The notes under the pieces are model-generated. The model was not told where the DNA came from. It made no database searches and saw nothing but the letters and a program-made list of their open reading frames with translations. A program made the translations under genes and the position numbers. From an uncultured Neobacillus sp. (lineage in GTDB: Bacteria; Bacillota; Bacilli; Bacillales; Cytobacillaceae), in the NCBI GenBank assembly GCA_964400595.1, contig CAYNUT010000005.1:547-64546 (forward strand): a stretch of 64,000 bases of DNA, given 5' to 3'. Below, one piece after another: positions 1 through 64,000 of the stretch. How positions within the stretch are numbered: the stretch's first letter is position 1; the number at the start of each line of letters is the position of its first letter.

Positions 1-454
1 CTTTCACAGTCAGCAAAAATTTAATGCTCAATCCAATTAACAGCCCAGGAATTAAAAACAGCATTGGTAAAAAGACAGGTCCAGGGTGAATCGTAAAAAT
101 TGTGATTTTCGGAGAAAGCATTAAACCGACCGTTACAAAATAGGCACCAAAAACAAATGGAAGATAGGAATATTTTTCCTCAGCAGGCATTGCGGACCGA
201 TAACCATCCCAAAGGGAAAACATATAGATGCATGGATAAAACATGAGCCATTGATAATTGATAACCGCCTCCGCATATTCGATTTCACCCAAAAAGCTGA
301 ACATAATCGCCTGATTAAAGCGGCTCTGGACATTCATCAAAAATTCCAGCAGAACAAACAATACCCCTTTAATATATCGGCCCATCAGCAATTGGCTGAA
401 CCCTGGGAAAGCAATATTCCATAAAACAGCTTCCAATTTATCAATTTTTTTCAT
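1..454 (-). CDS. Conserved hypothetical membrane protein (runs off the window edge)
   Basis: Translated by hand from ATG at 454: MKKIDKLEAVLWNIAFPGFSQLLMGRYIKGVLFVLLEF...WLMFYPCIYMFSLWDGY..., open to base 1 with several hydrophobic segments; absent from the ORF track. Confidence 0.75.
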   Translation of the reverse strand, partial: MKKIDKLEAVLWNIAFPGFSQLLMGRYIKGVLFVLLEFLMNVQSRFNQAIMFSFLGEIEYAEAVINYQWLMFYPCIYMFSLWDGYRSAMPAEEKYSYLPFVFGAYFVTVGLMLSPKITIFTIHPGPVFLPMLFLIPGLLIGLSIKFLLTVK

Positions 455-569
455 TGGACAATCCCGCTTTTCTCAGGCATTTTTAGAGCTAAAACTTCAT
501 CTTTTAGCTTATCCAGTCTGATACTAAAAAACGCAGGAACTTCCAGCACTCAAAAAATTATCCCAAATA

Positions 570-2108
570 TCAGTTTTTCTTTAATAGAGTTAAATAGCTT
601 TTAGCAAAACCGAGCCAATTCCTCTTTGTTTTAAAATAACTTTTAAAGAGAGTGAGAAAAAGAGGATACTTATCCTTGTATGGATACCAGTGAATTTCTG
701 TCTTCTTCCTCCCTTTATCTTCAATAATCGATTTTTCATGACAGAATATTTTTAACCCCATTTCCCCATGATACCTGCCCAACCCGCTTTGCTTTGCACC
801 GCCAAAAGGCAGACTGTGATTCGCCACTGTGATTATTGCATCATTAATCACAACTGCACCGGAAACAAGTCTCGATGCTACCCTTCGAGCTTTTTTGATA
901 TCACTTGTCCAGACACTTGCATTAAGTCCATATTCAGTATCATTTGCAAGATTGATAACCTCATCCTCATGATCAAACGGAATAACAGGAAGGATTGGTC
1001 CGAATGATTCTTCCTGAATAAGCTTCATTTCATGGTTCACATTGGTTAGGACCATTAAGGGGAGGAACATTCCAGGTTTCCACTCCCAAGGTGGAACTCC
1101 TGTTTCCAGCACAGCCCCTTTAGTCAAAGCATCATCAAGCTGTTCCTTCACTATTTGAATTTGCCCCGGAAATGTCATCGAACCCACATCATCATTTTCA
1201 TCTGTTCCATGTCGTAATTTAGATATTTCTTTTTTTAATAATAAAAGAAATTTCTCATAAACTTGTCTTTCAACGTAGAGCCTTTCAGCACTCATACATA
1301 CCTGCCCGCTATTTGTAAAAGCGGCCCAAGCAGCCCCCTTTGCCGCTCTTTCAATATGTGCATCTGCAAAAACTATCATCGGATCCTTACCGCCAAGCTC
1401 TAGCGTGCAGGGAATTAAATTTTTGGACGCAGCTTCCTGAATTACTTTTCCCGTCCGTACAGAGCCAGTAAAAAAGATATAATCAGGTTTTCCAGCTGTA
1501 AATGCGGCCCCTACCTCTTTCCCGCCATGGGCAACCTGAATAACCCCTTCAGGAAATCCAGCCTCCCTAAATAAATCCTCCATGCATTTTCCGACAAGCG
1601 GCGTTACTTCCGAAGGTTTTAAAATAATACTATTTCCTGCCGCCAACGCACTCACCACTGGAATCATCGCAAGTTGAAATGGATAATTCCACGGGGAAAT
1701 AACTAGTACAACTCCCCTTGGCATATACTCGACATACGACTTTTTACCGATTAACAGAATCGGTGTCGTCACTTTTTTTCTCTTAAGGATATTTTCCGCG
1801 TGCCTGCATATATGTTCAATTCCATCAAGGGTCGGCATAATATCTGCTATGAGGGCTTCCGGCAAAACTTTCCCCGTATCAGCCGCAATTATTTTAGCCA
1901 CTTCTTCCATCCGCTCGACGATGATTTCCTTTAATCTCCATAAAAACGCAAGCCTTTCGTTCACACTTAGCATACTCCATGCTGTAAAGGCATTTCGCCC
2001 TCTTTGATAGAATTGATCAACTTGACTTATGGGTGTTTGGTCAATTACTCCGATTTGCTCACCCGTTGCAGGGGCAATTGCCTTTAGCTTTTCACGAACT
2101 GCTTCCAT
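570..2108 (-). CDS. Aldehyde dehydrogenase family protein
   Basis: ISPWNYP, LKPSE, FTGS, LELGGKDP, catalytic GQVC, EESFGP and PFGGAKQSG motifs. Confidence 0.95.
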   Translation of the reverse strand: MEAVREKLKAIAPATGEQIGVIDQTPISQVDQFYQRGRNAFTAWSMLSVNERLAFLWRLKEIIVERMEEVAKIIAADTGKVLPEALIADIMPTLDGIEHICRHAENILKRKKVTTPILLIGKKSYVEYMPRGVVLVISPWNYPFQLAMIPVVSALAAGNSIILKPSEVTPLVGKCMEDLFREAGFPEGVIQVAHGGKEVGAAFTAGKPDYIFFTGSVRTGKVIQEAASKNLIPCTLELGGKDPMIVFADAHIERAAKGAAWAAFTNSGQVCMSAERLYVERQVYEKFLLLLKKEISKLRHGTDENDDVGSMTFPGQIQIVKEQLDDALTKGAVLETGVPPWEWKPGMFLPLMVLTNVNHEMKLIQEESFGPILPVIPFDHEDEVINLANDTEYGLNASVWTSDIKKARRVASRLVSGAVVINDAIITVANHSLPFGGAKQSGLGRYHGEMGLKIFCHEKSIIEDKGRKKTEIHWYPYKDKYPLFLTLFKSYFKTKRNWLGFAKSYLTLLKKN

Positions 2109-2123
2109 GTTGTTTGCACCCCC

Positions 2124-3221
2124 TTATAGAATGGTAATGTGATAGCTTGGATTATCCTTTTGTTTTATATAAAATTTAGCCATAGGCTCGATTCCATCCT
2201 TAAAGTCTGGGCAAGTAATCCCCGAATCGTTTAAATCAGCTGCTGCTTGGCTGCAATCAAATCGGCCCATCCAAGTGAAATAATCAAGGGCTTCCTTTTC
2301 AACACCCAGGTATTTTCTCATCGGTTTAATTGAAAGAAACCATCTGCCAAGTGTTAACGGTATCATCCCTTTTGGTCTTTTATTTAGAAGCTCGCCCATC
2401 ATCATTTCGTATAATTCCGATGCCCGGTATGGACGGGGATCCGTTAAATGATAGGTTTTACCGGCTCCCTTTTCGGAGAAAGCCAGGTAAGCCGTTGCCT
2501 GTATGATATAATCAATCGGAACCAGGTTCACATATGCTTCACCTTTTCCCAATCGCGGAATAATCGGCAAAAACCTCAGCCTTTCCAAAAAGTTCATGAT
2601 AAAATATGGGCCGTCAAACTTAATTGTTTCACCCGTATGAGAATGGCCTTTGACAATTCCAGGCCGGATAATGGTGACTGGAACATCCTTTTTTATTTTT
2701 TCCACCAAAACCTCTGCTTCATATTTTGTTTCTTCATAATGATTTTTAAAGCTCTCCGGTCTGATCAGCTCTGTCTCATATAGAATGCCTTCCCTTTTTC
2801 CGACTACATATGCGGTACTGAAATAAATATAACGCTGTAAATTCGGAAGGCCTTTTACCCAATCATTGACATTATTGGTCCCGTTAACATTTACTTTATA
2901 CGCAATATCACGTGGCACAGCCAAATCGTAAATGGCGGCAAGATGAAATACATGGGTTATTATCTCCTTGACACTTTCCTGTTCACCTGATTTGGACAGC
3001 AATCCCTGTTTAGTAATATCCCCCTCGATTATTGTAAAGGAGGACTCCCCCAATCCAAGTTCAGAAAGAATGGCTCGTCGTTCTTTTTCCGCTTTTTCAA
3101 CCATACCTGGGAGGACAAGAACAAATACCTTCCCTGTAAAATTATTTTTTTCCCATACTTCCCGAATTAATTGATTGCAAATAAAACCCGGAAAGCCCGT
3201 GAAAAAATACCCTTTCTCCAT
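2124..3221 (-). CDS. Extended SDR / thioester-reductase-like NAD(P)-dependent oxidoreductase
   Basis: TGFPGFI, HLAA, STAYV, YEETK, IRPGIV motifs; 15 bp upstream of the ALDH gene. Confidence 0.85.
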   Translation of the reverse strand: MEKGYFFTGFPGFICNQLIREVWEKNNFTGKVFVLVLPGMVEKAEKERRAILSELGLGESSFTIIEGDITKQGLLSKSGEQESVKEIITHVFHLAAIYDLAVPRDIAYKVNVNGTNNVNDWVKGLPNLQRYIYFSTAYVVGKREGILYETELIRPESFKNHYEETKYEAEVLVEKIKKDVPVTIIRPGIVKGHSHTGETIKFDGPYFIMNFLERLRFLPIIPRLGKGEAYVNLVPIDYIIQATAYLAFSEKGAGKTYHLTDPRPYRASELYEMMMGELLNKRPKGMIPLTLGRWFLSIKPMRKYLGVEKEALDYFTWMGRFDCSQAAADLNDSGITCPDFKDGIEPMAKFYIKQKDNPSYHITIL

Positions 3222-3362
3222 TTCATCTCCTCCTTATTTTTACGCTTAGCATGATTGTAATTATTGTAATTTCTGGTAAAAAGATTCGTCCATAGGTAAT
3301 TAGTCTGAATTTTCTGCATTATTTCAAAATAAAAATAGCGGGAATTCATCCCGCCATATACA

Positions 3363-4946
3363 TTATTCGTGTTGATCCATTGGATTATAAAGCTTAACTG
3401 ATGGATTTTTCTCTTGGAACCATCGGAGAGCAAAGTCGTTTTCAAATAAGAAAACATAATGGTCATAACGGTCTTTTACTAAAAGACTTCTGGAACTGGA
3501 TAGGTTCTCATCCACGGCTTCGCCCTCTACCCAGCGGGCAATTTTTGATCCCATTCTTTCCATTAAAACTTCAGCATTGTATTCGTTTTTCATCCGATGC
3601 TCAAATACTTCAAATTGCAGCTGACCCACGGCCCCCAATAAATAATCATCCGTTTTCACCGTTTTAAAGAGCTGAATGGCACCTTCCTGAACGAGCTGCT
3701 GAATACCTTTGTAAAAGGATTTTTGCTTCATAACATTTTTCGCGGAAACCCTGACATACAATTCCGGAGTAAACTGCGGCAGTCTTTCATATTGGAAGTT
3801 ATCCTTGCCGCTCGTCAGAGTATCTCCAATTTGGTACGTGCCTGTATCATATAAACCGATGATATCACCGCTTACAGCCTCATCCACCGTACTGCGTTCT
3901 TCTGCCATGAAAGAAGTGGACTGAGAAAGCTTCAATTGTTTACCTAACCGCGGAATATTGACCGTCATTCCCCGTTCGAATTTACCTGAACAAATTCTCA
4001 CAAAAGCGATTCTGTCACGGTGTGCTGGATTCATATTCGCTTGAATTTTAAAGACAAAGCCAGAAAACCGTTCATTCAGAGGATCAATCTCACCAATAGA
4101 AGATTGACGCTCTTTCGGTGGCGGAGCAAACTGAAGATACGTTTCCAAAAATGTTTGCACGCCAAAGTTTGTCAGTGCGCTGCCGAAGAATACCGGGGTC
4201 AAAGTCCCTGCCGTCACTTTATCCGCTGAAAACTCATTTCCTGCCTCATTTAGCAGCATAATTTCATCCATTGTTTGGCTGTAGAGTCCGGAAGATGTTA
4301 ACGGATGATTAGGCGCAATCTCTCCTTCATCATTTAACTGGATAAAACGTACATCCTCATCCACGCGGAACTGCTCCACTCGATTGTAATACCGGTCGTA
4401 TATCCCAAGAAATTCTTTTCCCATGCCAATCGGCCAGTTCATCGGGTACGATTCAATTCCTAGAACTTCTTCCAATTCCGCTAACAGTTCTAGCGGCGGT
4501 TTCCCTTGGCGGTCAAGTTTATTCATAAAGGTGAAAATAGGAATCCCCCGCATCCGGCATACTTTAAAGAGCTTTAGTGTCTGCTCTTCAATCCCCTTGG
4601 CAGAATCGATAATCATCACGGCACTGTCAACCGCCATCAAAGTTCGATACGTATCCTCACTAAAATCCTGGTGCCCGGGGGTATCCAAAATATTGACACG
4701 CTTGCCATCATAGTCAAATTGCATCACACTGGATGTGACCGAAATCCCCCGCTGTTTTTCTATTTCCATCCAGTCACTGGTAGCAAATTTCCCTGTCTTT
4801 TTGGCTTTTACAGTTCCGGCATCACGAATGGCACCCCCGAATAATAGCAATTTTTCCGTCAATGTTGTCTTACCGGCATCCGGGTGGGAAATAATCGCAA
4901 ATGTCCGTCGCGATAATACGTCTTTTTTAAAATCGTTACCCATCAT
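3363..4946 (-). CDS. prfC: Peptide chain release factor 3
   Basis: [32 protein letters not shown]; start moved to the ATG after GAGAGGAAG. Confidence 0.97.
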
Positions 4947-5119
4947 GTCTTCCTCTCTTTTGACAATATAAATTTTGTCCATAACTTCAATCTTATCTTG
5001 GAAACGAAAACTTTGCAATATTTCAATGAATCGACATCGATTCTTTCTTTTATCCATCCAGCTAAAAGAATATAATAATAAATACGCATATATTATTAAT
5101 CATTTACCCGGGAGGAAAT

Positions 5120-5380
5120 ATGGATATTTCTAAGATTGACAAGCAGACATTGGATTTGATGGAGAAAGCTTTTTCAACGGTTTTAAATCAAAATAAAGTG
5201 CGATACAAAAAAATTGCCATTGCTGAAGAAAAAGACCAATTCGTTTTTTTATATGAAGGAAAAGATGAAAAAGTTCATATTTTTCGCTGGAGCAAAGCAT
5301 CCAGTCAAGGGGTCAGCATCGGTGTACTTGCACAAAGTGTTCTAATGCCCATCATCCCTCATCTTCGATTGTTATCGTAA
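5120..5380 (+). CDS. Hypothetical protein (86 aa)
   Basis: GGAGG RBS directly upstream; fills the gap between prfC and the FtsH-like gene. Confidence 0.7.
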   Translation: MDISKIDKQTLDLMEKAFSTVLNQNKVRYKKIAIAEEKDQFVFLYEGKDEKVHIFRWSKASSQGVSIGVLAQSVLMPIIPHLRLLS

Positions 5381-5506
5381 ATTTTCCAGACACACATACC
5401 TATTTATAGATTGTGTGTTTTTTTATGAACTTCAATTCTTCCACCGATTCCCATAACCATTTTTCTGGAAGCTCCTTTATAATAGAATAGGACTCTGTTA
5501 AAGGAG

Positions 5507-7252
5507 ATGAAAACATTGAATAAAATCAAAAAGAAACTGTCTAAGCTTATTCCGCTCTCTGCTGCGCTAATAATAATACTTTCAGGCATTATTTATTTTG
5601 TTCAAACAACAATTAATGAAGAAGCCATCCCGTTCACAAATGTTGATAAGCTGATAAAAGATCAACACGGGAAAACAGTCATTCTCACCGAACAATCTGA
5701 TGGAACCATTTATATCGAAGCAGGCAGCACGGAGTATGTCTCCCATGTGCCTCCAAACAGTCAAATGGTTGATAAACTGATAGAAAAATATAATATTGAT
5801 TACACATATACGACAAGCAGCCGCTTTGGAAAATGGATCATGGGCGGAGCCATTCTGCTGGCAGCTGGTGGGGCATTTGCTCTTCATAAATCCAAGAGAG
5901 GCATCAGACTTAACGGCTCCATGAAAAATAGCGTCGCGAAACCCCGTCCCCTTCCTTCCATCAATTTAAATGATGTCGGCGGGCTTGGGGATGAAATGAA
6001 AGAGGAAATCCTGCAGACACTTTCAACCCTAAAAGAGCCGGAACGTGCCATTAAATTAGGCATAGAACCGCCAAAAGGAATTTTGTTATACGGGCCTCCG
6101 GGAACTGGTAAAACTCTGCTTGCGCAGGCTATTGCCCGCGAATTAAATGCTTCATTCTTTTCAGCAAGCGGTTCTTCATTTAACGAAATGTTTATTGGTG
6201 TCGGTGCCAGCCGTGTCCGTTCTCTGTTTCAGTCGGCAAGAAAACAGCGTCCAGCCGTCATTTTCATCGATGAGGTCGACGCCCTGGCCGGCAGAAGAAA
6301 AGCACACGGAGGCGAGGAAGCGGAAAAAACTTTAACCGAACTTCTCGTCCAGCTTGATGGCGGCCATTCCAATGATGGCATCTTATTTATTGCGGCTACA
6401 AACAGAAGAGATATGCTGGATGAAGCCTTTTTGCGACCTGGAAGAATTGATTTCTCCTTCCATGTTCCGCTTCCAGATACGAAAGGAAGAAGAGAAATCA
6501 TTGATATACACTGTAAGGGGAAGGCACTTTCGGAGGAAGTTCTCACTTACTTGGATGATTTAGCGGAAAGCACATCCGGCTTCTCTGGAGCTGAACTGCA
6601 TTCCCTATTCGAAACAGCAAGCAGACGAGCTGTTAGAAACGGTCATGATCAGATACTAAAACAGGACCTTGACTATGCCCTTGATCGAACTATTTTGGGA
6701 AGCACTTCCCGTTCCTTACAGGATCATGATACAAAACGAAGAGTTGCCATCCATGAAGCAGGACATGCTATTGTTGCATCCCTTACCAAACCCGGTTCTG
6801 TCCGGAAAGCCACAATTATTCCCCGGGGAGAAGCTTTAGGATATGTAGCACCAATTCCAAAAGAGCTGCATTTATCGACGGCCACTGACCTCCTTGACCG
6901 TGTGGCAATGATCTTAGCCGGCGGTGTGGCTGAGCGAATGGTTCTTGGTGAACACAGCATCGGTGTTAGCGGTGATGTGCAGCAAGCAAAACAAATTATT
7001 GAACAAATGGTTGAAATCGGTATGCTGCAGGACGGCTTTACTTTAACCTTTAGTAAGCAGAAAAAAGAAGTAAAAATGCAGGAGCTATTTGAAAAAGGCC
7101 TTGAAAAGGCTGAAAGCTTAATCAACACTTATCAATATCAGTATCAGCAATTAGTTGATGCTTTATTAAGGAAAGAAACATTAGAAGGTTCAGAAGTGGA
7201 AGAAATAGTTAGGAATAAATCCCAAGAAGACACCGATTTAATCATTTTTTAA
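5507..7252 (+). CDS. FtsH-like membrane AAA+ ATPase / M41 zinc protease
   Basis: Two N-terminal TM segments, GPPGTGKT, IFIDEVD, RPGRID, HEAGH. Confidence 0.92.
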   Translation: MKTLNKIKKKLSKLIPLSAALIIILSGIIYFVQTTINEEAIPFTNVDKLIKDQHGKTVILTEQSDGTIYIEAGSTEYVSHVPPNSQMVDKLIEKYNIDYTYTTSSRFGKWIMGGAILLAAGGAFALHKSKRGIRLNGSMKNSVAKPRPLPSINLNDVGGLGDEMKEEILQTLSTLKEPERAIKLGIEPPKGILLYGPPGTGKTLLAQAIARELNASFFSASGSSFNEMFIGVGASRVRSLFQSARKQRPAVIFIDEVDALAGRRKAHGGEEAEKTLTELLVQLDGGHSNDGILFIAATNRRDMLDEAFLRPGRIDFSFHVPLPDTKGRREIIDIHCKGKALSEEVLTYLDDLAESTSGFSGAELHSLFETASRRAVRNGHDQILKQDLDYALDRTILGSTSRSLQDHDTKRRVAIHEAGHAIVASLTKPGSVRKATIIPRGEALGYVAPIPKELHLSTATDLLDRVAMILAGGVAERMVLGEHSIGVSGDVQQAKQIIEQMVEIGMLQDGFTLTFSKQKKEVKMQELFEKGLEKAESLINTYQYQYQQLVDALLRKETLEGSEVEEIVRNKSQEDTDLIIF

Positions 7253-7254
7253 GG

Positions 7255-7290
7255 AAAAAACAGGTGCAGTAATGAGCACCTGTTTTTCTT
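7255..7290 (+). terminator. Rho-independent terminator
   Basis: AAAACAGGTGC...GCACCTGTTTTT hairpin immediately after the stop codon. Confidence 0.8.
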
Positions 7291-7356
7291 TGGATAATTG
7301 GAAATATATTTTGGTGGTACACTAATATTGGATTCCACGTAAAAGGAAGTGAAAAG

Positions 7357-7767
7357 GTGTTCGGAAAAAATACAATTTTGGAAAAAGAGCAGGTTAGATA
7401 CAATGACGAGGCAAATGATTACATCAATAATCCGCAAAAGACAGAAGGTTTATTAAATAAGGCCATTAAAAAGGCGGGTGAAAAAAAAGGAAATTTAGGA
7501 GAAGCGTGGAATAAGCTGCAGCTTTTTATTGAATTAGTGAAAGCTTACACAAAGGGGGAATATAATAATGTCTCTAGAGCCACGATTATTACTGTAATTG
7601 GATCCATTCTTTATTTTGTTTCTCCGCTTGATTTAATACCTGATTTCATCTTTGGTCTCGGGATTGTGGATGATGCGGCCGTCATTGGCTTCACCCTAAA
7701 AAAAATTTCAGGAGAATTGGATGAATTTAAGAAATGGAAGCAATCAAGGCAAAACCCGCTTGATTAA
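7357..7767 (+). CDS. YkvA/DUF1232 family membrane protein
   Basis: LYFVSPLDLIPDFIFGLGIVDD signature. Confidence 0.88.
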   Translation: MFGKNTILEKEQVRYNDEANDYINNPQKTEGLLNKAIKKAGEKKGNLGEAWNKLQLFIELVKAYTKGEYNNVSRATIITVIGSILYFVSPLDLIPDFIFGLGIVDDAAVIGFTLKKISGELDEFKKWKQSRQNPLD

Positions 7768-7795
7768 TCAAGCGGGCTTACTTCCCCTTTTTTTA

Positions 7796-7930
7796 TTACC
7801 ATCTAAAACATGCTGCACCGACAATGATCAACAGGATAAATAAGACAACGATTAAAGCGAATCCCCCGCCAAAACCGAAACCACCGTAACCACAGCCATA
7901 GCCGCAGCCGCCATAACCATATCCATACAT
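7796..7930 (-). CDS. YjcZ-family small sporulation membrane peptide (44 aa)
   Basis: [55 protein letters not shown]. Confidence 0.9.
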
Positions 7931-7952
7931 ATTTATTACCTCCTTTTTTATA

Positions 7953-8057
7953 TTAATAAAAGCCGCAGCCCCAAGAAGCTCCGATAATGATTAACAATAT
8001 GAATAAAACGACAAGCAGAGCAAATCCGCCACCATAGCCCCCGGCTACACCAGACAT
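7953..8057 (-). CDS. YjcZ-family small sporulation membrane peptide (34 aa)
   Basis: [45 protein letters not shown]. Confidence 0.9.
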
Positions 8058-8280
8058 TTACATTACCTCCTTTTTTGAATTCCATATATCCTATTCACCC
8101 AGATAAAAATGTGCAATAGACATATATCCCTATTGCCCAGATTTCAAAAAAAAGGAAAAGCCCAACTTTGAACTGACATGTACCTTATAATTTAGGGGTT
8201 ATCCAATTTTGAAAATCATTTCTCATACTATTTGACAAAAGAGCTTGATTTTCTTTACCATGGTCACATGATAAATTGAA

Positions 8281-9105
8281 ATGGAGCCAATAAACTTGAG
8301 AAACATATTGACGATTATCCTTTTGATATTTACTGTTTCTTATCGATTATTAACTAAGCTTGTGTGGAGGCCTTTAAGCCCCGTTCCGCTAAAAATTGGG
8401 CATCGGGGTGCTGCAGGATATTGTCCGGAAAATACGTTTGTCTCTTTTCGGCAAGCTTTACAATTAGGTGTTGATTTTCTTGAAGTAGATATCCAGATGA
8501 CCAAAGATGGGGAATTAGTCATTATCCATGATGCAACTGTCAATCGGACAACAAACGGGAAAGGAAAAGTAAAAGACCTGACTTTAAAGGAAATACAGGC
8601 ACTCGATGCCGGCAGCTGGTTTCATCCGAAATTTGCTGGAGAAAAAGTTCCCGACTTTAGTGAATTTCTTGATGAATTTGCCGAAAAAACCGGATTATTA
8701 ATCGAGTTAAAAAACCCTTCTCAATATCCGAAGATTGAAGAAAAAGTAGCTGAGGAGCTTAAAAAGAGGGGGCTCTCCTCCGGGGAAAAGGCCAAAATTA
8801 TTGTCCAATCCTTTGATCGGAACTCGATGATCCATTTCCATCAACTGCTTCCTGCCATCCCTATTGGAGTTTTGGTTAAAAATAGACCAATTAATGGAAT
8901 CCCCAATAAGGACTTATATTCATTTTCTAGCTTTGCAACTTATGTAAATCCTAAGATTACCATGGTCAATCGTCGGCTGTTAAGACGCATTCACCGTCAT
9001 GGATTTAAAACCATTATTTGGACGGTAAAAAAGAAGAAGGACGCCAAGCGTTTAAAGCACCTGCAAATTAATGGAATAGTTAGTGATTATCCTGATTTTC
9101 TCTAA
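8281..9105 (+). CDS. Glycerophosphodiester phosphodiesterase
   Basis: IGHRGAAGYCPENT, EVDIQMTKDG, IHD, IELK, SDYPD. Confidence 0.93.
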   Translation: MEPINLRNILTIILLIFTVSYRLLTKLVWRPLSPVPLKIGHRGAAGYCPENTFVSFRQALQLGVDFLEVDIQMTKDGELVIIHDATVNRTTNGKGKVKDLTLKEIQALDAGSWFHPKFAGEKVPDFSEFLDEFAEKTGLLIELKNPSQYPKIEEKVAEELKKRGLSSGEKAKIIVQSFDRNSMIHFHQLLPAIPIGVLVKNRPINGIPNKDLYSFSSFATYVNPKITMVNRRLLRRIHRHGFKTIIWTVKKKKDAKRLKHLQINGIVSDYPDFL

Positions 9106-9213
9106 AAAAATATGCTGGAAGCGGAGATTACCTGCCTCACCACTTCCAGTTTTTTTATTCCTCTTTTCTCAGCAAACCATTTCTCCCGTTCCCTGACCTT
9201 CTTAAATACACTT

Positions 9214-10398
9214 TCACTTGATTATACCCATTCGAATAGCCTTTACCGCTACCTCAGTCCTATTTTGCGCATTCAGCCGTTTCATGATATTGGAAATATA
9301 ATCTCTGACGGTAAATTCACTTAAATAAAGCTTCATTGCCGCCTCGGCTGTGGAAGCACCATCAGCCAATAGCTTAATAATCTCTGTTTCTCTTGTCGAT
9401 AAAGTTATCACATTTTCTTCTATTCTTTCCGCTTCTTTCACATCTGCCTTAATAAACTTTAGCAGTAACTCTCCCGAGCTTTGACCAAATTTCATTAAAG
9501 CTGGATAAAGACTTGTATCCACGGTAAAATGCTTACCCGGACCTTGATCCAAAACGACACCGCCAATAATCTTTCCTTCCTCCGGCACATAAATAGGAAC
9601 AATTATTAATGAAGAAAGGTCAAACTTATTCACATATTTTTCCGGAAGATCATTTTCTGCAAACGGTATATAAATGGGCTGAAAATTTTTCATTTCATGA
9701 CCCTGCGACTTTAATTTAACAATACTTTCATTTAAAACAGGGATATTAGTGATTTTCTCAGCAATCATCTGAATTTCCTGTGTATTTAAATGGTGGCCAT
9801 ACAAACCGACGCCTACACTTTCTTTATTCGTAAATTTAAACAGGGCACACCGTTCAAACGGCAGGAAATAGCCAAATCCAAAACATATATTTTCAATAGA
9901 TTCTCGAAAATTTTGTGAGCGGATAATCCATTCATTAAATAAAATGACAGCATCCTTCCAGGCACTATAGGATTCTTTTTTATCGGAATGAAAAAGCATA
10001 ACCTCGCTGACTTTCGAAAATAAGTAATGGACAGATGGGTGTAGCTTTGAGGAATATTTAATCCTTGATTTCAAAACTTTGTGAGCCGAGTTTTCCAGCA
10101 AATTCAAATGAAAAATCAATGATTCCGGATCAGGGCGACGGTTAAAATAGGCATACCATTCGTCTTGAATTTCATTTAACATCTTATAAAAATCCGCTCC
10201 GTCTTCGTTTACGGAATAAAAAAAACGGTCAAAAAACTCACTGATAAATTCAAACACCGCTACTGACTTCTTTTTTGTATTTTTTAAAGATTGGAGTGTT
10301 AACTTCCATTCTTGTAAAAGCTCCGTTTGATATTTACTTAGCAGTTTTATTGCATCGTTTAAAAGATTGTCCAAATGATTATGTAATGATTTCGACAA
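9214..10398 (-). CDS. LuxR-family transcriptional regulator with GAF-like sensor domain
   Basis: C-terminal LSTRETEIIKLLADG...LYLSEFTVRDYISNIMKRL HTH; central SLIIVPIY...GGVVLD GAF-like strand; TTG start inferred after AAAGGAG. Confidence 0.85.
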   Translation of the reverse strand: MSKSLHNHLDNLLNDAIKLLSKYQTELLQEWKLTLQSLKNTKKKSVAVFEFISEFFDRFFYSVNEDGADFYKMLNEIQDEWYAYFNRRPDPESLIFHLNLLENSAHKVLKSRIKYSSKLHPSVHYLFSKVSEVMLFHSDKKESYSAWKDAVILFNEWIIRSQNFRESIENICFGFGYFLPFERCALFKFTNKESVGVGLYGHHLNTQEIQMIAEKITNIPVLNESIVKLKSQGHEMKNFQPIYIPFAENDLPEKYVNKFDLSSLIIVPIYVPEEGKIIGGVVLDQGPGKHFTVDTSLYPALMKFGQSSGELLLKFIKADVKEAERIEENVITLSTRETEIIKLLADGASTAEAAMKLYLSEFTVRDYISNIMKRLNAQNRTEVAVKAIRMGIIK

Positions 10399-10549
10399 TC
10401 CTGACCACACTCCTTTCAGGCTACCCAAGATGTGATGTCATATACAAAATTTCTAGTTATTTCTATTTATTATAATTCATCTTCCTCCCCCATAATTCCT
10501 GCCTGCATCACTAATTTTGGCGAAAATTGTCTTTTCATAGGAGAAACTA

Positions 10550-10563
10550 CCTACAAATGTAGG
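10550..10563. promoter_or_regulatory. Palindrome CCTACA-AA-TGTAGG, candidate operator
   Basis: Perfect 6-bp arms in the divergent intergenic region between the LuxR regulator and the envelope operon. Confidence 0.45.
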
Positions 10564-10606
10564 GATTAACGAATTGCCTAATTTATCATAAAATTGTGAC
10601 GAAATG

Positions 10607-10620
10607 TGTAAACGTTTACC
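10607..10620. promoter_or_regulatory. cre-like (CcpA) site
   Basis: TGTAAACGTTTACC versus consensus TGWNANCGNTNWCA, one mismatch. Confidence 0.5.
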
Positions 10621-10666
10621 AAAGTTGTTAAATGTTTGCGCAAAAATAAAAAAGGGAGGAAGGAGT

Positions 10667-11260
10667 ATGACAGCAGAAACAGTTATTACCGGCGGACAAA
10701 TCGTCAAGAAAAAGCTTTTCTTGGCACTATTGGGAGGATTTTTATTTTTGGGAGCCCTCCTCGGAACTTTCGGGCTGACAGGCATGGCAGCAGCAATGCC
10801 ATTAGTCGGCGGCTTTACCGTAAGCTTTGATGAAATGAAAGGCGAAGGCTTTAAGATGTACGGCAGTCTTGCAGACAGTGCGATGAAAAAGAATAACCCT
10901 GTTGCAGTCAATGAAATCGATAAGGCCACCATCACAAATTTAAAAATCAAAAAGACAATTCCGTTCCTGGGGATTAATGCAGTGATTACTGCCAGTCAGC
11001 CGGTTGAGATTACAGGCCTTCAACAGAAAGCTACTTTGATTAATGGTAATGCATCATTTACGGATATGACAATGGCAGAAAAATACGTTGGGGACCGTGA
11101 CCTAAGCGACCCTAAGGTGTTGGCTGGTGCCGCTGCGGAACATTTTTCACAATCTGCAGGAACGATTATAATTACAAATGGCGTTCTTGAAACAGTCTAC
11201 CTATTCCAAAAGACCGTCACGCTGAACGGGATGAAGGTTTCTTTTGAACCAGCAAACTAA
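10667..11260 (+). CDS. Secreted or membrane-anchored beta-rich protein (DUF6230-like)
   Basis: AGGAG RBS, N-terminal KKKLF plus hydrophobic stretch, alternating beta-strand pattern; family name recalled, not searched. Confidence 0.7.
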   Translation: MTAETVITGGQIVKKKLFLALLGGFLFLGALLGTFGLTGMAAAMPLVGGFTVSFDEMKGEGFKMYGSLADSAMKKNNPVAVNEIDKATITNLKIKKTIPFLGINAVITASQPVEITGLQQKATLINGNASFTDMTMAEKYVGDRDLSDPKVLAGAAAEHFSQSAGTIIITNGVLETVYLFQKTVTLNGMKVSFEPAN

Positions 11261-11298
11261 AACTTCAACATAGAACTATTGAGTAAGGATGATAAAAA

Positions 11299-11733
11299 AT
11301 GAACTCGACTTATTCAAAACGAAAGAGGTTTAAAAATTGGCGTGCAAGGCGTCCCTTCTGGGGGGCGACCTTGTCTGTTTTATCGGGACTCGTCATTTTG
11401 GCGGTCCCGGTGCAGCTTTACGAAATCGCTGCCGCCCCGGGAAGTATGATCGTTGTGGGCCTATTGCTGGGTGGACTTACATTGTTAATGGGCATTCTCG
11501 GCTATATTATGCCGAAACTTTCCACACTGCTCGGGATTTTGGCAATTCTTTCATCCGTCTTATCGATTATGGGAGCTTTGGGCGGATTCGTAATCGGCAC
11601 CCTCCTTGGAATTATCGGCGGTTCCATCATGATTGCCTGGAAGCCTGAATTCACGAGCCCAATAGAGCGTGTAGAACATGGCACTATCGCCGACAAAGAG
11701 GTCGCATCCGGGAAAGAAATTTTACCAGATTAA
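11299..11733 (+). CDS. Multi-pass membrane protein (DUF6114-like)
   Basis: FKNWRARRPFWG start and GGFVIGTLLGIIGGSIMIAWKP end, about four TM helices. Confidence 0.75.
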   Translation: MNSTYSKRKRFKNWRARRPFWGATLSVLSGLVILAVPVQLYEIAAAPGSMIVVGLLLGGLTLLMGILGYIMPKLSTLLGILAILSSVLSIMGALGGFVIGTLLGIIGGSIMIAWKPEFTSPIERVEHGTIADKEVASGKEILPD

Positions 11734-11806
11734 CAGCAGTAAGACTGACAGAGAAATAGGGGAATAGGCTTTCCTGTTCCTTATCATCATAGCATTCGGA
11801 GAAACG

Positions 11807-12394
11807 GTGATTATTTTGAAACCTACTATGAGAATTTATAAACTTGTCTTTATTCTTTTCCTGTTCATTTTTGGGCTATTTATCACTTCAAAGGACAGTT
11901 ATGCCACTAATCCTTTAACGGTTGGATATATAATTGAGTCAAGCCAGATGGAAGGAACCATGAAGAGTCTTGATTTAGTTACCGGAGAATCAGTCGATCA
12001 GAAGGATCGGCCGATGCTGGAAATGAAATTTGAAAATGCAACGGTGCAAGATTTAAAGATTAGAAAATTAGTGCAAACCCCAAAAGGACTGGTCACAACC
12101 AGTGTTAAATCAAGCGGGCCTATCTTTTTCAAAACCCTGAATGTGAAGTTCAGCAATGCTGAAAATTTCCAGGAGGTTTATTTGACTGATCAAGGGAATT
12201 TAGGTCTTAAAGGTGTTAACCTATTGGCACATAGTATTACAACTGACAGCACGAACCTTCCCCAGTTTGAAGTAGTTTTCAATGATGGCGGAGATATAGA
12301 AATGATGCCAAAAAGCGAGCAGGAATTAATTGAATTGAAGGCGGGGCTGGAGCAATTAATAAAATCCCTTGAAAGAAATATGCAGCAACCATAA
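11807..12394 (+). CDS. Secreted beta-rich protein, distant paralog of 10667..11260
   Basis: Signal peptide ending SYA; GYIIESSQMEG and PMLEMKFENATVQDLKIRK align with GFTVSFDEMKG and PVAVNEIDKATITNLKIKK. Confidence 0.7.
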   Translation: MIILKPTMRIYKLVFILFLFIFGLFITSKDSYATNPLTVGYIIESSQMEGTMKSLDLVTGESVDQKDRPMLEMKFENATVQDLKIRKLVQTPKGLVTTSVKSSGPIFFKTLNVKFSNAENFQEVYLTDQGNLGLKGVNLLAHSITTDSTNLPQFEVVFNDGGDIEMMPKSEQELIELKAGLEQLIKSLERNMQQP

Positions 12395-12430
12395 AAAGAA
12401 GCGATGCCGTGAAGCATCGCTTCTTTTTTC
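12394..12430 (+). terminator. Rho-independent terminator
   Basis: AAAGAAGCGATGC...GCATCGCTTCTTTTTT. Confidence 0.85.
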
Positions 12431-12549
12431 TCAAGATGCGTAAACAAAAAGAACCATAATCTCCTGGATTAATAAGAGCTTATGGTTCTTAGTGTTGATA
12501 GGATGGTTTTATGGTTGACAGCTGTGCATTCTCCTATTTCACAGTATAA

Positions 12550-13200
12550 TTATAGAGTTTTGACAAGTTCATTAAAGCTGCTTTTGCCGCGTTCGACAAG
12601 GCTTAAATGAGCGTTTCTTGCAAGCTTCACATATTCTTTTCTAACCTTTAACCATGCGTTCCTGCGTTCACGGGCAAAGGCAATATTGGATTCTGCATTT
12701 TTTTCGAAATTGTCTTCAAGCTGATCAATAACATTTACAATAGATTTTATTGGAGTTAACATAAGCTTCTCTAACTGACCGGATACTTCTTTCAGTTGCT
12801 TTTTAAGTTCTTCCCGATCATCAGAGATAGTAGCAGCAACTTCCTTATCTTCTTCTCTGCGGGTATTGATTTGATGCATTAATTCAGAAAACATTTCTTT
12901 GTTTGTTTTTTTGGATTGCTCATACAATTTTGAGATAGATTTCCGGTATTGCTTGTTAAACTTAATGACTTCCCTTACTGCGTTAAGATAAGCATCCTCC
13001 CTATTTTCCCGTAGCTGTTCTTCGCGTTCACGTGATTGCTCATACTGATCCCAAAATGTGTTGACAAATGAACCTTTGTTTACCGGTTCTTCAACTGCAG
13101 GAATGACTTTTTCTTCAACTGCCTTAATTACTTTTTCTTCAGCAGCTGGAATAACTTTTTCTTCAACAGCTGGAACCGTTTCATTTTTCTTCTGAGCCAT
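12550..13200 (-). CDS. phaP: PhaP-like phasin (PHA granule protein), copy A1
   Basis: Helical protein directly downstream of phaQ; FVNTFWDQY resembles the Bacillus PhaP N-terminus. Confidence 0.65.
   Translation of the reverse strand: MAQKKNETVPAVEEKVIPAAEEKVIKAVEEKVIPAVEEPVNKGSFVNTFWDQYEQSREREEQLRENREDAYLNAVREVIKFNKQYRKSISKLYEQSKKTNKEMFSELMHQINTRREEDKEVAATISDDREELKKQLKEVSGQLEKLMLTPIKSIVNVIDQLEDNFEKNAESNIAFARERRNAWLKVRKEYVKLARNAHLSLVERGKSSFNELVKTL
13087..13176 (-). repeat. Four imperfect 24-bp tandem repeats within phaP
   Basis: Encodes VPAVEEKV-IPAAEEKV-IKAVEEKV-IPAVEEPV. Confidence 0.9.
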
Positions 13201-13618
13201 CGTCTTTCCTCCTCCTACTATTATTTACTTTCTCTATTGAATCCTTCTTCTGAAAGGAAGGAATATAGAGCTCAAAGAAACTGGTATACATTTTAAAGAA
13301 TTGATCTAGCAGCGATTGATACGTTTCAAGTTGATTAGCATAGCCTTTTAGGTATGTAACACCAGCTTTTGTAATGGAATACCTTCTTTTGGCTGGACCA
13401 CTTCCAGTTGTATCCCACTCCGAAGATACGAGCTCGTCCTTTTCAAGCTGTCTTAACAATCTGTATAAATTCCCTTGGTCAAGCGTTCTAAACCCAAATG
13501 CCTCCAGCTTCTGGCTGAGTTCATATCCATGAAGAGAAACCTTGCTAAGAAGCAATAAAATAAATGGCAGCACAAAATTTTTAGATGGATTTACTGTTTG
13601 ATTGTCTTGGTTTACCAT
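13181..13618 (-). CDS. phaQ: PadR-family PHB-responsive repressor PhaQ
   Basis: KNFVLPFILLLL...LHGYEL...DQGNLYRLLRQLEK...WDTTGSGPAKRRYSIT; overlaps phaP. Confidence 0.88.
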   Translation of the reverse strand: MVNQDNQTVNPSKNFVLPFILLLLSKVSLHGYELSQKLEAFGFRTLDQGNLYRLLRQLEKDELVSSEWDTTGSGPAKRRYSITKAGVTYLKGYANQLETYQSLLDQFFKMYTSFFELYIPSFQKKDSIEKVNNSRRRKDDGSEEK

Positions 13619-13632
13619 ATCTTTATCACCTC

Positions 13633-13672
13633 ACCTATATGTATTTTACACCTATCAGTAATATTTTGTCAA
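13633..13672 (-). promoter_or_regulatory. SigA-type promoter with overlapping putative PhaQ operator
   Basis: TTGACA-N18-TAAAAT on the minus strand; imperfect palindrome TAGGTGTAAAATACATATA over the -10; same layout recurs at 42860-42898. Confidence 0.65.
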
Positions 13673-13764
13673 TATGTAAAATATATATAAATAAAAATCA
13701 CATTTAACCGTTTACATTTTACTAAAGTTGGTAATAAACTAAATAAAATGAAAGGTGGTGTAAA

Positions 13765-14547
13765 ATGGAAAAGACAAAAATGAGCCAAGCGGGGGTTCCT
13801 TTTTTGCATCTGGGCAGGGGTGAACCGCTGGTGCTGATTCATGGTTTAGGAGAAGTTAAGGAATCGTGGCAGAATCAATATGAATTAGCGGATCAATATG
13901 AATTGATTATTCCGGATTTGCGTGGTCATGGGGAATGTTCGAAAAAAGAAGGAATTACCATTCATAATTTCGCCTCTGATGTCATTGGATTATTGAAAGA
14001 GTTAGATATTGAGAACGCTCACATTCTGGGCCTATCTATGGGCGGGGCTGTTGCGCAGGAAATTTACCATCAAGCTCCCTCCATGGTCCGTTCCCTTTTG
14101 CTGATTAGTTCATTTCATTATTTGCCAAAAGAACTAAAGTGCTTGATCTTTAAAAAACATAAAGCACTGTTTGAAGAACTATCATTAAATGGAATTGAAG
14201 TGGAGTATATCTCACGGATGGCCCTTTATTCATGGAGAAAAGACACAGTGGAGGAATTCGGACACTTCTTTAAACCAAAGCTTGATATTTTTCTTGATTC
14301 TTTTAGGGCATGCCTTGAGGTCGATAATTTAGCATTGCTGCCAACAATTAAGGTCCCAACACTGATTATCGGAAGTCAATATGATTCCGTTTTACCAATC
14401 TGGATTCAAGCATGGATGCATAAGCTAATCCCAAATTCTCAATTTATCATCATGAGGAATACCGGTCATATTGCAAAACTGGAAGCAAAAGACCGGTTTA
14501 ACCGGCACCTCCGGTCATTCCTCAAACAGCAAAAATTTGCTGCCTAA
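13765..14547 (+). CDS. Alpha/beta hydrolase (candidate PHA depolymerase/esterase), paralog 1
   Basis: HGLG, PDLRGHG, GLSMGG nucleophile, QYD, TGH. Confidence 0.85.
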   Translation: MEKTKMSQAGVPFLHLGRGEPLVLIHGLGEVKESWQNQYELADQYELIIPDLRGHGECSKKEGITIHNFASDVIGLLKELDIENAHILGLSMGGAVAQEIYHQAPSMVRSLLLISSFHYLPKELKCLIFKKHKALFEELSLNGIEVEYISRMALYSWRKDTVEEFGHFFKPKLDIFLDSFRACLEVDNLALLPTIKVPTLIIGSQYDSVLPIWIQAWMHKLIPNSQFIIMRNTGHIAKLEAKDRFNRHLRSFLKQQKFAA

Positions 14548-14620
14548 TATATTATTTGCGGGAAGGATATGGGTGGGGGCCCTGACTTCCCGCTAATAAT
14601 TATATTCATTTGTCCTCAGT

Positions 14621-15703
14621 TTATATGAGAACTTCTTGAATTTCTTGTGAATGTGTGGATAGCCATGGGTCAACAATGCCGGCAAATTCTCCAGTCAACA
14701 TGATTGATACATGACCTCCCTCATATACTTCATACGTCTTATCCTCACTGGAAACAAGGTCCATTATTGGAAGCCCCTGCTTTTCTTTTATCAGTGTATC
14801 CTTTGTCAAAGCATACACGCACAACGGGCATTTAATATTCTTTAAATCGACTTTCCTGCCTTCTATCACAATTTCTCCTTTAATGAGTTTATTGTCCCTA
14901 TAAAGGTCATTAAAGAATTGTTTATACGCGGCACCGGCAAATGAGGCGGTATCTTTTGTCCATTTATCCATTCGGCGCCACTTTTCTACATATTTCTCAT
15001 CATGCGCACGCGTGATTAAATTGATGGAAGGAGCTCCATAAATCGGGTTAAGCATCCGAAACATTAAATAGAGAAAAACGGATGGCAGGGTTTCATATGC
15101 ATTTGCAAATCGGTCAAAACTCAGCTCCCCTTTTTGCAGTCCATCAAGCCAGGCTTGCGGAACAATGCCGATACTAAAATCAATGGGTGTTGCTGCGATC
15201 ACTAAATTTTTGATTGGCAAATCAGTAATCGAAGCAAGCATCGCTGCCAGTGTACCGCCAAGGCAGTAGCCCACTAAGGAAATTTCCTCTGCATTTGAAT
15301 GCCTTAGCGCCCGTTTTAATCCTTTTTCAAGATAATCAACTACATAATTATCCAGGGAAATATCGCTGTCTTCCAATCCTGGGGATCCCCAATCCAGCAG
15401 GTAAACATCATAGCCCCGTTCAGTCAGACCGCCGACCACGCTGCTCCCTTCCCCTACATCCAAAATGTACGCTTTATTCAAAAGAGAGTACACCATAAAG
15501 ACCGGGGTTTCGTATTTCTTTTCTTTAGCCGGATAGTACCATAGGCTGGACTTGTTCTTTCTCCAGACAAGCTGTCTAGGAGTAGGAATAATGTCAGGTT
15601 TCGGTTCCATGGCAATTTTATAAAGGTGATTCCAGCGTTTTGTTTCTTTTTCTAAATTTAACCGCGGGATAAAATTGGTTTTCAGTCGATTAGCGCTCAT
15701 CAT
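14621..15703 (-). CDS. phaC: Class III/IV PHA synthase catalytic subunit, copy 1
   Basis: TPRQLVWRKNK, YSLLNKAYILD, DVYLLDWG, GYCLGG (Cys), KD (Asp), GGHVS (His). Confidence 0.85.
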   Translation of the reverse strand: MMSANRLKTNFIPRLNLEKETKRWNHLYKIAMEPKPDIIPTPRQLVWRKNKSSLWYYPAKEKKYETPVFMVYSLLNKAYILDVGEGSSVVGGLTERGYDVYLLDWGSPGLEDSDISLDNYVVDYLEKGLKRALRHSNAEEISLVGYCLGGTLAAMLASITDLPIKNLVIAATPIDFSIGIVPQAWLDGLQKGELSFDRFANAYETLPSVFLYLMFRMLNPIYGAPSINLITRAHDEKYVEKWRRMDKWTKDTASFAGAAYKQFFNDLYRDNKLIKGEIVIEGRKVDLKNIKCPLCVYALTKDTLIKEKQGLPIMDLVSSEDKTYEVYEGGHVSIMLTGEFAGIVDPWLSTHSQEIQEVLI

Positions 15704-15721
15704 AAATTGGTCCCCCCTTTT

Positions 15722-16294
15722 TTATTTTTGTTTGTCTGATCCAGTGAGCACTAATTCTTTGTCCAGTTCTTTTTTGGACTCTCTTTTCTTTTCTTTTCCC
15801 ACTAGTCCTTTTAATTCAGAAATATCCTTTTTGATGTCCGCCAGCTGGGCCAGCTCCTTTTGAAGGCTGCTATTTATGCTTTTTGATGCGGCAAGCTCCT
15901 GGGTGTTTTTTTCCAGTTCACCCTTCAGCAAATTGACACTTTGCACTACTTCTTGAAGGAATTTTAGATTTTCTTTGTTTAGTTCCACCATTCTATCCTG
16001 AATAGTCCACAATTGCTCTTCTAAAAGATCTATTTTTTCTTCTGCTTGAATAGATAGCTTTGCAACCTTTGCAACATCCTTTTTTGTAGGGATATTCATT
16101 AGACCTGCAATAATCTCCTGATTTCTTCTTAAAAGCTCCATGTAACGGGAATGGGCATCAAGGCCTAAATTGACAGTTCGGACAAATGGCTTATTGTCTG
16201 CTGTCCTAAACAACAAATTAGTAAATTGTTTTTCCCATATTCCAGTGATCAGCTTAAATCCCTCAAACGGATCGTACGTTTTTTCATTGCTCAT
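15722..16294 (-). CDS. phaR: Class IV PHA synthase subunit PhaR, copy 1
   Basis: YDPF N-terminus and NIPTKKDVAKVAKLSIQAEEKIDLLEEQ motif; start placed at MSNEK. Confidence 0.8.
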   Translation of the reverse strand: MSNEKTYDPFEGFKLITGIWEKQFTNLLFRTADNKPFVRTVNLGLDAHSRYMELLRRNQEIIAGLMNIPTKKDVAKVAKLSIQAEEKIDLLEEQLWTIQDRMVELNKENLKFLQEVVQSVNLLKGELEKNTQELAASKSINSSLQKELAQLADIKKDISELKGLVGKEKKRESKKELDKELVLTGSDKQK

Positions 16295-16313
16295 TCTTGT
16301 TCGCTCCTTAGCA

Positions 16314-17060
16314 TTAAGATTTTGCATGTTCTTCTGTCTTTTCCATATATTTATTTAGTGGGAACATTAACGTCTTGATTTGTCTTGCAAACAGATTGAC
16401 AAAACCCCTTTGATTTTCATAGATGAGATTGCCTGCCTGTTTTACGGCATTGATATATTGCATCCTGCCTTTTTTCCGCAGTTCAATATATTGATTTATG
16501 ACTTCAAGATACTTGTTCATGACTTGATAGTTTGAAATGGCTTGACAAGGCTTGCTTAGGAGCGTCATGGTTCTCTGTTGAATTTGGTCAATCTGCGAGT
16601 TGATTTCTTCGTAGGACCGGATTGGGAAGAAGTGCTGCAGGGTGGTTGTCGACATTAAAAGTTCCTCCCGGGCAGTTCTCTCCCACTCAGCAAGCTCCTT
16701 GTTAAACTGCGCGGCAATGGCCTTCAGGTTTCCTTGATTCCTTTGGACACTTTCGGCAAAATTCTTCGAAGCATTTAAAAATACCTCATCACGATAATCA
16801 GATCGTTTTGCCCATTCGTCAATTTCACTAAATGCATGGCGCCAAAGCATGTCTAAGCTTGAAATCTGTTCCTCATTATCCACATTTTCAGCGATGGCTT
16901 CTTCTTCCGGTTTTACCTTAAGAACATGCTCTTCTAGGTCTTTTTTAACGGTTCCAGCCTTCTGTTTTTCTTCCACTGCTGCGGTGGTTTCTTCCTCCGC
17001 TTTCTTTCTCCTTGGCTTTGATTCCTTCACTACTTCTTTTTCATTCTCTTTTTCTGCCAT
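16314..17060 (-). CDS. Second PhaP-like helical protein, copy B1
   Basis: LDMLW...SYEEINSQIDQIQ resembles PhaP; paralog of 45536..46156. Confidence 0.6.
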   Translation of the reverse strand: MAEKENEKEVVKESKPRRKKAEEETTAAVEEKQKAGTVKKDLEEHVLKVKPEEEAIAENVDNEEQISSLDMLWRHAFSEIDEWAKRSDYRDEVFLNASKNFAESVQRNQGNLKAIAAQFNKELAEWERTAREELLMSTTTLQHFFPIRSYEEINSQIDQIQQRTMTLLSKPCQAISNYQVMNKYLEVINQYIELRKKGRMQYINAVKQAGNLIYENQRGFVNLFARQIKTLMFPLNKYMEKTEEHAKS

Positions 17061-17169
17061 CTTGATCCGCATCCTTTATAAAAATTTAAAAAACTTGAAA
17101 ACTATTTTTATGTTAGTAGAATCATGCAGATAATTCAGTATTACAAAGGCTGTCTCATTCAATGATTAT

Positions 17170-18801
17170 TTACACTTGGACTTTTTCTTCCTCTTTTCGC
17201 AGCATCCTTCTCAATAATTTGCCGACTGCTGATTTAGGTAGTTCATCTAGTATTTCAATTTCTTTAGGCACTTTATAAGGAGCCATATTAAGCTTTACAA
17301 AATCAATCAGTTCATTAGTTGAAACAATCGCACCTGGCTTTAATTTAACAAATGCCTTAACTGTTTCCCCCCGGTACTCATCAGGAACCCCGATAACAAT
17401 GGCTTCCTCAACCGCTTCATGCTGGTATAATACTTCTTCAATTTCACGAGGGTAAACATTGTAGCCGCTGGCGATAATGATATCTTTCTTGCGATCTAGT
17501 ATATAGAAGTAACCATCTTCATCCATTTTTGCAATATCACCCGTAAAGAGCCATCCGTCCCTCAAAACCATATCTGTATCACCCGGCCGTTTCCAATATC
17601 CCTTCATAACTTGAGGACCGCGCAGAATTAATTCACCTGCTTCCCCGACAGGCACATTCGCAAACCCATCTTCTGTTTCTCTGACTATTCTAGCCTCTGT
17701 CCCAGGTAAAGGAATACCGACACTTCCTAATTTGCGAGGGAGAAATGGTGGTGTTGAAATGGCTGATGGTGCTGTTTCCGAAAGCCCGTATCCGTCTGCT
17801 AATCTTACACCGACTCTTTTCTCAAACTTTTTAGCCTGTTCAACAGGAAGCGGTGCACCACCGCTGGATAAGTAAAAAATATCGCCGATATTACTTTCTT
17901 CTAAATGCGGATGACTATTTAATGCAAAAATCATGGTTGGTACTGCCGTGAGCTGGAATGGTTTCTCCCGTTTGATTAACTCCAATACCTCATTTACATC
18001 AAATCGGGGCAAAATCAGCTGGTTACATCCAATTCTAATGGCCGAAAGCGCATTACATGACAGTCCATAAACATGAAACATAGGCAAAACACTGACAATT
18101 TTGAAGTTCTCCGGCTTTTCATCAACAGCATTATAGGTGAAATCACAAACCTGAATAATATTGGCCAAAAGATTATAATGTGTAAGCATGACTCCCTTGG
18201 AAACCCCTGTTGTTCCACCGGTATACTGTAGCAGTGCGACATCTTCCATTATGTCGATTGGAATTTCCGGGATAATATTATCATGGGTAAGAAAGTCTTC
18301 GAAATAAAGATCGCCTTCAGCGAGCTCCGCTCGATTGCCGCCAAAACCAACTACAATGACTTTTTTCAACGATGTTTTTGCCTGTACCTGTTTTACTCTA
18401 GGGTATAAGGCTTCAAAAACAACCATGTATTCTGATTCAGAATCATTAAGAACATATTCAATTTCTCTTTCCACATACATCGGATTGACTTGTACAGCGA
18501 TACCGCCTAAACGAAATGATGCGAATAAACTAAATATGTAATGCGGGGAATTAGGAAGCATGATGGCGATCCGATCACCCTTTTTAAATCCAATCCGATA
18601 TAACGATGCGGCGAGCCATTCCGAAACCATTCTTGTTTCCCTATAGCTCCATGATCTGCCGTAAAAGGTGAGAGCAGGTTTTTCATTATGGATGTTTGCT
18701 GCCTGCCTTAATAGGTCAAACAGAGATTCGTACTCAATCGAAATGTTTTCACTAATCCTCGAATCATAAAACTTTAACCATGGTTTCTTCTGATAATCCA
18801 A
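17170..18801 (-). CDS. Long-chain-fatty-acid-CoA ligase-type acyl-CoA synthetase, paralog 1
   Basis: QYTGGTTGVSKG, GYGLSE, TGD, SGYNVYPREIEE, LPKSAVGK. Confidence 0.93.
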   Translation of the reverse strand: MDYQKKPWLKFYDSRISENISIEYESLFDLLRQAANIHNEKPALTFYGRSWSYRETRMVSEWLAASLYRIGFKKGDRIAIMLPNSPHYIFSLFASFRLGGIAVQVNPMYVEREIEYVLNDSESEYMVVFEALYPRVKQVQAKTSLKKVIVVGFGGNRAELAEGDLYFEDFLTHDNIIPEIPIDIMEDVALLQYTGGTTGVSKGVMLTHYNLLANIIQVCDFTYNAVDEKPENFKIVSVLPMFHVYGLSCNALSAIRIGCNQLILPRFDVNEVLELIKREKPFQLTAVPTMIFALNSHPHLEESNIGDIFYLSSGGAPLPVEQAKKFEKRVGVRLADGYGLSETAPSAISTPPFLPRKLGSVGIPLPGTEARIVRETEDGFANVPVGEAGELILRGPQVMKGYWKRPGDTDMVLRDGWLFTGDIAKMDEDGYFYILDRKKDIIIASGYNVYPREIEEVLYQHEAVEEAIVIGVPDEYRGETVKAFVKLKPGAIVSTNELIDFVKLNMAPYKVPKEIEILDELPKSAVGKLLRRMLRKEEEKVQV

Positions 18802-18913
18802 AATTTTCCCCTCCTTAATTTTCCGCCAATTTCATCTAGAGGATGCAACCATTTTACTTGTTTTGAAGTTGGAAGAAGTTGTAACCACTTAAATTATTGG
18901 TTTAAAAAAAGGT

Positions 18914-18955
18914 TTTGTAAACGCGCCGATTTCGACACAATTCACCAGTTTCTAC
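18914..18955 (-). promoter_or_regulatory. Conserved upstream block of the acyl-CoA ligases (copy 1)
   Basis: TTTGTAAAC-N9-TCGACACAATTC; includes TGTCGAA (Spo0A-box match) on the minus strand. Confidence 0.6.
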
Positions 18956-19197
18956 GAAACCGAGAGGAGGAGAGGACCTTATATGACAAATTATAACAAA
19001 ATCTCACGGTATTTGACGGAAATTTTTATATATTATGACAAATACTAATTATTGTTCACAAAATTTTCGAAAATTTCCATTTCTAATGCTCAAAAGACAA
19101 GTTATAGCACAAAAGGATTTTCATTTAAACCTGCTATATACAGTAAAAATCAATTTGAAATCAGCCCCAGAAAACTGGGACTGATTTTCACCTTTTA

Positions 19198-21801
19198 CTA
19201 GAGACCTTTATAGGCTTGTAGATAAATTGCTGCAAGTTCAGTTACCAGCGGCATTTTTGGATTTGGAATCGTATCTTGATCATGGAAAGCGTGTTCTGCC
19301 AGAACAGGTACTTTTCTTTCAAATTCAGTTTTATCAATCCCTGCTGCTTCGATACTCATTGGCATATCCAATTCTTTAGCAAGTTTTATGACGGCCATAA
19401 TTAAGCTTTCCACACCCTCCTCAGTTGTGCCAGCCGGCAGTCCGAGCATTTTGGCAATTTCTGCATAGCGCTTGTCTGCGATGAAATGCTCATATTTAGG
19501 GAAGGTCATAAATTTGTTTGGCTTCGTGGCATTAAAACGAATAACGTATGGCAGCATAATGGCGTTTGCCCGGCCGTGCGGAATATTAAATTCACCACCA
19601 AGTACATGCGCCAAGCTATGGTTAATGCCAAGGAATGCATTGTTGAATGCCATGCCCGCAATTGTGGCGGCATTGTGCATCTTTTCGCGGGCAAGCTCAT
19701 CGCTTCCATCCCGGTAAGCTCTTGGCAAATATTCAAAGACCAATTGAATAGCTTTTAATGCTAAGCCATCGGTATAGTCATTCGCCAGAACAGAGACATA
19801 CGCTTCAATTGCATGTGTCAAAACATCCATTCCGGTATCAGCAGTAACATGACGCGGAACTGTCATGACAAACTGCGGATCAACAATGGCAACATCTGGT
19901 GTCAGCTGCAGGTCAACCAAAGGATACTTCATATTTGCCTTTTTATCAGAAATAACCGCGGCAGACGTAACCTCTGACCCTGTACCAGAAGTAGTCGGTA
20001 TCGTTACGAGTATTGCTTTATTGCGAAGTGCAGGGAACTTTACAACTCTTTTACTTGGGTCAAAGAATTTCTGTGTCAAGCTATGAAAATCCGTGTCAGG
20101 ATGCTCATAGAACAGCCACATGGCTTTAGCAGCATCCATGACTGAACCACCGCCAAGGGCAATAATGACATCCGGCTGAAACTTTCTCATCCTTTCTGCT
20201 CCAGCCATGACAGTATCAATACTTGGTTCCGTTTCAATTTCAGCGAATATTTCCACTTGAATGGTGCTTGGATTCTTTTTCAAATAATACTGTACCTTGT
20301 CGACAAAGCCATTTTTAACTGCGCTGCTGCTTGTGACGATAAATGCTTTAGAAATTCCAGGAATGGCAGCGAGTGTTTGAATAGAATTTTTCTCAAAGAA
20401 AACCTGTGATGGCACTTTAAACCACTGGGTCATTGTTCTTCTTTTTGCTACTTTTTTAATATTGATCAAATTAGCGGCTCCAACATTTTGTGACACAGAG
20501 TTCCCCCCATAAGTCCCGCAGCCGATTGTTAAGGACGGTAAAGATGTGTTGTAAATATCACCGATTGCCCCGTGGGTTGATGGCGTGTTTACAATGATGC
20601 GCCCGGCTCTCATTCTTAACGCAAAAGTATCTATAACATCCTGGTTAGTTGTGTGGATTGCAGCTGAGTGACCGAGTCCGCCGTATTCAAGTGTTTGTTC
20701 AGCAATATCAAAACCTTCTTCAAGACTATTAACCTTATAGCAGGCCAAAATTGGGCTCAATTTTTCACATGATAACGGATATTGCGGACCTACCCCTTCT
20801 ATTTCCGCAATTAATATCTTTGTATTAACCGGCACATTTAATCCTGCCATTTTTGCAATCATTGGGGCATTTAAGCCAACAATCAACGGATTAAGGCCGC
20901 CGTTTTTGGGATCAATGGCAATTTGTTCAACCATTTTCCGTTCTTCTTCATTAAGGAAATAACAGTTATTATCAATTAATTCCTGTCTTACTTCGTCATA
21001 AATCACCTGGTCAATAATAACCGCTTGCTCTGATGCGCAAATCATGCCGTTATCGAACGTTTTCGATAAAATCAAATCATTGACGGCTCGTTTGATATTA
21101 GCGGATTTTTCTATATAACAGGGTACATTCCCTGCTCCGACTCCAAGGGCAGGTTTTCCCGAACTATAAGCTGCTGTTACCAGGTTTGGTCCTCCTGTTG
21201 CTAGAATGAGGGACACCTTTGGATGCTTCATTAACACCTGGAATGCGTCATGGGAAGGTTTTTCAATCCACTGAATGCAATTTTCTGGTGCTCCTGCCTT
21301 GATTGCTGCATCTCTTAGCAGGACGGCTGTTGCCGAGCAGCATTTTTGCGCGTACTTTGGAAATGCAAAAACAATTGGGTTTCTCGTTTTTAGAGAAATC
21401 AAAGATTTAAAGATTACGGTTGAAGTAGGGTTAGTAATTGGGATGACACCGGCAATGACACCAACCGGCTCTGCCATCTCGACCATGCCCTCATCCTCGT
21501 TTATATTAATAACTCCAACGGTTTTCATATCCCTGATGTTGTTATAAATCATTTCTGTAGCAAACATATTTTTGAAGACTTTGTCTTCATATACCCCTCT
21601 TCTTGTTTCTTCCACCGCGAGTTTTGCAAGGTCCTTATGATTTTCGAGCGCGGATAGTGCCACTTGTTTTACAATTTCATCAACCATTTCCTGTGTGAAG
21701 CTTCGGAACTCCACCAGTGCCTTGGCTCCATTATTCGCTAAAACATCAATCATCTCTAAGACATTTTGCTTATCTTGTAAAACTTTTTCTTTTACAGCCA
21801 T
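19198..21801 (-). CDS. adhE: Bifunctional aldehyde-CoA/alcohol dehydrogenase
   Basis: N-terminal ALDH domain (PITNPTST, DNGMICASEQ) fused to an Fe-ADH domain (GGGSVMDAAK, TTSGTGSE, HSLAH). Confidence 0.95.
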   Translation of the reverse strand: MAVKEKVLQDKQNVLEMIDVLANNGAKALVEFRSFTQEMVDEIVKQVALSALENHKDLAKLAVEETRRGVYEDKVFKNMFATEMIYNNIRDMKTVGVININEDEGMVEMAEPVGVIAGVIPITNPTSTVIFKSLISLKTRNPIVFAFPKYAQKCCSATAVLLRDAAIKAGAPENCIQWIEKPSHDAFQVLMKHPKVSLILATGGPNLVTAAYSSGKPALGVGAGNVPCYIEKSANIKRAVNDLILSKTFDNGMICASEQAVIIDQVIYDEVRQELIDNNCYFLNEEERKMVEQIAIDPKNGGLNPLIVGLNAPMIAKMAGLNVPVNTKILIAEIEGVGPQYPLSCEKLSPILACYKVNSLEEGFDIAEQTLEYGGLGHSAAIHTTNQDVIDTFALRMRAGRIIVNTPSTHGAIGDIYNTSLPSLTIGCGTYGGNSVSQNVGAANLINIKKVAKRRTMTQWFKVPSQVFFEKNSIQTLAAIPGISKAFIVTSSSAVKNGFVDKVQYYLKKNPSTIQVEIFAEIETEPSIDTVMAGAERMRKFQPDVIIALGGGSVMDAAKAMWLFYEHPDTDFHSLTQKFFDPSKRVVKFPALRNKAILVTIPTTSGTGSEVTSAAVISDKKANMKYPLVDLQLTPDVAIVDPQFVMTVPRHVTADTGMDVLTHAIEAYVSVLANDYTDGLALKAIQLVFEYLPRAYRDGSDELAREKMHNAATIAGMAFNNAFLGINHSLAHVLGGEFNIPHGRANAIMLPYVIRFNATKPNKFMTFPKYEHFIADKRYAEIAKMLGLPAGTTEEGVESLIMAVIKLAKELDMPMSIEAAGIDKTEFERKVPVLAEHAFHDQDTIPNPKMPLVTELAAIYLQAYKGL

Positions 21802-21957
21802 TGAACATCCCTCCTAATCGTCATTCATCTACAAAAATTTCCGCGATAACTAGTTTTCTATAGTAGTGTTAAACTCGCTTACTTCACATCCTTTATTAAC
21901 TTATGAATAAAATATATCATGGTAGTTATTAAGAAGTTTGTCGAACTTTGCGCAAAA

Positions 21958-21977
21958 ATGAATGAATAACCATTCAT
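21958..21977. promoter_or_regulatory. FadR(YsiA)-type box upstream of adhE
   Basis: ATGAATGAATAACCATTCAT versus the Bacillus consensus WTGAATGAMTANTCATTCAN. Confidence 0.7.
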
Positions 21978-22062
21978 TTTTAAAAGTTCACAAAATGTTC
22001 ACAATTAAACATTGAGAAGCTTTTGAAAATATGACCTATAAAAAAAGACACAGTCTAGGTAA

Positions 22063-22521
22063 CTATGCCTTCAATAAAATAGATTGTAATGCTCCAGCAA
22101 GTTGCTGGGCAAACGTTTTTGAAATTTCCTGGATTACCTCATCACTTTCTCTGTCCACTTTCAATCCTTTTAACAGTATATGGCATCCTTGATCTTTCAA
22201 GGATTCTTCAAAAATATCAACTGCTCTGGCAAAATGCTCGTATGAGGAGTCACCCGAACCGAAAACAGCGGCTTCTTTGTCTGTTAGATCCAACTTTCCT
22301 AGCTCTTCATAAAAATCTACAATCTCATCCGGAAGGTCCCCGTCTCCCCATGTATAGCTGCCAATCAGCAGCACATCGTAAAAATCCAAACCATCCGTTT
22401 CAGCTTCAAATGCATCCTTTTCAGTTACACTAAATCCTAAGCATCTTAATTCATTCCCGATGGTCTTCGTCATCAATTCCGTGTTTCCCGTCATACTTGT
22501 AAAAACTATTAATACATTCAT
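22063..22521 (-). CDS. Flavodoxin
   Basis: TSMTGNTE, GSYTWGDG, FGSGDSSY. Confidence 0.93.
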   Translation of the reverse strand: MNVLIVFTSMTGNTELMTKTIGNELRCLGFSVTEKDAFEAETDGLDFYDVLLIGSYTWGDGDLPDEIVDFYEELGKLDLTDKEAAVFGSGDSSYEHFARAVDIFEESLKDQGCHILLKGLKVDRESDEVIQEISKTFAQQLAGALQSILLKA

Positions 22522-23243
22522 ATTTTCCCTTCCCTTGATTTACCCTGTATTGCCTCAAAATCCTGAATTAATAACTTTCTCTGCCCAATTTGTTCGACCC
22601 AGCCTTGATCTTGAAAAGAAGAAAGCCGCCTGCTAAGGGTTTCCTGTGTCATTCCAAGATATGAAGCAAGGTCTTTTTTACTCATTGGCAGTGTTACCTC
22701 AGCAGGTTTCTTTTTATCCCCCGCATTAACTAATTCTATAAGATAGGAAGCAACTCGTTTTTCTGCATCCTGGGAATTGAATCTTTCAATTGCTTTTTCA
22801 GCTTCATTCAATCTGCTGCTGAACACCTCTAGGATTTTTAACGAAATAGCAGGCTTTGATAATAAAATCCTTTCCATATCGAACTTATGAATTGCGCAAA
22901 TTTCCGTTTTTTTCATGGCCTCAGCATAGCTTGTCAACAATGCATTGGTAAAAAGGGAATGCTCCCCCAGAAAATCCCCCGGCTCCAATACACGAAGGAG
23001 CTGCTCTTTTCCGGATTCAGAAAGGCGATAAATTTTCACCTGCCCTTTATGGACAATATATAAAAATTCGGAAGCATCACCTGCGTGAAAAATCGTATCA
23101 CCCTTTTGAAATGTCATACTTCTGCTTGTTTCAGCAATCTCAAGCATTTCATCCTCCTGAAGGTGATTGAAGATGGGTACCATGCCGATGCAGAGCTTTT
23201 TCACATTCATACCTTCAAAAGAATGATGACTGCACTGATTCAA
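22518..23243 (-). CDS. Crp/Fnr-family transcriptional regulator (Flp-like)
   Basis: cNMP-type domain, N-terminal Cys/His residues, HTH LASYLGMTQETLSR. Confidence 0.92.
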   Translation of the reverse strand: MNQCSHHSFEGMNVKKLCIGMVPIFNHLQEDEMLEIAETSRSMTFQKGDTIFHAGDASEFLYIVHKGQVKIYRLSESGKEQLLRVLEPGDFLGEHSLFTNALLTSYAEAMKKTEICAIHKFDMERILLSKPAISLKILEVFSSRLNEAEKAIERFNSQDAEKRVASYLIELVNAGDKKKPAEVTLPMSKKDLASYLGMTQETLSRRLSSFQDQGWVEQIGQRKLLIQDFEAIQGKSREGKI

Positions 23244-25135
23244 TTTGATTCCCCCAATCGGTAATGAAGACCTTCATCGAAGCTTTTCTTCTTATCTCTA
23301 TTATACCTTACCAGCCGTAACGCGTTTAATATGACAAGCAATACGCTTAATTCATGAATAAACATACCGGATTCCAGGTAAATATTTTTTGTTAACACTC
23401 CTGCTATTAGGAGAACAACTACTGATACCGCAAAGAACATGTTTTGTTTCATATTTCGCACCGTTGCAATGGATAATTGGCGGGCGTGGATGAGCTTTTT
23501 TAATTTATCCGCGATGATCACGATATCGGCAGTTTCCATGGCAGCATCAGTCCCCGTCCCGCCCATGGCGATACCGACATCAGCAGCGGCCATAGCAGGT
23601 GCATCATTGATGCCGTCACCTACCATGGCCACCCGAAAACCTTGCAGCTTGAGATTATTAATTTCTGTCACTTTATCTTCCGGTAGCAATTCGGCATATA
23701 CTCTGTCAATTCCAGTTAGCACTGCTGTTTTATTAGCTGAATACCTGTTATCACCTGTAAGCATAAACACTTTTTTAATTCCATTTTCCTTTAGCTTCTG
23801 GATAGTTTCAAATGCATCGGGGCGGATTTGGTCTGCAATCGAAATAACTCCCACGATTCTTTCTCTTTCTGCGACAAAAACAGCTGTATTTCCGCTTTTC
23901 TCTTGAAAAGCTGCATAGTTATCAACTTCATTTGGAAGGTAAATTTGATTGGCATTCATCCATTTTCTATTGCCGATAGCAAGCTTCCTTCCTTGTACAA
24001 CTGCTTGAATACCATTTCCCTTGACCACTGCAAAATCTGATGGTTTATGGATAAAGGGTATTCCCCTTCGTGCCGCCTCTTTCACAATGGTTTGCCCTAA
24101 ATGGTGTTCGGATATAACTTCTGCCTCTGCTGCAAGTGTCAGTAATTCCACTTCATCCATGCCATAGGCTTGTATTGCGGTTACTTCAGGTTTCCCTTTT
24201 GTCAGTGTGCCAGTCTTATCAAACACCAACACATCAACTTTTGAAAATCGTTCCATGATTTCTCCGCCCTTAACCAAAACACCATTTTTAGCGCCATTGC
24301 CAATTCCAGCGACAATGGATACCGGTCCGGAAATGACTAAAGCACCTGGGCAGGCAATCACGAGAAAGGTTAAAGACATTTCAATGTCTCTTGAAAAAAG
24401 GAAAACAATGATAGAAAGGATGATGATCACAGGAGTATAAAAGGAAGAGAATTTTTCCAGGAATTTTTGTGTTTTTGCCTTTGCTTCCTGAGCCTCTTCC
24501 ACTAATTCTATGATTCTCGCAAAAGCCGTATTTTCCCCTGCCTTTTCAGCCTCCACCTCGATAAACCCGGTGTCAACGATTGATCCGCTGAATACATAAT
24601 CGTTTTTCCCTTTTCTTACAAGAACCGATTCACCAGTGATTGCCGCTTCATTCACAAACGCCTTTCCGGACGTTACTTTCCCGTCTATAGCAATTTTTTC
24701 CCCGGAAGAAATTAAAACCAAGTTTCCCTCTCTAACCTCCTCAGCCCGAATGGTCACCGATTTCCCGTCCCTTCTTACGGTTGCATTGAGCGGCGCCATG
24801 TCCATCAGAGATTTTAATGAGGACCTTGTTTTTTCAAGCGTTCGTGCTTCAAGGTATGCCCCGAGCAAAAACAAGAATGTAACTGCTGCTGATTCCATAT
24901 ATTCAGTGATAAATACTGCTCCGCCAACTGCAATCGTAACAAGAAGTTCAATGCTGAATACCTTTATCCGAACACATTGCCAGGCTTTCTTGGCAATCGG
25001 GTAGCCGGCCATAACAGTTACAGCCAATAAAGAGGCATCTTTTCCCACATTTATTTTTGTCAAATGAAATAGCAATGCTGCTGACAGCAGAATGCCCGAA
25101 CTTAGGACAACCCAGCCTTTTTTGTTTTGAGTCAT
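23240..25135 (-). CDS. P1B-type heavy-metal-translocating ATPase
   Basis: TGES, CPGAL, DKTGT, SEHHL, GDGINDAP. Confidence 0.93.
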   Translation of the reverse strand: MTQNKKGWVVLSSGILLSAALLFHLTKINVGKDASLLAVTVMAGYPIAKKAWQCVRIKVFSIELLVTIAVGGAVFITEYMESAAVTFLFLLGAYLEARTLEKTRSSLKSLMDMAPLNATVRRDGKSVTIRAEEVREGNLVLISSGEKIAIDGKVTSGKAFVNEAAITGESVLVRKGKNDYVFSGSIVDTGFIEVEAEKAGENTAFARIIELVEEAQEAKAKTQKFLEKFSSFYTPVIIILSIIVFLFSRDIEMSLTFLVIACPGALVISGPVSIVAGIGNGAKNGVLVKGGEIMERFSKVDVLVFDKTGTLTKGKPEVTAIQAYGMDEVELLTLAAEAEVISEHHLGQTIVKEAARRGIPFIHKPSDFAVVKGNGIQAVVQGRKLAIGNRKWMNANQIYLPNEVDNYAAFQEKSGNTAVFVAERERIVGVISIADQIRPDAFETIQKLKENGIKKVFMLTGDNRYSANKTAVLTGIDRVYAELLPEDKVTEINNLKLQGFRVAMVGDGINDAPAMAAADVGIAMGGTGTDAAMETADIVIIADKLKKLIHARQLSIATVRNMKQNMFFAVSVVVLLIAGVLTKNIYLESGMFIHELSVLLVILNALRLVRYNRDKKKSFDEGLHYRLGESN

Positions 25136-25138
25136 GAC

Positions 25139-25360
25139 TTACACCACCTTGCTGTCCAAAACCGTATAACCCAGTTTCTTAACAACATCCTTCAGTTCCT
25201 CACCGTTGACAATATCATCATCAAAAACAACTTTTACTTTGCTTGAGTTAAAAAGTACCTGTGCTTCCACTACCCCTGCCTGGCTTGAAAGTGCCCGCTC
25301 AATTTTCTTTATACAGCTCGGACAAGCAAGTGTTTCCATTTGAAATTTCGCTTTTCTCAT
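25139..25360 (-). CDS. Heavy-metal-associated (HMA) domain chaperone
   Basis: LACPSC metal-binding motif, 73 aa. Confidence 0.9.
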   Translation of the reverse strand: MRKAKFQMETLACPSCIKKIERALSSQAGVVEAQVLFNSSKVKVVFDDDIVNGEELKDVVKKLGYTVLDSKVV

Positions 25361-25419
25361 CTTCCATATCCCCTTTCCTTTTCTTGTCTACATCTTATCT
25401 GGAAAGTTTGTTGGAAACC

Positions 25420-25433
25420 TTGACGCAAGTCAA
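25420..25433. promoter_or_regulatory. Fnr/Flp-type box
   Basis: TTGAC-GCAA-GTCAA palindrome upstream of the HMA-ATPase-Crp/Fnr-flavodoxin operon. Confidence 0.7.
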
Positions 25434-25442
25434 TTTTTTCAA

Positions 25443-25483
25443 AAAAACAGCCGCAAACCTTTTTTTGGTTTGCGGCTGTTTTA
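25443..25483 (-). terminator. Rho-independent terminator of ppc
   Basis: AAAACAGCCGCAAACC...GGTTTGCGGCTGTTTT. Confidence 0.85.
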
Positions 25484-25488
25484 AAATA

Positions 25489-28251
25489 TCAACCAGTATT
25501 GCGGAGGCCTGCGGAAATTCCGCTGATTGTCAGCAATACTTCATTTAATAATTCATCATCCGGCTCATCCTGTTTTCGTAATTCTTTAATGAGCTCTACC
25601 TGTAAAAAGTTAAGTGGATCAACATACGGATTTCTTCGATAAACAGATTCCTTAATATTTGGTGTATGATCGAGCAATTCATTGTCGCCGGTAATTTTAA
25701 GCAGAATAGCTCTTGTTCTTTCAAACTCTTCCAGGATATTAGTAAAAATCCTGCCGGCAATCTCCCTGTCTTCTATAAGCGATAGGTATTCTTTAGCCGT
25801 AGTGATATCTGCTTTCATTAACGCCATTTGCAGGTTATCGATAGTGGACCTAAAGAATGGCCATTTTAGATACATCCGCTGCAGCAGCGGAAGATTTTCC
25901 CCATTTCTTCCCGCAAAGCTGTCTAAACCTGTACCTGCAGCATACCAGGCGGGCAGCAGCTGGCGGCTCTGTGTCCAGGCAAATACCCATGGAATCGCCC
26001 GTAAATCCTCAAAGCGGCTGCGATTTTTCCGGCTCATCGGCCTCGAGCCGATGTTCAGGTCACCGAGCTCTCTTAACGGTGTTGCTTGATTGAAGTAAGT
26101 AAGGAAATCCGGGTCTCCAAACACCAGGGACTGATATTTCGCCAATGCAATACTTGAAATTTCCTCAATGGCATCTACCCATTCCTGTTCTCTAAGATGC
26201 CCCTCCTCGGCTTCTTTTGAAACCTGAGCAGCGGAAAGAACTAACGTTGAAGTTGCCTGCTCCAAGCTGCGATAGGCAATATCTTCAAGGAGATAACGGG
26301 ACGATAATACCTCTCCCTGTTCGGTAATTTTGACGCCATCGCCAATCGTTTCCGCAGGCTGGGATAAAATGCTCTTATTTAATGGACCGCCGCCTCTGCC
26401 AAGGGAGCCCCCGCGGCCATGGAAGAACTTAAGGCCAATCTGATATCTCTTTGCCATCTCATGAATTTCAATTTGTGCTTTATATAATTTCCAGTTTGCA
26501 GTCAATGTACCACCATCCTTGCTGCCATCAGAATACCCAAGCATGATCTCCTGCTGAGCTCCCAAAATTTCCAGATGACTGCGATAAATCGGCATTTCAA
26601 AAAGGTCCTGCATGATTTTTGGACCAGCCGTTAAATCATCAATCGTTTCAAGAAGCGGCGCTACATTTAAATGGCTTTCTAACGACCCGTCTGCATGGAG
26701 ACGGAAAAGCCCTGCTTCCTTTGCCAAAACAAGCACTTCAAGGAGGTCGCTTGGCGATTTAGTCATGCTGACCAGATAAACAGAAATGGACCTTTTGCCA
26801 AATTCCTCATGGGCTTGTTTAATCATTTGAAAAACCTTGATCATTTCCTGTGTCTCTGCGGAATAATCTTCATTTAATAATAAAAGCGGCCGCGGGTCTG
26901 ATAGAATATTTTGCATAATTTTTATCTTGTCCGTTTCGGGAAGGGCGGCATAGTTCTCAGAGATGCGGACTTTTCTTAAGATCTCAGTAATCGCTGCCTC
27001 ATGCTCTCCGCTATGGTTTCGAATATCAAGTGCCGCCAAATGAAAACCAAACAGCTGAACCTGACGAATCAATTTTTGAATCGTCTTAAGCTCATGTGCA
27101 GCAGGATGATGCTGATTAAGGCTTCTTTGGATAACAAATAAATCCGCCAATAATTCCTCTGCTGATTGATAGCCATTGTCGGATTTTCCAACCTGTTTAA
27201 CTCTTTCTATCATCACAGCAAATGCGCGGCGGTAAGCTTCCGTTTTCACTGGCCATTTTTTATCTTCTGTTAAGTATCGGTCCTCTTTTTCCTCAAGAAG
27301 TCTTAAAAGTTCTTCGCTGACCTCAACCCTTGTCGTGGAATGGCTGTAACGCTTCATTAAATCCACTAAAACCGCTTTATATTTTTTCAAAACAATTCTT
27401 CGCTGCCGGTTCAATGTTTCCCATGTAACCTCATGTGTGACATTTGGATTGCCGTCACGGTCTCCCCCAATCCAGGAACCAAAGCGGAGGAAATTTGGAA
27501 CTTCCCATAGGGCTTCAGGATAATTTTTTTCCAAGCATGCTTCCAGTTCCCGGTGGATTTCTGGAAGAACTTCGAAAAGGGTTTGGTCAAAATAATATAA
27601 ACCATTCCGAACCTCGTCCATAACCGTCGGCTTGTGATGCCGCAATTCATCTGTCTGCCAAAGAATCGCTACTTCATTAAACAAGCTTTCCTCGAGTTTT
27701 TTTCGTTCCCTGTTTGTTAATAATGGGTGATCGAGATTTTTTAAAATCGCTGCAATCCGCTGTTGAATTTCCAGAATAGAACGTTTTGTTGCCTCTGTCG
27801 GGTGGGCGGTAATGACGAGTTCAAGCGATAGTTTATGCAGGACATCCTGAATCATCTGTGCTTCAATATGGTGTTCCTTAAGCAGAAGGACAGCACTTTC
27901 AATGGAGTCCGGCTGAACCATGCTGCTATCTTGAAGCTGATATTGTCTGCGTCTGCGAATTCGGTGATTCTGTTCTGCGGCATTGATGAGATGGAAATAC
28001 ATTGAAAATGCCCGGATTACCTGTTTGCGCATCGGCGGGTTTAAAGTAACAATTTCTTCTTTTAACGTACTATAGACCTCTTGATCGAAGTGAGATCGTA
28101 GTGTTTTACACATCAGCCGAATTTTTTCCACTTTATCGAACAGCTCTGAGCCGCCATGATTGAGAAGAATTTCCCCGAGCATATTTCCGAGAAGCCTTAC
28201 ATCCCGGCGTAAGGGAAGACTGCTGTCATTCGTTTTGATTTCTATGGCCAT
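25489..28251 (-). CDS. ppc: Phosphoenolpyruvate carboxylase
   Basis: TAHPTE, GGDRDGNP, MLGYSDGSKDGG, FHGRGGSLGRGGGP, C-terminal RNTG. Confidence 0.97.
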   Translation of the reverse strand: MAIEIKTNDSSLPLRRDVRLLGNMLGEILLNHGGSELFDKVEKIRLMCKTLRSHFDQEVYSTLKEEIVTLNPPMRKQVIRAFSMYFHLINAAEQNHRIRRRRQYQLQDSSMVQPDSIESAVLLLKEHHIEAQMIQDVLHKLSLELVITAHPTEATKRSILEIQQRIAAILKNLDHPLLTNRERKKLEESLFNEVAILWQTDELRHHKPTVMDEVRNGLYYFDQTLFEVLPEIHRELEACLEKNYPEALWEVPNFLRFGSWIGGDRDGNPNVTHEVTWETLNRQRRIVLKKYKAVLVDLMKRYSHSTTRVEVSEELLRLLEEKEDRYLTEDKKWPVKTEAYRRAFAVMIERVKQVGKSDNGYQSAEELLADLFVIQRSLNQHHPAAHELKTIQKLIRQVQLFGFHLAALDIRNHSGEHEAAITEILRKVRISENYAALPETDKIKIMQNILSDPRPLLLLNEDYSAETQEMIKVFQMIKQAHEEFGKRSISVYLVSMTKSPSDLLEVLVLAKEAGLFRLHADGSLESHLNVAPLLETIDDLTAGPKIMQDLFEMPIYRSHLEILGAQQEIMLGYSDGSKDGGTLTANWKLYKAQIEIHEMAKRYQIGLKFFHGRGGSLGRGGGPLNKSILSQPAETIGDGVKITEQGEVLSSRYLLEDIAYRSLEQATSTLVLSAAQVSKEAEEGHLREQEWVDAIEEISSIALAKYQSLVFGDPDFLTYFNQATPLRELGDLNIGSRPMSRKNRSRFEDLRAIPWVFAWTQSRQLLPAWYAAGTGLDSFAGRNGENLPLLQRMYLKWPFFRSTIDNLQMALMKADITTAKEYLSLIEDREIAGRIFTNILEEFERTRAILLKITGDNELLDHTPNIKESVYRRNPYVDPLNFLQVELIKELRKQDEPDDELLNEVLLTISGISAGLRNTG

Positions 28252-28370
28252 ACCTGCACCTTCCTTTATCAATGGATTCGCTAAATTTTTAATTATTAAT
28301 ATAACATATCTAATATTATTTTGTTAGAAAATAGTTTCTGTAAAACGCCAAAAACCTGCCTGAGCAGGTT

Positions 28371-29249
28371 TTATTTATCTTTATCAAAAACAATGACATA
28401 GGTTTTTCGGTCGTCGTCATCGTAAGTGACGACAACAGATATTATTGTTTTTTTACCGTCCTCAAGCTGGATGGTTTTACTTTTGCCCCCTTCAATCAGA
28501 ATGGATGAACTGCTGTAGGCTGCTGCTGGGTTGATAGTGACGCTGTTAACATCACTGCCGACAGCCACATGATAGGTATACTCATCTTCGGAAAATTCGC
28601 CGTCCCATGTTCCTTCTGAAACTGTCAAGGAAGAAAGTTTAGCCTTGCTTACTTTTTGGATTTCCCCGGAATTTTGTGGAACTGACACCATTTGCACAGA
28701 ATTGCTTCGATTATTTTGGGAAGTGTTTGTCTGCAAACCTGTGCCCGGGTGTGTGTTGGTGCTTGCGTTTGGATTTGTTCCCGTATTAGTAGTTGATCCC
28801 GTATTTATATTAGCATCTGAGTCATCAACTTTAGCTTTTCTTATTACACGCAGCGTATATGCGGTTGTCTCCCCATTTTCATTGCTGACAACAATCAGAT
28901 ATTTATTCTCACCTGATTGCAGTGAGTATTCCGTTTCCGTTCCACTTGTGACTGGTTGTCCATTTATCGTGATTGATGAATCCTTGATACTGCTTTCTAC
29001 TTTTAAATAAATAGTTTGGCTCTCATATTCAACTGTTTTGGTGTATTCGGTTACGTCAGGTGAAAAGGATTGATCAAGTGCCATACCTTTAATTTCTAAA
29101 TTTGAAAGGGTGACGGCCGTCTGGTTCTCATGAACTGCTGTTGTACCTTCCGCATATACAACAGGTATGTAAGAGGACGTCCCCATTCCAGCCAATACAG
29201 CGGCAAGAATGACATTAAAGCCTTTTTTTGAAACCTTGCTAAGCATCAT
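28371..29249 (-). CDS. Secreted protein with two cadherin-like beta-sandwich domains
   Basis: Signal peptide; repeated LSNL...FSPDVTEY and LSSL...FSEDEYTY units with a T/N-rich linker. Confidence 0.75.
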   Translation of the reverse strand: MMLSKVSKKGFNVILAAVLAGMGTSSYIPVVYAEGTTAVHENQTAVTLSNLEIKGMALDQSFSPDVTEYTKTVEYESQTIYLKVESSIKDSSITINGQPVTSGTETEYSLQSGENKYLIVVSNENGETTAYTLRVIRKAKVDDSDANINTGSTTNTGTNPNASTNTHPGTGLQTNTSQNNRSNSVQMVSVPQNSGEIQKVSKAKLSSLTVSEGTWDGEFSEDEYTYHVAVGSDVNSVTINPAAAYSSSSILIEGGKSKTIQLEDGKKTIISVVVTYDDDDRKTYVIVFDKDK

Positions 29250-29383
29250 GAATCCTCCTGTCAGCTTATTTTAATAATTGTGGATTTTGAATTGACTATA
29301 TCATTAAAAACTTAAGTTTAACTTAACTTTTTAGGATAAAATAAAAAGCCGCAAACCTCCATTCCAAAGGCATGCGGCTTTTT

Positions 29384-29833
29384 TCAGCTGTTTTTAAATT
29401 CCTCAAGCATTGATGAGATGGCAGCAGCTGCTTCCTCGCTGGATATTTGGGCAGCTTTTTTAAAAAGCGTATTGACTAATGCACCCATCGGTCCGGCTGC
29501 ATTGACTTCGAGGAATCCTGTCACCCGTGTTTTATTTGGATTTATCGCTCTTGCTTCAAAAAATCCCTCACCGATATATCTTTCACTCTTGCGTTTTAAT
29601 TCAAAACTTACTTTGGTCGGCTCATTCCACTCTTTAATGTCAATCAATAGGGTCACCTTTTTTTTCATGACGACGAGGTCACTTTTAAATTCCCATGTGA
29701 TGAGGTTTTGATTTACTTTTTCATGATAAATATAGCCGGGAACAAGCGGCGCCCAGTTATTCTCATCCCTGATAAAGTTCCAAATCACCTCAATCGGGAT
29801 ATCTAATTCTAGCTGCTGTGTATCACTTGGCAT
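29384..29833 (-). CDS. SRPBCC/CoxG-family ligand-binding protein
   Basis: IPIEVIWNFIRDENNWAPLVPGY pattern. Confidence 0.8.
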   Translation of the reverse strand: MPSDTQQLELDIPIEVIWNFIRDENNWAPLVPGYIYHEKVNQNLITWEFKSDLVVMKKKVTLLIDIKEWNEPTKVSFELKRKSERYIGEGFFEARAINPNKTRVTGFLEVNAAGPMGALVNTLFKKAAQISSEEAAAAISSMLEEFKNS

Positions 29834-30135
29834 GATGAAATCCCTCTTTCAATTAAATATAAAAAACCTTCAGGAGAATGAAGGTCTTTTAATAATATAT
29901 ATGATTCGTATTATTCAAGAAGAACAAAAGGTATTGTGTCCCAACAGCATAGACAGAAAAACACACCATCAATCCATTCAGAATTTCATGCTTTGATTTA
30001 CAAACAACAAAAAATCCTTTTTCTCAAAATATGCAAATTAACCGTTGATTAAGACAATTTCTTATTTTAAGATATGAAGATAGATTTAAAAATTCTGACA
30101 ATACATACATCCATCTACATGGGGGGTATCAGGAG

Positions 30136-30771
30136 TTGAAAGTCTTTCAGTATTTCTTGTTTTTTCTGGGGTTAACTTTTTTTGGCCTTGGTAATGCCAT
30201 TGCGGTCAAAGTGAAATATGTCGGACTGCATCCATGGGAAGTGTTAAATGTAGCACTGTATGAGCATTTTGGCTTAACAATTGGGACTTGGGGCGTTATT
30301 TGCGGGCTGGCTTTAATCGTCATTTCTTTGTTTGTCGACCGAAGATATATCAGCATCGGAACAATTTTAAATGCATTATGCATCGGCCCCATAATGGATC
30401 TCTTCCTTTGGCTTGATATTCTTCCTAAAGCAACAAACACATGGGTTGATTATCTGATTCTTCTTTCAGGAGTTGTAATAACTGGAGTTGGCGGCGGAAT
30501 GTATGTTGCAGCCGGCATTGGGGCCGGTCCTCGTGATGGCTTTATGCTGTCCATTTCTGATAAAACCAAATTATCAGTAAGCAGCGCAAGGATTATTGTC
30601 GAGAGCCTTGTGCTCATCATCGGTTTCATACTGGGCGGTCCTGTCTTTATTGCCACCTTTGTTTACACTTTCATTCAAAGCCCCGTCTTCCAAAAATCCT
30701 TAAAGGTATTTAAGCTGTTGGTGGAAGTGGTCAGAAAGAAAAAGACAAAACCCCAAGAAGTCGTGTTTTGA
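30136..30771 (+). CDS. YczE/YitT-family membrane protein
   Basis: GLHPWEVL and GAGPRDGFM repeats, about six TM helices. Confidence 0.85.
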   Translation: MKVFQYFLFFLGLTFFGLGNAIAVKVKYVGLHPWEVLNVALYEHFGLTIGTWGVICGLALIVISLFVDRRYISIGTILNALCIGPIMDLFLWLDILPKATNTWVDYLILLSGVVITGVGGGMYVAAGIGAGPRDGFMLSISDKTKLSVSSARIIVESLVLIIGFILGGPVFIATFVYTFIQSPVFQKSLKVFKLLVEVVRKKKTKPQEVVF

Positions 30772-30818
30772 CAATAAGTCGCCCCCGCTATTGTAATTTG
30801 CGGGGACTTTTATTGCCA

Positions 30819-31388
30819 TTAGGAGACAACCTCAACACTTTTATTCGCATATTCTTGAATATCATTATGAAAATACGATGATAGCTTTCCTTCATAAATC
30901 AACTTTAAAGAGGCAGATTCCTTAATATCATTTGGTGTAACGAGGGATAACGGTTTATGATGTTTGATGCTGATGCCGGATTCTTCTAAAACAGCTGCAA
31001 CAAAATGGGAGCAAAAAAAAGCATTCTTGCGATTGATTTCCATGTTCAGCATTACGGCAACTAAACCTAAGAGATTATACCGATAATGGTCTTTTTGTTT
31101 TTCCATTTCTCTAATCTTTTCTATTAATTTTTGAAATTGACATTCTGTTATGGTAATACAGTAAATTGCGCAATTTGCATTTTTAAACAGGCCGCCGCGA
31201 AGATTTTCTTGCACAAATCCCGCCAGAAAAGGGTTCCTTTGTTTTTTTCTGCCAAAACTATATACTTTGTTAAATTGCTCGTCAATGGCAAGTGAAGCAT
31301 GATTAAGCGGTTTCTTTGTATAAAGCTTAATCATTTTTGTAAAAATAGTCCCTGTATCCGTTAGGAGCACATACACTTTCCTGCTCAT
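30819..31388 (-). CDS. Hypothetical protein, permuted NlpC/P60 (papain-like) candidate
   Basis: NHASLA...YSFG near the N-terminus and FFCSHFVA later (His before Cys). Confidence 0.6.
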   Translation of the reverse strand: MSRKVYVLLTDTGTIFTKMIKLYTKKPLNHASLAIDEQFNKVYSFGRKKQRNPFLAGFVQENLRGGLFKNANCAIYCITITECQFQKLIEKIREMEKQKDHYRYNLLGLVAVMLNMEINRKNAFFCSHFVAAVLEESGISIKHHKPLSLVTPNDIKESASLKLIYEGKLSSYFHNDIQEYANKSVEVVS

Positions 31389-31718
31389 TTTTTAAACCTC
31401 CCCACATGCCCTTTTCCTATTTAGAAGAAACCTTTCTCTTAATATCATCATAGCAATTACCCCATAAAAAAAAACGAACCCAGGTATTATTTTCCTCTAA
31501 GACCAGAGTCTTACAAATACCATTTTTCTATTACTCCAATTATAAATTATCCATTTTTAGATTAATTGACCTAATTTAGTCAATTTTGGTATTTTTTCAC
31601 ACACCCCTTCTAAAGAGGATTCTTCGTCAGCAAACCTAAATAATAAAATTAAGAGGCTCCCGCAGCTGCCAGCATGGAAAAACCGCTTGGGGAATGCCCA
31701 AGCGGTAAATATGGAGTA

Positions 31719-32489
31719 TTATGACCACACTTCTTCCAGTATTTTTCTGAATAATTCATTAAGCATTGGCGTGATATCTTCGTTTGAAACGGTCAATGTT
31801 TTTGTGTATTTCTCTAAACGAATGATTTCTTTTTCCAAAAAATCGTTGATCTCCGTGACCTTTGGTTCGAGGTTTAGCTCATCTCCCCTGATTTTTCGTT
31901 CCAGTAATGTATTGATTTCCTGTTTAAGCGTTCCTTCTTCAAGAAGGTCTTTGACCAGTTCTTGAAACTCAATGGGCGGGACTGAATTGTATTTTTCAAT
32001 CCATTTGCAGGCTAAAACCGGCCTAAGGACATAAAAATATTTTTTAATTCTCACCTGTTCTCCCAACATGTAATCCCGGAAATTCCTCTTGGCCATGTTC
32101 AGGTAATGAAATAGGGCAGATTGAGGTATGAACACCTTATTTTGTATCCCCTTCATCCTGTCGACTAAAGAATAAGCCTGATAATAAACGATTCCGGAAT
32201 GCAGCCATTCCATCAGCGGCGGATTGGATTTTCTAAAAAGCCTTAAAGCCTTCCGCAATTCCCAGCCATTGATATCCAAAAGATCATTAATCGGCAGCTC
32301 AATGACATCCCGTTTCTGGTCAATTGAAAGATACCATTCTTTTCTATGTACATAAATAAACCTGACGTCATAGTCACTATCATTTGAAGGAAATCCCCAA
32401 GCCCTGCTCCCGGACTCCACTGCATAACAAATTTTCACATCAAATTCATTTTCGATTTTTTCCAATTCATTCAGTACTTTCTCATTCAA
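31719..32489 (-). CDS. YcgL-like Pol-beta-superfamily nucleotidyltransferase
   Basis: ESGSRAWGFPSNDSDYDVRF, KSNPPLMEWL, KKYFYVLRP. Confidence 0.88.
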   Translation of the reverse strand: MNEKVLNELEKIENEFDVKICYAVESGSRAWGFPSNDSDYDVRFIYVHRKEWYLSIDQKRDVIELPINDLLDINGWELRKALRLFRKSNPPLMEWLHSGIVYYQAYSLVDRMKGIQNKVFIPQSALFHYLNMAKRNFRDYMLGEQVRIKKYFYVLRPVLACKWIEKYNSVPPIEFQELVKDLLEEGTLKQEINTLLERKIRGDELNLEPKVTEINDFLEKEIIRLEKYTKTLTVSNEDITPMLNELFRKILEEVWS

Positions 32490-32644
32490 GTTTAATAACC
32501 TCCAATTCCTCTGAAACTTCCTTTTTTACATCATACTGAAAAAGGCTGTTAGGCACCATCCTTAAAAGAAGGAATTATTGAAATCGATGTGGAAAAAGGT
32601 AGTTAATTATTAAAAAAATCAAACTTTTGCACGGAGGAAGTAAA

Positions 32645-33349
32645 ATGGAAAATTCTTCTATATTAATAATCGAGGATGAAGAAAAGATTGCACGGCTGCT
32701 TGAACTTGAACTTACATTTGAAGGTTATCAAGTATCAAAGATAACGGATGGGCTTGAAGCTTTTAACGCGTATCGGTCTGGCAAATGGGATTTGATTATC
32801 TTGGACGTCATGCTTCCCGGACTAAGTGGAATTGAATTGCTCCGTAGAATTCGCTTAACTGACAAACAAATTCCCATCCTATTAATTACCGCTAAGGACT
32901 CGATAGAGGATAAAGTGGCTGGTCTTGATTTTGGTGCTAATGACTATATTACAAAACCATTTCAAATCGAAGAAGTCCTCGCACGAATTCGTGCAGCTTT
33001 AAGAGCCAGGGAAGTAGGTCAAACGGATCAATTTCAAGAAGATGAGAGTATACTTTCATTTGCCGATTTAAAAATAAATCAGACAACGCGGGAAATTTTT
33101 AGAGGTGAACAGTCCATTGATTTAACCCCTAGAGAGTTTGAGTTGCTAGTTTATCTCATGGTCCATAAACGGCAGGTTCTAAACAGGGATCAAATTTTAG
33201 CAGCTGTTTGGGGATATGATTTCTTGGGAGATACGAATGTTGTTGATGTTTATGTCCGCTATATCAGAAAAAAGATTGACCTGCCCAACAAACCTGCACT
33301 AATCCATACCGTACGCGGTGTTGGATATGTTTTAAGGAAAGCCAAATGA
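32645..33349 (+). CDS. OmpR-family response regulator (YkoG-like)
   Basis: IEDE, LDVMLP, KPF, winged helix VVDVYVRYIRKK, TVRGVGY. Confidence 0.95.
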   Translation: MENSSILIIEDEEKIARLLELELTFEGYQVSKITDGLEAFNAYRSGKWDLIILDVMLPGLSGIELLRRIRLTDKQIPILLITAKDSIEDKVAGLDFGANDYITKPFQIEEVLARIRAALRAREVGQTDQFQEDESILSFADLKINQTTREIFRGEQSIDLTPREFELLVYLMVHKRQVLNRDQILAAVWGYDFLGDTNVVDVYVRYIRKKIDLPNKPALIHTVRGVGYVLRKAK

Positions 33350-34692
33350 AACTTCGTCATAAAATAAATTTATATACTCTCGTTCTTTTTGCGGTCCTTT
33401 TGGTCCTGATGAACGTAACTGTTTATTTTACCTTTAGCAAATTGATTCTTGATAGCGAGTTAACAACTGCCTCGAAGGAAATGGAAAGAACAACAAGTGA
33501 CATTGGAAAATCACTCGGAACCATACCTGAGTCAAATCTTTTACGATCTTACGTCCCGATAAATGGCATGATCCAATTAGTTACAGCCGATAACAGGAAA
33601 ATATTCTCAGTGACTAGTCAACCTGAACAAAATTTAATTAACAGGAATACCAAATATATGCCAGGAGAAATGAGCAAATTCATCACCTACCAAAATAAAT
33701 CATATTCTTTTGTCTCAATGCCCCTTATTTTACTAGATGGACGTGTTGCAAATCTTCAGGTGACAAAAAGTATTGAAGCCGCTGCTGAAAATTTAAAAAT
33801 TCTCCGGCTTGTACTAATCGTAGTGACTGTTCTTGCATTAATACCAGTAATTATTTCAAGCCTGTTTTTGAGCAAACTCATCTCAAATCCCGTTACCTCG
33901 ATGATTAAAACGATGACGGAAATAAGGGAAAGCGGCCGCTTTAAAAGATTACCGCTGGAGGCTGGTTCGAAGGATGAATTATTTCAGATGGGTGCAACCT
34001 TTAACCATATGATTGATTTGCTTGAAACAAACTATGATAAACAGCAGCAGTTCGCATCCAATGCATCACATGAATTCAAAACCCCCTTAACCATCATTGA
34101 GAGTTATGCCAGCTTGCTAAAAAGGAGAGGCTTGACGGAACCTGACTTATTTACCGAATCTGTAGAGGCCATTCATTCTGAGGCCATTAGAATGAAAGAA
34201 ATGACTGAGCAGCTGTTATTACTTGCAAAGCACCATGAGCAATGGAACATCCAAAATACTATTATTGATTTAGGGACTTTTTTATCCCAAACATCAAATG
34301 CATTCCAGAGTTCGTTTAACAGAGAAATTCATTTCCATCAAGAACACGGGAAACCTTTAAAGGTTGAAACTGATGAGAAAAAATTAAAACAGCTTTTATT
34401 TATTTTTCTTGATAATGCTAGGAAATATAGTGATGAAGCCATCTCAGTAGTTTATGGATTAGAGCACGGTACGGCTTTTATAAAAATAATCGACAGCGGC
34501 ACTGGTATCAGTCAAGAAGATCTGCCAAAGGTTTTTGATCGTTTTTACCGCGTTGATAAAGCGAGAAGTCGTAATAAGGGCGGCTCAGGCCTTGGTTTAT
34601 CATTAGCAATGGAAATTGCCGCTGCCATCTGCGTTAGGATTCAGCTTGAAAGTACAGAAGGAGTTGGAACCACGGCTGTTCTTTATTTATAG
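33346..34692 (+). CDS. HAMP sensor histidine kinase (YkoH-like)
   Basis: Two TM segments, ASHEFKTPL, DNARKY, DSGTGI, GGSGLGL. Confidence 0.95.
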   Translation: MKLRHKINLYTLVLFAVLLVLMNVTVYFTFSKLILDSELTTASKEMERTTSDIGKSLGTIPESNLLRSYVPINGMIQLVTADNRKIFSVTSQPEQNLINRNTKYMPGEMSKFITYQNKSYSFVSMPLILLDGRVANLQVTKSIEAAAENLKILRLVLIVVTVLALIPVIISSLFLSKLISNPVTSMIKTMTEIRESGRFKRLPLEAGSKDELFQMGATFNHMIDLLETNYDKQQQFASNASHEFKTPLTIIESYASLLKRRGLTEPDLFTESVEAIHSEAIRMKEMTEQLLLLAKHHEQWNIQNTIIDLGTFLSQTSNAFQSSFNREIHFHQEHGKPLKVETDEKKLKQLLFIFLDNARKYSDEAISVVYGLEHGTAFIKIIDSGTGISQEDLPKVFDRFYRVDKARSRNKGGSGLGLSLAMEIAAAICVRIQLESTEGVGTTAVLYL

Positions 34693-34875
34693 GCTATGTT
34701 AAACTTGCCTGTTGATTCGAGCGAAAGGACCGCTTTCCGCGGGCAGTCCGGGAGCCTCCTTTGCGCATGACGCGCCTGCAGGGTCTCCCTTGTCCTGCTT
34801 TTCCCGCAGGAGTCTTGTGCTTTCCGCTGAAATCAACAAAGTGAGAAAATCAACAATGAGCTTTAACAGAGCCTA
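34690..34875. mobile_element. MITE-like palindromic element, copy 1
   Basis: Terminal inverted repeats TAGGCTATGTTAAA...TTTAACAGAGCCTA, GC-rich structured core, second copy at 37725. Confidence 0.7.
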
Positions 34876-34949
34876 TATTTAAAAAATAATCAATTTCTCA
34901 GCATTTTCTAATCTTATTATTAGAAAATAAAACTACGCAATAGTAAGAG

Positions 34950-35570
34950 GTGAAAAAAATGAAGAAAAAAGCATGGTTTTGGATGTTCATCAGCTTTGTA
35001 ATAGTCATCACTATTTTTGCCGGCTGGGAGAAATTTAGGATTTTCAATGCCTCTTCAGAGATTCTTTCTAAAAAAGAGGCCCAAAATCTCATGCAGGACC
35101 GATATCAGGGCAAAGTTATACAAATTAAGTTAACCAATAAACAATATCATATTGAATTTGAAAAACAAGGTAATATATATAACGTTAGGCTTGATTCTGT
35201 TAGCGGGCAGGTTTTATCGTTTACAAGAATCGTTTCAAAGGCTCTTCAATTTGATAATCAGCCTACTAAATTTCCATCTGAGTCTCCCCCCTCTACCCCA
35301 CAATCGGATCCATCAAAAAAACTAACGGAGTTGGATGCTGAGCAAATTGCAAAAAATCAGGTTAATGGAACGATAAAGCATATTTCGGCTGAAACCAGTG
35401 AAGAAGGTACCTATTATTTGGTTGAATTAGAAACACAAGATGGCCAAGAAGCTGTTGTACAAATTCATGCCATCACGGGAAAGGTGATGGCAGTATCATG
35501 GGATGACCAAAAAAATAATAATCATCAAAAAGATGATGATTCAAAAGACCGCACTAAAGATGATAACTAA
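34950..35570 (+). CDS. PepSY-domain protein (YkoI-like)
   Basis: N-terminal TM; two PepSY units ending LDSVSGQVL and IHAITGKVM. Confidence 0.85.
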   Translation: MKKMKKKAWFWMFISFVIVITIFAGWEKFRIFNASSEILSKKEAQNLMQDRYQGKVIQIKLTNKQYHIEFEKQGNIYNVRLDSVSGQVLSFTRIVSKALQFDNQPTKFPSESPPSTPQSDPSKKLTELDAEQIAKNQVNGTIKHISAETSEEGTYYLVELETQDGQEAVVQIHAITGKVMAVSWDDQKNNNHQKDDDSKDRTKDDN

Positions 35571-35693
35571 TTTGCACATTTTTAGAAAGAATACTGATGG
35601 CCCTTCTCATGTATTTCTAATGTTTCACCCCTGCTTCCTCTAATCTTTTCTGGATAATCTGGAATTGTAAAAAACAAAAAAGGAGGAAGTACG

Positions 35694-36065
35694 ATGAAAA
35701 ATAAGGTAATTGCCGGGGCGTTGGCAGCATCATTGATTTTAGGAGGGGCCGCTGCTGCCGGGGCTTCAAAAAACTATTCTGGAGCAGATGACACGATCCT
35801 TCAGGAGGACAAAAGTACCAGCACAGACGAAACGAAGCCTGCAGCAAATGTGAATGGGCATGAAGTAGAGATTGAAACTGAACATAGCCAAACAACTATA
35901 AAAGTTGAGGCAGATGACAACAACAATGGAAAGCACCATGGCAGACACAGCGGTGATGATTTTGAATCTGACGATGGCTTACACCATAACAGATATAGCG
36001 GAGACGATGATGCAAAATCGGATGATGGTTCTCACCACAATAGCCACGGCAGCGATGATGATTAA
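35694..36065 (+). CDS. Secreted His/Asp-rich small protein
   Basis: AGGAGG RBS, signal peptide, C-terminal SGDD..SDDG.HHN repeats. Confidence 0.75.
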   Translation: MKNKVIAGALAASLILGGAAAAGASKNYSGADDTILQEDKSTSTDETKPAANVNGHEVEIETEHSQTTIKVEADDNNNGKHHGRHSGDDFESDDGLHHNRYSGDDDAKSDDGSHHNSHGSDDD

Positions 36066-36148
36066 TCCTTTAGAATAACTGGAAGAAGCCCTTCTCCACT
36101 TAATGGACAGGGCTTCTTTTTTAGTATTGGGTTCGTTAGTTAATAAAA

Positions 36149-36343
36149 TTAAGAAATTTTCTTCAGTTCTTCGGTTAACTTTAAAAATAATTCCTTGTTC
36201 CCATCTTGTAATGTTTGGTCGATTTCCTTGAGGATTTTCTCCCTCTTAAATTCAAGCAGGGCACTTTTTAGGAACATCTCAGCAACTAAAGAATCAGAAT
36301 ACTCATCAGCATGTTGTGGTGTGTTTAATAATTTCTTTTCCAT
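36149..36343 (-). CDS. IDEAL-domain small protein
   Basis: EIDQTLQDGNKELFLKLTEEL C-terminus; AAGGAG RBS. Confidence 0.8.
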   Translation of the reverse strand: MEKKLLNTPQHADEYSDSLVAEMFLKSALLEFKREKILKEIDQTLQDGNKELFLKLTEELKKIS

Positions 36344-36460
36344 GGAAATCAACTCCTTAAGCTTTTTATCATTATACAGTCAGTATTCTAAAAATTCAAA
36401 CACTTTATTTCAAAAACCTTAAAAAAGTTCAAAAAACCCAAGCAGATAAAAATAAAAAAG

Positions 36461-36520
36461 GGTGTCAGGCACCACAAAAAGACATTTTCAGCTTTTTGTC
36501 CATTCTACACGGACATTAAA
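36461..36520. repeat. REP-like repeat, long variant
   Basis: GGTGTCAGGCACCACAAAAAGACATTTT, shared with 49620. Confidence 0.7.
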
Positions 36521-36660
36521 TCTTTGTATACAGTTTTCACCAAATGTTACCAATTTCAAAACTGATATTTTGATCAATATGTTTTTGGCGTAAGGATTAA
36601 AAAATGGGGGAAATTAAATATAAAAACTTAGATAAAAGCAGCATCAGGAGGAAGGGAAAA

Positions 36661-37506
36661 ATGGAACAGAATTTATTATCCGGCCGTCAGCCGGTAAATA
36701 ACATTGATGTTTATTATGAATTTTATCCTAATCCAGCATCGGAAAAGACGTTTGTTTTATTGCATGGCTTTCTTTCTTCCACCTTCACCTACCGTCATTT
36801 AGTTTCCTTATTGAAGAGGGATTACCAAGTGCTGTCAGTAGACCTCCCGCCATTTGGCAAAAGTGCAAAATGCAGCAGGTATGTTTATTCCTATAAAAAC
36901 CTTGCCCGTACTGTAATCAAACTAACAGAATCCTTAGGGTTAAAGAAGATGACCTTTATTGGCCATTCAATGGGAGGACAAATTGTATTAAATATTCTTC
37001 ATATGATGCCGGAGGTGGCCGATAAGGCGATTCTCCTATGCAGCTCAGCCTATCTGAAACGGTCAAATTTACCGCTTATCATTAGCAGCTATATTCCCTA
37101 TTTCCATAAATTTGTGAAATATTGGTTTGCTAGAACCGGGGTGAAAAAAAACCTCCAGGACGCACTCTATAATCACTCAATAATTGATGATTATATGATT
37201 AATGGCTATCTTGAGCCGTTTTTACAGGATGAAATTTTTAAAGCGTTGACTCGGATGATCCGCGACCGTGAGGGCGATCTTCCACCGAAGATCCTAAAAC
37301 AAATAAAAACGCCCTGCTTATTGATATGGGGAGACCATGATAAATCCATGCCGCTCGAAGTGGGAGAGAAGCTCAACAAAGATTTAGTCAATTCCGAGCT
37401 CATTGTCTTAAAAGAAACAGGACATGCTCTCCCGGAAGAACGGCCGTTTGAGGTATACGAATATATAATGAACTTTTTAGGAAAATTTCATGCGGCTGTC
37501 GAATAA
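36661..37506 (+). CDS. Alpha/beta hydrolase (YugF-like)
   Basis: HGFLSS, DLPPFG, GHSMGG, WGDHD, TGH. Confidence 0.88.
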   Translation: MEQNLLSGRQPVNNIDVYYEFYPNPASEKTFVLLHGFLSSTFTYRHLVSLLKRDYQVLSVDLPPFGKSAKCSRYVYSYKNLARTVIKLTESLGLKKMTFIGHSMGGQIVLNILHMMPEVADKAILLCSSAYLKRSNLPLIISSYIPYFHKFVKYWFARTGVKKNLQDALYNHSIIDDYMINGYLEPFLQDEIFKALTRMIRDREGDLPPKILKQIKTPCLLIWGDHDKSMPLEVGEKLNKDLVNSELIVLKETGHALPEERPFEVYEYIMNFLGKFHAAVE

Positions 37507-37724
37507 AACTGCAATATTGGTCATACTTAACAACGATTTACAAACCAAAAATAACGCAGTGAGGGATGCCCACTGCGTTACCAATCAATTCGTTCTTTGA
37601 ACAGAAATCCTGCATTCCTTATTTTCTTCCCCATAGATGATGCTTGACTAGTAAATTCACACAAAAATCCCCACTACTAATAATCATTTTTCATTATAAT
37701 AATATCTATAGGAATTTTAATAGA

Positions 37725-37894
37725 AGGCTCTGTTAAACTTGCCTGTTGATTTGAGCGAAAGGACCTCTTTCAGAGGGGCGGGCCGGGAGCCTCCTCGGCG
37801 CATGACGCGCCTACAGGGTCTCCCCTGGGCCTGCTTTTCCTTCAGGAGTCTCGTTGTATCCGTTCCAATCAACAATGAGCTTTTACGAAGCCTA
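37725..37894. mobile_element. MITE-like palindromic element, copy 2
   Basis: AGGCTCTGTTAAACTTGCCTGTTGATT...GGAGCCTCCT...CAGGAGTCT...AATCAACAATGAGCTTT; homologous to 34690..34875. Confidence 0.7.
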
Positions 37895-37913
37895 AAAGAA
37901 AGTAGGAATTCAA

Positions 37914-39161
37914 ATGTCTCTCACGTTAGTTAAAGGGCAAAAAGCCGATGTGACGAAAAGTAATCCGGCCTTGATAAAAGTAAATGTGGAATTGGGGTGG
38001 AAAATCGCATCCGCCATCGACATTGACGCTTCAGCGTTTTTAATAGGGGGGAATGGAAAAGTTAGAAAGGATGAGGATTTTGTTTTTTATGGGCAGCCTT
38101 CTTCAGCATGTGAGTCGGTCACAAAAACGGCAGGTGCCAACAATAACAGCCAGCAGTTCCAGATTATTCTTTCAAAAATCCCTGCAGAAATTCAGAAAGT
38201 GGTCTTTTCACTAACCAGCTATTCACCGAACGAGTCCTTCCGTCAGGTTACCGATCTTTATCTTCGCATCCTTGACCCGCAAACGGGAACAGAAATTCTT
38301 CGGTTTCCGGTACCAAATACTTTTTCAAATGAAACAGCAATTGTTGTTGGGGATTTATACCGTCACTCGGGCAATTGGAAATTTAATTCAATTGGCGCTG
38401 GTTATTTCGGGGGACTCGCAGCCCTTTGCGGTTCCTTTGGTGTCGATTTAAAGGACGAGCAGCCATCTGCAGCACCAGGTTCATTGTACTCTGCACCTGC
38501 TCCTAGTGCTTCTAATTCAAGTCAGCAAAAGATGCAGCCACAGCCTCAGGTTCCACCACAGGAACCAGCCATTCCAATCGTCAATTTGGCGAAAATTGAA
38601 TTAAAGAAAATGCAGGCCGTTAATATTAAAAAATCCCAGCGGATTACTGCTACATTGGAATGGGAAACAAATAAAGACCTTGATCTCTATTGCTTTTATG
38701 TCATGAAAAACGGTAGAACAGGAAAGGTGTATTACCGTGATATGGGAAGCATCCAATATTTTCCTTTTATAAAACTTGATGGGGATGCCCAGCAATATGG
38801 CAGGGAAACGATTGAAATCTATAAAACAGACGATTTGGCCTATGTTTTATTTGCCGCATACAGCGCTGTCGGCAATGGTGTAGGAAGCTTTTTCTCGATG
38901 AGAGCAAAAGCTGTGGTAGATAATCATATGGGGAATGTTGTGATTGCCCCTCTTCTAGAACGCAATGACAACGCTTATTGGGTAGCGATTGCACAAATTG
39001 ATTTCACCAACCCTGGTGCTATGAAAGTCGCCCATGTAGAACGCTATTCAAAAGACCATTCAGAAGCCTCCCCGCTTTTATTTCCAGACGGCACCTTCAA
39101 AATGGACGCGGGGCCTATCGAATTTAAAAACGATGAAGATTACGAAAACTATTTTAATTAG
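37914..39161 (+). CDS. TerD-domain stress protein with a second Ter-like domain
   Basis: LVKGQK, DIDASAF, DFVFYGQ, LYRHSGNWKFNSIGAGY; P/Q linker; DLDLYC...KLDGD. Confidence 0.85.
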   Translation: MSLTLVKGQKADVTKSNPALIKVNVELGWKIASAIDIDASAFLIGGNGKVRKDEDFVFYGQPSSACESVTKTAGANNNSQQFQIILSKIPAEIQKVVFSLTSYSPNESFRQVTDLYLRILDPQTGTEILRFPVPNTFSNETAIVVGDLYRHSGNWKFNSIGAGYFGGLAALCGSFGVDLKDEQPSAAPGSLYSAPAPSASNSSQQKMQPQPQVPPQEPAIPIVNLAKIELKKMQAVNIKKSQRITATLEWETNKDLDLYCFYVMKNGRTGKVYYRDMGSIQYFPFIKLDGDAQQYGRETIEIYKTDDLAYVLFAAYSAVGNGVGSFFSMRAKAVVDNHMGNVVIAPLLERNDNAYWVAIAQIDFTNPGAMKVAHVERYSKDHSEASPLLFPDGTFKMDAGPIEFKNDEDYENYFN

Positions 39162-39188
39162 GATTGATAGGCTATTTTTTCAAAAAAA

Positions 39189-39229
39189 GTGTCAGGCACC
39201 ATGTGAAGAATTCACAGGTGCCTGACACC
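39189..39229. repeat. REP-like hairpin
   Basis: GTGTCAGGCACC-ATGTGAAGAATTCACA-GGTGCCTGACAC. Confidence 0.8.
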
Positions 39230-39249
39230 CTAAAAACACTTCTTATTTG

Positions 39250-39855
39250 TTATTTAAACCAGCCTTTTTCTTTGGATTGTGTAATGGCCTCGATGCGGTT
39301 TTTGACTTCGAGTTTATCGAGAATGATGGAGATGTAGTTACGGACGGTTCCGGTTTTGATGCTGAGTTCTTCGGCGATTTCTTTTGTGTTTTTCCCGTCT
39401 GCAACAAGCTCCAATACTTTTTTTTCCCGATCCGTCAGCGGATTTTCCTCCCCGTACAGATCATCCATTAACTCAGGAGCATAAACTCTTCTACCAGCCA
39501 TGACACTTCTGATGGAACTAGCCAACTCTTCACTTGGGCTGTCTTTCAATAAATAGCCGCTTACACCTGCCTTCAGCGCCCTCTGAAAATAACCCGTCCG
39601 AGCGAACGTCGTTAGAATAATCACCTTACAGCCAAGTCCTTTTAGTTCTTCTGCTGCTTCAAGACCGCTTTTTCCGGGCATTTCAATATCCATGATACAA
39701 ACATCAGGATTAAATTTCCGGACCATCGCCACTGCTTCCTCGCCATTTGCCGCCTTACCGACCACTTGCATATCCTCTTCCAGGTTAAGCAGTGAACCAA
39801 AGGCGCCCAAAAGCATTTTCTGGTCTTCAGCGATCACGATATTAATCATTCTCAT
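39250..39855 (-). CDS. desR: NarL-family response regulator DesR
   Basis: IAEDQKMLLGA, TTFARTGY, LuxR-type HTH; follows desK. Confidence 0.9.
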   Translation of the reverse strand: MRMINIVIAEDQKMLLGAFGSLLNLEEDMQVVGKAANGEEAVAMVRKFNPDVCIMDIEMPGKSGLEAAEELKGLGCKVIILTTFARTGYFQRALKAGVSGYLLKDSPSEELASSIRSVMAGRRVYAPELMDDLYGEENPLTDREKKVLELVADGKNTKEIAEELSIKTGTVRNYISIILDKLEVKNRIEAITQSKEKGWFK

Positions 39856-40985
39856 CCCTCCTTATCCAACCCCGGCTTTACATCATTCGGCACCTTGATC
39901 AACAATGTCGTTCCTTCCTTTGTTTCAAGCTTCATGCTGCCGTTAATAAACTCCAGCCTCTCTTTCATGCCAATAAGGCCGTGGCCTTTTGCCAAGCGTC
40001 CTTCATCACCATTAAACGCTCCATCATCTCGGATAGTCAGCACCGTTTCCAAATTAGTTTGTCCGATCGAAATAAAGCAATTTCGAGCCCCACTATGTTT
40101 AACGACATTGTTCACTGCCTCTTTTAAACACATGCTTAAAATATTCTCAATCAGTGAAGAAACATTCGTCAGGGTGAATTCCCCTTCATATACTACGCTG
40201 ATTTGCGCTGCTTTTAGCATCTCTTTTACACGAAGAATTTCATCCTTCAGCCGAATGCCCCGCATCGAGGAAACCATTTTTCTTACCTCACTTAAAGCTG
40301 TCCGGGCAGTTTGCTGTACATCTTTCAATTCATTACGTGCCTGTTCAGGATCTTTTGTAATCAACCTTCTTGCTAAATCCGTTTTCAGACCTATCAGTGA
40401 AAGTTTTTGTCCGAGTGTATCATGTAGATCGCGGGCAATCCGCTGCCTCTCCTCAAGTTTAACCAATTCAGCAATCCGCTTGTTGGCATCCTCAAGCTTT
40501 TCCTCCAGCTGCCCTCTTTCCTTTCGATTATAAATACTGAACGGAAGCAAAATGACGCTGATCCAAATGATAATGACAAATGGCAATTGTTTTAAAAATA
40601 ATTCCTCCTGCATCACGATGCTATAGTTGATAGAGGCGGACGTGCTGATTAAATGAATAAAATACAACGTAAGAAATGCTGCTCGATCCTTAATATTGCC
40701 AATAAAGTAGGCAAGAAAAAAGGCGAAATAAACATAGCTGAACAGGCTTGTCGCCGTAATAGAAATGCCAATCAAAATTAGCGTCCATAAATATACCAGC
40801 CAGCCTTTTGAAATAAAAGCGATTCGGTAGAGAATGAAAAAGGTTAACGTAAGCAAGATCCCCACAACGATTTGAATCGTCGAGGGGGATTGAAAAATAA
40901 AGTAAAACGGTAATATACAAAGAACAGTCCAAATATACGGGGCAATTCCATTATTTTTTTGAAATGTGAAATACCTTTTTATCAT
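39852..40985 (-). CDS. desK: Membrane histidine kinase DesK
   Basis: About five TM segments, ERQRIARDLHDTLGQKLS, EAVNNVVKHS. Confidence 0.9.
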   Translation of the reverse strand: MIKRYFTFQKNNGIAPYIWTVLCILPFYFIFQSPSTIQIVVGILLTLTFFILYRIAFISKGWLVYLWTLILIGISITATSLFSYVYFAFFLAYFIGNIKDRAAFLTLYFIHLISTSASINYSIVMQEELFLKQLPFVIIIWISVILLPFSIYNRKERGQLEEKLEDANKRIAELVKLEERQRIARDLHDTLGQKLSLIGLKTDLARRLITKDPEQARNELKDVQQTARTALSEVRKMVSSMRGIRLKDEILRVKEMLKAAQISVVYEGEFTLTNVSSLIENILSMCLKEAVNNVVKHSGARNCFISIGQTNLETVLTIRDDGAFNGDEGRLAKGHGLIGMKERLEFINGSMKLETKEGTTLLIKVPNDVKPGLDKEG

Positions 40986-41026
40986 AACGGAGCCCCTTCA
41001 TTCCTAAAATCCTTTATCTTTTTATT

Positions 41027-42052
41027 TTAACGAAAACTGCAGTTTTTTTCCCTTATTTTAGATAAAAATCTGGCTTCTTTAAACCCGACAAACTTTTTCT
41101 CATGCTCATCCCACAAATGAAATTTTAGTGAGGATATGCTTGTCTTAAGCGTGATGGTAGGCACATTTTGTAAAGGAAGTGTCTGCTTATGCACCTCTTC
41201 CAATTTATAATTGGGTACTCTCGGGCTCAAATGATGAACATGGTGATAACCGATATTGCCGGTAAGCCATTGCAGCACTTTTGGCAACTTGTAATAGGAG
41301 CTCCCTTCCACGGCTGCCTTCACATATTCCCACTCTTTGTCGCCCTCAAAATAAGAATCTTCAAAGGTGTGCTGCACATAAAAGAGCCAGATGCCTGCAG
41401 AACCCGACAAGAAAAAGATTGGCCCCTCAACCATGAGAAATGACTCCCAGCCTATGGCCCAGCAAAGAGCGGCAATCACAGCAGCAATTCCAATGTTTAT
41501 AAGATAGGTGTTAAACCGCTCCCTCAGCCTCGCCCCTTTTCTGTTAAAGCGGTTTTTAAAAAGAAAAATGTAAATCGGGCCAAGCACAAACATCACAAAT
41601 GGATGGCGGTACAAGCGATATTGCATCTTTTTCATGCTGCTTGCCGACACATATTCTTCGACCGTCAGCATCCAAATATCCCCTGTTCCCCGTTTATCCA
41701 AATTACTGCTGGTTGCGTGATGAACAGAATGTTCATGCTGCCACCTGCTGTATGGGAACATGGTTATAAAACCGCAAATGGTGCCGAGGATTTTGTTTGC
41801 CGTCCGATTTCTAAAAAAAGAATGATGACAGCAGTCGTGAAATATAATAAAGATCCGCACCAAAAAGCCTGAAGCAGCCACACATAAGGCTATAGTCAGA
41901 AAATATGATATAGACAGACTTTTATAACTCAGAAACCATAGTAAAAAAAATGGGACCAGCGTATTGAGCAGCTGCTGGACACTGTTTTTTGCATTCGGCT
42001 GCTCAAATGGAGCAATCTGCTTTCGTAAATTCTTTGCTTTTTCGTGAACCAT
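41027..42052 (-). CDS. des: Fatty acid desaturase
   Basis: His boxes HDCCH, HSVHH, HHVHH. Confidence 0.93.
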   Translation of the reverse strand: MVHEKAKNLRKQIAPFEQPNAKNSVQQLLNTLVPFFLLWFLSYKSLSISYFLTIALCVAASGFLVRIFIIFHDCCHHSFFRNRTANKILGTICGFITMFPYSRWQHEHSVHHATSSNLDKRGTGDIWMLTVEEYVSASSMKKMQYRLYRHPFVMFVLGPIYIFLFKNRFNRKGARLRERFNTYLINIGIAAVIAALCWAIGWESFLMVEGPIFFLSGSAGIWLFYVQHTFEDSYFEGDKEWEYVKAAVEGSSYYKLPKVLQWLTGNIGYHHVHHLSPRVPNYKLEEVHKQTLPLQNVPTITLKTSISSLKFHLWDEHEKKFVGFKEARFLSKIREKNCSFR

Positions 42053-42121
42053 AATTTGATTTCCCTTCCTCTTTAGTTAAAACAAAGTATAGAGAAAGGA
42101 TTCTCCATAAAACAGGCATAC

Positions 42122-42160
42122 CTGTCATAGCCAAACCATGATAAATGTCATGGTTCATGG
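42122..42160. promoter_or_regulatory. Probable DesR binding region
   Basis: Clustered TGTCAT/CATGA half-sites upstream of des. Confidence 0.5.
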
Positions 42161-42176
42161 ACAAAAAAAGGAAAAA

Positions 42177-42219
42177 GGTGTCGGGCGCCATGTGAATTCT
42201 TCACATAGTGCCTGACACC
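42177..42219. repeat. REP-like hairpin, inverted relative to 39189
   Basis: GGTGTCGGGCGCCATGTGAATTCTTCACATAGTGCCTGACACC. Confidence 0.8.
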
Positions 42220-42232
42220 TTACTAAACAGCT

Positions 42233-42787
42233 TTATTTTGTGCGAACAAGGACTTTTGCGCTTTCTTCGAGGCGGCCGACTAATTTTTTGTTAGTTTCGC
42301 GGGCTGCTTTTACGTAACCGTCAGTTACGTTTTGCCATCCGTTTCGACGCTCTCTTGAATAGTTGATATAGTTTTCACTGCTTTCAACAAGGTTTTCTTC
42401 AAATCGCTGAATCAGGTCAAGACCTGCTGCAACAGGAGCCATCGCTAACTGTTCAAGACGTGTTGATACTTCATCAAATTGTTCTTTCAATTCAGGTTTA
42501 ACAGCTTCTCCTTCTTCACGATCTTTTGCAAGTCTGTCTGCAACCGTTTTTGTTAATTCACTGCCTGTTTGTCTATAGGTTTGGAAAAGGCCGGCAAGCG
42601 ATCCTCTAAATTCTTGATTGAAATTTACCATTTCTTTTACGCCATTCAGGAAAGCATCTTCTCTTCTTTCACGGCGCTTTCTAGCCTGTACTAACGATTG
42701 TTCATATTGATTCCAAAAAGTATCTACCAACATATCCACTACTCCTTCTTGGACAGCTTGTCCACTTTTCTTTGCTGCAGTGCTCAT
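42233..42787 (-). CDS. phaP: PhaP-like phasin, copy A2
   Basis: LVDTFWNQYEQS...RREDAFLN matches 12550..13200. Confidence 0.65.
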   Translation of the reverse strand: MSTAAKKSGQAVQEGVVDMLVDTFWNQYEQSLVQARKRRERREDAFLNGVKEMVNFNQEFRGSLAGLFQTYRQTGSELTKTVADRLAKDREEGEAVKPELKEQFDEVSTRLEQLAMAPVAAGLDLIQRFEENLVESSENYINYSRERRNGWQNVTDGYVKAARETNKKLVGRLEESAKVLVRTK

Positions 42788-42859
42788 TTTTGTTCCTCCT
42801 TTTTTTCATGCTCCCAGTTCAGAGCCTTTGTTTTTATTGTATGTACTTCGTAGCTAGTC

Positions 42860-42898
42860 TATATATGTAATTTACACCTATATGTAATAATATGTCAA
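42860..42898 (-). promoter_or_regulatory. SigA-type promoter with putative PhaQ operator, copy 2
   Basis: TTGACA-N18-TAAATT with TAGGTGTAAATTACATATA. Confidence 0.65.
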
Positions 42899-42998
42899 TA
42901 CCAATTATATAATAAAATAACCAGAATTTTATAAATGTTTATACCTTATAAATATTGGAAACATAAAATACTATAAATAACCATTGGAGGTATGTAAA

Positions 42999-43781
42999 TT
43001 GAGTGAACACTTCAATATTTGTTATGGAATTCCTTATTTACGCCTAGGTGCTGGTGAACCATTAGTTTTTATTCACGGCCTAGGAGAAGTGAAAGAAGGC
43101 TGGGCAAACCAGTTTGAATTTGCCGATCAGTATGACCTGATTATTCCTGATTTACGCGGGCACGGAGAGTATGAATCACCACCTGGTGAAATATCCATTC
43201 ATAATTTTGCGAAAGACGTCATTACCCTTCTAAAAGGGCTGGAAATTGAAAGCGCACACATTTGCGGGTTGTCAATGGGCGGGATGGTAGCCCAGGAAAT
43301 TTATCGTCAGGCTCCAGAAATGTGCCTTTCCTTAATGCTCGTCAGTACCTTTCACTTTGCGCCAAAGCGCCTAGGGAAACTTTATCTTAAGCTCCGGCAA
43401 ACTACTGTAGAAAATAAGTTACCTGATGTTCTGAGAGAAAAAGCGGCAAAACTTTGCCTTTATTCATGGTCCAGGGAAAATTTCGAAAGCTTTTATCAAT
43501 TTTACCGGCCGAATAGCGAATTTTATTTCCAATCAATGGAAGCGTGTCTTAAAGTCAACAACTTAACATTACTCCCTCAAATTAAGGTGCCAACCCTCAT
43601 CATTGGCGGGCAATATGATACGGTTATTCCTGTCTGGGTTCAATTATTGATGCATAAACAAATCCGTCACTCAGAGTTTGTTATTTTTAAAAATACAGGT
43701 CATATCGCAAAGTTAGAGGCAAAGGAAGAATTCAATGAAGTTCTCCGCAATTTTTTAAACAAACACAAAAGGGCAAGTTAG
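42999..43781 (+). CDS. Alpha/beta hydrolase, paralog 2
   Basis: GEPLVFIHGLGEVKEGW, GLSMGG, QYD, TGHIAKLE; TTG start after GGAGG. Confidence 0.85.
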   Translation: MSEHFNICYGIPYLRLGAGEPLVFIHGLGEVKEGWANQFEFADQYDLIIPDLRGHGEYESPPGEISIHNFAKDVITLLKGLEIESAHICGLSMGGMVAQEIYRQAPEMCLSLMLVSTFHFAPKRLGKLYLKLRQTTVENKLPDVLREKAAKLCLYSWSRENFESFYQFYRPNSEFYFQSMEACLKVNNLTLLPQIKVPTLIIGGQYDTVIPVWVQLLMHKQIRHSEFVIFKNTGHIAKLEAKEEFNEVLRNFLNKHKRAS

Positions 43782-43861
43782 GAGGAAGGAAAAATCCTTC
43801 CTCTTCCCAATTGCCATCATTAAATATATATTACTTATTACAAACTTTATTACACAAATCC

Positions 43862-44929
43862 CTAAAGTGGATTGGAACGGCTGGAAGCCCATTGGTCCAC
43901 AATTTTCGCAAATATACCAGATAAGGCAAGGCTGACATGTCCAGCTTCCACAGTGATATAAGTTTTATCCTCACTTGAAGCCAAGTCCATTATTGGCTTG
44001 CTCTGCTCTTCTAAAATAAGGTTGTCTTTTGAACCTGAAACAACGAACAAATTAGCTTCAATATTTTTTAAATCAGCCTTTTTATTCCCAAGCATAAATT
44101 CTCCTTTAACCAGTTTGTTCTCTTTAAAAAGATCATTGGCTAATTGTTTATATGCCTCACCTGCAAATGGAACCTGGTCAAGTGTCCATTTATTCATCCG
44201 GCGCCATTTATCAACATACCGATGGTCGTGCGCGCGATTTAATAGCATTGTATAATTTGTAAAATAAATTGGTGCTCCGATTGCCCTGAACATACCTTCC
44301 ACAAGCATCGGCGGGACTACACCATATACATCGATTAAGTGGTCAATGATAAAATCGCCGCTTCTCATGCCTTCTGCCCATTTATCCGGTCCGATAAACG
44401 GCTCGAAATCTATCGGAACAGTCGCGACAATTAAATTTTTAATCGGCTCTTCGGCAATCGATGCGTAGATGGACGCAATTGTGCCGCCTAAGCAATATCC
44501 GACCAAAGTAATTTCTTCAGCTCCCGAATGGCGGATTGCCCGTTTTACTGCTGTCCGTAAATATTTCTCAATATAAGTATCAAGCCCCATCTTCTTGTCT
44601 TCATAGCCTGGGGAACCCCAATCCAAAAGATACACCTCATAGCCCATGTTTGTTAGTCCTTCAATCACACTGGCGTTCGGGGCAATATCTAGAATGTACG
44701 GTTTATTAAATAATGAGTAAACGAAAAATAAGGGAATTTCAAATCTCCTCTGTTTTGCGGGATAATGCCATAGAACCGATTTATTTTTTCTCCAAACTTC
44801 ATTTCTCGGAGTATGGCCAACCTTCGGCTCTGGCCCGCTTAAAGCCTTAAACAAATGCGTCCAGCGGTTCTTCTCTTTTTCAATATCCAAATCAGGAATT
44901 AAATTCACTAAAGGTGTTTCAGCCGCCAC
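43862..44929 (-). CDS. phaC: Class III/IV PHA synthase catalytic subunit, copy 2
   Basis: TPRNEVWRKNK, NKPYILD, YLLDWG, GYCLGG, KD, AGHVS. Confidence 0.85.
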   Translation of the reverse strand: MAAETPLVNLIPDLDIEKEKNRWTHLFKALSGPEPKVGHTPRNEVWRKNKSVLWHYPAKQRRFEIPLFFVYSLFNKPYILDIAPNASVIEGLTNMGYEVYLLDWGSPGYEDKKMGLDTYIEKYLRTAVKRAIRHSGAEEITLVGYCLGGTIASIYASIAEEPIKNLIVATVPIDFEPFIGPDKWAEGMRSGDFIIDHLIDVYGVVPPMLVEGMFRAIGAPIYFTNYTMLLNRAHDHRYVDKWRRMNKWTLDQVPFAGEAYKQLANDLFKENKLVKGEFMLGNKKADLKNIEANLFVVSGSKDNLILEEQSKPIMDLASSEDKTYITVEAGHVSLALSGIFAKIVDQWASSRSNPL

Positions 44930-44950
44930 GGTTCTAACCTCCACCTTCTA

Positions 44951-45517
44951 TTATTTCGCAGGGCTGGATCCGGCCAATACCGGTTCAGCCTCAATGTTAT
45001 TTTTAATAAGGCCTTTAATTTCGTCCATTTCTTCTTTGAAATTGCTTAATTTCAACAGCTCAAATTTCATTTCCTGAAGCTCTGCATGTAAATCCTTTGA
45101 ATCTGCAAGCTCTTTTTTCGTTTTTACAAGTTCAGTTTTCAGTTGTTTTGTCAGCTTCATTATCTCTTTCGATACTTCCACAACACTTTCAATCTCTTTG
45201 CTTTGTGACGTAACAGAATCCCGCAGCTCCCAAATCTGCTCTTCAAGAGCTTCGATTTTTTCTTCCGCCTGAATGGTTAAGGACGCTACGTTCGTCACAT
45301 CAGATTTTGTTGGCATGTTTAAGACGCTGGCAAGTGCCTCTTGATTTTTTTTAAATACCTCTAGATACCGAGAATGGATTTCCGTCCCAATATTGGACAT
45401 CTTGACAAATTCCTTATTGTTCGTCCAAAGATAAATGAAATCATTAATCTGTTTTTCCCACAATAAACTCAGCTTGTGAAAAGATTCATACGGATCATAT
45501 GGTTTTTTGCCTGACAT
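44951..45517 (-). CDS. phaR: PhaR synthase subunit, copy 2
   Basis: YDPY...NMPTKSDVTNVASLTIQAEEKIEALEEQ. Confidence 0.82.
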   Translation of the reverse strand: MSGKKPYDPYESFHKLSLLWEKQINDFIYLWTNNKEFVKMSNIGTEIHSRYLEVFKKNQEALASVLNMPTKSDVTNVASLTIQAEEKIEALEEQIWELRDSVTSQSKEIESVVEVSKEIMKLTKQLKTELVKTKKELADSKDLHAELQEMKFELLKLSNFKEEMDEIKGLIKNNIEAEPVLAGSSPAK

Positions 45518-45535
45518 TCGTTACACCCCTATTGA

Positions 45536-46156
45536 TTATGATTTCGTTTGCTCTGTAACGCTTTTCATATATTTTTGAAACGGCATCATAGCAGATTTTA
45601 CTTGTTTGGTAAAAAGATTCATTAAGACCTTTTGATTTTCATACAACACATTGCTTGTTTTCTTCACACTCTCAATATATTTTTCCCTGGCTTTTTTTCT
45701 ATAAGCAATATATTGCTCCACTGTTTCCAAATACTTATCAAGTGCCTGGCCGCCTGTTAAGGAGCGAACCGGTGTCAATAATAGATTGGTAGTTTTCTTT
45801 TGAATATCATCCACTACTTGATTGATTTCCTCATAAGACTTGATAGGGAATAAGTGCTGAAATGCCGTGGTCGTCATAAGAAGTTCTTCTCTGGCCGTTT
45901 TCTCCCATTCTTTAAGCTCCCTGCTGAATTGCTCAGATACCTGCTTAATATTTTCTTGATTCCGTTTCACCCGATCAGCATAGTTTTTAACAGATTCCAA
46001 GAAAAGCTCATCGCGTTTGTTATACCGTTCTACCCACCTGTCCAACTCATCAAATCCAAGCTTCCAAACCATTTCCAAACTAGATAACTGCTCATTAGCA
46101 TCACCGGCTGCTGCTTCTGTAGTTTCATTTGTTAATACTTCTTCCTTTTCTGCCAT
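45536..46156 (-). CDS. Second PhaP-like helical protein, copy B2
   Basis: WEKTAREELLMTTT...FPIKSYEEIN nearly identical to the block in 16314..17060. Confidence 0.6.
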   Translation of the reverse strand: MAEKEEVLTNETTEAAAGDANEQLSSLEMVWKLGFDELDRWVERYNKRDELFLESVKNYADRVKRNQENIKQVSEQFSRELKEWEKTAREELLMTTTAFQHLFPIKSYEEINQVVDDIQKKTTNLLLTPVRSLTGGQALDKYLETVEQYIAYRKKAREKYIESVKKTSNVLYENQKVLMNLFTKQVKSAMMPFQKYMKSVTEQTKS

Positions 46157-46159
46157 TTC

Positions 46160-46621
46160 CTACTCCCCCTCCTTAGCGGATTCCATTTCAAAAAATTGCT
46201 GTAAATCCGCTAATTCTTTTTCCAAAGTTTTTATTTTGCTATCACGGATGTCTTTCATTTCAGCTTTGTAAACAGAGCAACATTCTTTCCATAGTTTCCG
46301 CACTTCTATTAATCGTAAGAGATTCTCGCGCTGAATTTTGCTGATTTCATAAATCGTTTCATCAAGGAAATCTAACCGGTCCTCTAAATCTACTAGTCTT
46401 ACAGAAATCTCGGCATATTCATCCTTATTCGCAAAATCTAATCGCTTTAACCACCTGGTTGTTAACCTTCTGTGAATTCTTGCCCATTTTAAATGCGCAT
46501 TCATAGCCCGTCCAAATGCTTTTGTAAAGGTCCGGCAATTGGTCCAGGCATGTATGCTTTTATTCATTTCCGCTTCAAGTTTTTTGTAGTTTGCATCTGA
46601 ATCATGATGTTTGGATTCCAT
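46160..46621 (-). CDS. Divergent PhaR-like coiled-coil protein
   Basis: LDFANKDEYAEISVRLVDLEDRLDFLDE parallels the PhaR PTKxDVAxV...EEKIDxLEE motif. Confidence 0.55.
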   Translation of the reverse strand: MESKHHDSDANYKKLEAEMNKSIHAWTNCRTFTKAFGRAMNAHLKWARIHRRLTTRWLKRLDFANKDEYAEISVRLVDLEDRLDFLDETIYEISKIQRENLLRLIEVRKLWKECCSVYKAEMKDIRDSKIKTLEKELADLQQFFEMESAKEGE

Positions 46622-46635
46622 ATAAATCCCCTTCA

Positions 46636-46649
46636 ACCAACCGGTCGGT
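46636..46649. promoter_or_regulatory. Palindrome ACCAACCGGTCGGT, candidate TetR-type operator
   Basis: 12 of 14 positions palindromic, just upstream of the module-2 operon RBS. Confidence 0.5.
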
Positions 46650-46789
46650 ATGTTTACCTAATCATAGTAAATTCAAGCCCTTTAGTCAATTTGGAATTCG
46701 TGAAATTTCTAAAATTTTAGTGAATTTTTTCCAGATTTAGAGTCCAATTGATAGGATTTTTTATTACTATAGAGCAGGTACTCAGTTTT

Positions 46790-47569
46790 TTATTGAACCC
46801 CTGCAGTAGTTCCACCGTCAACTACAAGCACATGTCCAAAAACATAATCTGAAGCGGCTGAGGCTAGGAATAATGCCGGCCCCTTCATATCGTCATTGGA
46901 ACCAAAACGGCCAGCAGGTGTCCGTTCTAGAATTTTTTCTCCGGAATAATCCAAGATCGTTTTTGCCATTTTTGTCGGAAAAAATCCAGGTGCAATCGCA
47001 TTAACATGAACATTGTATGGAGCAAGTTTAACAGCTAAATCCTTTGTAAAGGCAATAACTGCACCTTTGCTTGCCGTATAGCCAATCGCATCCATGACTA
47101 ATGGATCCTGACCGCCCATGCCGGCGATGGAAGCAATGTTAATTATTTTTCCTGATCGCTGTTCTTTCATTATTTTTCCGACTGCCTGCGAAAATAAGAA
47201 GACAGCCTTCAAGTTAATATCCATGACCTTATCCCATTTATCCGCTGGCATTTCTAGAGCAGGGGCTCCCCAGCTTGTCCCGCTGTTGTTTACTAAAATA
47301 TCAATTTGGCCAAATTCCTTCAGTGGTCCATCGACCACATTCTGAATGTCGAGAGGATTGGACACATCACATTTAAAGGCTATGGCCCGAACACCTCTTT
47401 CCTTAAGTGCATCGCAGAATTGCTGGCAGGCCTCAACATTTCTTGAACAAACGACCACATTAGCTCCCGCCTCGGCATAAGAAATCGCAATTTGCTGTCC
47501 TAATCCCCTGCCGCCGCCTGTGACAATGGCTGTTTTCCCTTTTAAACTGAATAAATCTTGAATATTCAT
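46790..47569 (-). CDS. Classical SDR oxidoreductase
   Basis: TGGGRGLG, NNSG, YTASK, IAPGFFPT. Confidence 0.9.
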   Translation of the reverse strand: MNIQDLFSLKGKTAIVTGGGRGLGQQIAISYAEAGANVVVCSRNVEACQQFCDALKERGVRAIAFKCDVSNPLDIQNVVDGPLKEFGQIDILVNNSGTSWGAPALEMPADKWDKVMDINLKAVFLFSQAVGKIMKEQRSGKIINIASIAGMGGQDPLVMDAIGYTASKGAVIAFTKDLAVKLAPYNVHVNAIAPGFFPTKMAKTILDYSGEKILERTPAGRFGSNDDMKGPALFLASAASDYVFGHVLVVDGGTTAGVQ

Positions 47570-47588
47570 CTGAATATCTCCTTTTCTA

Positions 47589-49223
47589 TTAAGCTCTCAC
47601 TTTTAATTTCTCTTGATCTCTTAATACTCTTCTAAGTAATTTTCCGACAGATGACTTTGGCAGCTCAGGAAGAATTTCCACTTCCTTTGGAGCCTTATAT
47701 GGAGCAAGGTTCTCTTTACCGAATTGTTTAATTTCCTCTTCTGTAATCGAAAAACCGGTCTTTAGCTTAACGTAGACCTTAACGGTTTCCCCGCGGTAAG
47801 GGTCTGGAACTCCGACGGCAAGCGCTTCCTCGACTGCTTCATGCTGGTAGAGCACTTCCTCAATCTCGCTGGGATAAACGTTGTAGCCGCTTGCGATAAT
47901 CATATCCTTTTTCCGATCAACAATATAAAAATAACCGTCTTCATCCATTCTTGCGATATCGCCCGTAAACAGCCAGCCATCTTTTAAAACAGCCGCTGTT
48001 TCTTCTGGACGGTTCCAGTAGCCTTTCATGACCTGCGGCCCTTTTACAATTAATTCCCCTGCCTCACCCACAGGTGCATCGACATATCCATCATCTGTCT
48101 CAAGAACAATTTTGACGATCGTACTTTGAACAGGAATTCCAATACTACCGTATTTTCTTGGGACAAATGGGGGATTAAATATAACCGTTGGAGATGCCTC
48201 AGACAGACCATAACCATCAAGGAGCATAGCACCTGTTCTTCTTTCGAACACCTTTGCAGCCTCCACCGGCAGCGGTGCGCCGCCGCAGCTTATGTAATAA
48301 AGGTCATCAAACCCGCACTCTTCGAGCCCTGTCTGGCTGTTTAAGGCGAAAAACATCGTCGGAACACCAGACAGTTGGAATGGTTTTTCGCGCTTAACCG
48401 TTTCCATCACTTCCTGCGGATCAAAGCGCGGCAGGATAATTTGATTGGCTCCTTCCCTAATTCCGCAAAGGGCCACACTTGAGAGCCCGTATACATGGAA
48501 AAATGGCAAAACACTAATCATTTTAAAATCTTCCGGTTTGTTATTACATGCTTTGTAGGCAAAATCACAAACCATATTGAAATTTGATAAAAGATTCGTA
48601 TGTGTCAGCATGACTCCCTTGGAGAGACCAGTGGTTCCACCTGTATATTGCAAGAGGGCGACATCCTTATCACGGTCAATCTCTACTTCTGGGAGGTTAA
48701 CCTCAACATGAAGAAATTCATCGAAATACTGATCCCCATCAGCAAGTTCAAACCTTTCGCCACCAAGGTTTACAACGAGCAATTTTTTTAAGGAAGTACT
48801 TGGCTGCACCTTTTTCACTCTTGGATAGAGCGCATCGAGAACAACCATATATTCAGAGCCTGAATCATTTAATACATGCTCGATTTCTCGTTCCACATAC
48901 ATTGGATTAACTTGGACAGCAATTCCACCTAAGCGAAAAACCGCGAATAGTGTGAAAATGTATTGCGGGGAATTGGGAAGAATAATGGCTAATCGATCAC
49001 CTTTAGTAAATCCAGCATTATGTAGAGCTGAGGCCAACCGATCTGTCATTGCTTTTGCAGCATTAAAACTAATTACATTGCCATAAAAGGTAAAGGCAGG
49101 CTTGTCACCGAACCGCCTAACAGCGTCTTGTAAAAAATCGTACAAGGAAGGATGTTCCATACTTACATTCTCATCAATTCTCGGGTCATAAAACTTCAAC
49201 CATGGCTTTTGCTGGTAAACCAT
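47589..49223 (-). CDS. Acyl-CoA synthetase (LCFA-CoA ligase type), paralog 2
   Basis: QYTGGTTGLSKG, GYGLSE, LPKSSVGK; start at MVYQQKPW. Confidence 0.93.
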   Translation of the reverse strand: MVYQQKPWLKFYDPRIDENVSMEHPSLYDFLQDAVRRFGDKPAFTFYGNVISFNAAKAMTDRLASALHNAGFTKGDRLAIILPNSPQYIFTLFAVFRLGGIAVQVNPMYVEREIEHVLNDSGSEYMVVLDALYPRVKKVQPSTSLKKLLVVNLGGERFELADGDQYFDEFLHVEVNLPEVEIDRDKDVALLQYTGGTTGLSKGVMLTHTNLLSNFNMVCDFAYKACNNKPEDFKMISVLPFFHVYGLSSVALCGIREGANQIILPRFDPQEVMETVKREKPFQLSGVPTMFFALNSQTGLEECGFDDLYYISCGGAPLPVEAAKVFERRTGAMLLDGYGLSEASPTVIFNPPFVPRKYGSIGIPVQSTIVKIVLETDDGYVDAPVGEAGELIVKGPQVMKGYWNRPEETAAVLKDGWLFTGDIARMDEDGYFYIVDRKKDMIIASGYNVYPSEIEEVLYQHEAVEEALAVGVPDPYRGETVKVYVKLKTGFSITEEEIKQFGKENLAPYKAPKEVEILPELPKSSVGKLLRRVLRDQEKLKVRA

Positions 49224-49362
49224 AAACTTACGATGCCTCCTCAGGATCTTTGTTATCAATATTCCTCCCGTTTAATCCCACTGCTGTAAATTCTTCGAAG
49301 TCATCATCTATTACATCAATTAGAATATTAATATAATTATGATTATTGTGGTAAAAATCCAA

Positions 49363-49404
49363 TTTGTAAACCTTACTTTCTCGACACAATTCCACAATTT
49401 ACCT
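49363..49404 (-). promoter_or_regulatory. Conserved upstream block of the acyl-CoA ligases (copy 2)
   Basis: TTTGTAAAC-N9-TCGACACAATTCCAC. Confidence 0.6.
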
Positions 49405-49619
49405 CTAATTTCCTTTATTAAAACATAGGAATCTCAACTAAAATCTAGTGTGTACAAAATGCGAATCATTGAGAAAATAGGCAGATTTTGTCGGAAAATA
49501 TTTTAAGTGTTCACAAAATTCCGTTTTGAAATAATGGGATTTTATTTCACTTTTAACTTTTTTCTACCATTTATAATAAAAAGAATTCAAAAATAATATA
49601 TCTCTATAAAAATAAAGAC

Positions 49620-49710
49620 GGTGTCAGGCACCACAAAAAGACATTTTACCCATTTTTGTCCGTGTGCAGTGGACATTCTATTATATAGCTCACATTGCAT
49701 GGACATTTTT
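49620..49710. repeat. REP-like repeat, long variant
   Basis: GGTGTCAGGCACCACAAAAAGACATTTT followed by repeated GGACA/TGTCC. Confidence 0.7.
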
Positions 49711-49773
49711 AGTTCTTTTGGGTTAGTGGCATTCATATAATCTAGTATTATTCTGAACAAAGGAGTTGTCTTC

Positions 49774-50577
49774 ATGCCAGTTACTAAGGCCAATGAAATT
49801 GATCTGTACTATGAGGTTCACGGTGAGGGAGAACCGCTGCTTCTGATTATGGGGCTGTCACTTAGCTCAAAATCCTGGTTCAGAACGGTACCAGCCCTCA
49901 GTGAGAACTATAAAGTTATTATTTTCGACAACCGTGGAACAGGTTTCAGCAGTAAACCGAATACGCCATATTCAATCGAGATGATGGCAAATGATGCCCT
50001 GGCTGTTATGGATGCAGCCGAAGTAGAATCAGCCCATGTCTATGGAATCTCCATGGGCGGGATGATTGCTCAACGATTAGCCATCCAATATCCCGAGAGA
50101 ATACGCTCCCTTATCCTTGGCTGCACAACTTCCGGCGGTGCTAATCATGTCCAGCCAGGGGCAGATGTTTCGATGCTCATGCTATCGAGAGCCTCTTCCA
50201 CGGCAACACCAGAGGAAATGGCCTGGGCTACGGCGCCAATCCTTTACAGTCAATCATTTCTTGAAAACCAGCGGGATTTGGTAGCTGAAGATATTAAGAG
50301 GCGGATAGAACAGCCGATTCTCCCTTATGCATATATGCTTCAGCTTCAGGCCTGTTTGGCTCATGATTCTTATAAGGAGCTTGACCAAATCAAAGTGCCA
50401 GCCTTCGTCATACATGGGGATGAAGATAAACTTGTCCCCTTCGAAAATGGTGAAACCCTAGCAGAGAAACTGCCAAATGCTGAATTTTTAACTGTTAAAG
50501 GTGCCGGCCATATCTATGTGACAGAGGCAAATGACCTAGTGAATCAAAAAGTGCTGGAATTTCTAAAAAAACATTAA
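49774..50577 (+). CDS. Alpha/beta hydrolase (enol-lactonase-like)
   Basis: GEGEPLLLIMGL, DNRGTG, GISMGG, HGDED, AGH. Confidence 0.88.
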   Translation: MPVTKANEIDLYYEVHGEGEPLLLIMGLSLSSKSWFRTVPALSENYKVIIFDNRGTGFSSKPNTPYSIEMMANDALAVMDAAEVESAHVYGISMGGMIAQRLAIQYPERIRSLILGCTTSGGANHVQPGADVSMLMLSRASSTATPEEMAWATAPILYSQSFLENQRDLVAEDIKRRIEQPILPYAYMLQLQACLAHDSYKELDQIKVPAFVIHGDEDKLVPFENGETLAEKLPNAEFLTVKGAGHIYVTEANDLVNQKVLEFLKKH

Positions 50578-50715
50578 TGGTGTAAAAAGCCTGGCCACAA
50601 TGTGGATGGGCTTTTTTCTAACCAGTCTTTTTTACTATTCATAATTTTTAAAATATTTTAACTTTACAAAACATGCTAATTGGATTTAATATAATATCAA
50701 ATAGGAGGGATCAAT

Positions 50716-51498
50716 ATGGGACAGGTTTCGATTAGTTGCTCCGGAATTCCTTATTTGCGTATGGGCTCAGGTGAACCTTTAGTTTTTATCCATGGTCTCG
50801 GTGAAGTGAAAGAGGGCTGGAACAATCAGTTTGAATTTGCTGATCAATATGACTTGATTATTCCGGATCTAAGGGGACATGGTGAACATATTTCATCAGA
50901 TAGAATCTCCATTCCGGCCTTCGCAAGTGATGTCATCGGATTATTGAATGAGCTTAATATTGAAAACGCTCACATATGTGGTTTGTCCATGGGAGGCATG
51001 GTCGCTCAAGAAATTTATCGTCAGGCTCCTGAAATGTGTAAATCATTAATGCTGGTTAGCACCTTCCACTTTGTTCCAAAACAGCTGGCAAAGCTAATAT
51101 TAAATTATCGTAAAGCCATATCCTTGTCCAACCGTCCAAAAATTTCAAAAGAAGCTGCCTCACGGATTGCGCTCAATTCATGGAATCGAAAAAACATCGA
51201 AGAATTCTATAAATTTTATAAACCAAATAATAGCGAAATTTTCCTTAAATCAGTCCAAGCATGTCTAAATGTCAATAATCAAAACCTTTTGCCAAAAATA
51301 AAAGTTCCTACTCTTATTGTCGGCGGCCAATATGATTCCATTATTCCTGTTTGGGTACAGCTCTGGATGCATAAAAAAATTCCCAACTCAGAGTTTGTTA
51401 TCGTCAGGAACACGGGGCATATTGCTAAATTAGAAGCAAAAGATTCCTTTAACAGAATCCTACGCAACTTTTTGAAAAAACACAGCATCGCAAGTTAA
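50716..51498 (+). CDS. Alpha/beta hydrolase, paralog 3
   Basis: GEPLVFIHGLGEVKEGW, GLSMGG, QYD, TGHIAKLE. Confidence 0.85.
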   Translation: MGQVSISCSGIPYLRMGSGEPLVFIHGLGEVKEGWNNQFEFADQYDLIIPDLRGHGEHISSDRISIPAFASDVIGLLNELNIENAHICGLSMGGMVAQEIYRQAPEMCKSLMLVSTFHFVPKQLAKLILNYRKAISLSNRPKISKEAASRIALNSWNRKNIEEFYKFYKPNNSEIFLKSVQACLNVNNQNLLPKIKVPTLIVGGQYDSIIPVWVQLWMHKKIPNSEFVIVRNTGHIAKLEAKDSFNRILRNFLKKHSIAS

Positions 51499-51669
51499 AA
51501 ATAATATATCACACCCCTAAAATTATGCAAAAATGCCCGGCCTCCACAGTCCGGGCATTTCTATAAATCTCCCATCCTACTATTGTATGCTTGCACTCGT
51601 TCCCCCATCAAATACGAGTACATGACCGAACATAATTAGAGGCATCTGATGCTGAGAACAGTTCAGGTC

Positions 51670-53310
51670 TTACGCTTTCATTTTAGCAAGCTCTATATCA
51701 CGCAATTCCCTCCTGAGCAATTTTCCAACAGATGATTTAGGAAGCTCAGCTAAGATTTCTACTTCTTTCGGAGCCTTATACGGTGCAAGATTGTCGTAGG
51801 CAAACTGCTTAATTTCATCAACTGATAGTGTAAAGCCTCCTTTTAGTTTGATAAATGCCTTAACCGTTTCCCCTCGGTAAGAATCCGGGACGCCAATGAC
51901 AATAGCCTCTTCGACCCCCTCTAACTTATAGAGAACCTCCTCGACTTCACGAGGATAAACATTGTATCCGCTCGCAATAATCATATCTTTTTTCCGGTCA
52001 AGGATATAGAAGAAGCCGTCTTCATCCATTTTGGCAATATCGCCGGTAAATAACCAGCCATCCTTAATTACTTCCTCTGTATCCTTAGGACGGTTCCAAT
52101 ATCCCTGCATAATCTGGGGGCCCATTGCAATCAATTCCCCGGCTTCGCCGACAGGAACATCGACATATTCTCCGTCTTCTGTCTCGCGGACAATTCTGAT
52201 CACCGTGCTTTGCACCGGAATGCCAATACTTCCATATTTTCCAGGGACAAATGGAGGGTTGAAGGCGAGTGTTGGTGCTGCTTCTGAAAGGCCATAGCCA
52301 TCATTAAGCTTCGCGCCGGTTAATTTTTCAAACACCTTGGCTGTTTCCACTGGAAGCGGCGCCCCTCCGCTGCCGATATACCACAATTTATCAAATTCAC
52401 ATTCCTTTAATAATTCCGGCTGGCTGATTAAAGCAAAGTACATAGTTGGTACTCCGGCAAAGATTAATGGCTTCTCCCGTTTAATAGTTTCAATTACTTC
52501 TTTCACATCAAACCGAGGCAAAATAATTTGATTGGCACCTTCTCTAATTCCGCATAGAGCGACACTTGATAGACCATAAACATGGAACATTGGCAGAACA
52601 GTTATCATTTTTAAAGATTCCGGCACATCATCCCATGTATTAAAAAGAAAATCACAAACCTGGTTGAAATTCGCTAAAAGATTATAGTGTGTAAGCATGA
52701 CACCTTTTGGAACACCCGTTGTTCCGCCGGTGTATTGCAGCACGGCAATATCTTGGTGAGGATCAATTTCAACAGCCGGGACTTCCCCGCCGCTTGCTAG
52801 AACTTCTTCAAAATAATAATCACCTTCTGCGAGTTTTTGTTTTTCACCGCCGAAGCTGACAACAGTTACATTTTTCAAGGATGTGTCCGACTTAACTTTA
52901 ACAATTTTTGGATAGAAAGCATCAAGGGCAATCATGAATTTAGCTCCAGAATCCTCTAAAACAAACTCGATTTCCCTTTCCACATACATTGGATTCACCT
53001 GAACAACAATTCCACCCAGGCGAAAAACAGCAAATAACGAAAAAACGTATTGAGGGCAGTTTGGAAGCATAATGGCGACACGATCACCTTTTTTAAAGCC
53101 TTCTCTATGTAATGCTGCTGCGAGCCTGTCGACCAGCACCTTTGTTTCAAAAAAGCTAAAGACCCTCTCATAAAAGGTGAAGGCTGGTTTTTCGCCAAAA
53201 CGATTGACAGCGCTTTCCAAGAAATCATAAAGCGACTCATGCTTTACACTCACATTTTCATCGACTCGCGGATCATACCATTTCAACCAAGGCTTTTGCT
53301 GATAAACCAT
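51670..53310 (-). CDS. Acyl-CoA synthetase (LCFA-CoA ligase type), paralog 3
   Basis: QYTGGTTGVPKG, GYGLSE, LPKSSVGK. Confidence 0.93.
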   Translation of the reverse strand: MVYQQKPWLKWYDPRVDENVSVKHESLYDFLESAVNRFGEKPAFTFYERVFSFFETKVLVDRLAAALHREGFKKGDRVAIMLPNCPQYVFSLFAVFRLGGIVVQVNPMYVEREIEFVLEDSGAKFMIALDAFYPKIVKVKSDTSLKNVTVVSFGGEKQKLAEGDYYFEEVLASGGEVPAVEIDPHQDIAVLQYTGGTTGVPKGVMLTHYNLLANFNQVCDFLFNTWDDVPESLKMITVLPMFHVYGLSSVALCGIREGANQIILPRFDVKEVIETIKREKPLIFAGVPTMYFALISQPELLKECEFDKLWYIGSGGAPLPVETAKVFEKLTGAKLNDGYGLSEAAPTLAFNPPFVPGKYGSIGIPVQSTVIRIVRETEDGEYVDVPVGEAGELIAMGPQIMQGYWNRPKDTEEVIKDGWLFTGDIAKMDEDGFFYILDRKKDMIIASGYNVYPREVEEVLYKLEGVEEAIVIGVPDSYRGETVKAFIKLKGGFTLSVDEIKQFAYDNLAPYKAPKEVEILAELPKSSVGKLLRRELRDIELAKMKA

Positions 53311-53387
53311 TTACACATCCTCCTCAAGCAATAATTTTAATTATTTCAATTCTTGATACAATATAAATTATTGTAATGAATAGAAAA

Positions 53388-53428
53388 TTTGTAAACGTAC
53401 TAATCTCGACACATTTCCACATTTACCC
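53388..53428 (-). promoter_or_regulatory. Conserved upstream block of the acyl-CoA ligases (copy 3)
   Basis: TTTGTAAAC-N9-TCGACACATTTCCAC. Confidence 0.6.
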
Positions 53429-53617
53429 ACCATTTTTTAATATAGTAAAAAAAGAAATTCCCACCTAAGCAGGGATTTCTTCTAATTTACTAACCTAGAA
53501 ATCAATCGAAATTTGTCAGAATACTATATATTGTTCACAAAATTATAACATTTTATGTGAACAATATATGACAAACTCGGTGAAGCACAACTTTTGTTGA
53601 AAATTGGATCTTACGCT

Positions 53618-55300
53618 TCAAAATCTTCCTGATTTAAAAATAGAGTACAGCAGCCATAGAAACATTATCGTGGCGATACCAAATCCGATTTCGACAATAG
53701 GAATTTGGGCTAGAAGAAAAGAGGTCTGCCCTGTTAAGGATGATCCAATAATAACTCCCGCCATTAAAATACATAACGATAACAGTGTAATGCTAAAAGA
53801 CAACCGGTTACTGATGCGATTTAATTTCTTAAAAAGCGATTCGAACTCCGGTGTCGTAATATCAATTTTCATCTTCCCTTTTTTCATCACGGAGGTAAAA
53901 TCTTTAACTGTCTGCGGAAGGTCTTGAATGATATCTTCATATTCATTAAATTGATTCCATACTTTTTCTGCCATGTTTATGGGATTTAAGCGTTCTTTCA
54001 CCAATTTCCGTCCAAACGGCTCAGCAATTTTAATAATACTTAAATCAGGATCAAGCTTTTGGATAACCCCTTCTAATGTCAGAAGTGATTTTGCAAGAAT
54101 CGTTAAATCTGTAGGAATCTTGATTCTATGCCGATAGGCAACAGCAAATAACTCATTCACGACTTTGCCAAGGCTCATCTCACTAAATGGAACATTGGAA
54201 TATTTCTCCCTGAGAACATCAACATCCGACCTTAACTTACCACGGTGGATAGTGTCAGGCACCAAGCCCATTCTCATTAATGTTCGAACTATATCATCTG
54301 TATTTTGGTTCATCATCGCAATCACTAACGAGGCTACATGATCTCTCATGTCCGGGCTCAGGCGGCCGACAATGCCAAAATCCATAAAGGCTATGACTTC
54401 TCCAGGCAGGGCCAAAATATTCCCTGGATGCGGATCACCGTGAAAAAAACCTTCGATTAAAATCTGATGAAATATAGCATTTACAACCGTTTCTCCAAGT
54501 GATTTACTATCATATCCAGCTTGATGAAGCTTGTCGATTTCGATTAATTTTGTTCCTTCAATAAATTCCATTGTTAAAACCTTCGCTGTTGTGTATTCCC
54601 AATATATCTTTGGAATCAGTACCTTTGATTCGTTTATAAACTGGCGGGCAATTCGTTCTGCATTGCGCCCTTCATTTTCATAATCCAATTCTTCCCGGAT
54701 AGAATTCACTAATTCTTCAACAATATCACGAATTTGATATCTCTCAGCCCACTCAAGCCTTGCCTCTGCTAATCTTGATAAATCCTGAAGAATTTCTAAA
54801 TCCGTTTCTACAACCTGCCTGATATTGGGCCGCTGCACCTTTACGGCCACTCTTTCCCCTGTTAGCAGCACGGCAGCATGAACCTGTCCGATAGAAGCTG
54901 CTGCAATAGGTATGGGGCAAAATTCGGCGAAAGAGTGATCAAGCGATTCATCCAATTCTTGTTCAAGAATCCTCTTTACATCTTCAAATGGAAAAAGAGA
55001 GACACTATCCTGAAGCTTTACTAACTCATGAATGATTTCAGCAGGGATGATATCCGGCCTGGTGCTGGCAATCTGTCCCATTTTCACAAAGGTAGGCCCA
55101 AGTTCCTCCAAAAACATTCTGATTCGTTCCCCGGTTGTCCTGGTACTTAATGTTTCATTCTCTTCGACAAAAACCCGCTTAGGGACGGATAACAGGTCTA
55201 GCAGCCCTAATTCTTTCATGATAAAGCCGAAGCCGTATTTAGTGAACGCATAAACAATGTCCCTGTAGCGCTGCAGGTGGCGGACTCTTTTTTTAATCAT
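53618..55300 (-). CDS. ABC1/UbiB/AarF-family atypical kinase
   Basis: LGPTFVKMGQ, AAASIGQVH, VAVKVQRP, FFHGDPHPGN, DFG, two C-terminal TM segments. Confidence 0.93.
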   Translation of the reverse strand: MIKKRVRHLQRYRDIVYAFTKYGFGFIMKELGLLDLLSVPKRVFVEENETLSTRTTGERIRMFLEELGPTFVKMGQIASTRPDIIPAEIIHELVKLQDSVSLFPFEDVKRILEQELDESLDHSFAEFCPIPIAAASIGQVHAAVLLTGERVAVKVQRPNIRQVVETDLEILQDLSRLAEARLEWAERYQIRDIVEELVNSIREELDYENEGRNAERIARQFINESKVLIPKIYWEYTTAKVLTMEFIEGTKLIEIDKLHQAGYDSKSLGETVVNAIFHQILIEGFFHGDPHPGNILALPGEVIAFMDFGIVGRLSPDMRDHVASLVIAMMNQNTDDIVRTLMRMGLVPDTIHRGKLRSDVDVLREKYSNVPFSEMSLGKVVNELFAVAYRHRIKIPTDLTILAKSLLTLEGVIQKLDPDLSIIKIAEPFGRKLVKERLNPINMAEKVWNQFNEYEDIIQDLPQTVKDFTSVMKKGKMKIDITTPEFESLFKKLNRISNRLSFSITLLSLCILMAGVIIGSSLTGQTSFLLAQIPIVEIGFGIATIMFLWLLYSIFKSGRF

Positions 55301-55447
55301 ATATATCACTCCTGTCTGGAGTCCTTTTCTACAACATCTCACTCTTTGCAGCTTTTTTCAAGTCTGGTTATGCGCCGTCTTAAAATGTTCATTTTTAAAA
55401 AAATCAATGAGCGGTCCTTTTTGCGGACCGCCCATTTAAGATTGAAA

Positions 55448-56620
55448 TTATTTTTTTAGCATAGTAAATACTTGCTCGACATCTTTATCTCCACGGCCCG
55501 AAAGATTGACGATGATAATATCGTTTTCAGAGAGGCCTTGTGCAAGTTTCATAGCATATGCAATTGCATGAGAACTTTCAAGTGCAGGAATAATCCCCTC
55601 TGTTTTGCTTAATACCAAGAAAGCATCTAATGCCTCTTGGCCTGTTACGGTTACATACTCCCCTCTTCCGCTAGTTTTTAAATGACTATGCTCAGGCCCC
55701 ACACCTGGATAATCCAAGCCAGCTGCAATCGAGAAGGTCGGTTTAGGCTCACCGTTTTCATCTAACAATGTTAAACATTTAAAACCGTGGATGACCGCAG
55801 GAACTCCCTCCGTTAAGGTTGGTGCCTCTGCCGGCTCCACTCCTATTAAGCGGACGCTTGGCTCTTCAAGATAGTGGGCAAACGCGCCGATTGCATTGCT
55901 CCCTCCTCCTGCACAGGCAATCACAGCATTAGGAAGCTTTCCTTCTTTTTCAAGAATCTGTCGTTTCGATTCTTCGCTGATAATAGACTGGAAATGTTTA
56001 ACCATCGTTGGATACGGATGCGGGCCGACTGCAGAACCTAATAAATAAAAAGTATTTTTATAGTTTTGCACCAAGTCCCCTAACGCTTCATCGACAGCGT
56101 CTTTTAAGCGCCCCTGTCCTTTTGTTACCGGAACGACCTTAGCTCCTAATAATTCCATACGGAAGACGTTCAGTGCCTGGCGTTCTGTGTCAACTTTGCC
56201 CATATAAATCACACATTCAATACCAAACATGGCACAGGCAGTCGCTGTGGCCACACCATGCTGGCCTGCTCCAGTTTCCGCGATAACCCTCTTTACTCCC
56301 ATCCGTTTCGCTAACAGGATCTGCCCGATGGCATTATTAATTTTGTGAGCCCCGGTATGGTTGAGGTCTTCCCGTTTAAGGTAAATTTTTGCCCCGCCCA
56401 GTTGCTTGGTAAGATTTTGAGCCAGGGTCAGCGGGTTTTCCCTTCCCACGTATTCCTTCAAATAAAATTTCAATTCCTCAATGAATTCCGGGTCATCCTT
56501 ATACCTTAAAAATTGATCTTCCAGTTCGTTCATCACTTGCTGAAGGTCCTCAGGAATAAAACTGCCGCCAAACTCCCCAAAATAACCCCGGCTTTCTAAA
56601 CTAACTCTCTCCTTGCTCAT
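55448..56620 (-). CDS. trpB: Tryptophan synthase beta chain (stand-alone)
   Basis: [48 protein letters not shown]. Confidence 0.95.
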
Positions 56621-56731
56621 CTCAACTCGACTCCTTCTACAAAAACTATTTTAACTGAATATTACGACAATTATTTTATCACATTATGGGTATTCTGCAA
56701 ACTCTAAAGCAAGTTGTAACCTTTTACTTAC

Positions 56732-56780
56732 AAAAAGAACCCAGCAAAACAAGACTTTGATCTCGTTATGCCAGGTCCTT
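56732..56780. repeat. Terminator-like hairpin repeat, copy 1
   Basis: AAAAGAACCCAGCAAAACAAG...CTCGTTATGCCAGGTCCTT; similar to 60615. Confidence 0.55.
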
Positions 56781-56801
56781 ATTTTGGTAATAGGCACCCA
56801 T

Positions 56802-57995
56802 TTATTCGTATCGAAGTGATTCGATCGGATCAAGCTTAGATGCCTTGTTTGCGGGAAGAAGTCCAAACAAGACTCCAATTGCCATCGAGAATACAACACC
56901 GCCAGCAACAACTTGCCACGAAACCAACGGTGGCCAGCCGGCAAAAAGGCTTACGATTGCGGCAGCTCCCCAGCCGAGAAAAATCCCAAGGATACCGCCT
57001 ATTAATGTTAATGTAACGGATTCAATTAAAAATTGTGTCAAGACCTGGCTTCTTGTTGCTCCCAGTGCCATGCGGATTCCAATCTCCCTTGTTCTCTCGG
57101 TTACAGACACAAGCATAATATTCATGACACCAATTCCGCCTACAAACAAAGAAATACCGGCAATACTGCCAATGACCAAGGTCATAATATTCGTTACCTG
57201 GCCTATTCCTTGGGCAATTTCCTCCATATTAATGACTTGATAAGATTTTTCTGTATTATGCATCTTGTTTAACAGATTAGCTGCCCTTTTTCCGGTCATT
57301 TGCAGATCCTCTGCCGACGCTGCCTGCAAGGTTACCTTCGTAAAATCACTGCTGCCGTAAATATTCTTCCATGTTTGGAAGGGAAGATAGACTTCCATGG
57401 AACCAAAGGACAGAAGGCCTGTCGGTTTTTCCAAAACTCCAATGATTTCAATCGGCTGATTGGCCACCAAGATAATCTTCCCAAGTGGATTTTCACCTTT
57501 AAAAAGTTCTTCTTCCAATTTATAGCTAATAATTCCTGCGCGTCTCCCCCCGACAAATTCAGCTGTAGAAAGGTTTCTCCCCTTTGCCACCTTCAACTCA
57601 TTTAATTGGAGATAGGCCTGATTAATGCCGGTTGTCGATACATCCGCTGAATCCTTCTGAAATTTAGCTGTCGACAATTTGGTGCTGGATGCCACTACCT
57701 TTTTCACCTGAGGAATTTGTTCAAGCGCACGGATATCCTCCTGCTTAAAAGGTGCCTGCAAAAAGATATTCGGGTTTGCCTGCATTTCCTCATCTGAAGG
57801 CTGATAAAACATTTCAATCGTATTCCCTGGACCTGTGAACTGTGCTTTCAGCATAGCCTCCCCGCCCTGTCCAATCGCCACGACGATAATAACAGCCCCA
57901 ACACCAATCACAATTCCAAGCATTGTCAGAATACTTCTCATCTTGTGGGCTTTAAGGGAACTGAATGCCATCACTAGGCTTTCCATAAAACTCAT
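56802..57995 (-). CDS. yknZ: MacB/FtsX-family ABC permease (YknZ-like)
   Basis: RSILTMLGIVIG, GGIGVMNIMLVSVTERTREIGIRMALGA. Confidence 0.88.
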   Translation of the reverse strand: MSFMESLVMAFSSLKAHKMRSILTMLGIVIGVGAVIIVVAIGQGGEAMLKAQFTGPGNTIEMFYQPSDEEMQANPNIFLQAPFKQEDIRALEQIPQVKKVVASSTKLSTAKFQKDSADVSTTGINQAYLQLNELKVAKGRNLSTAEFVGGRRAGIISYKLEEELFKGENPLGKIILVANQPIEIIGVLEKPTGLLSFGSMEVYLPFQTWKNIYGSSDFTKVTLQAASAEDLQMTGKRAANLLNKMHNTEKSYQVINMEEIAQGIGQVTNIMTLVIGSIAGISLFVGGIGVMNIMLVSVTERTREIGIRMALGATRSQVLTQFLIESVTLTLIGGILGIFLGWGAAAIVSLFAGWPPLVSWQVVAGGVVFSMAIGVLFGLLPANKASKLDPIESLRYE

Positions 57996-58684
57996 CGAAA
58001 CGGCCCCCTTTCAGAAAAAGCAGGAGCCTGAACCATGCCATCCCTGACCATAATCGTGCGGTTTGCATACTCAGCCACCTCCGGCTCGTGAGTTACAACG
58101 ATAACCGTAACGCCCTCTTCATTTAGAGTACGAAATTGCTCCATGATGGACATGCTCGTTTTCGTATCAAGTGCACCGGTCGGCTCATCGGCTAATATAA
58201 GCTTAGGCTTATTCACGATGGCTCTTGCAATTGCCACACGCTGTTTTTGTCCGCCGGATAAAGCATTGGGAAGGTGATCCATCCGGTCAGATAGCCCCAT
58301 TTTTATTAGTGCTTCCTCCGCTCTTTCATGCCTTTCAGCTTTTTCAATACCAGCATAAATCATTGGCAGTTCCACATTTTTTAATGCAGACAGCCGCGGC
58401 AACAAATGAAATTGCTGGAATACAAAGCCGATTGAGTGATTTCTTACCCGGGCAAGTTCCTTATCATTATAATTGGATACATTTTCGCCGCAGAGAAGGT
58501 ACTCTCCTTCTGTCGGCTTATCCAAGCAGCCGATTATATTCATTAAAGTGGACTTCCCGGAGCCTGAAGGACCCATAATGGCGACAAATTCTCCCTCCTC
58601 AATCGTAAGGGAAATATTGTCTAACACCTTTATGCTTTCCTTTCCTAGCATAAAGGATCTGGCGATGGATTCCAGCTGGATCAT
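57992..58684 (-). CDS. yknY: ABC ATP-binding protein (YknY-like)
   Basis: [27 protein letters not shown]. Confidence 0.9.
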
Positions 58685-59808
58685 TTTACTGTCACTTCCA
58701 TCCCATCCTTTATCTTTTGAGGTCCATTAATAATCACATGATCATCTTTTGAAACACCTTCCAGGATTTCAATCTTCTTTCCTGAGGAGATGCCAGTTTT
58801 AATCTTCTGCTTGCTGGCTTTCCCTTTCTTAACGGTAAACACATATGTCTTATCACCATCATCCTGCAGGGCATCCATTGGTAAAACCATGGCCGTCTTT
58901 TTCTCCGTTTCAATTTCCATGATGACTTGGAATCCTGGCTTTAAAGCCTTCGTGTCACCTGTAATCTCCACTGAAACAGGATACTGGACTGCCTGATTTT
59001 CATTTGGCAGGCCTGATTGATTTTGCTGGGGCAAGAGAGCAATTTTCGTAATGACGCCCTGCCACTTCTGGCCGGGTACAGCATCCGATTTCAAGGTAAC
59101 CTTCTGTCCATTTTTAACCTTTAAGGTATCGTACTCAGATAAATTCCCTGTCGCTGTCAGTCCTTCCAGCTTTCCAATATGTACAATCGGCTCCGCTAAT
59201 GTTCCTTCCACGGGTGTTTTGTCAGGTTTTCTAGCTGATAAAACGACTCCGTCCATATTACTCTTTATCTCTAATTCACCTTGACGTTTTTTAATCATAT
59301 CCCTTTGGAGGCTGGCTTGCTTGAGATCAAGATTGGCTAATTTCTTTTCAGTGTCGAGACGCTCAAATTCAGGTTCAAGCTGTTTCTTTGCTTCATCTTT
59401 TCCAGCCTGATCGCTTAATGATTTTTCTTTATCTTTTAATTCCTTGATTTGCTTTTCAACTTGGTTAATTTTTAAATTCGCCGATTCAATCGCCAATTTA
59501 TTTTGCTCTGCTTCTAATTCCAGCTGTGAATTTTGCAGTTTTGCTATTATGGCCCCTTTCTTGATTGTTTGACCTTCTTCCACCAGCAGTTCCTTCAGTT
59601 CCCCTTTATCAGGAGCCGCATAAACTATTTGTTCTTCTTGCAGCTTTACTGTTCCGGGAATCATCAGCATGGATGAAATTTCCTCTTGTGTTAACAGTGC
59701 CGTTTTTACAGCGGGGCCTTTTGCTAAAACCTGCCGGTATACACTGACAAAAATCAAGATGGCAATCAAGCTGATAACCCCAAGCATTATCCATGTTTTC
59801 ATTTTCAT
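58681..59808 (-). CDS. yknX: Efflux membrane-fusion adaptor (YknX-like)
   Basis: N-terminal TM, coiled coil flanked by lipoyl-like halves. Confidence 0.85.
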   Translation of the reverse strand: MKMKTWIMLGVISLIAILIFVSVYRQVLAKGPAVKTALLTQEEISSMLMIPGTVKLQEEQIVYAAPDKGELKELLVEEGQTIKKGAIIAKLQNSQLELEAEQNKLAIESANLKINQVEKQIKELKDKEKSLSDQAGKDEAKKQLEPEFERLDTEKKLANLDLKQASLQRDMIKKRQGELEIKSNMDGVVLSARKPDKTPVEGTLAEPIVHIGKLEGLTATGNLSEYDTLKVKNGQKVTLKSDAVPGQKWQGVITKIALLPQQNQSGLPNENQAVQYPVSVEITGDTKALKPGFQVIMEIETEKKTAMVLPMDALQDDGDKTYVFTVKKGKASKQKIKTGISSGKKIEILEGVSKDDHVIINGPQKIKDGMEVTVK

Positions 59809-60476
59809 AGCTTCGGAGCCCCTTGGAGGAGTGTACTAATTAAGCCTAAACCAATTTGAATCAGGAAGAAAATAATCGCAATCGTCCACGCTGCCCCCTT
59901 TGAAAATTTTGCTGTTTTATTCAACCCAATTGCTGTTAAGATTAAGGACCAAATTCCGAATACCTCAATAGAGTTTAATACCCCGGCTTTTTCCTGATTC
60001 AATAAACCTGCTAAACTTGTAATATATATTTCTGAACTACCGCCGATAAAATAGCGAATCCCCATATTTAGAAGAAGACCAGTGCCGCCAATTATCATGA
60101 TAAAGGTGTTCATTGAAAACAATTGCTTAAAGCTTACAGATAAATTAGCCATCCTTGCAATTGCTAATTCAATCGCACTGCTGATTAGAACACCGAATAT
60201 TGGGGAAAGGATACCAGTAACCCCTACCATGATCTTCGTAATGCCCAAGACTATGTCCGCTTGATCCTCCGGGACTCCTTGACCGATTAATGTGTCAGCA
60301 TCCAGTGACATGGCCATAAGGATTGTTCCTGCTAAATAGAGGATACTAACAATGATTATTTCCATCCAGATTCTTGGATTTTCTCTAATCCTCTCAAACT
60401 GCAGGCCCGGGCTGGTATACATAGCAAATAAATTCGGATTCTCCCTATTTGTGTTCGCTTCTTTCTGTAATTCCAT
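59805..60476 (-). CDS. yknW: Yip1-domain membrane protein (YknW-like)
   Basis: SPGLQFERIRENP start, multiple TM helices, first gene of the operon. Confidence 0.8.
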   Translation of the reverse strand: MELQKEANTNRENPNLFAMYTSPGLQFERIRENPRIWMEIIIVSILYLAGTILMAMSLDADTLIGQGVPEDQADIVLGITKIMVGVTGILSPIFGVLISSAIELAIARMANLSVSFKQLFSMNTFIMIIGGTGLLLNMGIRYFIGGSSEIYITSLAGLLNQEKAGVLNSIEVFGIWSLILTAIGLNKTAKFSKGAAWTIAIIFFLIQIGLGLISTLLQGAPKL

Positions 60477-60614
60477 TTCCTGAAACCCCCGTTTCCTTTT
60501 TTGTAAATAATTTCAATTTAATTATACGACAAAATACGGGGGAAGTTTCATTTTTTTTGCCATTTGTGTCAGGAACCATGGAGGCCAGTCCTCATGCATT
60601 GTTACGCATACAAA

Positions 60615-60662
60615 AAAAAGAACCGGGCATAACAAGGTTTGACCTCGAAACGCCAGATTCTA
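60615..60662. repeat. Terminator-like hairpin repeat, copy 2
   Basis: AAAAGAACCGGGCATAACAAGGTTTGACCTCGAAACGCCAGATTCT. Confidence 0.55.
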
Positions 60663-60682
60663 AGAACAGGAGAACACTTATC

Positions 60683-61609
60683 TTAAGGGACCATATTCCC
60701 TGCAGCCTTATAAATTTGATACCATTCTTCCCGTGTCATTCTGAGGTCAGCCCCTTTACATGCATCCTTCATTCTCGCCGGATTCGTTGTTCCCAACACT
60801 ACCTGAATATTGGCAGGGTGGCGTGTAATCCAGGCAACAGCGATGGCAGTATTTGTTACGCCATATTTTTCTGCAATTTGGTCCATAGACCTATTCAACT
60901 CCGGAAACCGCTCTAAATCTCCTAGAAATGAACCTTCAAAGAAGCCGTGCTGGAACGGCGACCAGGCCTGCATCGTGATATCGTGGAGACGGCAATATTC
61001 CAAAATGCTGCTGTCACGGTTGATCGACTGATCAATCTTCATATTTAAGGCAATGCCAGAGTCAATCATTGGAGTATGCGCGATACCGAATTGAAGCTGA
61101 TTGACCACTAATTTGTACGGTATGTACTTCTGAAGCAGCTCAATTTGTGCCGGATTATGGTTGGAGACACCAAAATATTTGACCTTGCCGCTAGCATGCA
61201 ACTCTTCAAATGCTTCCGCCACCTCAGCTGGATCCATTAATGGGTCGGGACGATGCAGCAGCAAAATATCGAGATACTCCGTTTTTAACCGCTTTAATAT
61301 CCCGTTTACAGACATAATGACGTGCTCCCTAGAGAAATCAAAATAACCTTCAGGAGTGATAATGCCACATTTGCTTTGCAAAATCATTTTTTCACGAATG
61401 CTTGGACTCATTTGTACCGCTTCAGAAAAAATTTTCTCGCATTCTCCCCTGCCATAGATATCAGCATGGTCAAAAAAATTAATCCCCTCATCCATGGCCG
61501 TCCGGATTAACTTTTCTGCTTCAGTAATGGAAAGCTGTGTTAAACGCATATTGCCCATAATGATGTTTGATGTCGATAAATCCGTTTCAGCAATGTTGAT
61601 GTATTTCAA
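60683..61609 (-). CDS. Aldo/keto reductase (YdhF/YcsN-like)
   Basis: FDHADIYG, QSKCG, LHRPD, GVSN, AWSP. Confidence 0.92.
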   Translation of the reverse strand: MKYINIAETDLSTSNIIMGNMRLTQLSITEAEKLIRTAMDEGINFFDHADIYGRGECEKIFSEAVQMSPSIREKMILQSKCGIITPEGYFDFSREHVIMSVNGILKRLKTEYLDILLLHRPDPLMDPAEVAEAFEELHASGKVKYFGVSNHNPAQIELLQKYIPYKLVVNQLQFGIAHTPMIDSGIALNMKIDQSINRDSSILEYCRLHDITMQAWSPFQHGFFEGSFLGDLERFPELNRSMDQIAEKYGVTNTAIAVAWITRHPANIQVVLGTTNPARMKDACKGADLRMTREEWYQIYKAAGNMVP

Positions 61610-61884
61610 TTAGAACTCCCCCTCAAATTAGTAAATAGGCTGCTTTACTCTTTAAAATGACCTGCTTTAGTGTCCGCAGGAATTTCCCACTTCAAATAGG
61701 CTGCGATGTCTTTAAATGGTGAAGAGTTTAACCCATCTTTCATGCATAATTTATGCTAATGTGAATAATTCCTTTCATTTAAACCAGCTGAGAATTAAGT
61801 CTGTCAAAGGTATTTTTTGGCACGATTATTGCGAGGTAACTATTGAAGAGTATTTTAATTTGACAAATGGTGGAGGGATTTTTT

Positions 61885-62352
61885 ATGGCTATTGACCAAT
61901 TGAAGAATATCAAAATTAGGAAAGTAGAAAAAAAAGATTTTTCTCAACTGTTACCTTTAATGTTTAGTTACATTGTCGATTTTTATGAATGTCCCCGCCC
62001 TGAGGAAAAAACACTTCTTCATTTTTTAAACGAAATTAACAGTGACTCAACAAAAGGCTTACAATTTGTTGCTGAAAAAGATCATGAGATAATTGGATTT
62101 GCAACTTTATTTTTTACTTATAATACTCTTGAAGTCAAAAAAATCGCGGTACTGCATGATTTATTTGTCATTCCGCAATACAGAAAAGAGAAAGTGGGAC
62201 AAACACTCTTTGAAACATGTCTTACATTTATTCGAGAAAATGATTTTGCCTTTATGGTTTGGGAAACAGCCCAAGATAATATTATAGCTCAAAAACTATA
62301 TGATAAAATGGGCGGACAGAAAAATTCTTGGATTCAATACCAAATGACTTAA
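61885..62352 (+). CDS. GNAT-family acetyltransferase
   Basis: DLFVIPQYRKEKVGQTL, NIIAQKLYDKMG. Confidence 0.88.
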   Translation: MAIDQLKNIKIRKVEKKDFSQLLPLMFSYIVDFYECPRPEEKTLLHFLNEINSDSTKGLQFVAEKDHEIIGFATLFFTYNTLEVKKIAVLHDLFVIPQYRKEKVGQTLFETCLTFIRENDFAFMVWETAQDNIIAQKLYDKMGGQKNSWIQYQMT

Positions 62353-62533
62353 ATATTTTAAAACATGCTATTGTTCAAGAAGGACCTCAAAGAGATCCTT
62401 CTTTTCTAATAGGTCATCAACAGTTTCATTTAGCACAGCCGCTGTTTTAGACAGAACCGGCAAAGCACCCATTTTTTCCTCTTATCTATTTCGTTGAAAT
62501 CTCCACCAAAGGCATTTTTAGCAAGTTTTTATG

Positions 62534-63466
62534 TTAAAAAGTCTCATAAATAATAGATCCGGTCTGTGTAGTTTCGTAATCCCCCAAAGCGTTTATTTCT
62601 GACTTAAAGGAATTGGATAATAAAATTTCCTTTATACAGCTGATAAGTGGATCTGTTTCAGGCGTTTTTAAAATAACAAGATCGTAATTTTCTTTTATTA
62701 ATGGAATAAAGTCAATTCCAACGATTTTTGCAGCTTTTTCAATGCCCACTCCAACATCTGCGAGCCCGGCAGCAACAGCTGAAGCAACACTTAAATGGCT
62801 GGTCTCTTCTATCTCATATCCCTTTAATTGACGAGATGGTATTTGATTGTTCCTCAGCTGTTCATCCAAAAGAATCCGCGCTCCTGAACCTTTTTCCCTA
62901 TTAATGATTTTTACATTTTCCCTTTTTAAATCATCCCAGGAGGTAATGTTTAGCAGGTTTCCCTTTTTTACGTAGAGACCGGCTTTTCTGGAAAGAAGAT
63001 TTATTAAAACATAGGGGTATCCCACCAAAATCTTTTTAATATAAGGAAGGTTATACTCTCCAGTATCCCCGTCAAACATGTGCAGGCTGACGATATCGCA
63101 TTCTCCATTGTACATCGAGATCAGGCTGTTTAAACTGCCTGCATAGGAACGTAAAGTTTTATAGGCGGACGCTTTCTCAATGTGTTTTCCAAGTATATCT
63201 AAAACCATATCTTGTCCACTAATGACAATCTTCCGCGAATCCTTTGTCTCGCTCCTGTGATGCTCTACTATAGTTACCGCAGTTGAACTTTGATTTGTTT
63301 TATGTTTATTTTTATAAATCTCCAGGTCTTTTGCATCGATTCTCATTTGTCTTCCCACTCGGAAGACAGGGAGTTCCCCTTTTTTCACGAGGTCATAAAT
63401 GGTCAATTTCGATACCTTTAACAGCTGCGCTACTTCTTCAATCGTATAGGAAAGCTCCGTTGACAT
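62534..63466 (-). CDS. Excisionase-type HTH plus PBP-domain molybdate regulator (YvgK-like)
   Basis: YTIEEVAQLLKVSKLTIYDLVKKGEL; NREKGSGAR; divergent from modA. Confidence 0.85.
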   Translation of the reverse strand: MSTELSYTIEEVAQLLKVSKLTIYDLVKKGELPVFRVGRQMRIDAKDLEIYKNKHKTNQSSTAVTIVEHHRSETKDSRKIVISGQDMVLDILGKHIEKASAYKTLRSYAGSLNSLISMYNGECDIVSLHMFDGDTGEYNLPYIKKILVGYPYVLINLLSRKAGLYVKKGNLLNITSWDDLKRENVKIINREKGSGARILLDEQLRNNQIPSRQLKGYEIEETSHLSVASAVAAGLADVGVGIEKAAKIVGIDFIPLIKENYDLVILKTPETDPLISCIKEILLSNSFKSEINALGDYETTQTGSIIYETF

Positions 63467-63622
63467 ACGCATCCCTCCACTTGTATTTTATCTCACCATC
63501 TTTAAAAAAGGTCAATTTTTTAAAAATTACTGACAAAAGAAATAATTTTATATTCTTTTTAATTATAATTAATTATAATTAGATATAACTAATTATAACA
63601 AAAGAAGAAGGAGAACCTAATA

Positions 63623-64000
63623 ATGAAAAAACGATTTCTATTATTTTTCGCGGCTATGATGCTCCTGTTTGCTGTGTCAGGTTGTTCAACAAAGGAAGAA
63701 AGTAAAAAGCATGAAGGCTCTGCAAAAAAAGTGGAATTAACCATGTCAGCAGCTGCTAGTTTACAAGATGCCTTAAATGACATAAAAATGGATTTTGAAA
63801 ATGAACACCCTAATGTAAAAATCACCTTTAACTTTGGAGCATCCGGCGCCCTGCAGCAGCAGATTACTCAAGGCGCGCCAGTCGACCTCTTCTTTTCTGC
63901 TGCGGAAGACAAATTTGAAAAATTAGTGCAGGATGGACAAATCGAAAAGAAAAATGGGATTAACCTTCTCGGTAATGAGCTTGTACTGGTGGTTCCCAAG
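63623..64000 (+). CDS. modA: Molybdate ABC transporter substrate-binding lipoprotein (partial)
   Basis: Lipobox VSGC, SAAASL, FGASGALQQQITQGAPVDLFFSA; runs off the window edge. Confidence 0.92.
   Translation, partial: MKKRFLLFFAAMMLLFAVSGCSTKEESKKHEGSAKKVELTMSAAASLQDALNDIKMDFENEHPNVKITFNFGASGALQQQITQGAPVDLFFSAAEDKFEKLVQDGQIEKKNGINLLGNELVLVVPK

Follow-up and report, generated by a model that had tools for sequence, protein, structure and literature searches.

A module at positions 12550-21801 of the window (the whole stretch of 64,000 nucleotides analysed here) carries, as predicted from its sequence, the genes for a PHA synthase that has two subunits and belongs to a second class IV clade without phaB; genes for two phasins, for a repressor and for an esterase accompany them. 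We lean, if only slightly, toward the view that this module stores hydroxyacyl-CoA drawn from beta-oxidation, under conditions where long-chain acyl-CoA would lift repression by FadR. Re-examination of the genes gave the order and positions described in the earlier note, that is, phaP-phaQ, hydA, phaC, phaR, orfX, an acyl-CoA ligase gene and adhE (module 1), with the following features.

12550..13200, minus strand: phaP, Bacillus-type phasin (PF09602, 107.5 bits)
13181..13618, minus strand: phaQ, PadR-family PHB-responsive repressor (TIGR02719, 143 bits, cut-off 139)
13765..14547, plus strand: hydA, serine alpha/beta hydrolase (residues S91, D207, H235)
14548..14620, no strand assigned: hairpin between the convergent hydA and phaC (-21.2 kcal/mol), likely terminator
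14621..15703, minus strand: phaC, second class IV clade, very probably B. bataviensis-type (TIGR01836, 281.7 bits, cut-off 365.3)
15722..16327, minus strand: phaR, partner subunit (TIGR02132, 39.5 bits, below cut-off, plus profile match)
16314..17072, minus strand: orfX, second phasin-family protein (alternative start possibly at 17060)
17170..18801, minus strand: acyl-CoA ligase, uncharacterised subfamily (PF00501/PF13193)
18893..18921, minus strand: sigma-70-type promoter-like site (10/12) upstream of the ligase gene, the regional number of such sites being at chance level
19054..19068, minus strand: second shared motif before the ligase gene, found again at 21986-22000 before adhE
19158..19187, minus strand: hairpin just 3' of adhE (-21.5 kcal/mol, without a clean U-tract), possible partial terminator
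19198..21801, minus strand: adhE, non-Rex paralogue (PRK13805, 1338 bits, over cut-off)
21959..21976, no strand assigned: FadR (YsiA) operator match, 158 bp upstream of adhE

As had been described, phaR abuts phaC with no reductase gene between them, the end of phaR lying 18 bp from phaC. The ligase gene and adhE are both on the minus strand, in agreement with the earlier description, but a gap of 396 bp with a hairpin and a promoter-like site was found between them. Promoter and terminator scans of this region gave counts no higher than the chance level.

The Cys-Asp-His triad attributed to PhaC was located at C147, D302 and H331, and these three residues were invariant across an alignment of 31 canonical and 98 second-clade PhaC rows. 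In the same rows, many residues that are invariant in the canonical clade were changed in the second clade. The predicted PhaC model (pLDDT 89) found its closest folds among PHA synthases. With a size of about 40 kDa, an alpha/beta-hydrolase fold, the triad and an adjacent gene for a PhaR-family partner, PhaC has the features of a class IV enzyme. It stands apart from the canonical subgroup, scoring below the TIGR01836 cut-off, branching outside the clade and lacking the phaR-phaB-phaC gene order. The phylogeny that had been proposed as a check placed the window PhaC outside the canonical class IV clade: the canonical clade of 31 rows and the second clade of 98 rows were separated with SH-aLRT values of 97 and 99 in quick-mode trees, for which SH-aLRT was the only branch support and whose sample excluded one Sinorhizobium outgroup (L148) and the split PhaC of locus L043. 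Identity of the window PhaC to the PhaC proteins of P. megaterium and the B. cereus group and to the canonical PhaC of its own genome was 35-38%.

The accessory genes were then assigned by profile comparison. PhaR matched canonical PhaR at 99.3% (E 4.7e-20), its direct TIGR02132 score being below cut-off. The phasin-like label given to orfX holds, as hhalign against canonical PhaP gave 97% (E 7.7e-11, 155 columns); orfX had no direct Pfam match, and its Atlas neighbours carry PF09602. The product of hydA is likely a granule esterase or depolymerase: hydA adjoins phaC in 31 of 31 type-1 loci, and its product carries the serine triad and scored 74 bits against the intracellular scl-PHA depolymerase model NF050089 (cut-off 300). 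It scored best with the lactonase PcaD (108 bits, cut-off 256), and beyond this below-cut-off match lactone hydrolysis as a source of monomer, as once suggested, is not supported. The best NCBIfam matches of the ligase were long-chain ligases, all below cut-off. Since the ligase is absent from 14 of the 31 orthologous (type-1) modules, its proposed role as a required part is not supported.

In the order Bacillales, a full-length match to the second clade was detected in 48 of 301 sampled genomes, usually alone, which is about as frequent as the canonical clade (45 of 301). A phaB gene was nearby in none of the 98 second-clade rows versus 27 of the 31 canonical rows, and a ligase, adhE, SDR or P450 gene was nearby in 93 of the 98, these rows being kin with Neobacillus oversampled. 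Seven of 18 congeners lack canonical phaC yet keep the second clade; in such congeners the best phaB match was 44-48%, and MaoC proteins were present (5/5 genomes tested). The absence of phaB noted for the module is shared by relatives that keep it with no phaB orthologue found. Candidates for a stand-alone phaB in phaB-less genomes were rejected, as they belong to fabG clusters or to other ligase-SDR clusters. A derived copy stands, in 11 of 42 loci, behind genes for a ligase, aldehyde and alcohol dehydrogenases, an alkyl sulfatase and a transporter, and those dehydrogenases are 65% and 55% identical to ones of an R2lox alkane cluster. Transporter genes lie within the type-3 and type-4 operons.

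A search of the genome for a separate phaRBC, also proposed as a check, detected canonical phaR-phaB-phaC on contig C87. This locus coexists with module 1, and the genome therefore holds more than one type of pha locus. A paralogous module (module 2), like the C87 locus not mentioned in the earlier note, was found at 42233-53310 of the same window, its PhaC being 54% identical to that of module 1.

42233..42787, minus strand: phaP paralogue
42984..43781, plus strand: hydA paralogue (58%)
43862..44944, minus strand: phaC of the same clade (54%; TIGR01836, 287.8 bits, and tree)
44951..46636, minus strand: phaR, orfX paralogue and orfY, a second PhaR-like gene (orfY against PhaR, 99.3%)
46790..47569, minus strand: PRK08213-family short-chain reductase (NF006070, 363 bits, cut-off 279)
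47589..53310, no strand assigned: two ligase paralogues (65-67%) flanking two further alpha/beta hydrolases

The short-chain reductase (SDR) of module 2 is a candidate 3-oxoacyl-CoA reductase, and is 63% identical to an SDR in the alkane/fatty-acyl cluster of the genome. Its identification as RhlG was rejected (149 bits for RhlG 2b4q versus 188 for FabG structures). The hydrolases of module 2 also scored best against PcaD lactonase. The cluster on contig C1 of the same genome carries R2lox, ALDH, Fe-ADH, a ligase, a thiolase, a MaoC pair, SDRs and an acyl-CoA dehydrogenase, and genes that adjoin second-clade phaRC have the ALDH, ADH and SDR of this cluster as their closest paralogues.

The suggested link to fatty-acid metabolism was backed, at the level of sequence, by a conserved FadR operator match. 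The site at 21959 is identical at 16 of 18 bases to the B. halodurans operator given in PMC5397183, in which FadR is described as sensing C14-C20 acyl-CoA. A match was present upstream of the module adhE in 42 of 42 distinct orthologues, and only seven FadR-type sites with two or fewer mismatches were detected in the 3.86-Mb genome. Three of the seven precede fadN-fadA-fadE, fadR-fadB-etfBA and a ligase-hydratase pair, and the motif is thereby validated in its own genome. With an operator match that is conserved and rare elsewhere, the adhE promoter has the features of a FadR regulon member; the 21959 site is a predicted FadR operator of adhE, and binding of FadR and its release by acyl-CoA are predicted from the motif match. 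Of 18 sister loci listed, 11 were fetched, and in each of these a match also lies directly upstream of phaR-phaC or phaC. The sister phaC is a paralogue, some genomes carrying both, and a simple relocation was rejected. A FadR link of adhE and sister phaC was not found in literature searches.

In the loci examined, no FadR site was scored before phaR (0/57 and 0/38), orfX (0/56) or the SDR gene (0/30). There is accordingly no sign of FadR control in module 2 or in the branches with an SDR or a P450, and such control of the whole second clade was rejected. For the window phaC, control by FadR is at most putative, given the hairpin and 396 bp between adhE and the ligase-to-phaC genes; the gap between adhE and the next gene is 68 bp or less in nine other loci. 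The second shared motif was detected upstream of 17 of 26 ligase and 16 of 43 adhE genes versus 2 of 1073 unlabelled genes, its pattern having been derived from the very loci in which it was counted. The other adhE of the genome, 70% identical, has a perfect Rex-type box, the module adhE being the non-Rex paralogue. The latter flanks only the Neobacillus type-1 branch (33/98 rows), and persists where phaC is lost (9/9 loci fetched). The change of F to A614, read as widening the alcohol pocket of AdhE, occurs in only 6 of 48 rows, and the idea was rejected.

In the reading toward which we lean, long-chain acyl-CoA would derepress adhE and, where transcription continues, ligase-orfX-phaR-phaC. 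The ligase would activate fatty or hydroxy acids, including monomer freed by hydA, and (R)-3-hydroxyacyl-CoA might be supplied in trans by MaoC/PhaJ-type hydratases, FabG or the module 2 SDR. AdhE could connect alcohols with acyl-CoA and balance NADH, and PhaRC would make a 3-hydroxyalkanoate polymer with chain lengths following the fatty acid supplied. Against this reading stand the hairpin and gap behind adhE, the lack of FadR sites before phaR, orfX and the SDR gene, and the restriction of the module adhE to one branch and its persistence without phaC. In addition, the ligase is dispensable, the genome's own PhaB could feed the enzyme, and class IV enzymes are described as short-chain specific (PMC6403647). 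A broader proposal, tentative and rather doubtful as a whole, is that the phaB-less clade forms a Bacillales-wide lipid-fed polyester system. FadR would control it in Neobacillus, and elsewhere its supply would come from a P450, a reductase or a route from alkyl sulfate to acyl-CoA; with alternative PhaR subunits and phasins, it would make polyesters of medium or long chain length or of non-3-hydroxy type, or else wax-like esters.

The module might instead turn acetyl-CoA into ordinary PHB or PHBV; the C87 PhaB or FabG would then provide 3HB-CoA in trans, and adhE, the ligase and the FadR site would be neighbours of convenience. The canonical phaRBC of the genome, the presence of FabG in all genomes checked, the dispensable ligase and the ppc-adhE synteny, constant throughout the genus, all fit this possibility, and PHA has reportedly been obtained in E. 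coli from the new subgroup (Mizuno, in 2017). We consider it unlikely, as it leaves unexplained both the FadR sites directly before stand-alone sister phaC in all 11 loci fetched and the repeated association, across genera, with ligases of three types, with an SDR and with a P450.

Less likely again is a product other than poly(3-hydroxyalkanoate), such as a polyester built from other hydroxy fatty acids, oligomers capped with an alcohol, or a wax-like ester made by Cys-bound acyl transfer to an AdhE-supplied alcohol. Ligase, AdhE, acyltransferase, phasins and esterase make up the parts list of an ester store, and the changes at canonical-invariant residues point the same way. PhaC also matches PRK07868, a model for an acyl-CoA synthetase, over the N-terminal part of the model (E 4.5e-15), and we take this family to be that of mycobacterial Rv1683. 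In PMC3503283, Rv1683 is given as both a lipase and an acyl-CoA synthase with a connection to lipid bodies, and class IV synthases are described as carrying out alcoholysis (PMC6403647). Against such a product, PhaC retains all PHA-synthase catalytic residues and its PhaR partner, and the best structural matches of its model are PHA synthases. PhaC and the ligase are separate genes here, and no PRK07868-type fusion with both domains in one chain was detected among 3448 longer candidates, which is weak evidence. A further point in favour is a P450 gene that flanks phaRC throughout one supported branch (14/14 loci), where three different arrangements occur; on the other side, the window genome has no close P450 (best match 28%).

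The version of the earlier note, in which imported short hydroxy acids, lactone products or diols (3HB, 4HB, 5HV) receive their CoA from the ligase directly, so that PhaB and beta-oxidation are bypassed, agrees with the ligase near 44 of the 98 rows, the transporters of type-3 and type-4 operons and the PcaD scores of the hydrolases, but is very improbable, because the ligase resembles long-chain ligases, FadR responds to C14-C20 acyl-CoA (PMC5397183), the window module has no transporter and the PcaD scores are far below cut-off.

Class IV synthases are regarded as enzymes of short-chain PHB that depend on PhaB for their supply, and literature searches gave no report of what the second clade makes in its native hosts. 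As the FadR sites point to long-chain fatty acids as the inducing condition, the question is directly testable. A Gram-positive synthase that is fed by fatty acids or makes longer-chain polyester would be of use for endotoxin-free bioplastics, and would alter the reading of second-clade genes, which are mostly annotated as plain alpha/beta hydrolases. Feeding from fat breakdown, not sugar, would matter if the polymer proves other than plain PHB.

Among known systems, the second clade is very probably the published B. bataviensis-type (IVb) subgroup of class IV (Mizuno et al. 2017, PMID 27609142), and the view of the system as an undescribed one is therefore not supported. The review PMC6403647 names a 'B. 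bataviensis type' with 33% homology to the others; global alignment here gave identities of 35-40%. Matching the 'C147' of that review to one gene was dropped, the start sites being too uncertain. The same module, with its gene order unchanged, is present in Neobacillus bataviensis LMG 21833, the PhaC of which is 73% identical to the window PhaC; all three PhaC proteins of this strain belong to the second clade and score below the TIGR01836 cut-off, and a search of its genome for a canonical phaC or a phaB found neither. The canonical class IV locus, phaP-phaQ <> phaR-phaB-phaC of Priestia megaterium and the Bacillus cereus group, has the PhaC triad and fold and the PhaR, PhaP and PhaQ homologues in common with module 1, which differs in lacking phaB, in gene order and in its extra phasin, hydrolase, ligase and adhE. 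With the Bacillus FadR (YsiA) regulon the module shares the operator match, the same motif marking the beta-oxidation operons of its own genome, but the five B. subtilis operons listed in the part of PMC5397183 used here include neither adhE nor a PHA synthase. The C1 cluster resembles the alkane/fatty-acyl cluster GK2769-GK2782 of Geobacillus kaustophilus, for which the part of PMC10867098 considered names no PHA synthase. The Pseudomonas class II synthase is of a different class from the window PhaC, which scored 41 bits against the class II model TIGR01839 (cut-off 855). The class II PHA cycle of Pseudomonas comprises PhaC, PhaZ and a granule-bound acyl-CoA synthetase. By analogy, in the reading that we favour, module 1 would work alike, with a beta-oxidation-fed synthase, a depolymerase and a re-activating ligase.

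All eight gene positions claimed for the module in the earlier note were borne out. Family scans identified a phasin (PhaP), a repressor (PhaQ), an alpha/beta hydrolase (HydA), PhaC, a weak PhaR, an acyl-CoA ligase and AdhE. PhaC retains the Cys-Asp-His triad, as had been read from the sequence (C147, D302 and H331), and is of class III/IV type by TIGR01836 (281.7 bits, below the cut-off of 365.3); for its predicted structure (pLDDT 89), PHA synthase structures were the best matches. The ORF separating phaR from the ligase, herein orfX, is without Pfam match, and its description as phasin-like was supported by profile comparison with the phasin family (97%, E 7.7e-11). The following features of the window were also observed.

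9214-10428 (-): divergent LuxR-type regulator
10604-12394 (+): DUF6230, DUF6114 and a third ORF
13060-13200: PhaP N-terminus, short imperfect repeat of about 8 residues, four times
19054-19068 and 21986-22000: second motif common to the upstream regions of ligase and adhE
22063-25360: insertion separating ppc from adhE, encoding flavodoxin, Crp/Fnr regulator, P-type ATPase and metal chaperone
39250-42052: fatty-acid desaturase and DesKR-like pair, adjoining module 2
42233-53310: module 2, a paralogous phaRC module without phaB, with phasins, two PhaR-like genes including orfY, a PRK08213-family reductase (SDR), two ligases and three hydrolases

In most relatives ppc and adhE are adjacent, unlike in the window. 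The DUF6230/DUF6114/LuxR-type group adjoins 13 of the 31 type-1 loci (ordered like the window module), and by eye the DUF6230 protein resembles the peptides of alkane-induced Geobacillus P16 and P21, as given in PMC2676291.

Among 301 genomes of the order, TIGR01836 scores were bimodal: matches over the cut-off (428-534 bits) were found in 45 genomes, full-length matches at 195-310 bits in 48, and both classes together in 4 by hand count from the table. A PhaC tree of 130 rows was constructed in quick mode with a single archaeal outgroup, drawing on 41 of the 48 low-scoring genomes and on 42 named Neobacillus-type loci, together with canonical references including one P. megaterium locus and one B. 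cereus-type locus. In this phylogeny, which the earlier note had proposed, the module PhaC fell outside the canonical clade (31 rows) and within a second clade (98 rows), the split being supported by SH-aLRT values of 97 and 99. Within loci spanning 4-10 kb, phaB was nearby in 27/31 canonical rows vs 0/98 second-clade rows. Three canonical-clade phaRC loci (L077-L079) are without phaB, carry an orfX homologue and are flanked by carboxyltransferase and thiolase. Among 18 congeners, the second clade was present in 17 and the canonical clade in 11, being absent in 7; in five genomes without canonical phaC the closest PhaB match was 44-48%, and MaoC proteins were present in all five examined.

The window genome encodes three PhaCs: that of the module, a 54% paralogue in module 2, and a 36% canonical one. 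The last belongs to a separate phaRBC locus, the search for which the earlier note had also suggested:

Contig C87, L001 1898-4282: canonical phaR-phaB-phaC, PhaR short (134 aa), adjacent phaP/phaQ absent

As this locus is without adjacent phaP/phaQ, and the genome without any phaQ-level match besides that of the module, PhaP and PhaQ of the module may serve the C87 locus. Plain PHB supplied by PhaB or FabG is an unlikely product of the module.

A match to the FadR pattern, TGAATGAATAACCATTCA, is located 158 bp upstream of adhE, and 16 of its 18 bases are the same as in the B. halodurans operator shown in PMC5397183. With up to two mismatches, the genome contains 7 FadR-type sites, three of which lie upstream of fadN-fadA-fadE, of fadR-fadB-etfBA and of a ligase-hydratase pair. 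A matrix built solely from these three sites scored 14 or higher in 38 of 40 adhE rows (background 99th percentile, 11), the two missed being one truncated locus and one over-long ORF call; after removal of duplicates, the site was upstream of 42/42 module AdhEs. The other adhE of the genome carries a perfect Rex-type box in place of the FadR site, and each of the two AdhE types has a branch of its own, the module type being present in at least 68 of 88 congeners. By matrix scan, no FadR site was found before phaR, orfX or reductase in other second-clade branches, which speaks against FadR control as a general rule. In another family, one locus (L149) has a same-branch AdhE with a FadR-like site away from phaRC. 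In 9 other loci, adhE and the next gene lie no more than 68 bp apart, judged from mechanical ORF starts; in the window genome, where adhE is followed by a hairpin within a 396-bp gap, read-through to the downstream genes is putative.

In about 12 loci, adhE is without a following phaC. Nine were fetched:

L152-L160: phaC-less modules, otherwise intact, keeping phaR, orfX, hydA, phaQ and phaP

The kept genes thus appear to work with PhaC encoded elsewhere. These genomes carry a sister phaC at another place, and a FadR operator match was located directly upstream in 11/11 loci fetched (18 listed), before phaR-phaC in 9 and before phaC in 2. With slightly better than even confidence, we propose that, at high levels of long-chain acyl-CoA, the module stores hydroxyacyl-CoA supplied by beta-oxidation. 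The R-form would be made in trans, the ligase may activate or recycle acids, HydA may mobilise the polymer, and AdhE may connect alcohols, acyl-CoA and NADH. Such a link to fatty acids makes the native product of second-clade synthases a testable question.

The 42 closest named loci comprised 31 module-like (type-1) loci, with hydA in 31, orfX in 29 and ligase in 17, and 11 derived (type-3) copies. A cytochrome P450 flanks phaRC in 14/14 loci of one second-clade branch.

L006, L008, L010, L012, L013, L015, L019, L023, L024, L029, L042: derived copies behind an operon-like run of ligase, aldehyde dehydrogenase, iron alcohol dehydrogenase, alkyl sulfatase and MFS transporter, followed by orfX, phaR, phaC
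L046, L089-L091, L093-L096, L099, L102, L106, L115, L117, L119: P450 beside phaRC, mutual identity 50-96%, closest PDB match 7wzl
Contig C1 15500-28000 (L172): R2lox alkane/fatty-acyl cluster with thiolase, MaoC pair and acyl-CoA dehydrogenase

Through the derived-copy run, alkyl sulfates might be converted to polymer. The closest paralogues within the window genome of the type-3 dehydrogenases (65%, 55%), and of the PRK08213-family reductase (63%), are in the R2lox cluster, which resembles the alkane cluster GK2769-GK2782 of G. kaustophilus described in PMC10867098. In several families, more distant second-clade loci carry the PRK08213 reductase followed by phaR-phaC. Among the 98 second-clade rows, which are kin and thus non-independent, neighbours included ligase (44), adhE (33), reductase (31) and P450 (16), with at least one of these in 93; ligase and PRK08213-type reductase were each found in 0 of 31 canonical rows. 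A non-3-hydroxy polyester or wax-like ester is a rather improbable product, and it is more doubtful still that short hydroxy acids are activated directly.

Within the limited scope of our literature searches, which covered openly accessible papers, nothing was found on the neighbours or regulation of the module. The accessible parts of PMC12455824, bioRxiv 693432 and PMC11767280 added nothing on the second clade. According to PMC6403647, a review, class IV is divided into B. cereus, B. megaterium and B. bataviensis types, the last at 33% homology. Mizuno et al. (2017) is cited in two reference lists for 'a novel subgroup of class IV' genes. N. bataviensis LMG 21833 carries the same module as the window, with a PhaC 73% identical; all three of its PhaCs are under the TIGR01836 cut-off and its closest PhaB match is 46%, which places the named B. 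bataviensis type in the second clade if LMG 21833 was the strain used. The genes of Mizuno and colleagues reportedly differ in operon structure and led to PHA production in E. coli. The second clade has thus probably been named already as the B. bataviensis type, and the suggestion of an undescribed system was not supported: the module is real and conserved, and belongs to this known, little-studied subgroup.

Follow-up and report, generated by a model that had tools for sequence, protein, structure and literature searches.

The second of two old, diverged PHA gene modules in an uncultured Neobacillus sp. (module B) probably drives a polyester storage cycle that is independent of PhaB and takes in fatty or hydroxy acids. 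We give slightly better than even weight to this composite reading, which combines a PhaC from outside the canonical branch, reciprocal gene loss between the copies, one PhaQ acting in trans, and two synthases with partly overlapping function. Both modules lie within one stretch of 64,000 nucleotides (the window).

Organization of Module B

The gene order originally predicted for module B, phaP <> hydrolase >< phaC-phaR-phasin-like-PhaR-like-SDR-ligase, was borne out. On the minus strand, phaP (42233..42787; present in 8/54 B loci) encodes a Bacillus-type phasin of 184 amino acids (PF09602, 113.5 bits, over the cut-off). It is preceded on the same strand by a putative phaQ-type promoter/operator (42860..42898; TTGACA-18-TAAATT plus a conserved box), which scored 34.6 bits against a phaQ-upstream matrix. 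The α/β hydrolase, a candidate PHA depolymerase or esterase, is encoded on the plus strand (42999..43781; 53/54 B loci), convergent with phaC-B. The latter (43862..44929, minus strand) specifies a divergent short PHA synthase catalytic subunit of 355 residues, counted from a likely GTG start and recognized by its conserved catalytic residues and fold. Upstream of it, all on the minus strand, are genes for a PhaR-like synthase partner subunit (44951..45517; 188 residues; TIGR02132, E 6e-10, below cut-off), a second phasin-like protein (45536..46156; 206 residues; PF09602, E 4e-6, just below cut-off; 51/54 B loci), the extra PhaR/PhaE-like protein R2 (46160..46621; aligned to the PhaR profile with hhalign; 51/54 B loci), an SDR of family PRK08213 that is a candidate alternative oxoacyl-CoA reductase (46790..47569; NF006070, 363 bits, cut-off 279), and a long-chain-fatty-acid–CoA ligase-like enzyme of a module-specific subfamily (47589..49223; PF00501 and PF13193). 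Every ORF is open, as had been claimed, and purine-rich, RBS-like stretches lie 5′ of the likely starts.

The span 42233–49223 is real, but as an end point it omits two hydrolases and a third ligase (49774–53310). These are a further module-linked α/β hydrolase (49774..50577, plus strand), found in 35/54 B loci and recurring in the full modules that other genera carry, a paralogue of the module hydrolase (50716..51498, plus strand; 70% identity to the B enzyme), and a third module-type ligase (51670..53310, minus strand; 71% to the B ligase). The B ligase and the third ligase have the same conserved promoter motif, TGTCGA, a spacer and TTTACA-17-AATAAT, located at 49342..49386 (minus strand) for the B gene; its TGTCGA-spacer-TTTACA part was recovered in 45/56 ligase upstream regions. 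A generic promoter scan gave chance-level results (37 vs 30.6 ± 5.2). The reported absence of phaQ holds throughout, with the gene in 0/54 orthologous B loci. "phaB-less" is correct for modules A and B but not for the genome, which has a third, canonical phaR-phaB-phaC locus on contig C87.

A Divergent PhaC Lineage

PhaC-B has the Cys-Asp-His triad and conserved Trp of PHA synthases: C151 (in GYCLGG), W253, D307 and H336 (numbered in the 360-residue ORF) are invariant in 172/172 sequences. The predicted structure (pLDDT 91) has the PhaC fold; in a Foldseek search with this model, ranks 1–14 as listed were all PhaC (E 1e-22 to 5e-18), with the next fold at 5e-13. PhaC-A and PhaC-B form a lineage apart from canonical Bacillus class IV, with 100/100 support and a stem of 0.64 substitutions per site, in a tree from which 15/59 rows (long branches, near-duplicates) had been omitted and in which support for the canonical group was only 68/97. 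Two other PhaC trees were run in quick mode, one with 18/61 B and 16/39 canonical sequences.

Synthases of the A/B lineage are ∼40–42% identical to Priestia megaterium PhaC, compared with 66% for the C87 enzyme. The two module synthases score 288 and 282 bits against TIGR01836, below the cut-off of 365; the C87 PhaC scores 424 and groups with that of P. megaterium, as a canonical class IV enzyme does. Nor does module B contain a canonical phaR-phaB-phaC operon, its SDR being of the PRK08213 type. It does pair a short PhaC with an adjacent phaR-like gene, as in class IV, and this gene lies upstream in 53/54 B loci. Class II enzymes are long and single-subunit, unlike phaC-B with its 355 residues and 48.5 bits against the TIGR01839 cut-off of 855. 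The likeness to class III PhaEC consists of a short PhaC, TIGR01836 as the best model and a weak PhaE-like lead for R2 (atlas score 0.89); the differences are the PhaR-like partner, the subthreshold model score and only 34% identity to Haloferax PhaC. NCBI names A/B-lineage PhaC proteins mostly "alpha/beta fold hydrolase," so they are easily missed, and searches of open-access papers turned up no description of an A/B-type module.

Accessory Proteins

The B hydrolase has an invariant Ser97/Asp212/His240 triad (23/23 aligned sequences). It thus resembles the B. thuringiensis-type intracellular PhaZ (NF050089), also an α/β hydrolase with a Ser-Asp-His triad, but it scores 71 bits, far below the cut-off of 300, and matches over the N-terminal part only. 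The host genome has no NF050089 member over the cut-off. The family of the module hydrolase occurs in 90/250 genomes, 89 of which are phaC positive, a count in which related genomes are not independent. A role as PhaZ stand-in is unsupported, because PhaZ is present in 52/76 genus genomes. R2 is homologous to PhaR (hhalign probability 98.9%, E 3e-17), and its tree follows the PhaC split; two of the three B loci without it are at contig ends. The PhaR-like subunit is 31% identical to P. megaterium PhaR. The SDR, at 34% identity to PhaB, is not PhaB and lies within 9 kb of phaC in 32/54 B loci. Its identification as LvaD of levulinate catabolism was also unsupported, as it passes PRK08213 and not PRK07035, the model to which we take LvaD to correspond. 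Of ten Neobacillus genomes without either module, none had a full-length close relative of the module ligase. Searches of solved structures found no close relative of the hydrolase (none at 1e-22), the ligase or the SDR.

A Probable Old Duplication Followed by Reciprocal Loss

Module A (12550..18801, minus strand except for the hydrolase) comprises phaP, phaQ, hydrolase, phaC-A, phaR, phasin-like and ligase genes, with an operator at 13633–13656; its PhaQ scores 143 bits against TIGR02719 (cut-off 139.35). The two copies are clearly diverged, as predicted, with A-versus-B identities of 53.7% (PhaC), 56.8% (hydrolase), 40.3% (PhaR), 51.1% (phasin-like), 35.7% (PhaP) and 66.7% (ligase). An old duplication is supported by A-versus-B pS values of 0.70–0.86 and by the same split in PhaC, PhaR and the PhaR-like gene. 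A tree uniting the Neobacillus A and B copies was rejected (p-AU 3e-5, for a group chosen when earlier trees were already known). One copy may have arrived by transfer. Retention under selection found support among B orthologues, where PhaC dN/dS is ∼0.04 with dS near saturation. The pairwise A-versus-B dN/dS proposed with the original prediction was uninformative because synonymous sites are saturated.

Module B does carry the additional PhaR-like gene and the SDR, but these were not gained. In other genera, R2, SDR and phaQ occur together in single full modules, and some of these modules branch outside A+B, so R2 and the SDR are ancestral. Comparison of these gene sets indicates that the two copies have shed complementary parts of the ancestral module: phaQ stayed in A, where R2 and the SDR have mostly gone, and B retains the latter two but not phaQ. 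Within the genus such a duplication is by itself unremarkable, 55/71 genomes having at least two matches; several phaC genes per genome are also among the findings reported for Halobacteria (10.1101/693432).

The suggestion that PhaC-A and PhaC-B are specialized for different monomers, or that each cell makes two granule types, is weakened by the pattern of loss, and we regard it as unlikely. The synthases are only 54% identical, and each clade is well supported and under purifying selection; both are kept in 38/52 B-bearing genomes, usually 9–46 kb apart; each module has its own phasins; and the neighbors differ, with adhE upstream of A, and the SDR and R2 in B. Against this, whole lineages lose either synthase: 14/52 B-bearing genomes lack an intact phaC next to phaQ, and eight genomes carry module A but not B. 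Module A accessory genes outlast phaC-A, which alone is deleted in G156 and G170, where ligase, phasins, PhaR, hydrolase and phaQ remain. The PhaQ-type operator is common to both modules, and phaP-B survives only in the few loci noted above. In the composite reading, the functions of the two synthases would overlap at least in part.

A Shared Predicted PhaQ Operator

PhaQ is a PHB-responsive repressor. Scanning with a matrix of 26 phaQ upstream regions, all taken from other genomes, gave three strong sites genome-wide (38.6, 34.6 for module B, and 30.7 bits), all at pha loci, the C87 site lying near 1749 on that contig; the next-best matches were 18.0 bits (the module B site on the opposite strand) and 13.9 bits. 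Module B has thus lost phaQ yet retained its predicted operator before phaP, and phaQ itself resides in module A. Confinement of strong sites to the pha loci suggests that a single PhaQ likely controls all three, and an operator common to the loci points to joint control. Acting in trans on the operator left in module B, PhaQ would then repress phaP-B.

A Probable PhaB-Independent Cycle

The separate PhaC branch and the lack of an adjacent phaB make a storage polyester from ligase-activated fatty or hydroxy acids likely. In such a cycle, the ligase would turn acids, whether imported or released, into CoA thioesters; the SDR, in PhaB's place, would reduce oxoacyl-CoA to hydroxyacyl-CoA; and PhaC with its PhaR-like partner(s) would polymerize the latter. 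Two phasins would coat the granule, and the convergent hydrolase would release monomers for re-activation. In favor of a PhaB-independent cycle we counted the intact triad, PhaC fold and separate lineage; the absence of an adjacent phaB (none beside non-canonical phaC in the loci inspected); the occurrence of phaB in 53 and phaC in 171 of 250 genomes in the family sample, no phaB being found in 118/171 phaC-bearing genomes; a ligase subfamily missing from module-less genomes; hydrolase/phaC co-occurrence; and the operator at three pha loci. We also counted a minimal SDR-phaR-phaC module, seen at 5 of the 10 loci inspected from other genera and also carried by a plasmid of Priestia filamentosa, and the analogy with P. 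putida. Within Neobacillus, phaB was found in 26/71 genomes and phaC in 64/71; a second query gave phaB in 38/76.

Counted against it were the limited linkage to phaC (at most 9 kb away) of the ligase, in 33/54 B loci, and of the SDR, in 32/54, the SDR missing from 5/10 and the ligase from 10/10 single-copy loci inspected, FabG and MaoC-family proteins that could supply 3-hydroxybutyryl-CoA in 5/5 phaB-less genomes tested, and an ordinary short-chain PhaZ in many phaB-less genomes. Several of these points would suit production of ordinary PHB or PHBV by both modules, with 3-hydroxybutyryl-CoA provided in trans (by PhaB in genomes that have it and otherwise by FabG or by a MaoC/PhaJ hydratase), a ligase that serves only to recycle released monomer, and the copies differing in timing or dose. 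The MaoC proteins (in all five closed phaB-less genomes) and the PhaZ of 52/76 genus genomes agree with this explanation, as do phaB at C87 under the same predicted operator, a hydrolase homologue adjoining a canonical phaRBC (L222), and phaC-less module remnants persisting next to a canonical synthase (G040), which fit ordinary PHB granules. Class IV enzymes are described as preferring short-chain monomers in a passage of PMC9864133. The length of the stem, the many positions at which canonical PhaC has a different fixed residue, the consistent loss of linked phaB, and the dedicated ligase subfamily argue otherwise, and the canonical locus, kept alongside in about half of the genus, would become a third redundant copy. 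We hold the PHB/PHBV explanation to be improbable.

It seems highly improbable that this divergent enzyme has ceased to polymerize storage polyester and now produces short oligoesters, or acts as a hydroxyacyl transferase that detoxifies or parks fatty acids and alcohols: the subthreshold TIGR01836 scores, the catabolic genes adjoining paralogues, and a Cytobacillus firmus strain listed in PMC12455824 as negative for all four phaC classes and, by a table footnote, for PHA on sugar medium (a strain other than the one with a protein among the A/B-lineage matches) are set against two phasins, PhaR-like subunits and PhaQ conserved alongside, and the invariance of every catalytic residue.

Comparison with Known Systems

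The modules resemble the P. megaterium (Bacillus) class IV locus (phaP-phaQ <> phaR-phaB-phaC) in their short PhaC, upstream PhaR-like gene, PhaP_Bmeg phasin, PhaQ (module A; 59% to P. megaterium) and phaQ promoter/operator sequence. Unlike it, they lack phaB, occur in several copies per genome, and add a second phasin, a second PhaR-like gene, hydrolase, SDR and ligase. The PhaB-independent cycle we favor would, by analogy only, recall the PHA cycle of P. putida, with PhaC1/PhaC2, PhaZ and FadD1 as outlined in PMC8764540: two synthases (phaC1-phaZ-phaC2), a hydrolase, phasins and an acyl-CoA ligase, with no PhaB. The P. putida synthases are single-subunit class II enzymes, unlike the candidate here, and the likeness may not extend to medium-chain specificity.

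Other paralogues have neighbors with no relation to the module (genes for alkyl sulfatase, MFS, alcohol/aldehyde dehydrogenases and M20 peptidase), a point we counted against the PhaB-independent cycle. A 4-hydroxybutyrate CoA-transferase among these neighbors was rejected, the genes of 423–442 residues being MFS transporters and that of 644 residues an alkyl sulfatase. A link to Aneurinibacillus lactone copolymers was dropped, the available text of PMC7362256 making no mention of phaC.

Class IV synthases are defined on the phaRBC loci of B. megaterium and B. cereus. It is conceivable, though doubtful, that the A/B lineage constitutes an unrecognized PHA synthase subclass, and the only one found in the majority of the family sample's phaC-bearing genomes. 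On that view, a two-PhaR holoenzyme would use ligase-activated acids to build medium-chain or non-3-hydroxy (e.g., 4-hydroxy) polyesters, in a Pseudomonas-like Gram-positive PHA cycle whose paralogues are wired to different catabolic feeders. If active, these enzymes would form a large untapped pool of synthases that come from endotoxin-free hosts and use a different monomer route. A single genome with two divergent copies and one canonical copy would allow a direct three-way test.

Organization of Module B and Its Surroundings

Eight ORFs, all open and in the order originally predicted, occupy positions 42233–49223. The minus strand carries phaP and, in order, genes for a ligase, an SDR, an extra PhaR-like protein (R2), a second phasin-type protein, PhaR and PhaC; the hydrolase gene is on the plus strand, between phaP and phaC. 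Only 3–21 bases separate R2, the phasin-like gene, phaR and phaC from one another, and 19 bases separate ligase and SDR. Proteins of this module B are 36%–67% identical to those of module A (12550–18801; PhaC, 53.7%). Among named proteins, those closest to PhaC-B come from Neobacillus (up to 87%).

Beyond the module, at 49774–53310, lie two further hydrolases and a third ligase, unevenly retained among 54 orthologous B loci (35/54, 12/54 and 14/54). A promoter with an upstream TGTCGA element, which we take to resemble a Spo0A box, is common to the three ligases (49342–49386, and upstream of 18801 and 53310). An atypical kinase of the UbiB/ABC1 family (53618–55342) lies within 9 kb of phaC-B in 20/54 loci. 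On the other side, des with desK-desR (39250–42052) adjoins the module; desK falls inside the locus in 39/54 cases, des in only 4/54. Module A is accompanied in seven loci by a GerE/LuxR regulator and DUF6230–DUF6114 genes (9214–12394). Immediately upstream of it, in most A loci read and even where phaC-A is lost, lies adhE (19198–21801), which might feed in acyl-CoA derived from alcohols.

PhaC-B Belongs to a Divergent Synthase Lineage

Cys151, Trp253, Asp307 and His336 are unchanged in all 172 distinct sequences collected, and the predicted structure of PhaC-B (pLDDT 91) has only PhaC proteins as its best matches. In a tree of 44 sequences (15 of 59 rows excluded) rooted on Haloferax class III PhaC, PhaC-A, PhaC-B and their relatives form a single clade (100/100 support, stem 0.64), separate from the canonical enzymes, which group weakly among themselves (68/97). 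With a clade member as the query, named matches came from Cytobacillus, Peribacillus, Robertmurraya, Heyndrickxia, Metabacillus and others, most labeled 'alpha/beta fold hydrolase'. Across the order, 34/301 genomes match at E ≤ 1e-90, counted by match rather than tree placement; the weakest may be canonical.

Further paralogues of the lineage occur in two settings, preceded either by genes for aldehyde/alcohol dehydrogenases, an alkyl sulfatase and an MFS transporter or by those for a sigma-54 regulator, an SDR, a ligase and an MFS protein, an M20 peptidase gene lying downstream. One 700-aa protein (P0122) has two PhaC-like stretches. A B-type module in a record titled Priestia megaterium S2 is nested among Neobacillus sequences; its species label may be wrong.

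A tblastn search of the source genome revealed three phaC genes. The third sits in a canonical phaR-phaB-phaC operon (contig C87, 1898–4282) that has neither phaQ nor phaP; "phaB-less" therefore describes modules A and B, as first proposed, but not the genome. The C87 enzyme shares 66% identity with P. megaterium PhaC and clears TIGR01836 (424 bits; cut-off 365), whereas PhaC-A and PhaC-B share 41–42% with it and fall under the cut-off (282 and 288 bits).

Distribution of phaB and the SDR

Searches scored the top candidates per genome, so absence here means "not found." On that basis, phaC occurs in 171/250 genomes of the family sample and phaB in 53, all within the 171; phaB was not found in the other 118. 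The Neobacillus counts are 64/71 for phaC and 26/71 for phaB. With a second query, a PhaB orthologue (77% or more) was present in 38/76 Neobacillus genomes; the top candidates in the remainder were at FabG level (43–48%) or absent, and these genomes include seven closed ones (G115, G122, G129, G167, G185, G194 and G208). Three phaB-less Neobacillus genomes (G179, G188 and G216) have a canonical-type phaC. In G156, a canonical-type phaR-phaC without phaB adjoins a carboxyltransferase gene.

Five of ten inspected single-copy loci of the lineage, mostly from other genera, read SDR-phaR-phaC, as does a P. filamentosa plasmid; this SDR is of the same PRK08213 type as that of module B and 34% identical to PhaB. 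Elsewhere in the source genome (contig C1, L229:1546–13953), a 63% paralogue of the module SDR lies in a cluster that we take to be β-oxidation-like (ligase, thiolase-like, MaoC-like pair, acyl-CoA dehydrogenase-like gene), together with a 297-aa protein presumably resembling R2lox.

History of the Module Pair

The 54 B loci (flanks up to 9 kb, some ended by contig ends) share a core of phaR (53), hydrolase (53), phasin-like gene (51) and R2 (51), with SDR (32), ligase (33) and phaP (8) variable. None carries phaQ within these flanks, consistent with its predicted lack from module B. Another genus, g19, has single full modules (L179, L184 and L185) with ligase, SDR, R2, phasin, phaR, phaC, hydrolase, phaQ and phaP. 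Two loci outside A+B on the tree have R2 and phaQ (L086, also with SDR, and L182), and one Neobacillus A module (L213) retains R2. The g19 synthases cluster with A (100/99); a constraint uniting Neobacillus A and B, a hypothesis picked after earlier trees, was rejected (p-AU 3e-5), and quick PhaR and R2 trees split as PhaC does. These observations argue that A lost R2 and the SDR, not that B gained them as the original prediction held, and that the split is older than the genus or entailed a transfer. The duplication is indeed old, judged by saturated synonymous sites between A and B and the common split of PhaC, PhaR and R2; selective retention holds for PhaC-B and its orthologues (dN/dS near 0.04, a rough value).

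The promoter/operator preceding phaQ is kept from P. megaterium through to module A. A matrix trained on 26 phaQ upstream regions of other genomes picked out three strong sites across the 3.86 Mb: one precedes phaQ-A, one precedes phaP-B and one lies at the C87 locus. The operator persists in several B loci from which phaP has disappeared, and phaQ is single-copy in most phaQ-positive genomes of the genus. A published account describes PhaQ as sensing PHB and repressing its own promoter and phaP (PMC9049629); we infer from the predicted operator that PhaQ would control phaP-B in trans. A degenerate PhaQ-type site near C87 1749 faces a divergent FabG-like gene.

Discussion

We somewhat favor a PhaB-independent polyester cycle at module B, by analogy with that of P. 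putida (PMC8764540). Ligase and SDR would supply hydroxyacyl-CoA without PhaB, PhaRC would polymerize it, and the hydrolase would recycle the polymer. Hydrolase carriers are phaC-positive in 89/90 genomes, and the ligase subfamily is missing from 10/10 module-less genomes. Against this cycle, neither the ligase nor the SDR is required in cis, alternative supply routes exist through MaoC and FabG, and a C. firmus strain is reported (PMC12455824, section 14) as negative for phaC classes and for PHA on sugar medium. Short-chain PhaZ, common in Neobacillus, also counts against it, although none was found in the source genome.

Distinct specialization of PhaC-A and PhaC-B seems unlikely. Among 52 other genomes with B (from match coordinates; G152 was outside the A-query set), phaQ is on the same contig in 46, 9–46 kb away (median 27 kb). 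A phaC adjoins phaQ in 38/52 and is missing there in 14/52; eight genomes carry A but no B. Direct reading of five of the 14 showed that only phaC-A is missing from the module in G156 and G170, that more is lost in G248 and G239, and that phaC-A is split in G204. These losses argue against a strict division of labor. A remnant module in G040 (phasin-like, phaR, hydrolase, phaQ, phaP) has no phaC, and that genome's synthase is canonical. That both modules make plain PHB is likewise improbable, and a non-storage role for the divergent PhaC is very doubtful.

The duplication is genuine, but with at least two phaC matches in 55/71 genomes it is nothing unusual in the genus. PMC13398554, PMC9864133, PMC12455824 and bioRxiv 10.1101/693432 equate class IV with the PhaRC type of B. 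megaterium/B. cereus, and in the open-access literature we found neither this PhaC lineage nor the presence of several phaC genes in Neobacillus described. The lineage is apparently a widespread class IV variant, independent of PhaB and undescribed in that literature, and the interest of the pair rests on which lineage was duplicated, not on the duplication itself.
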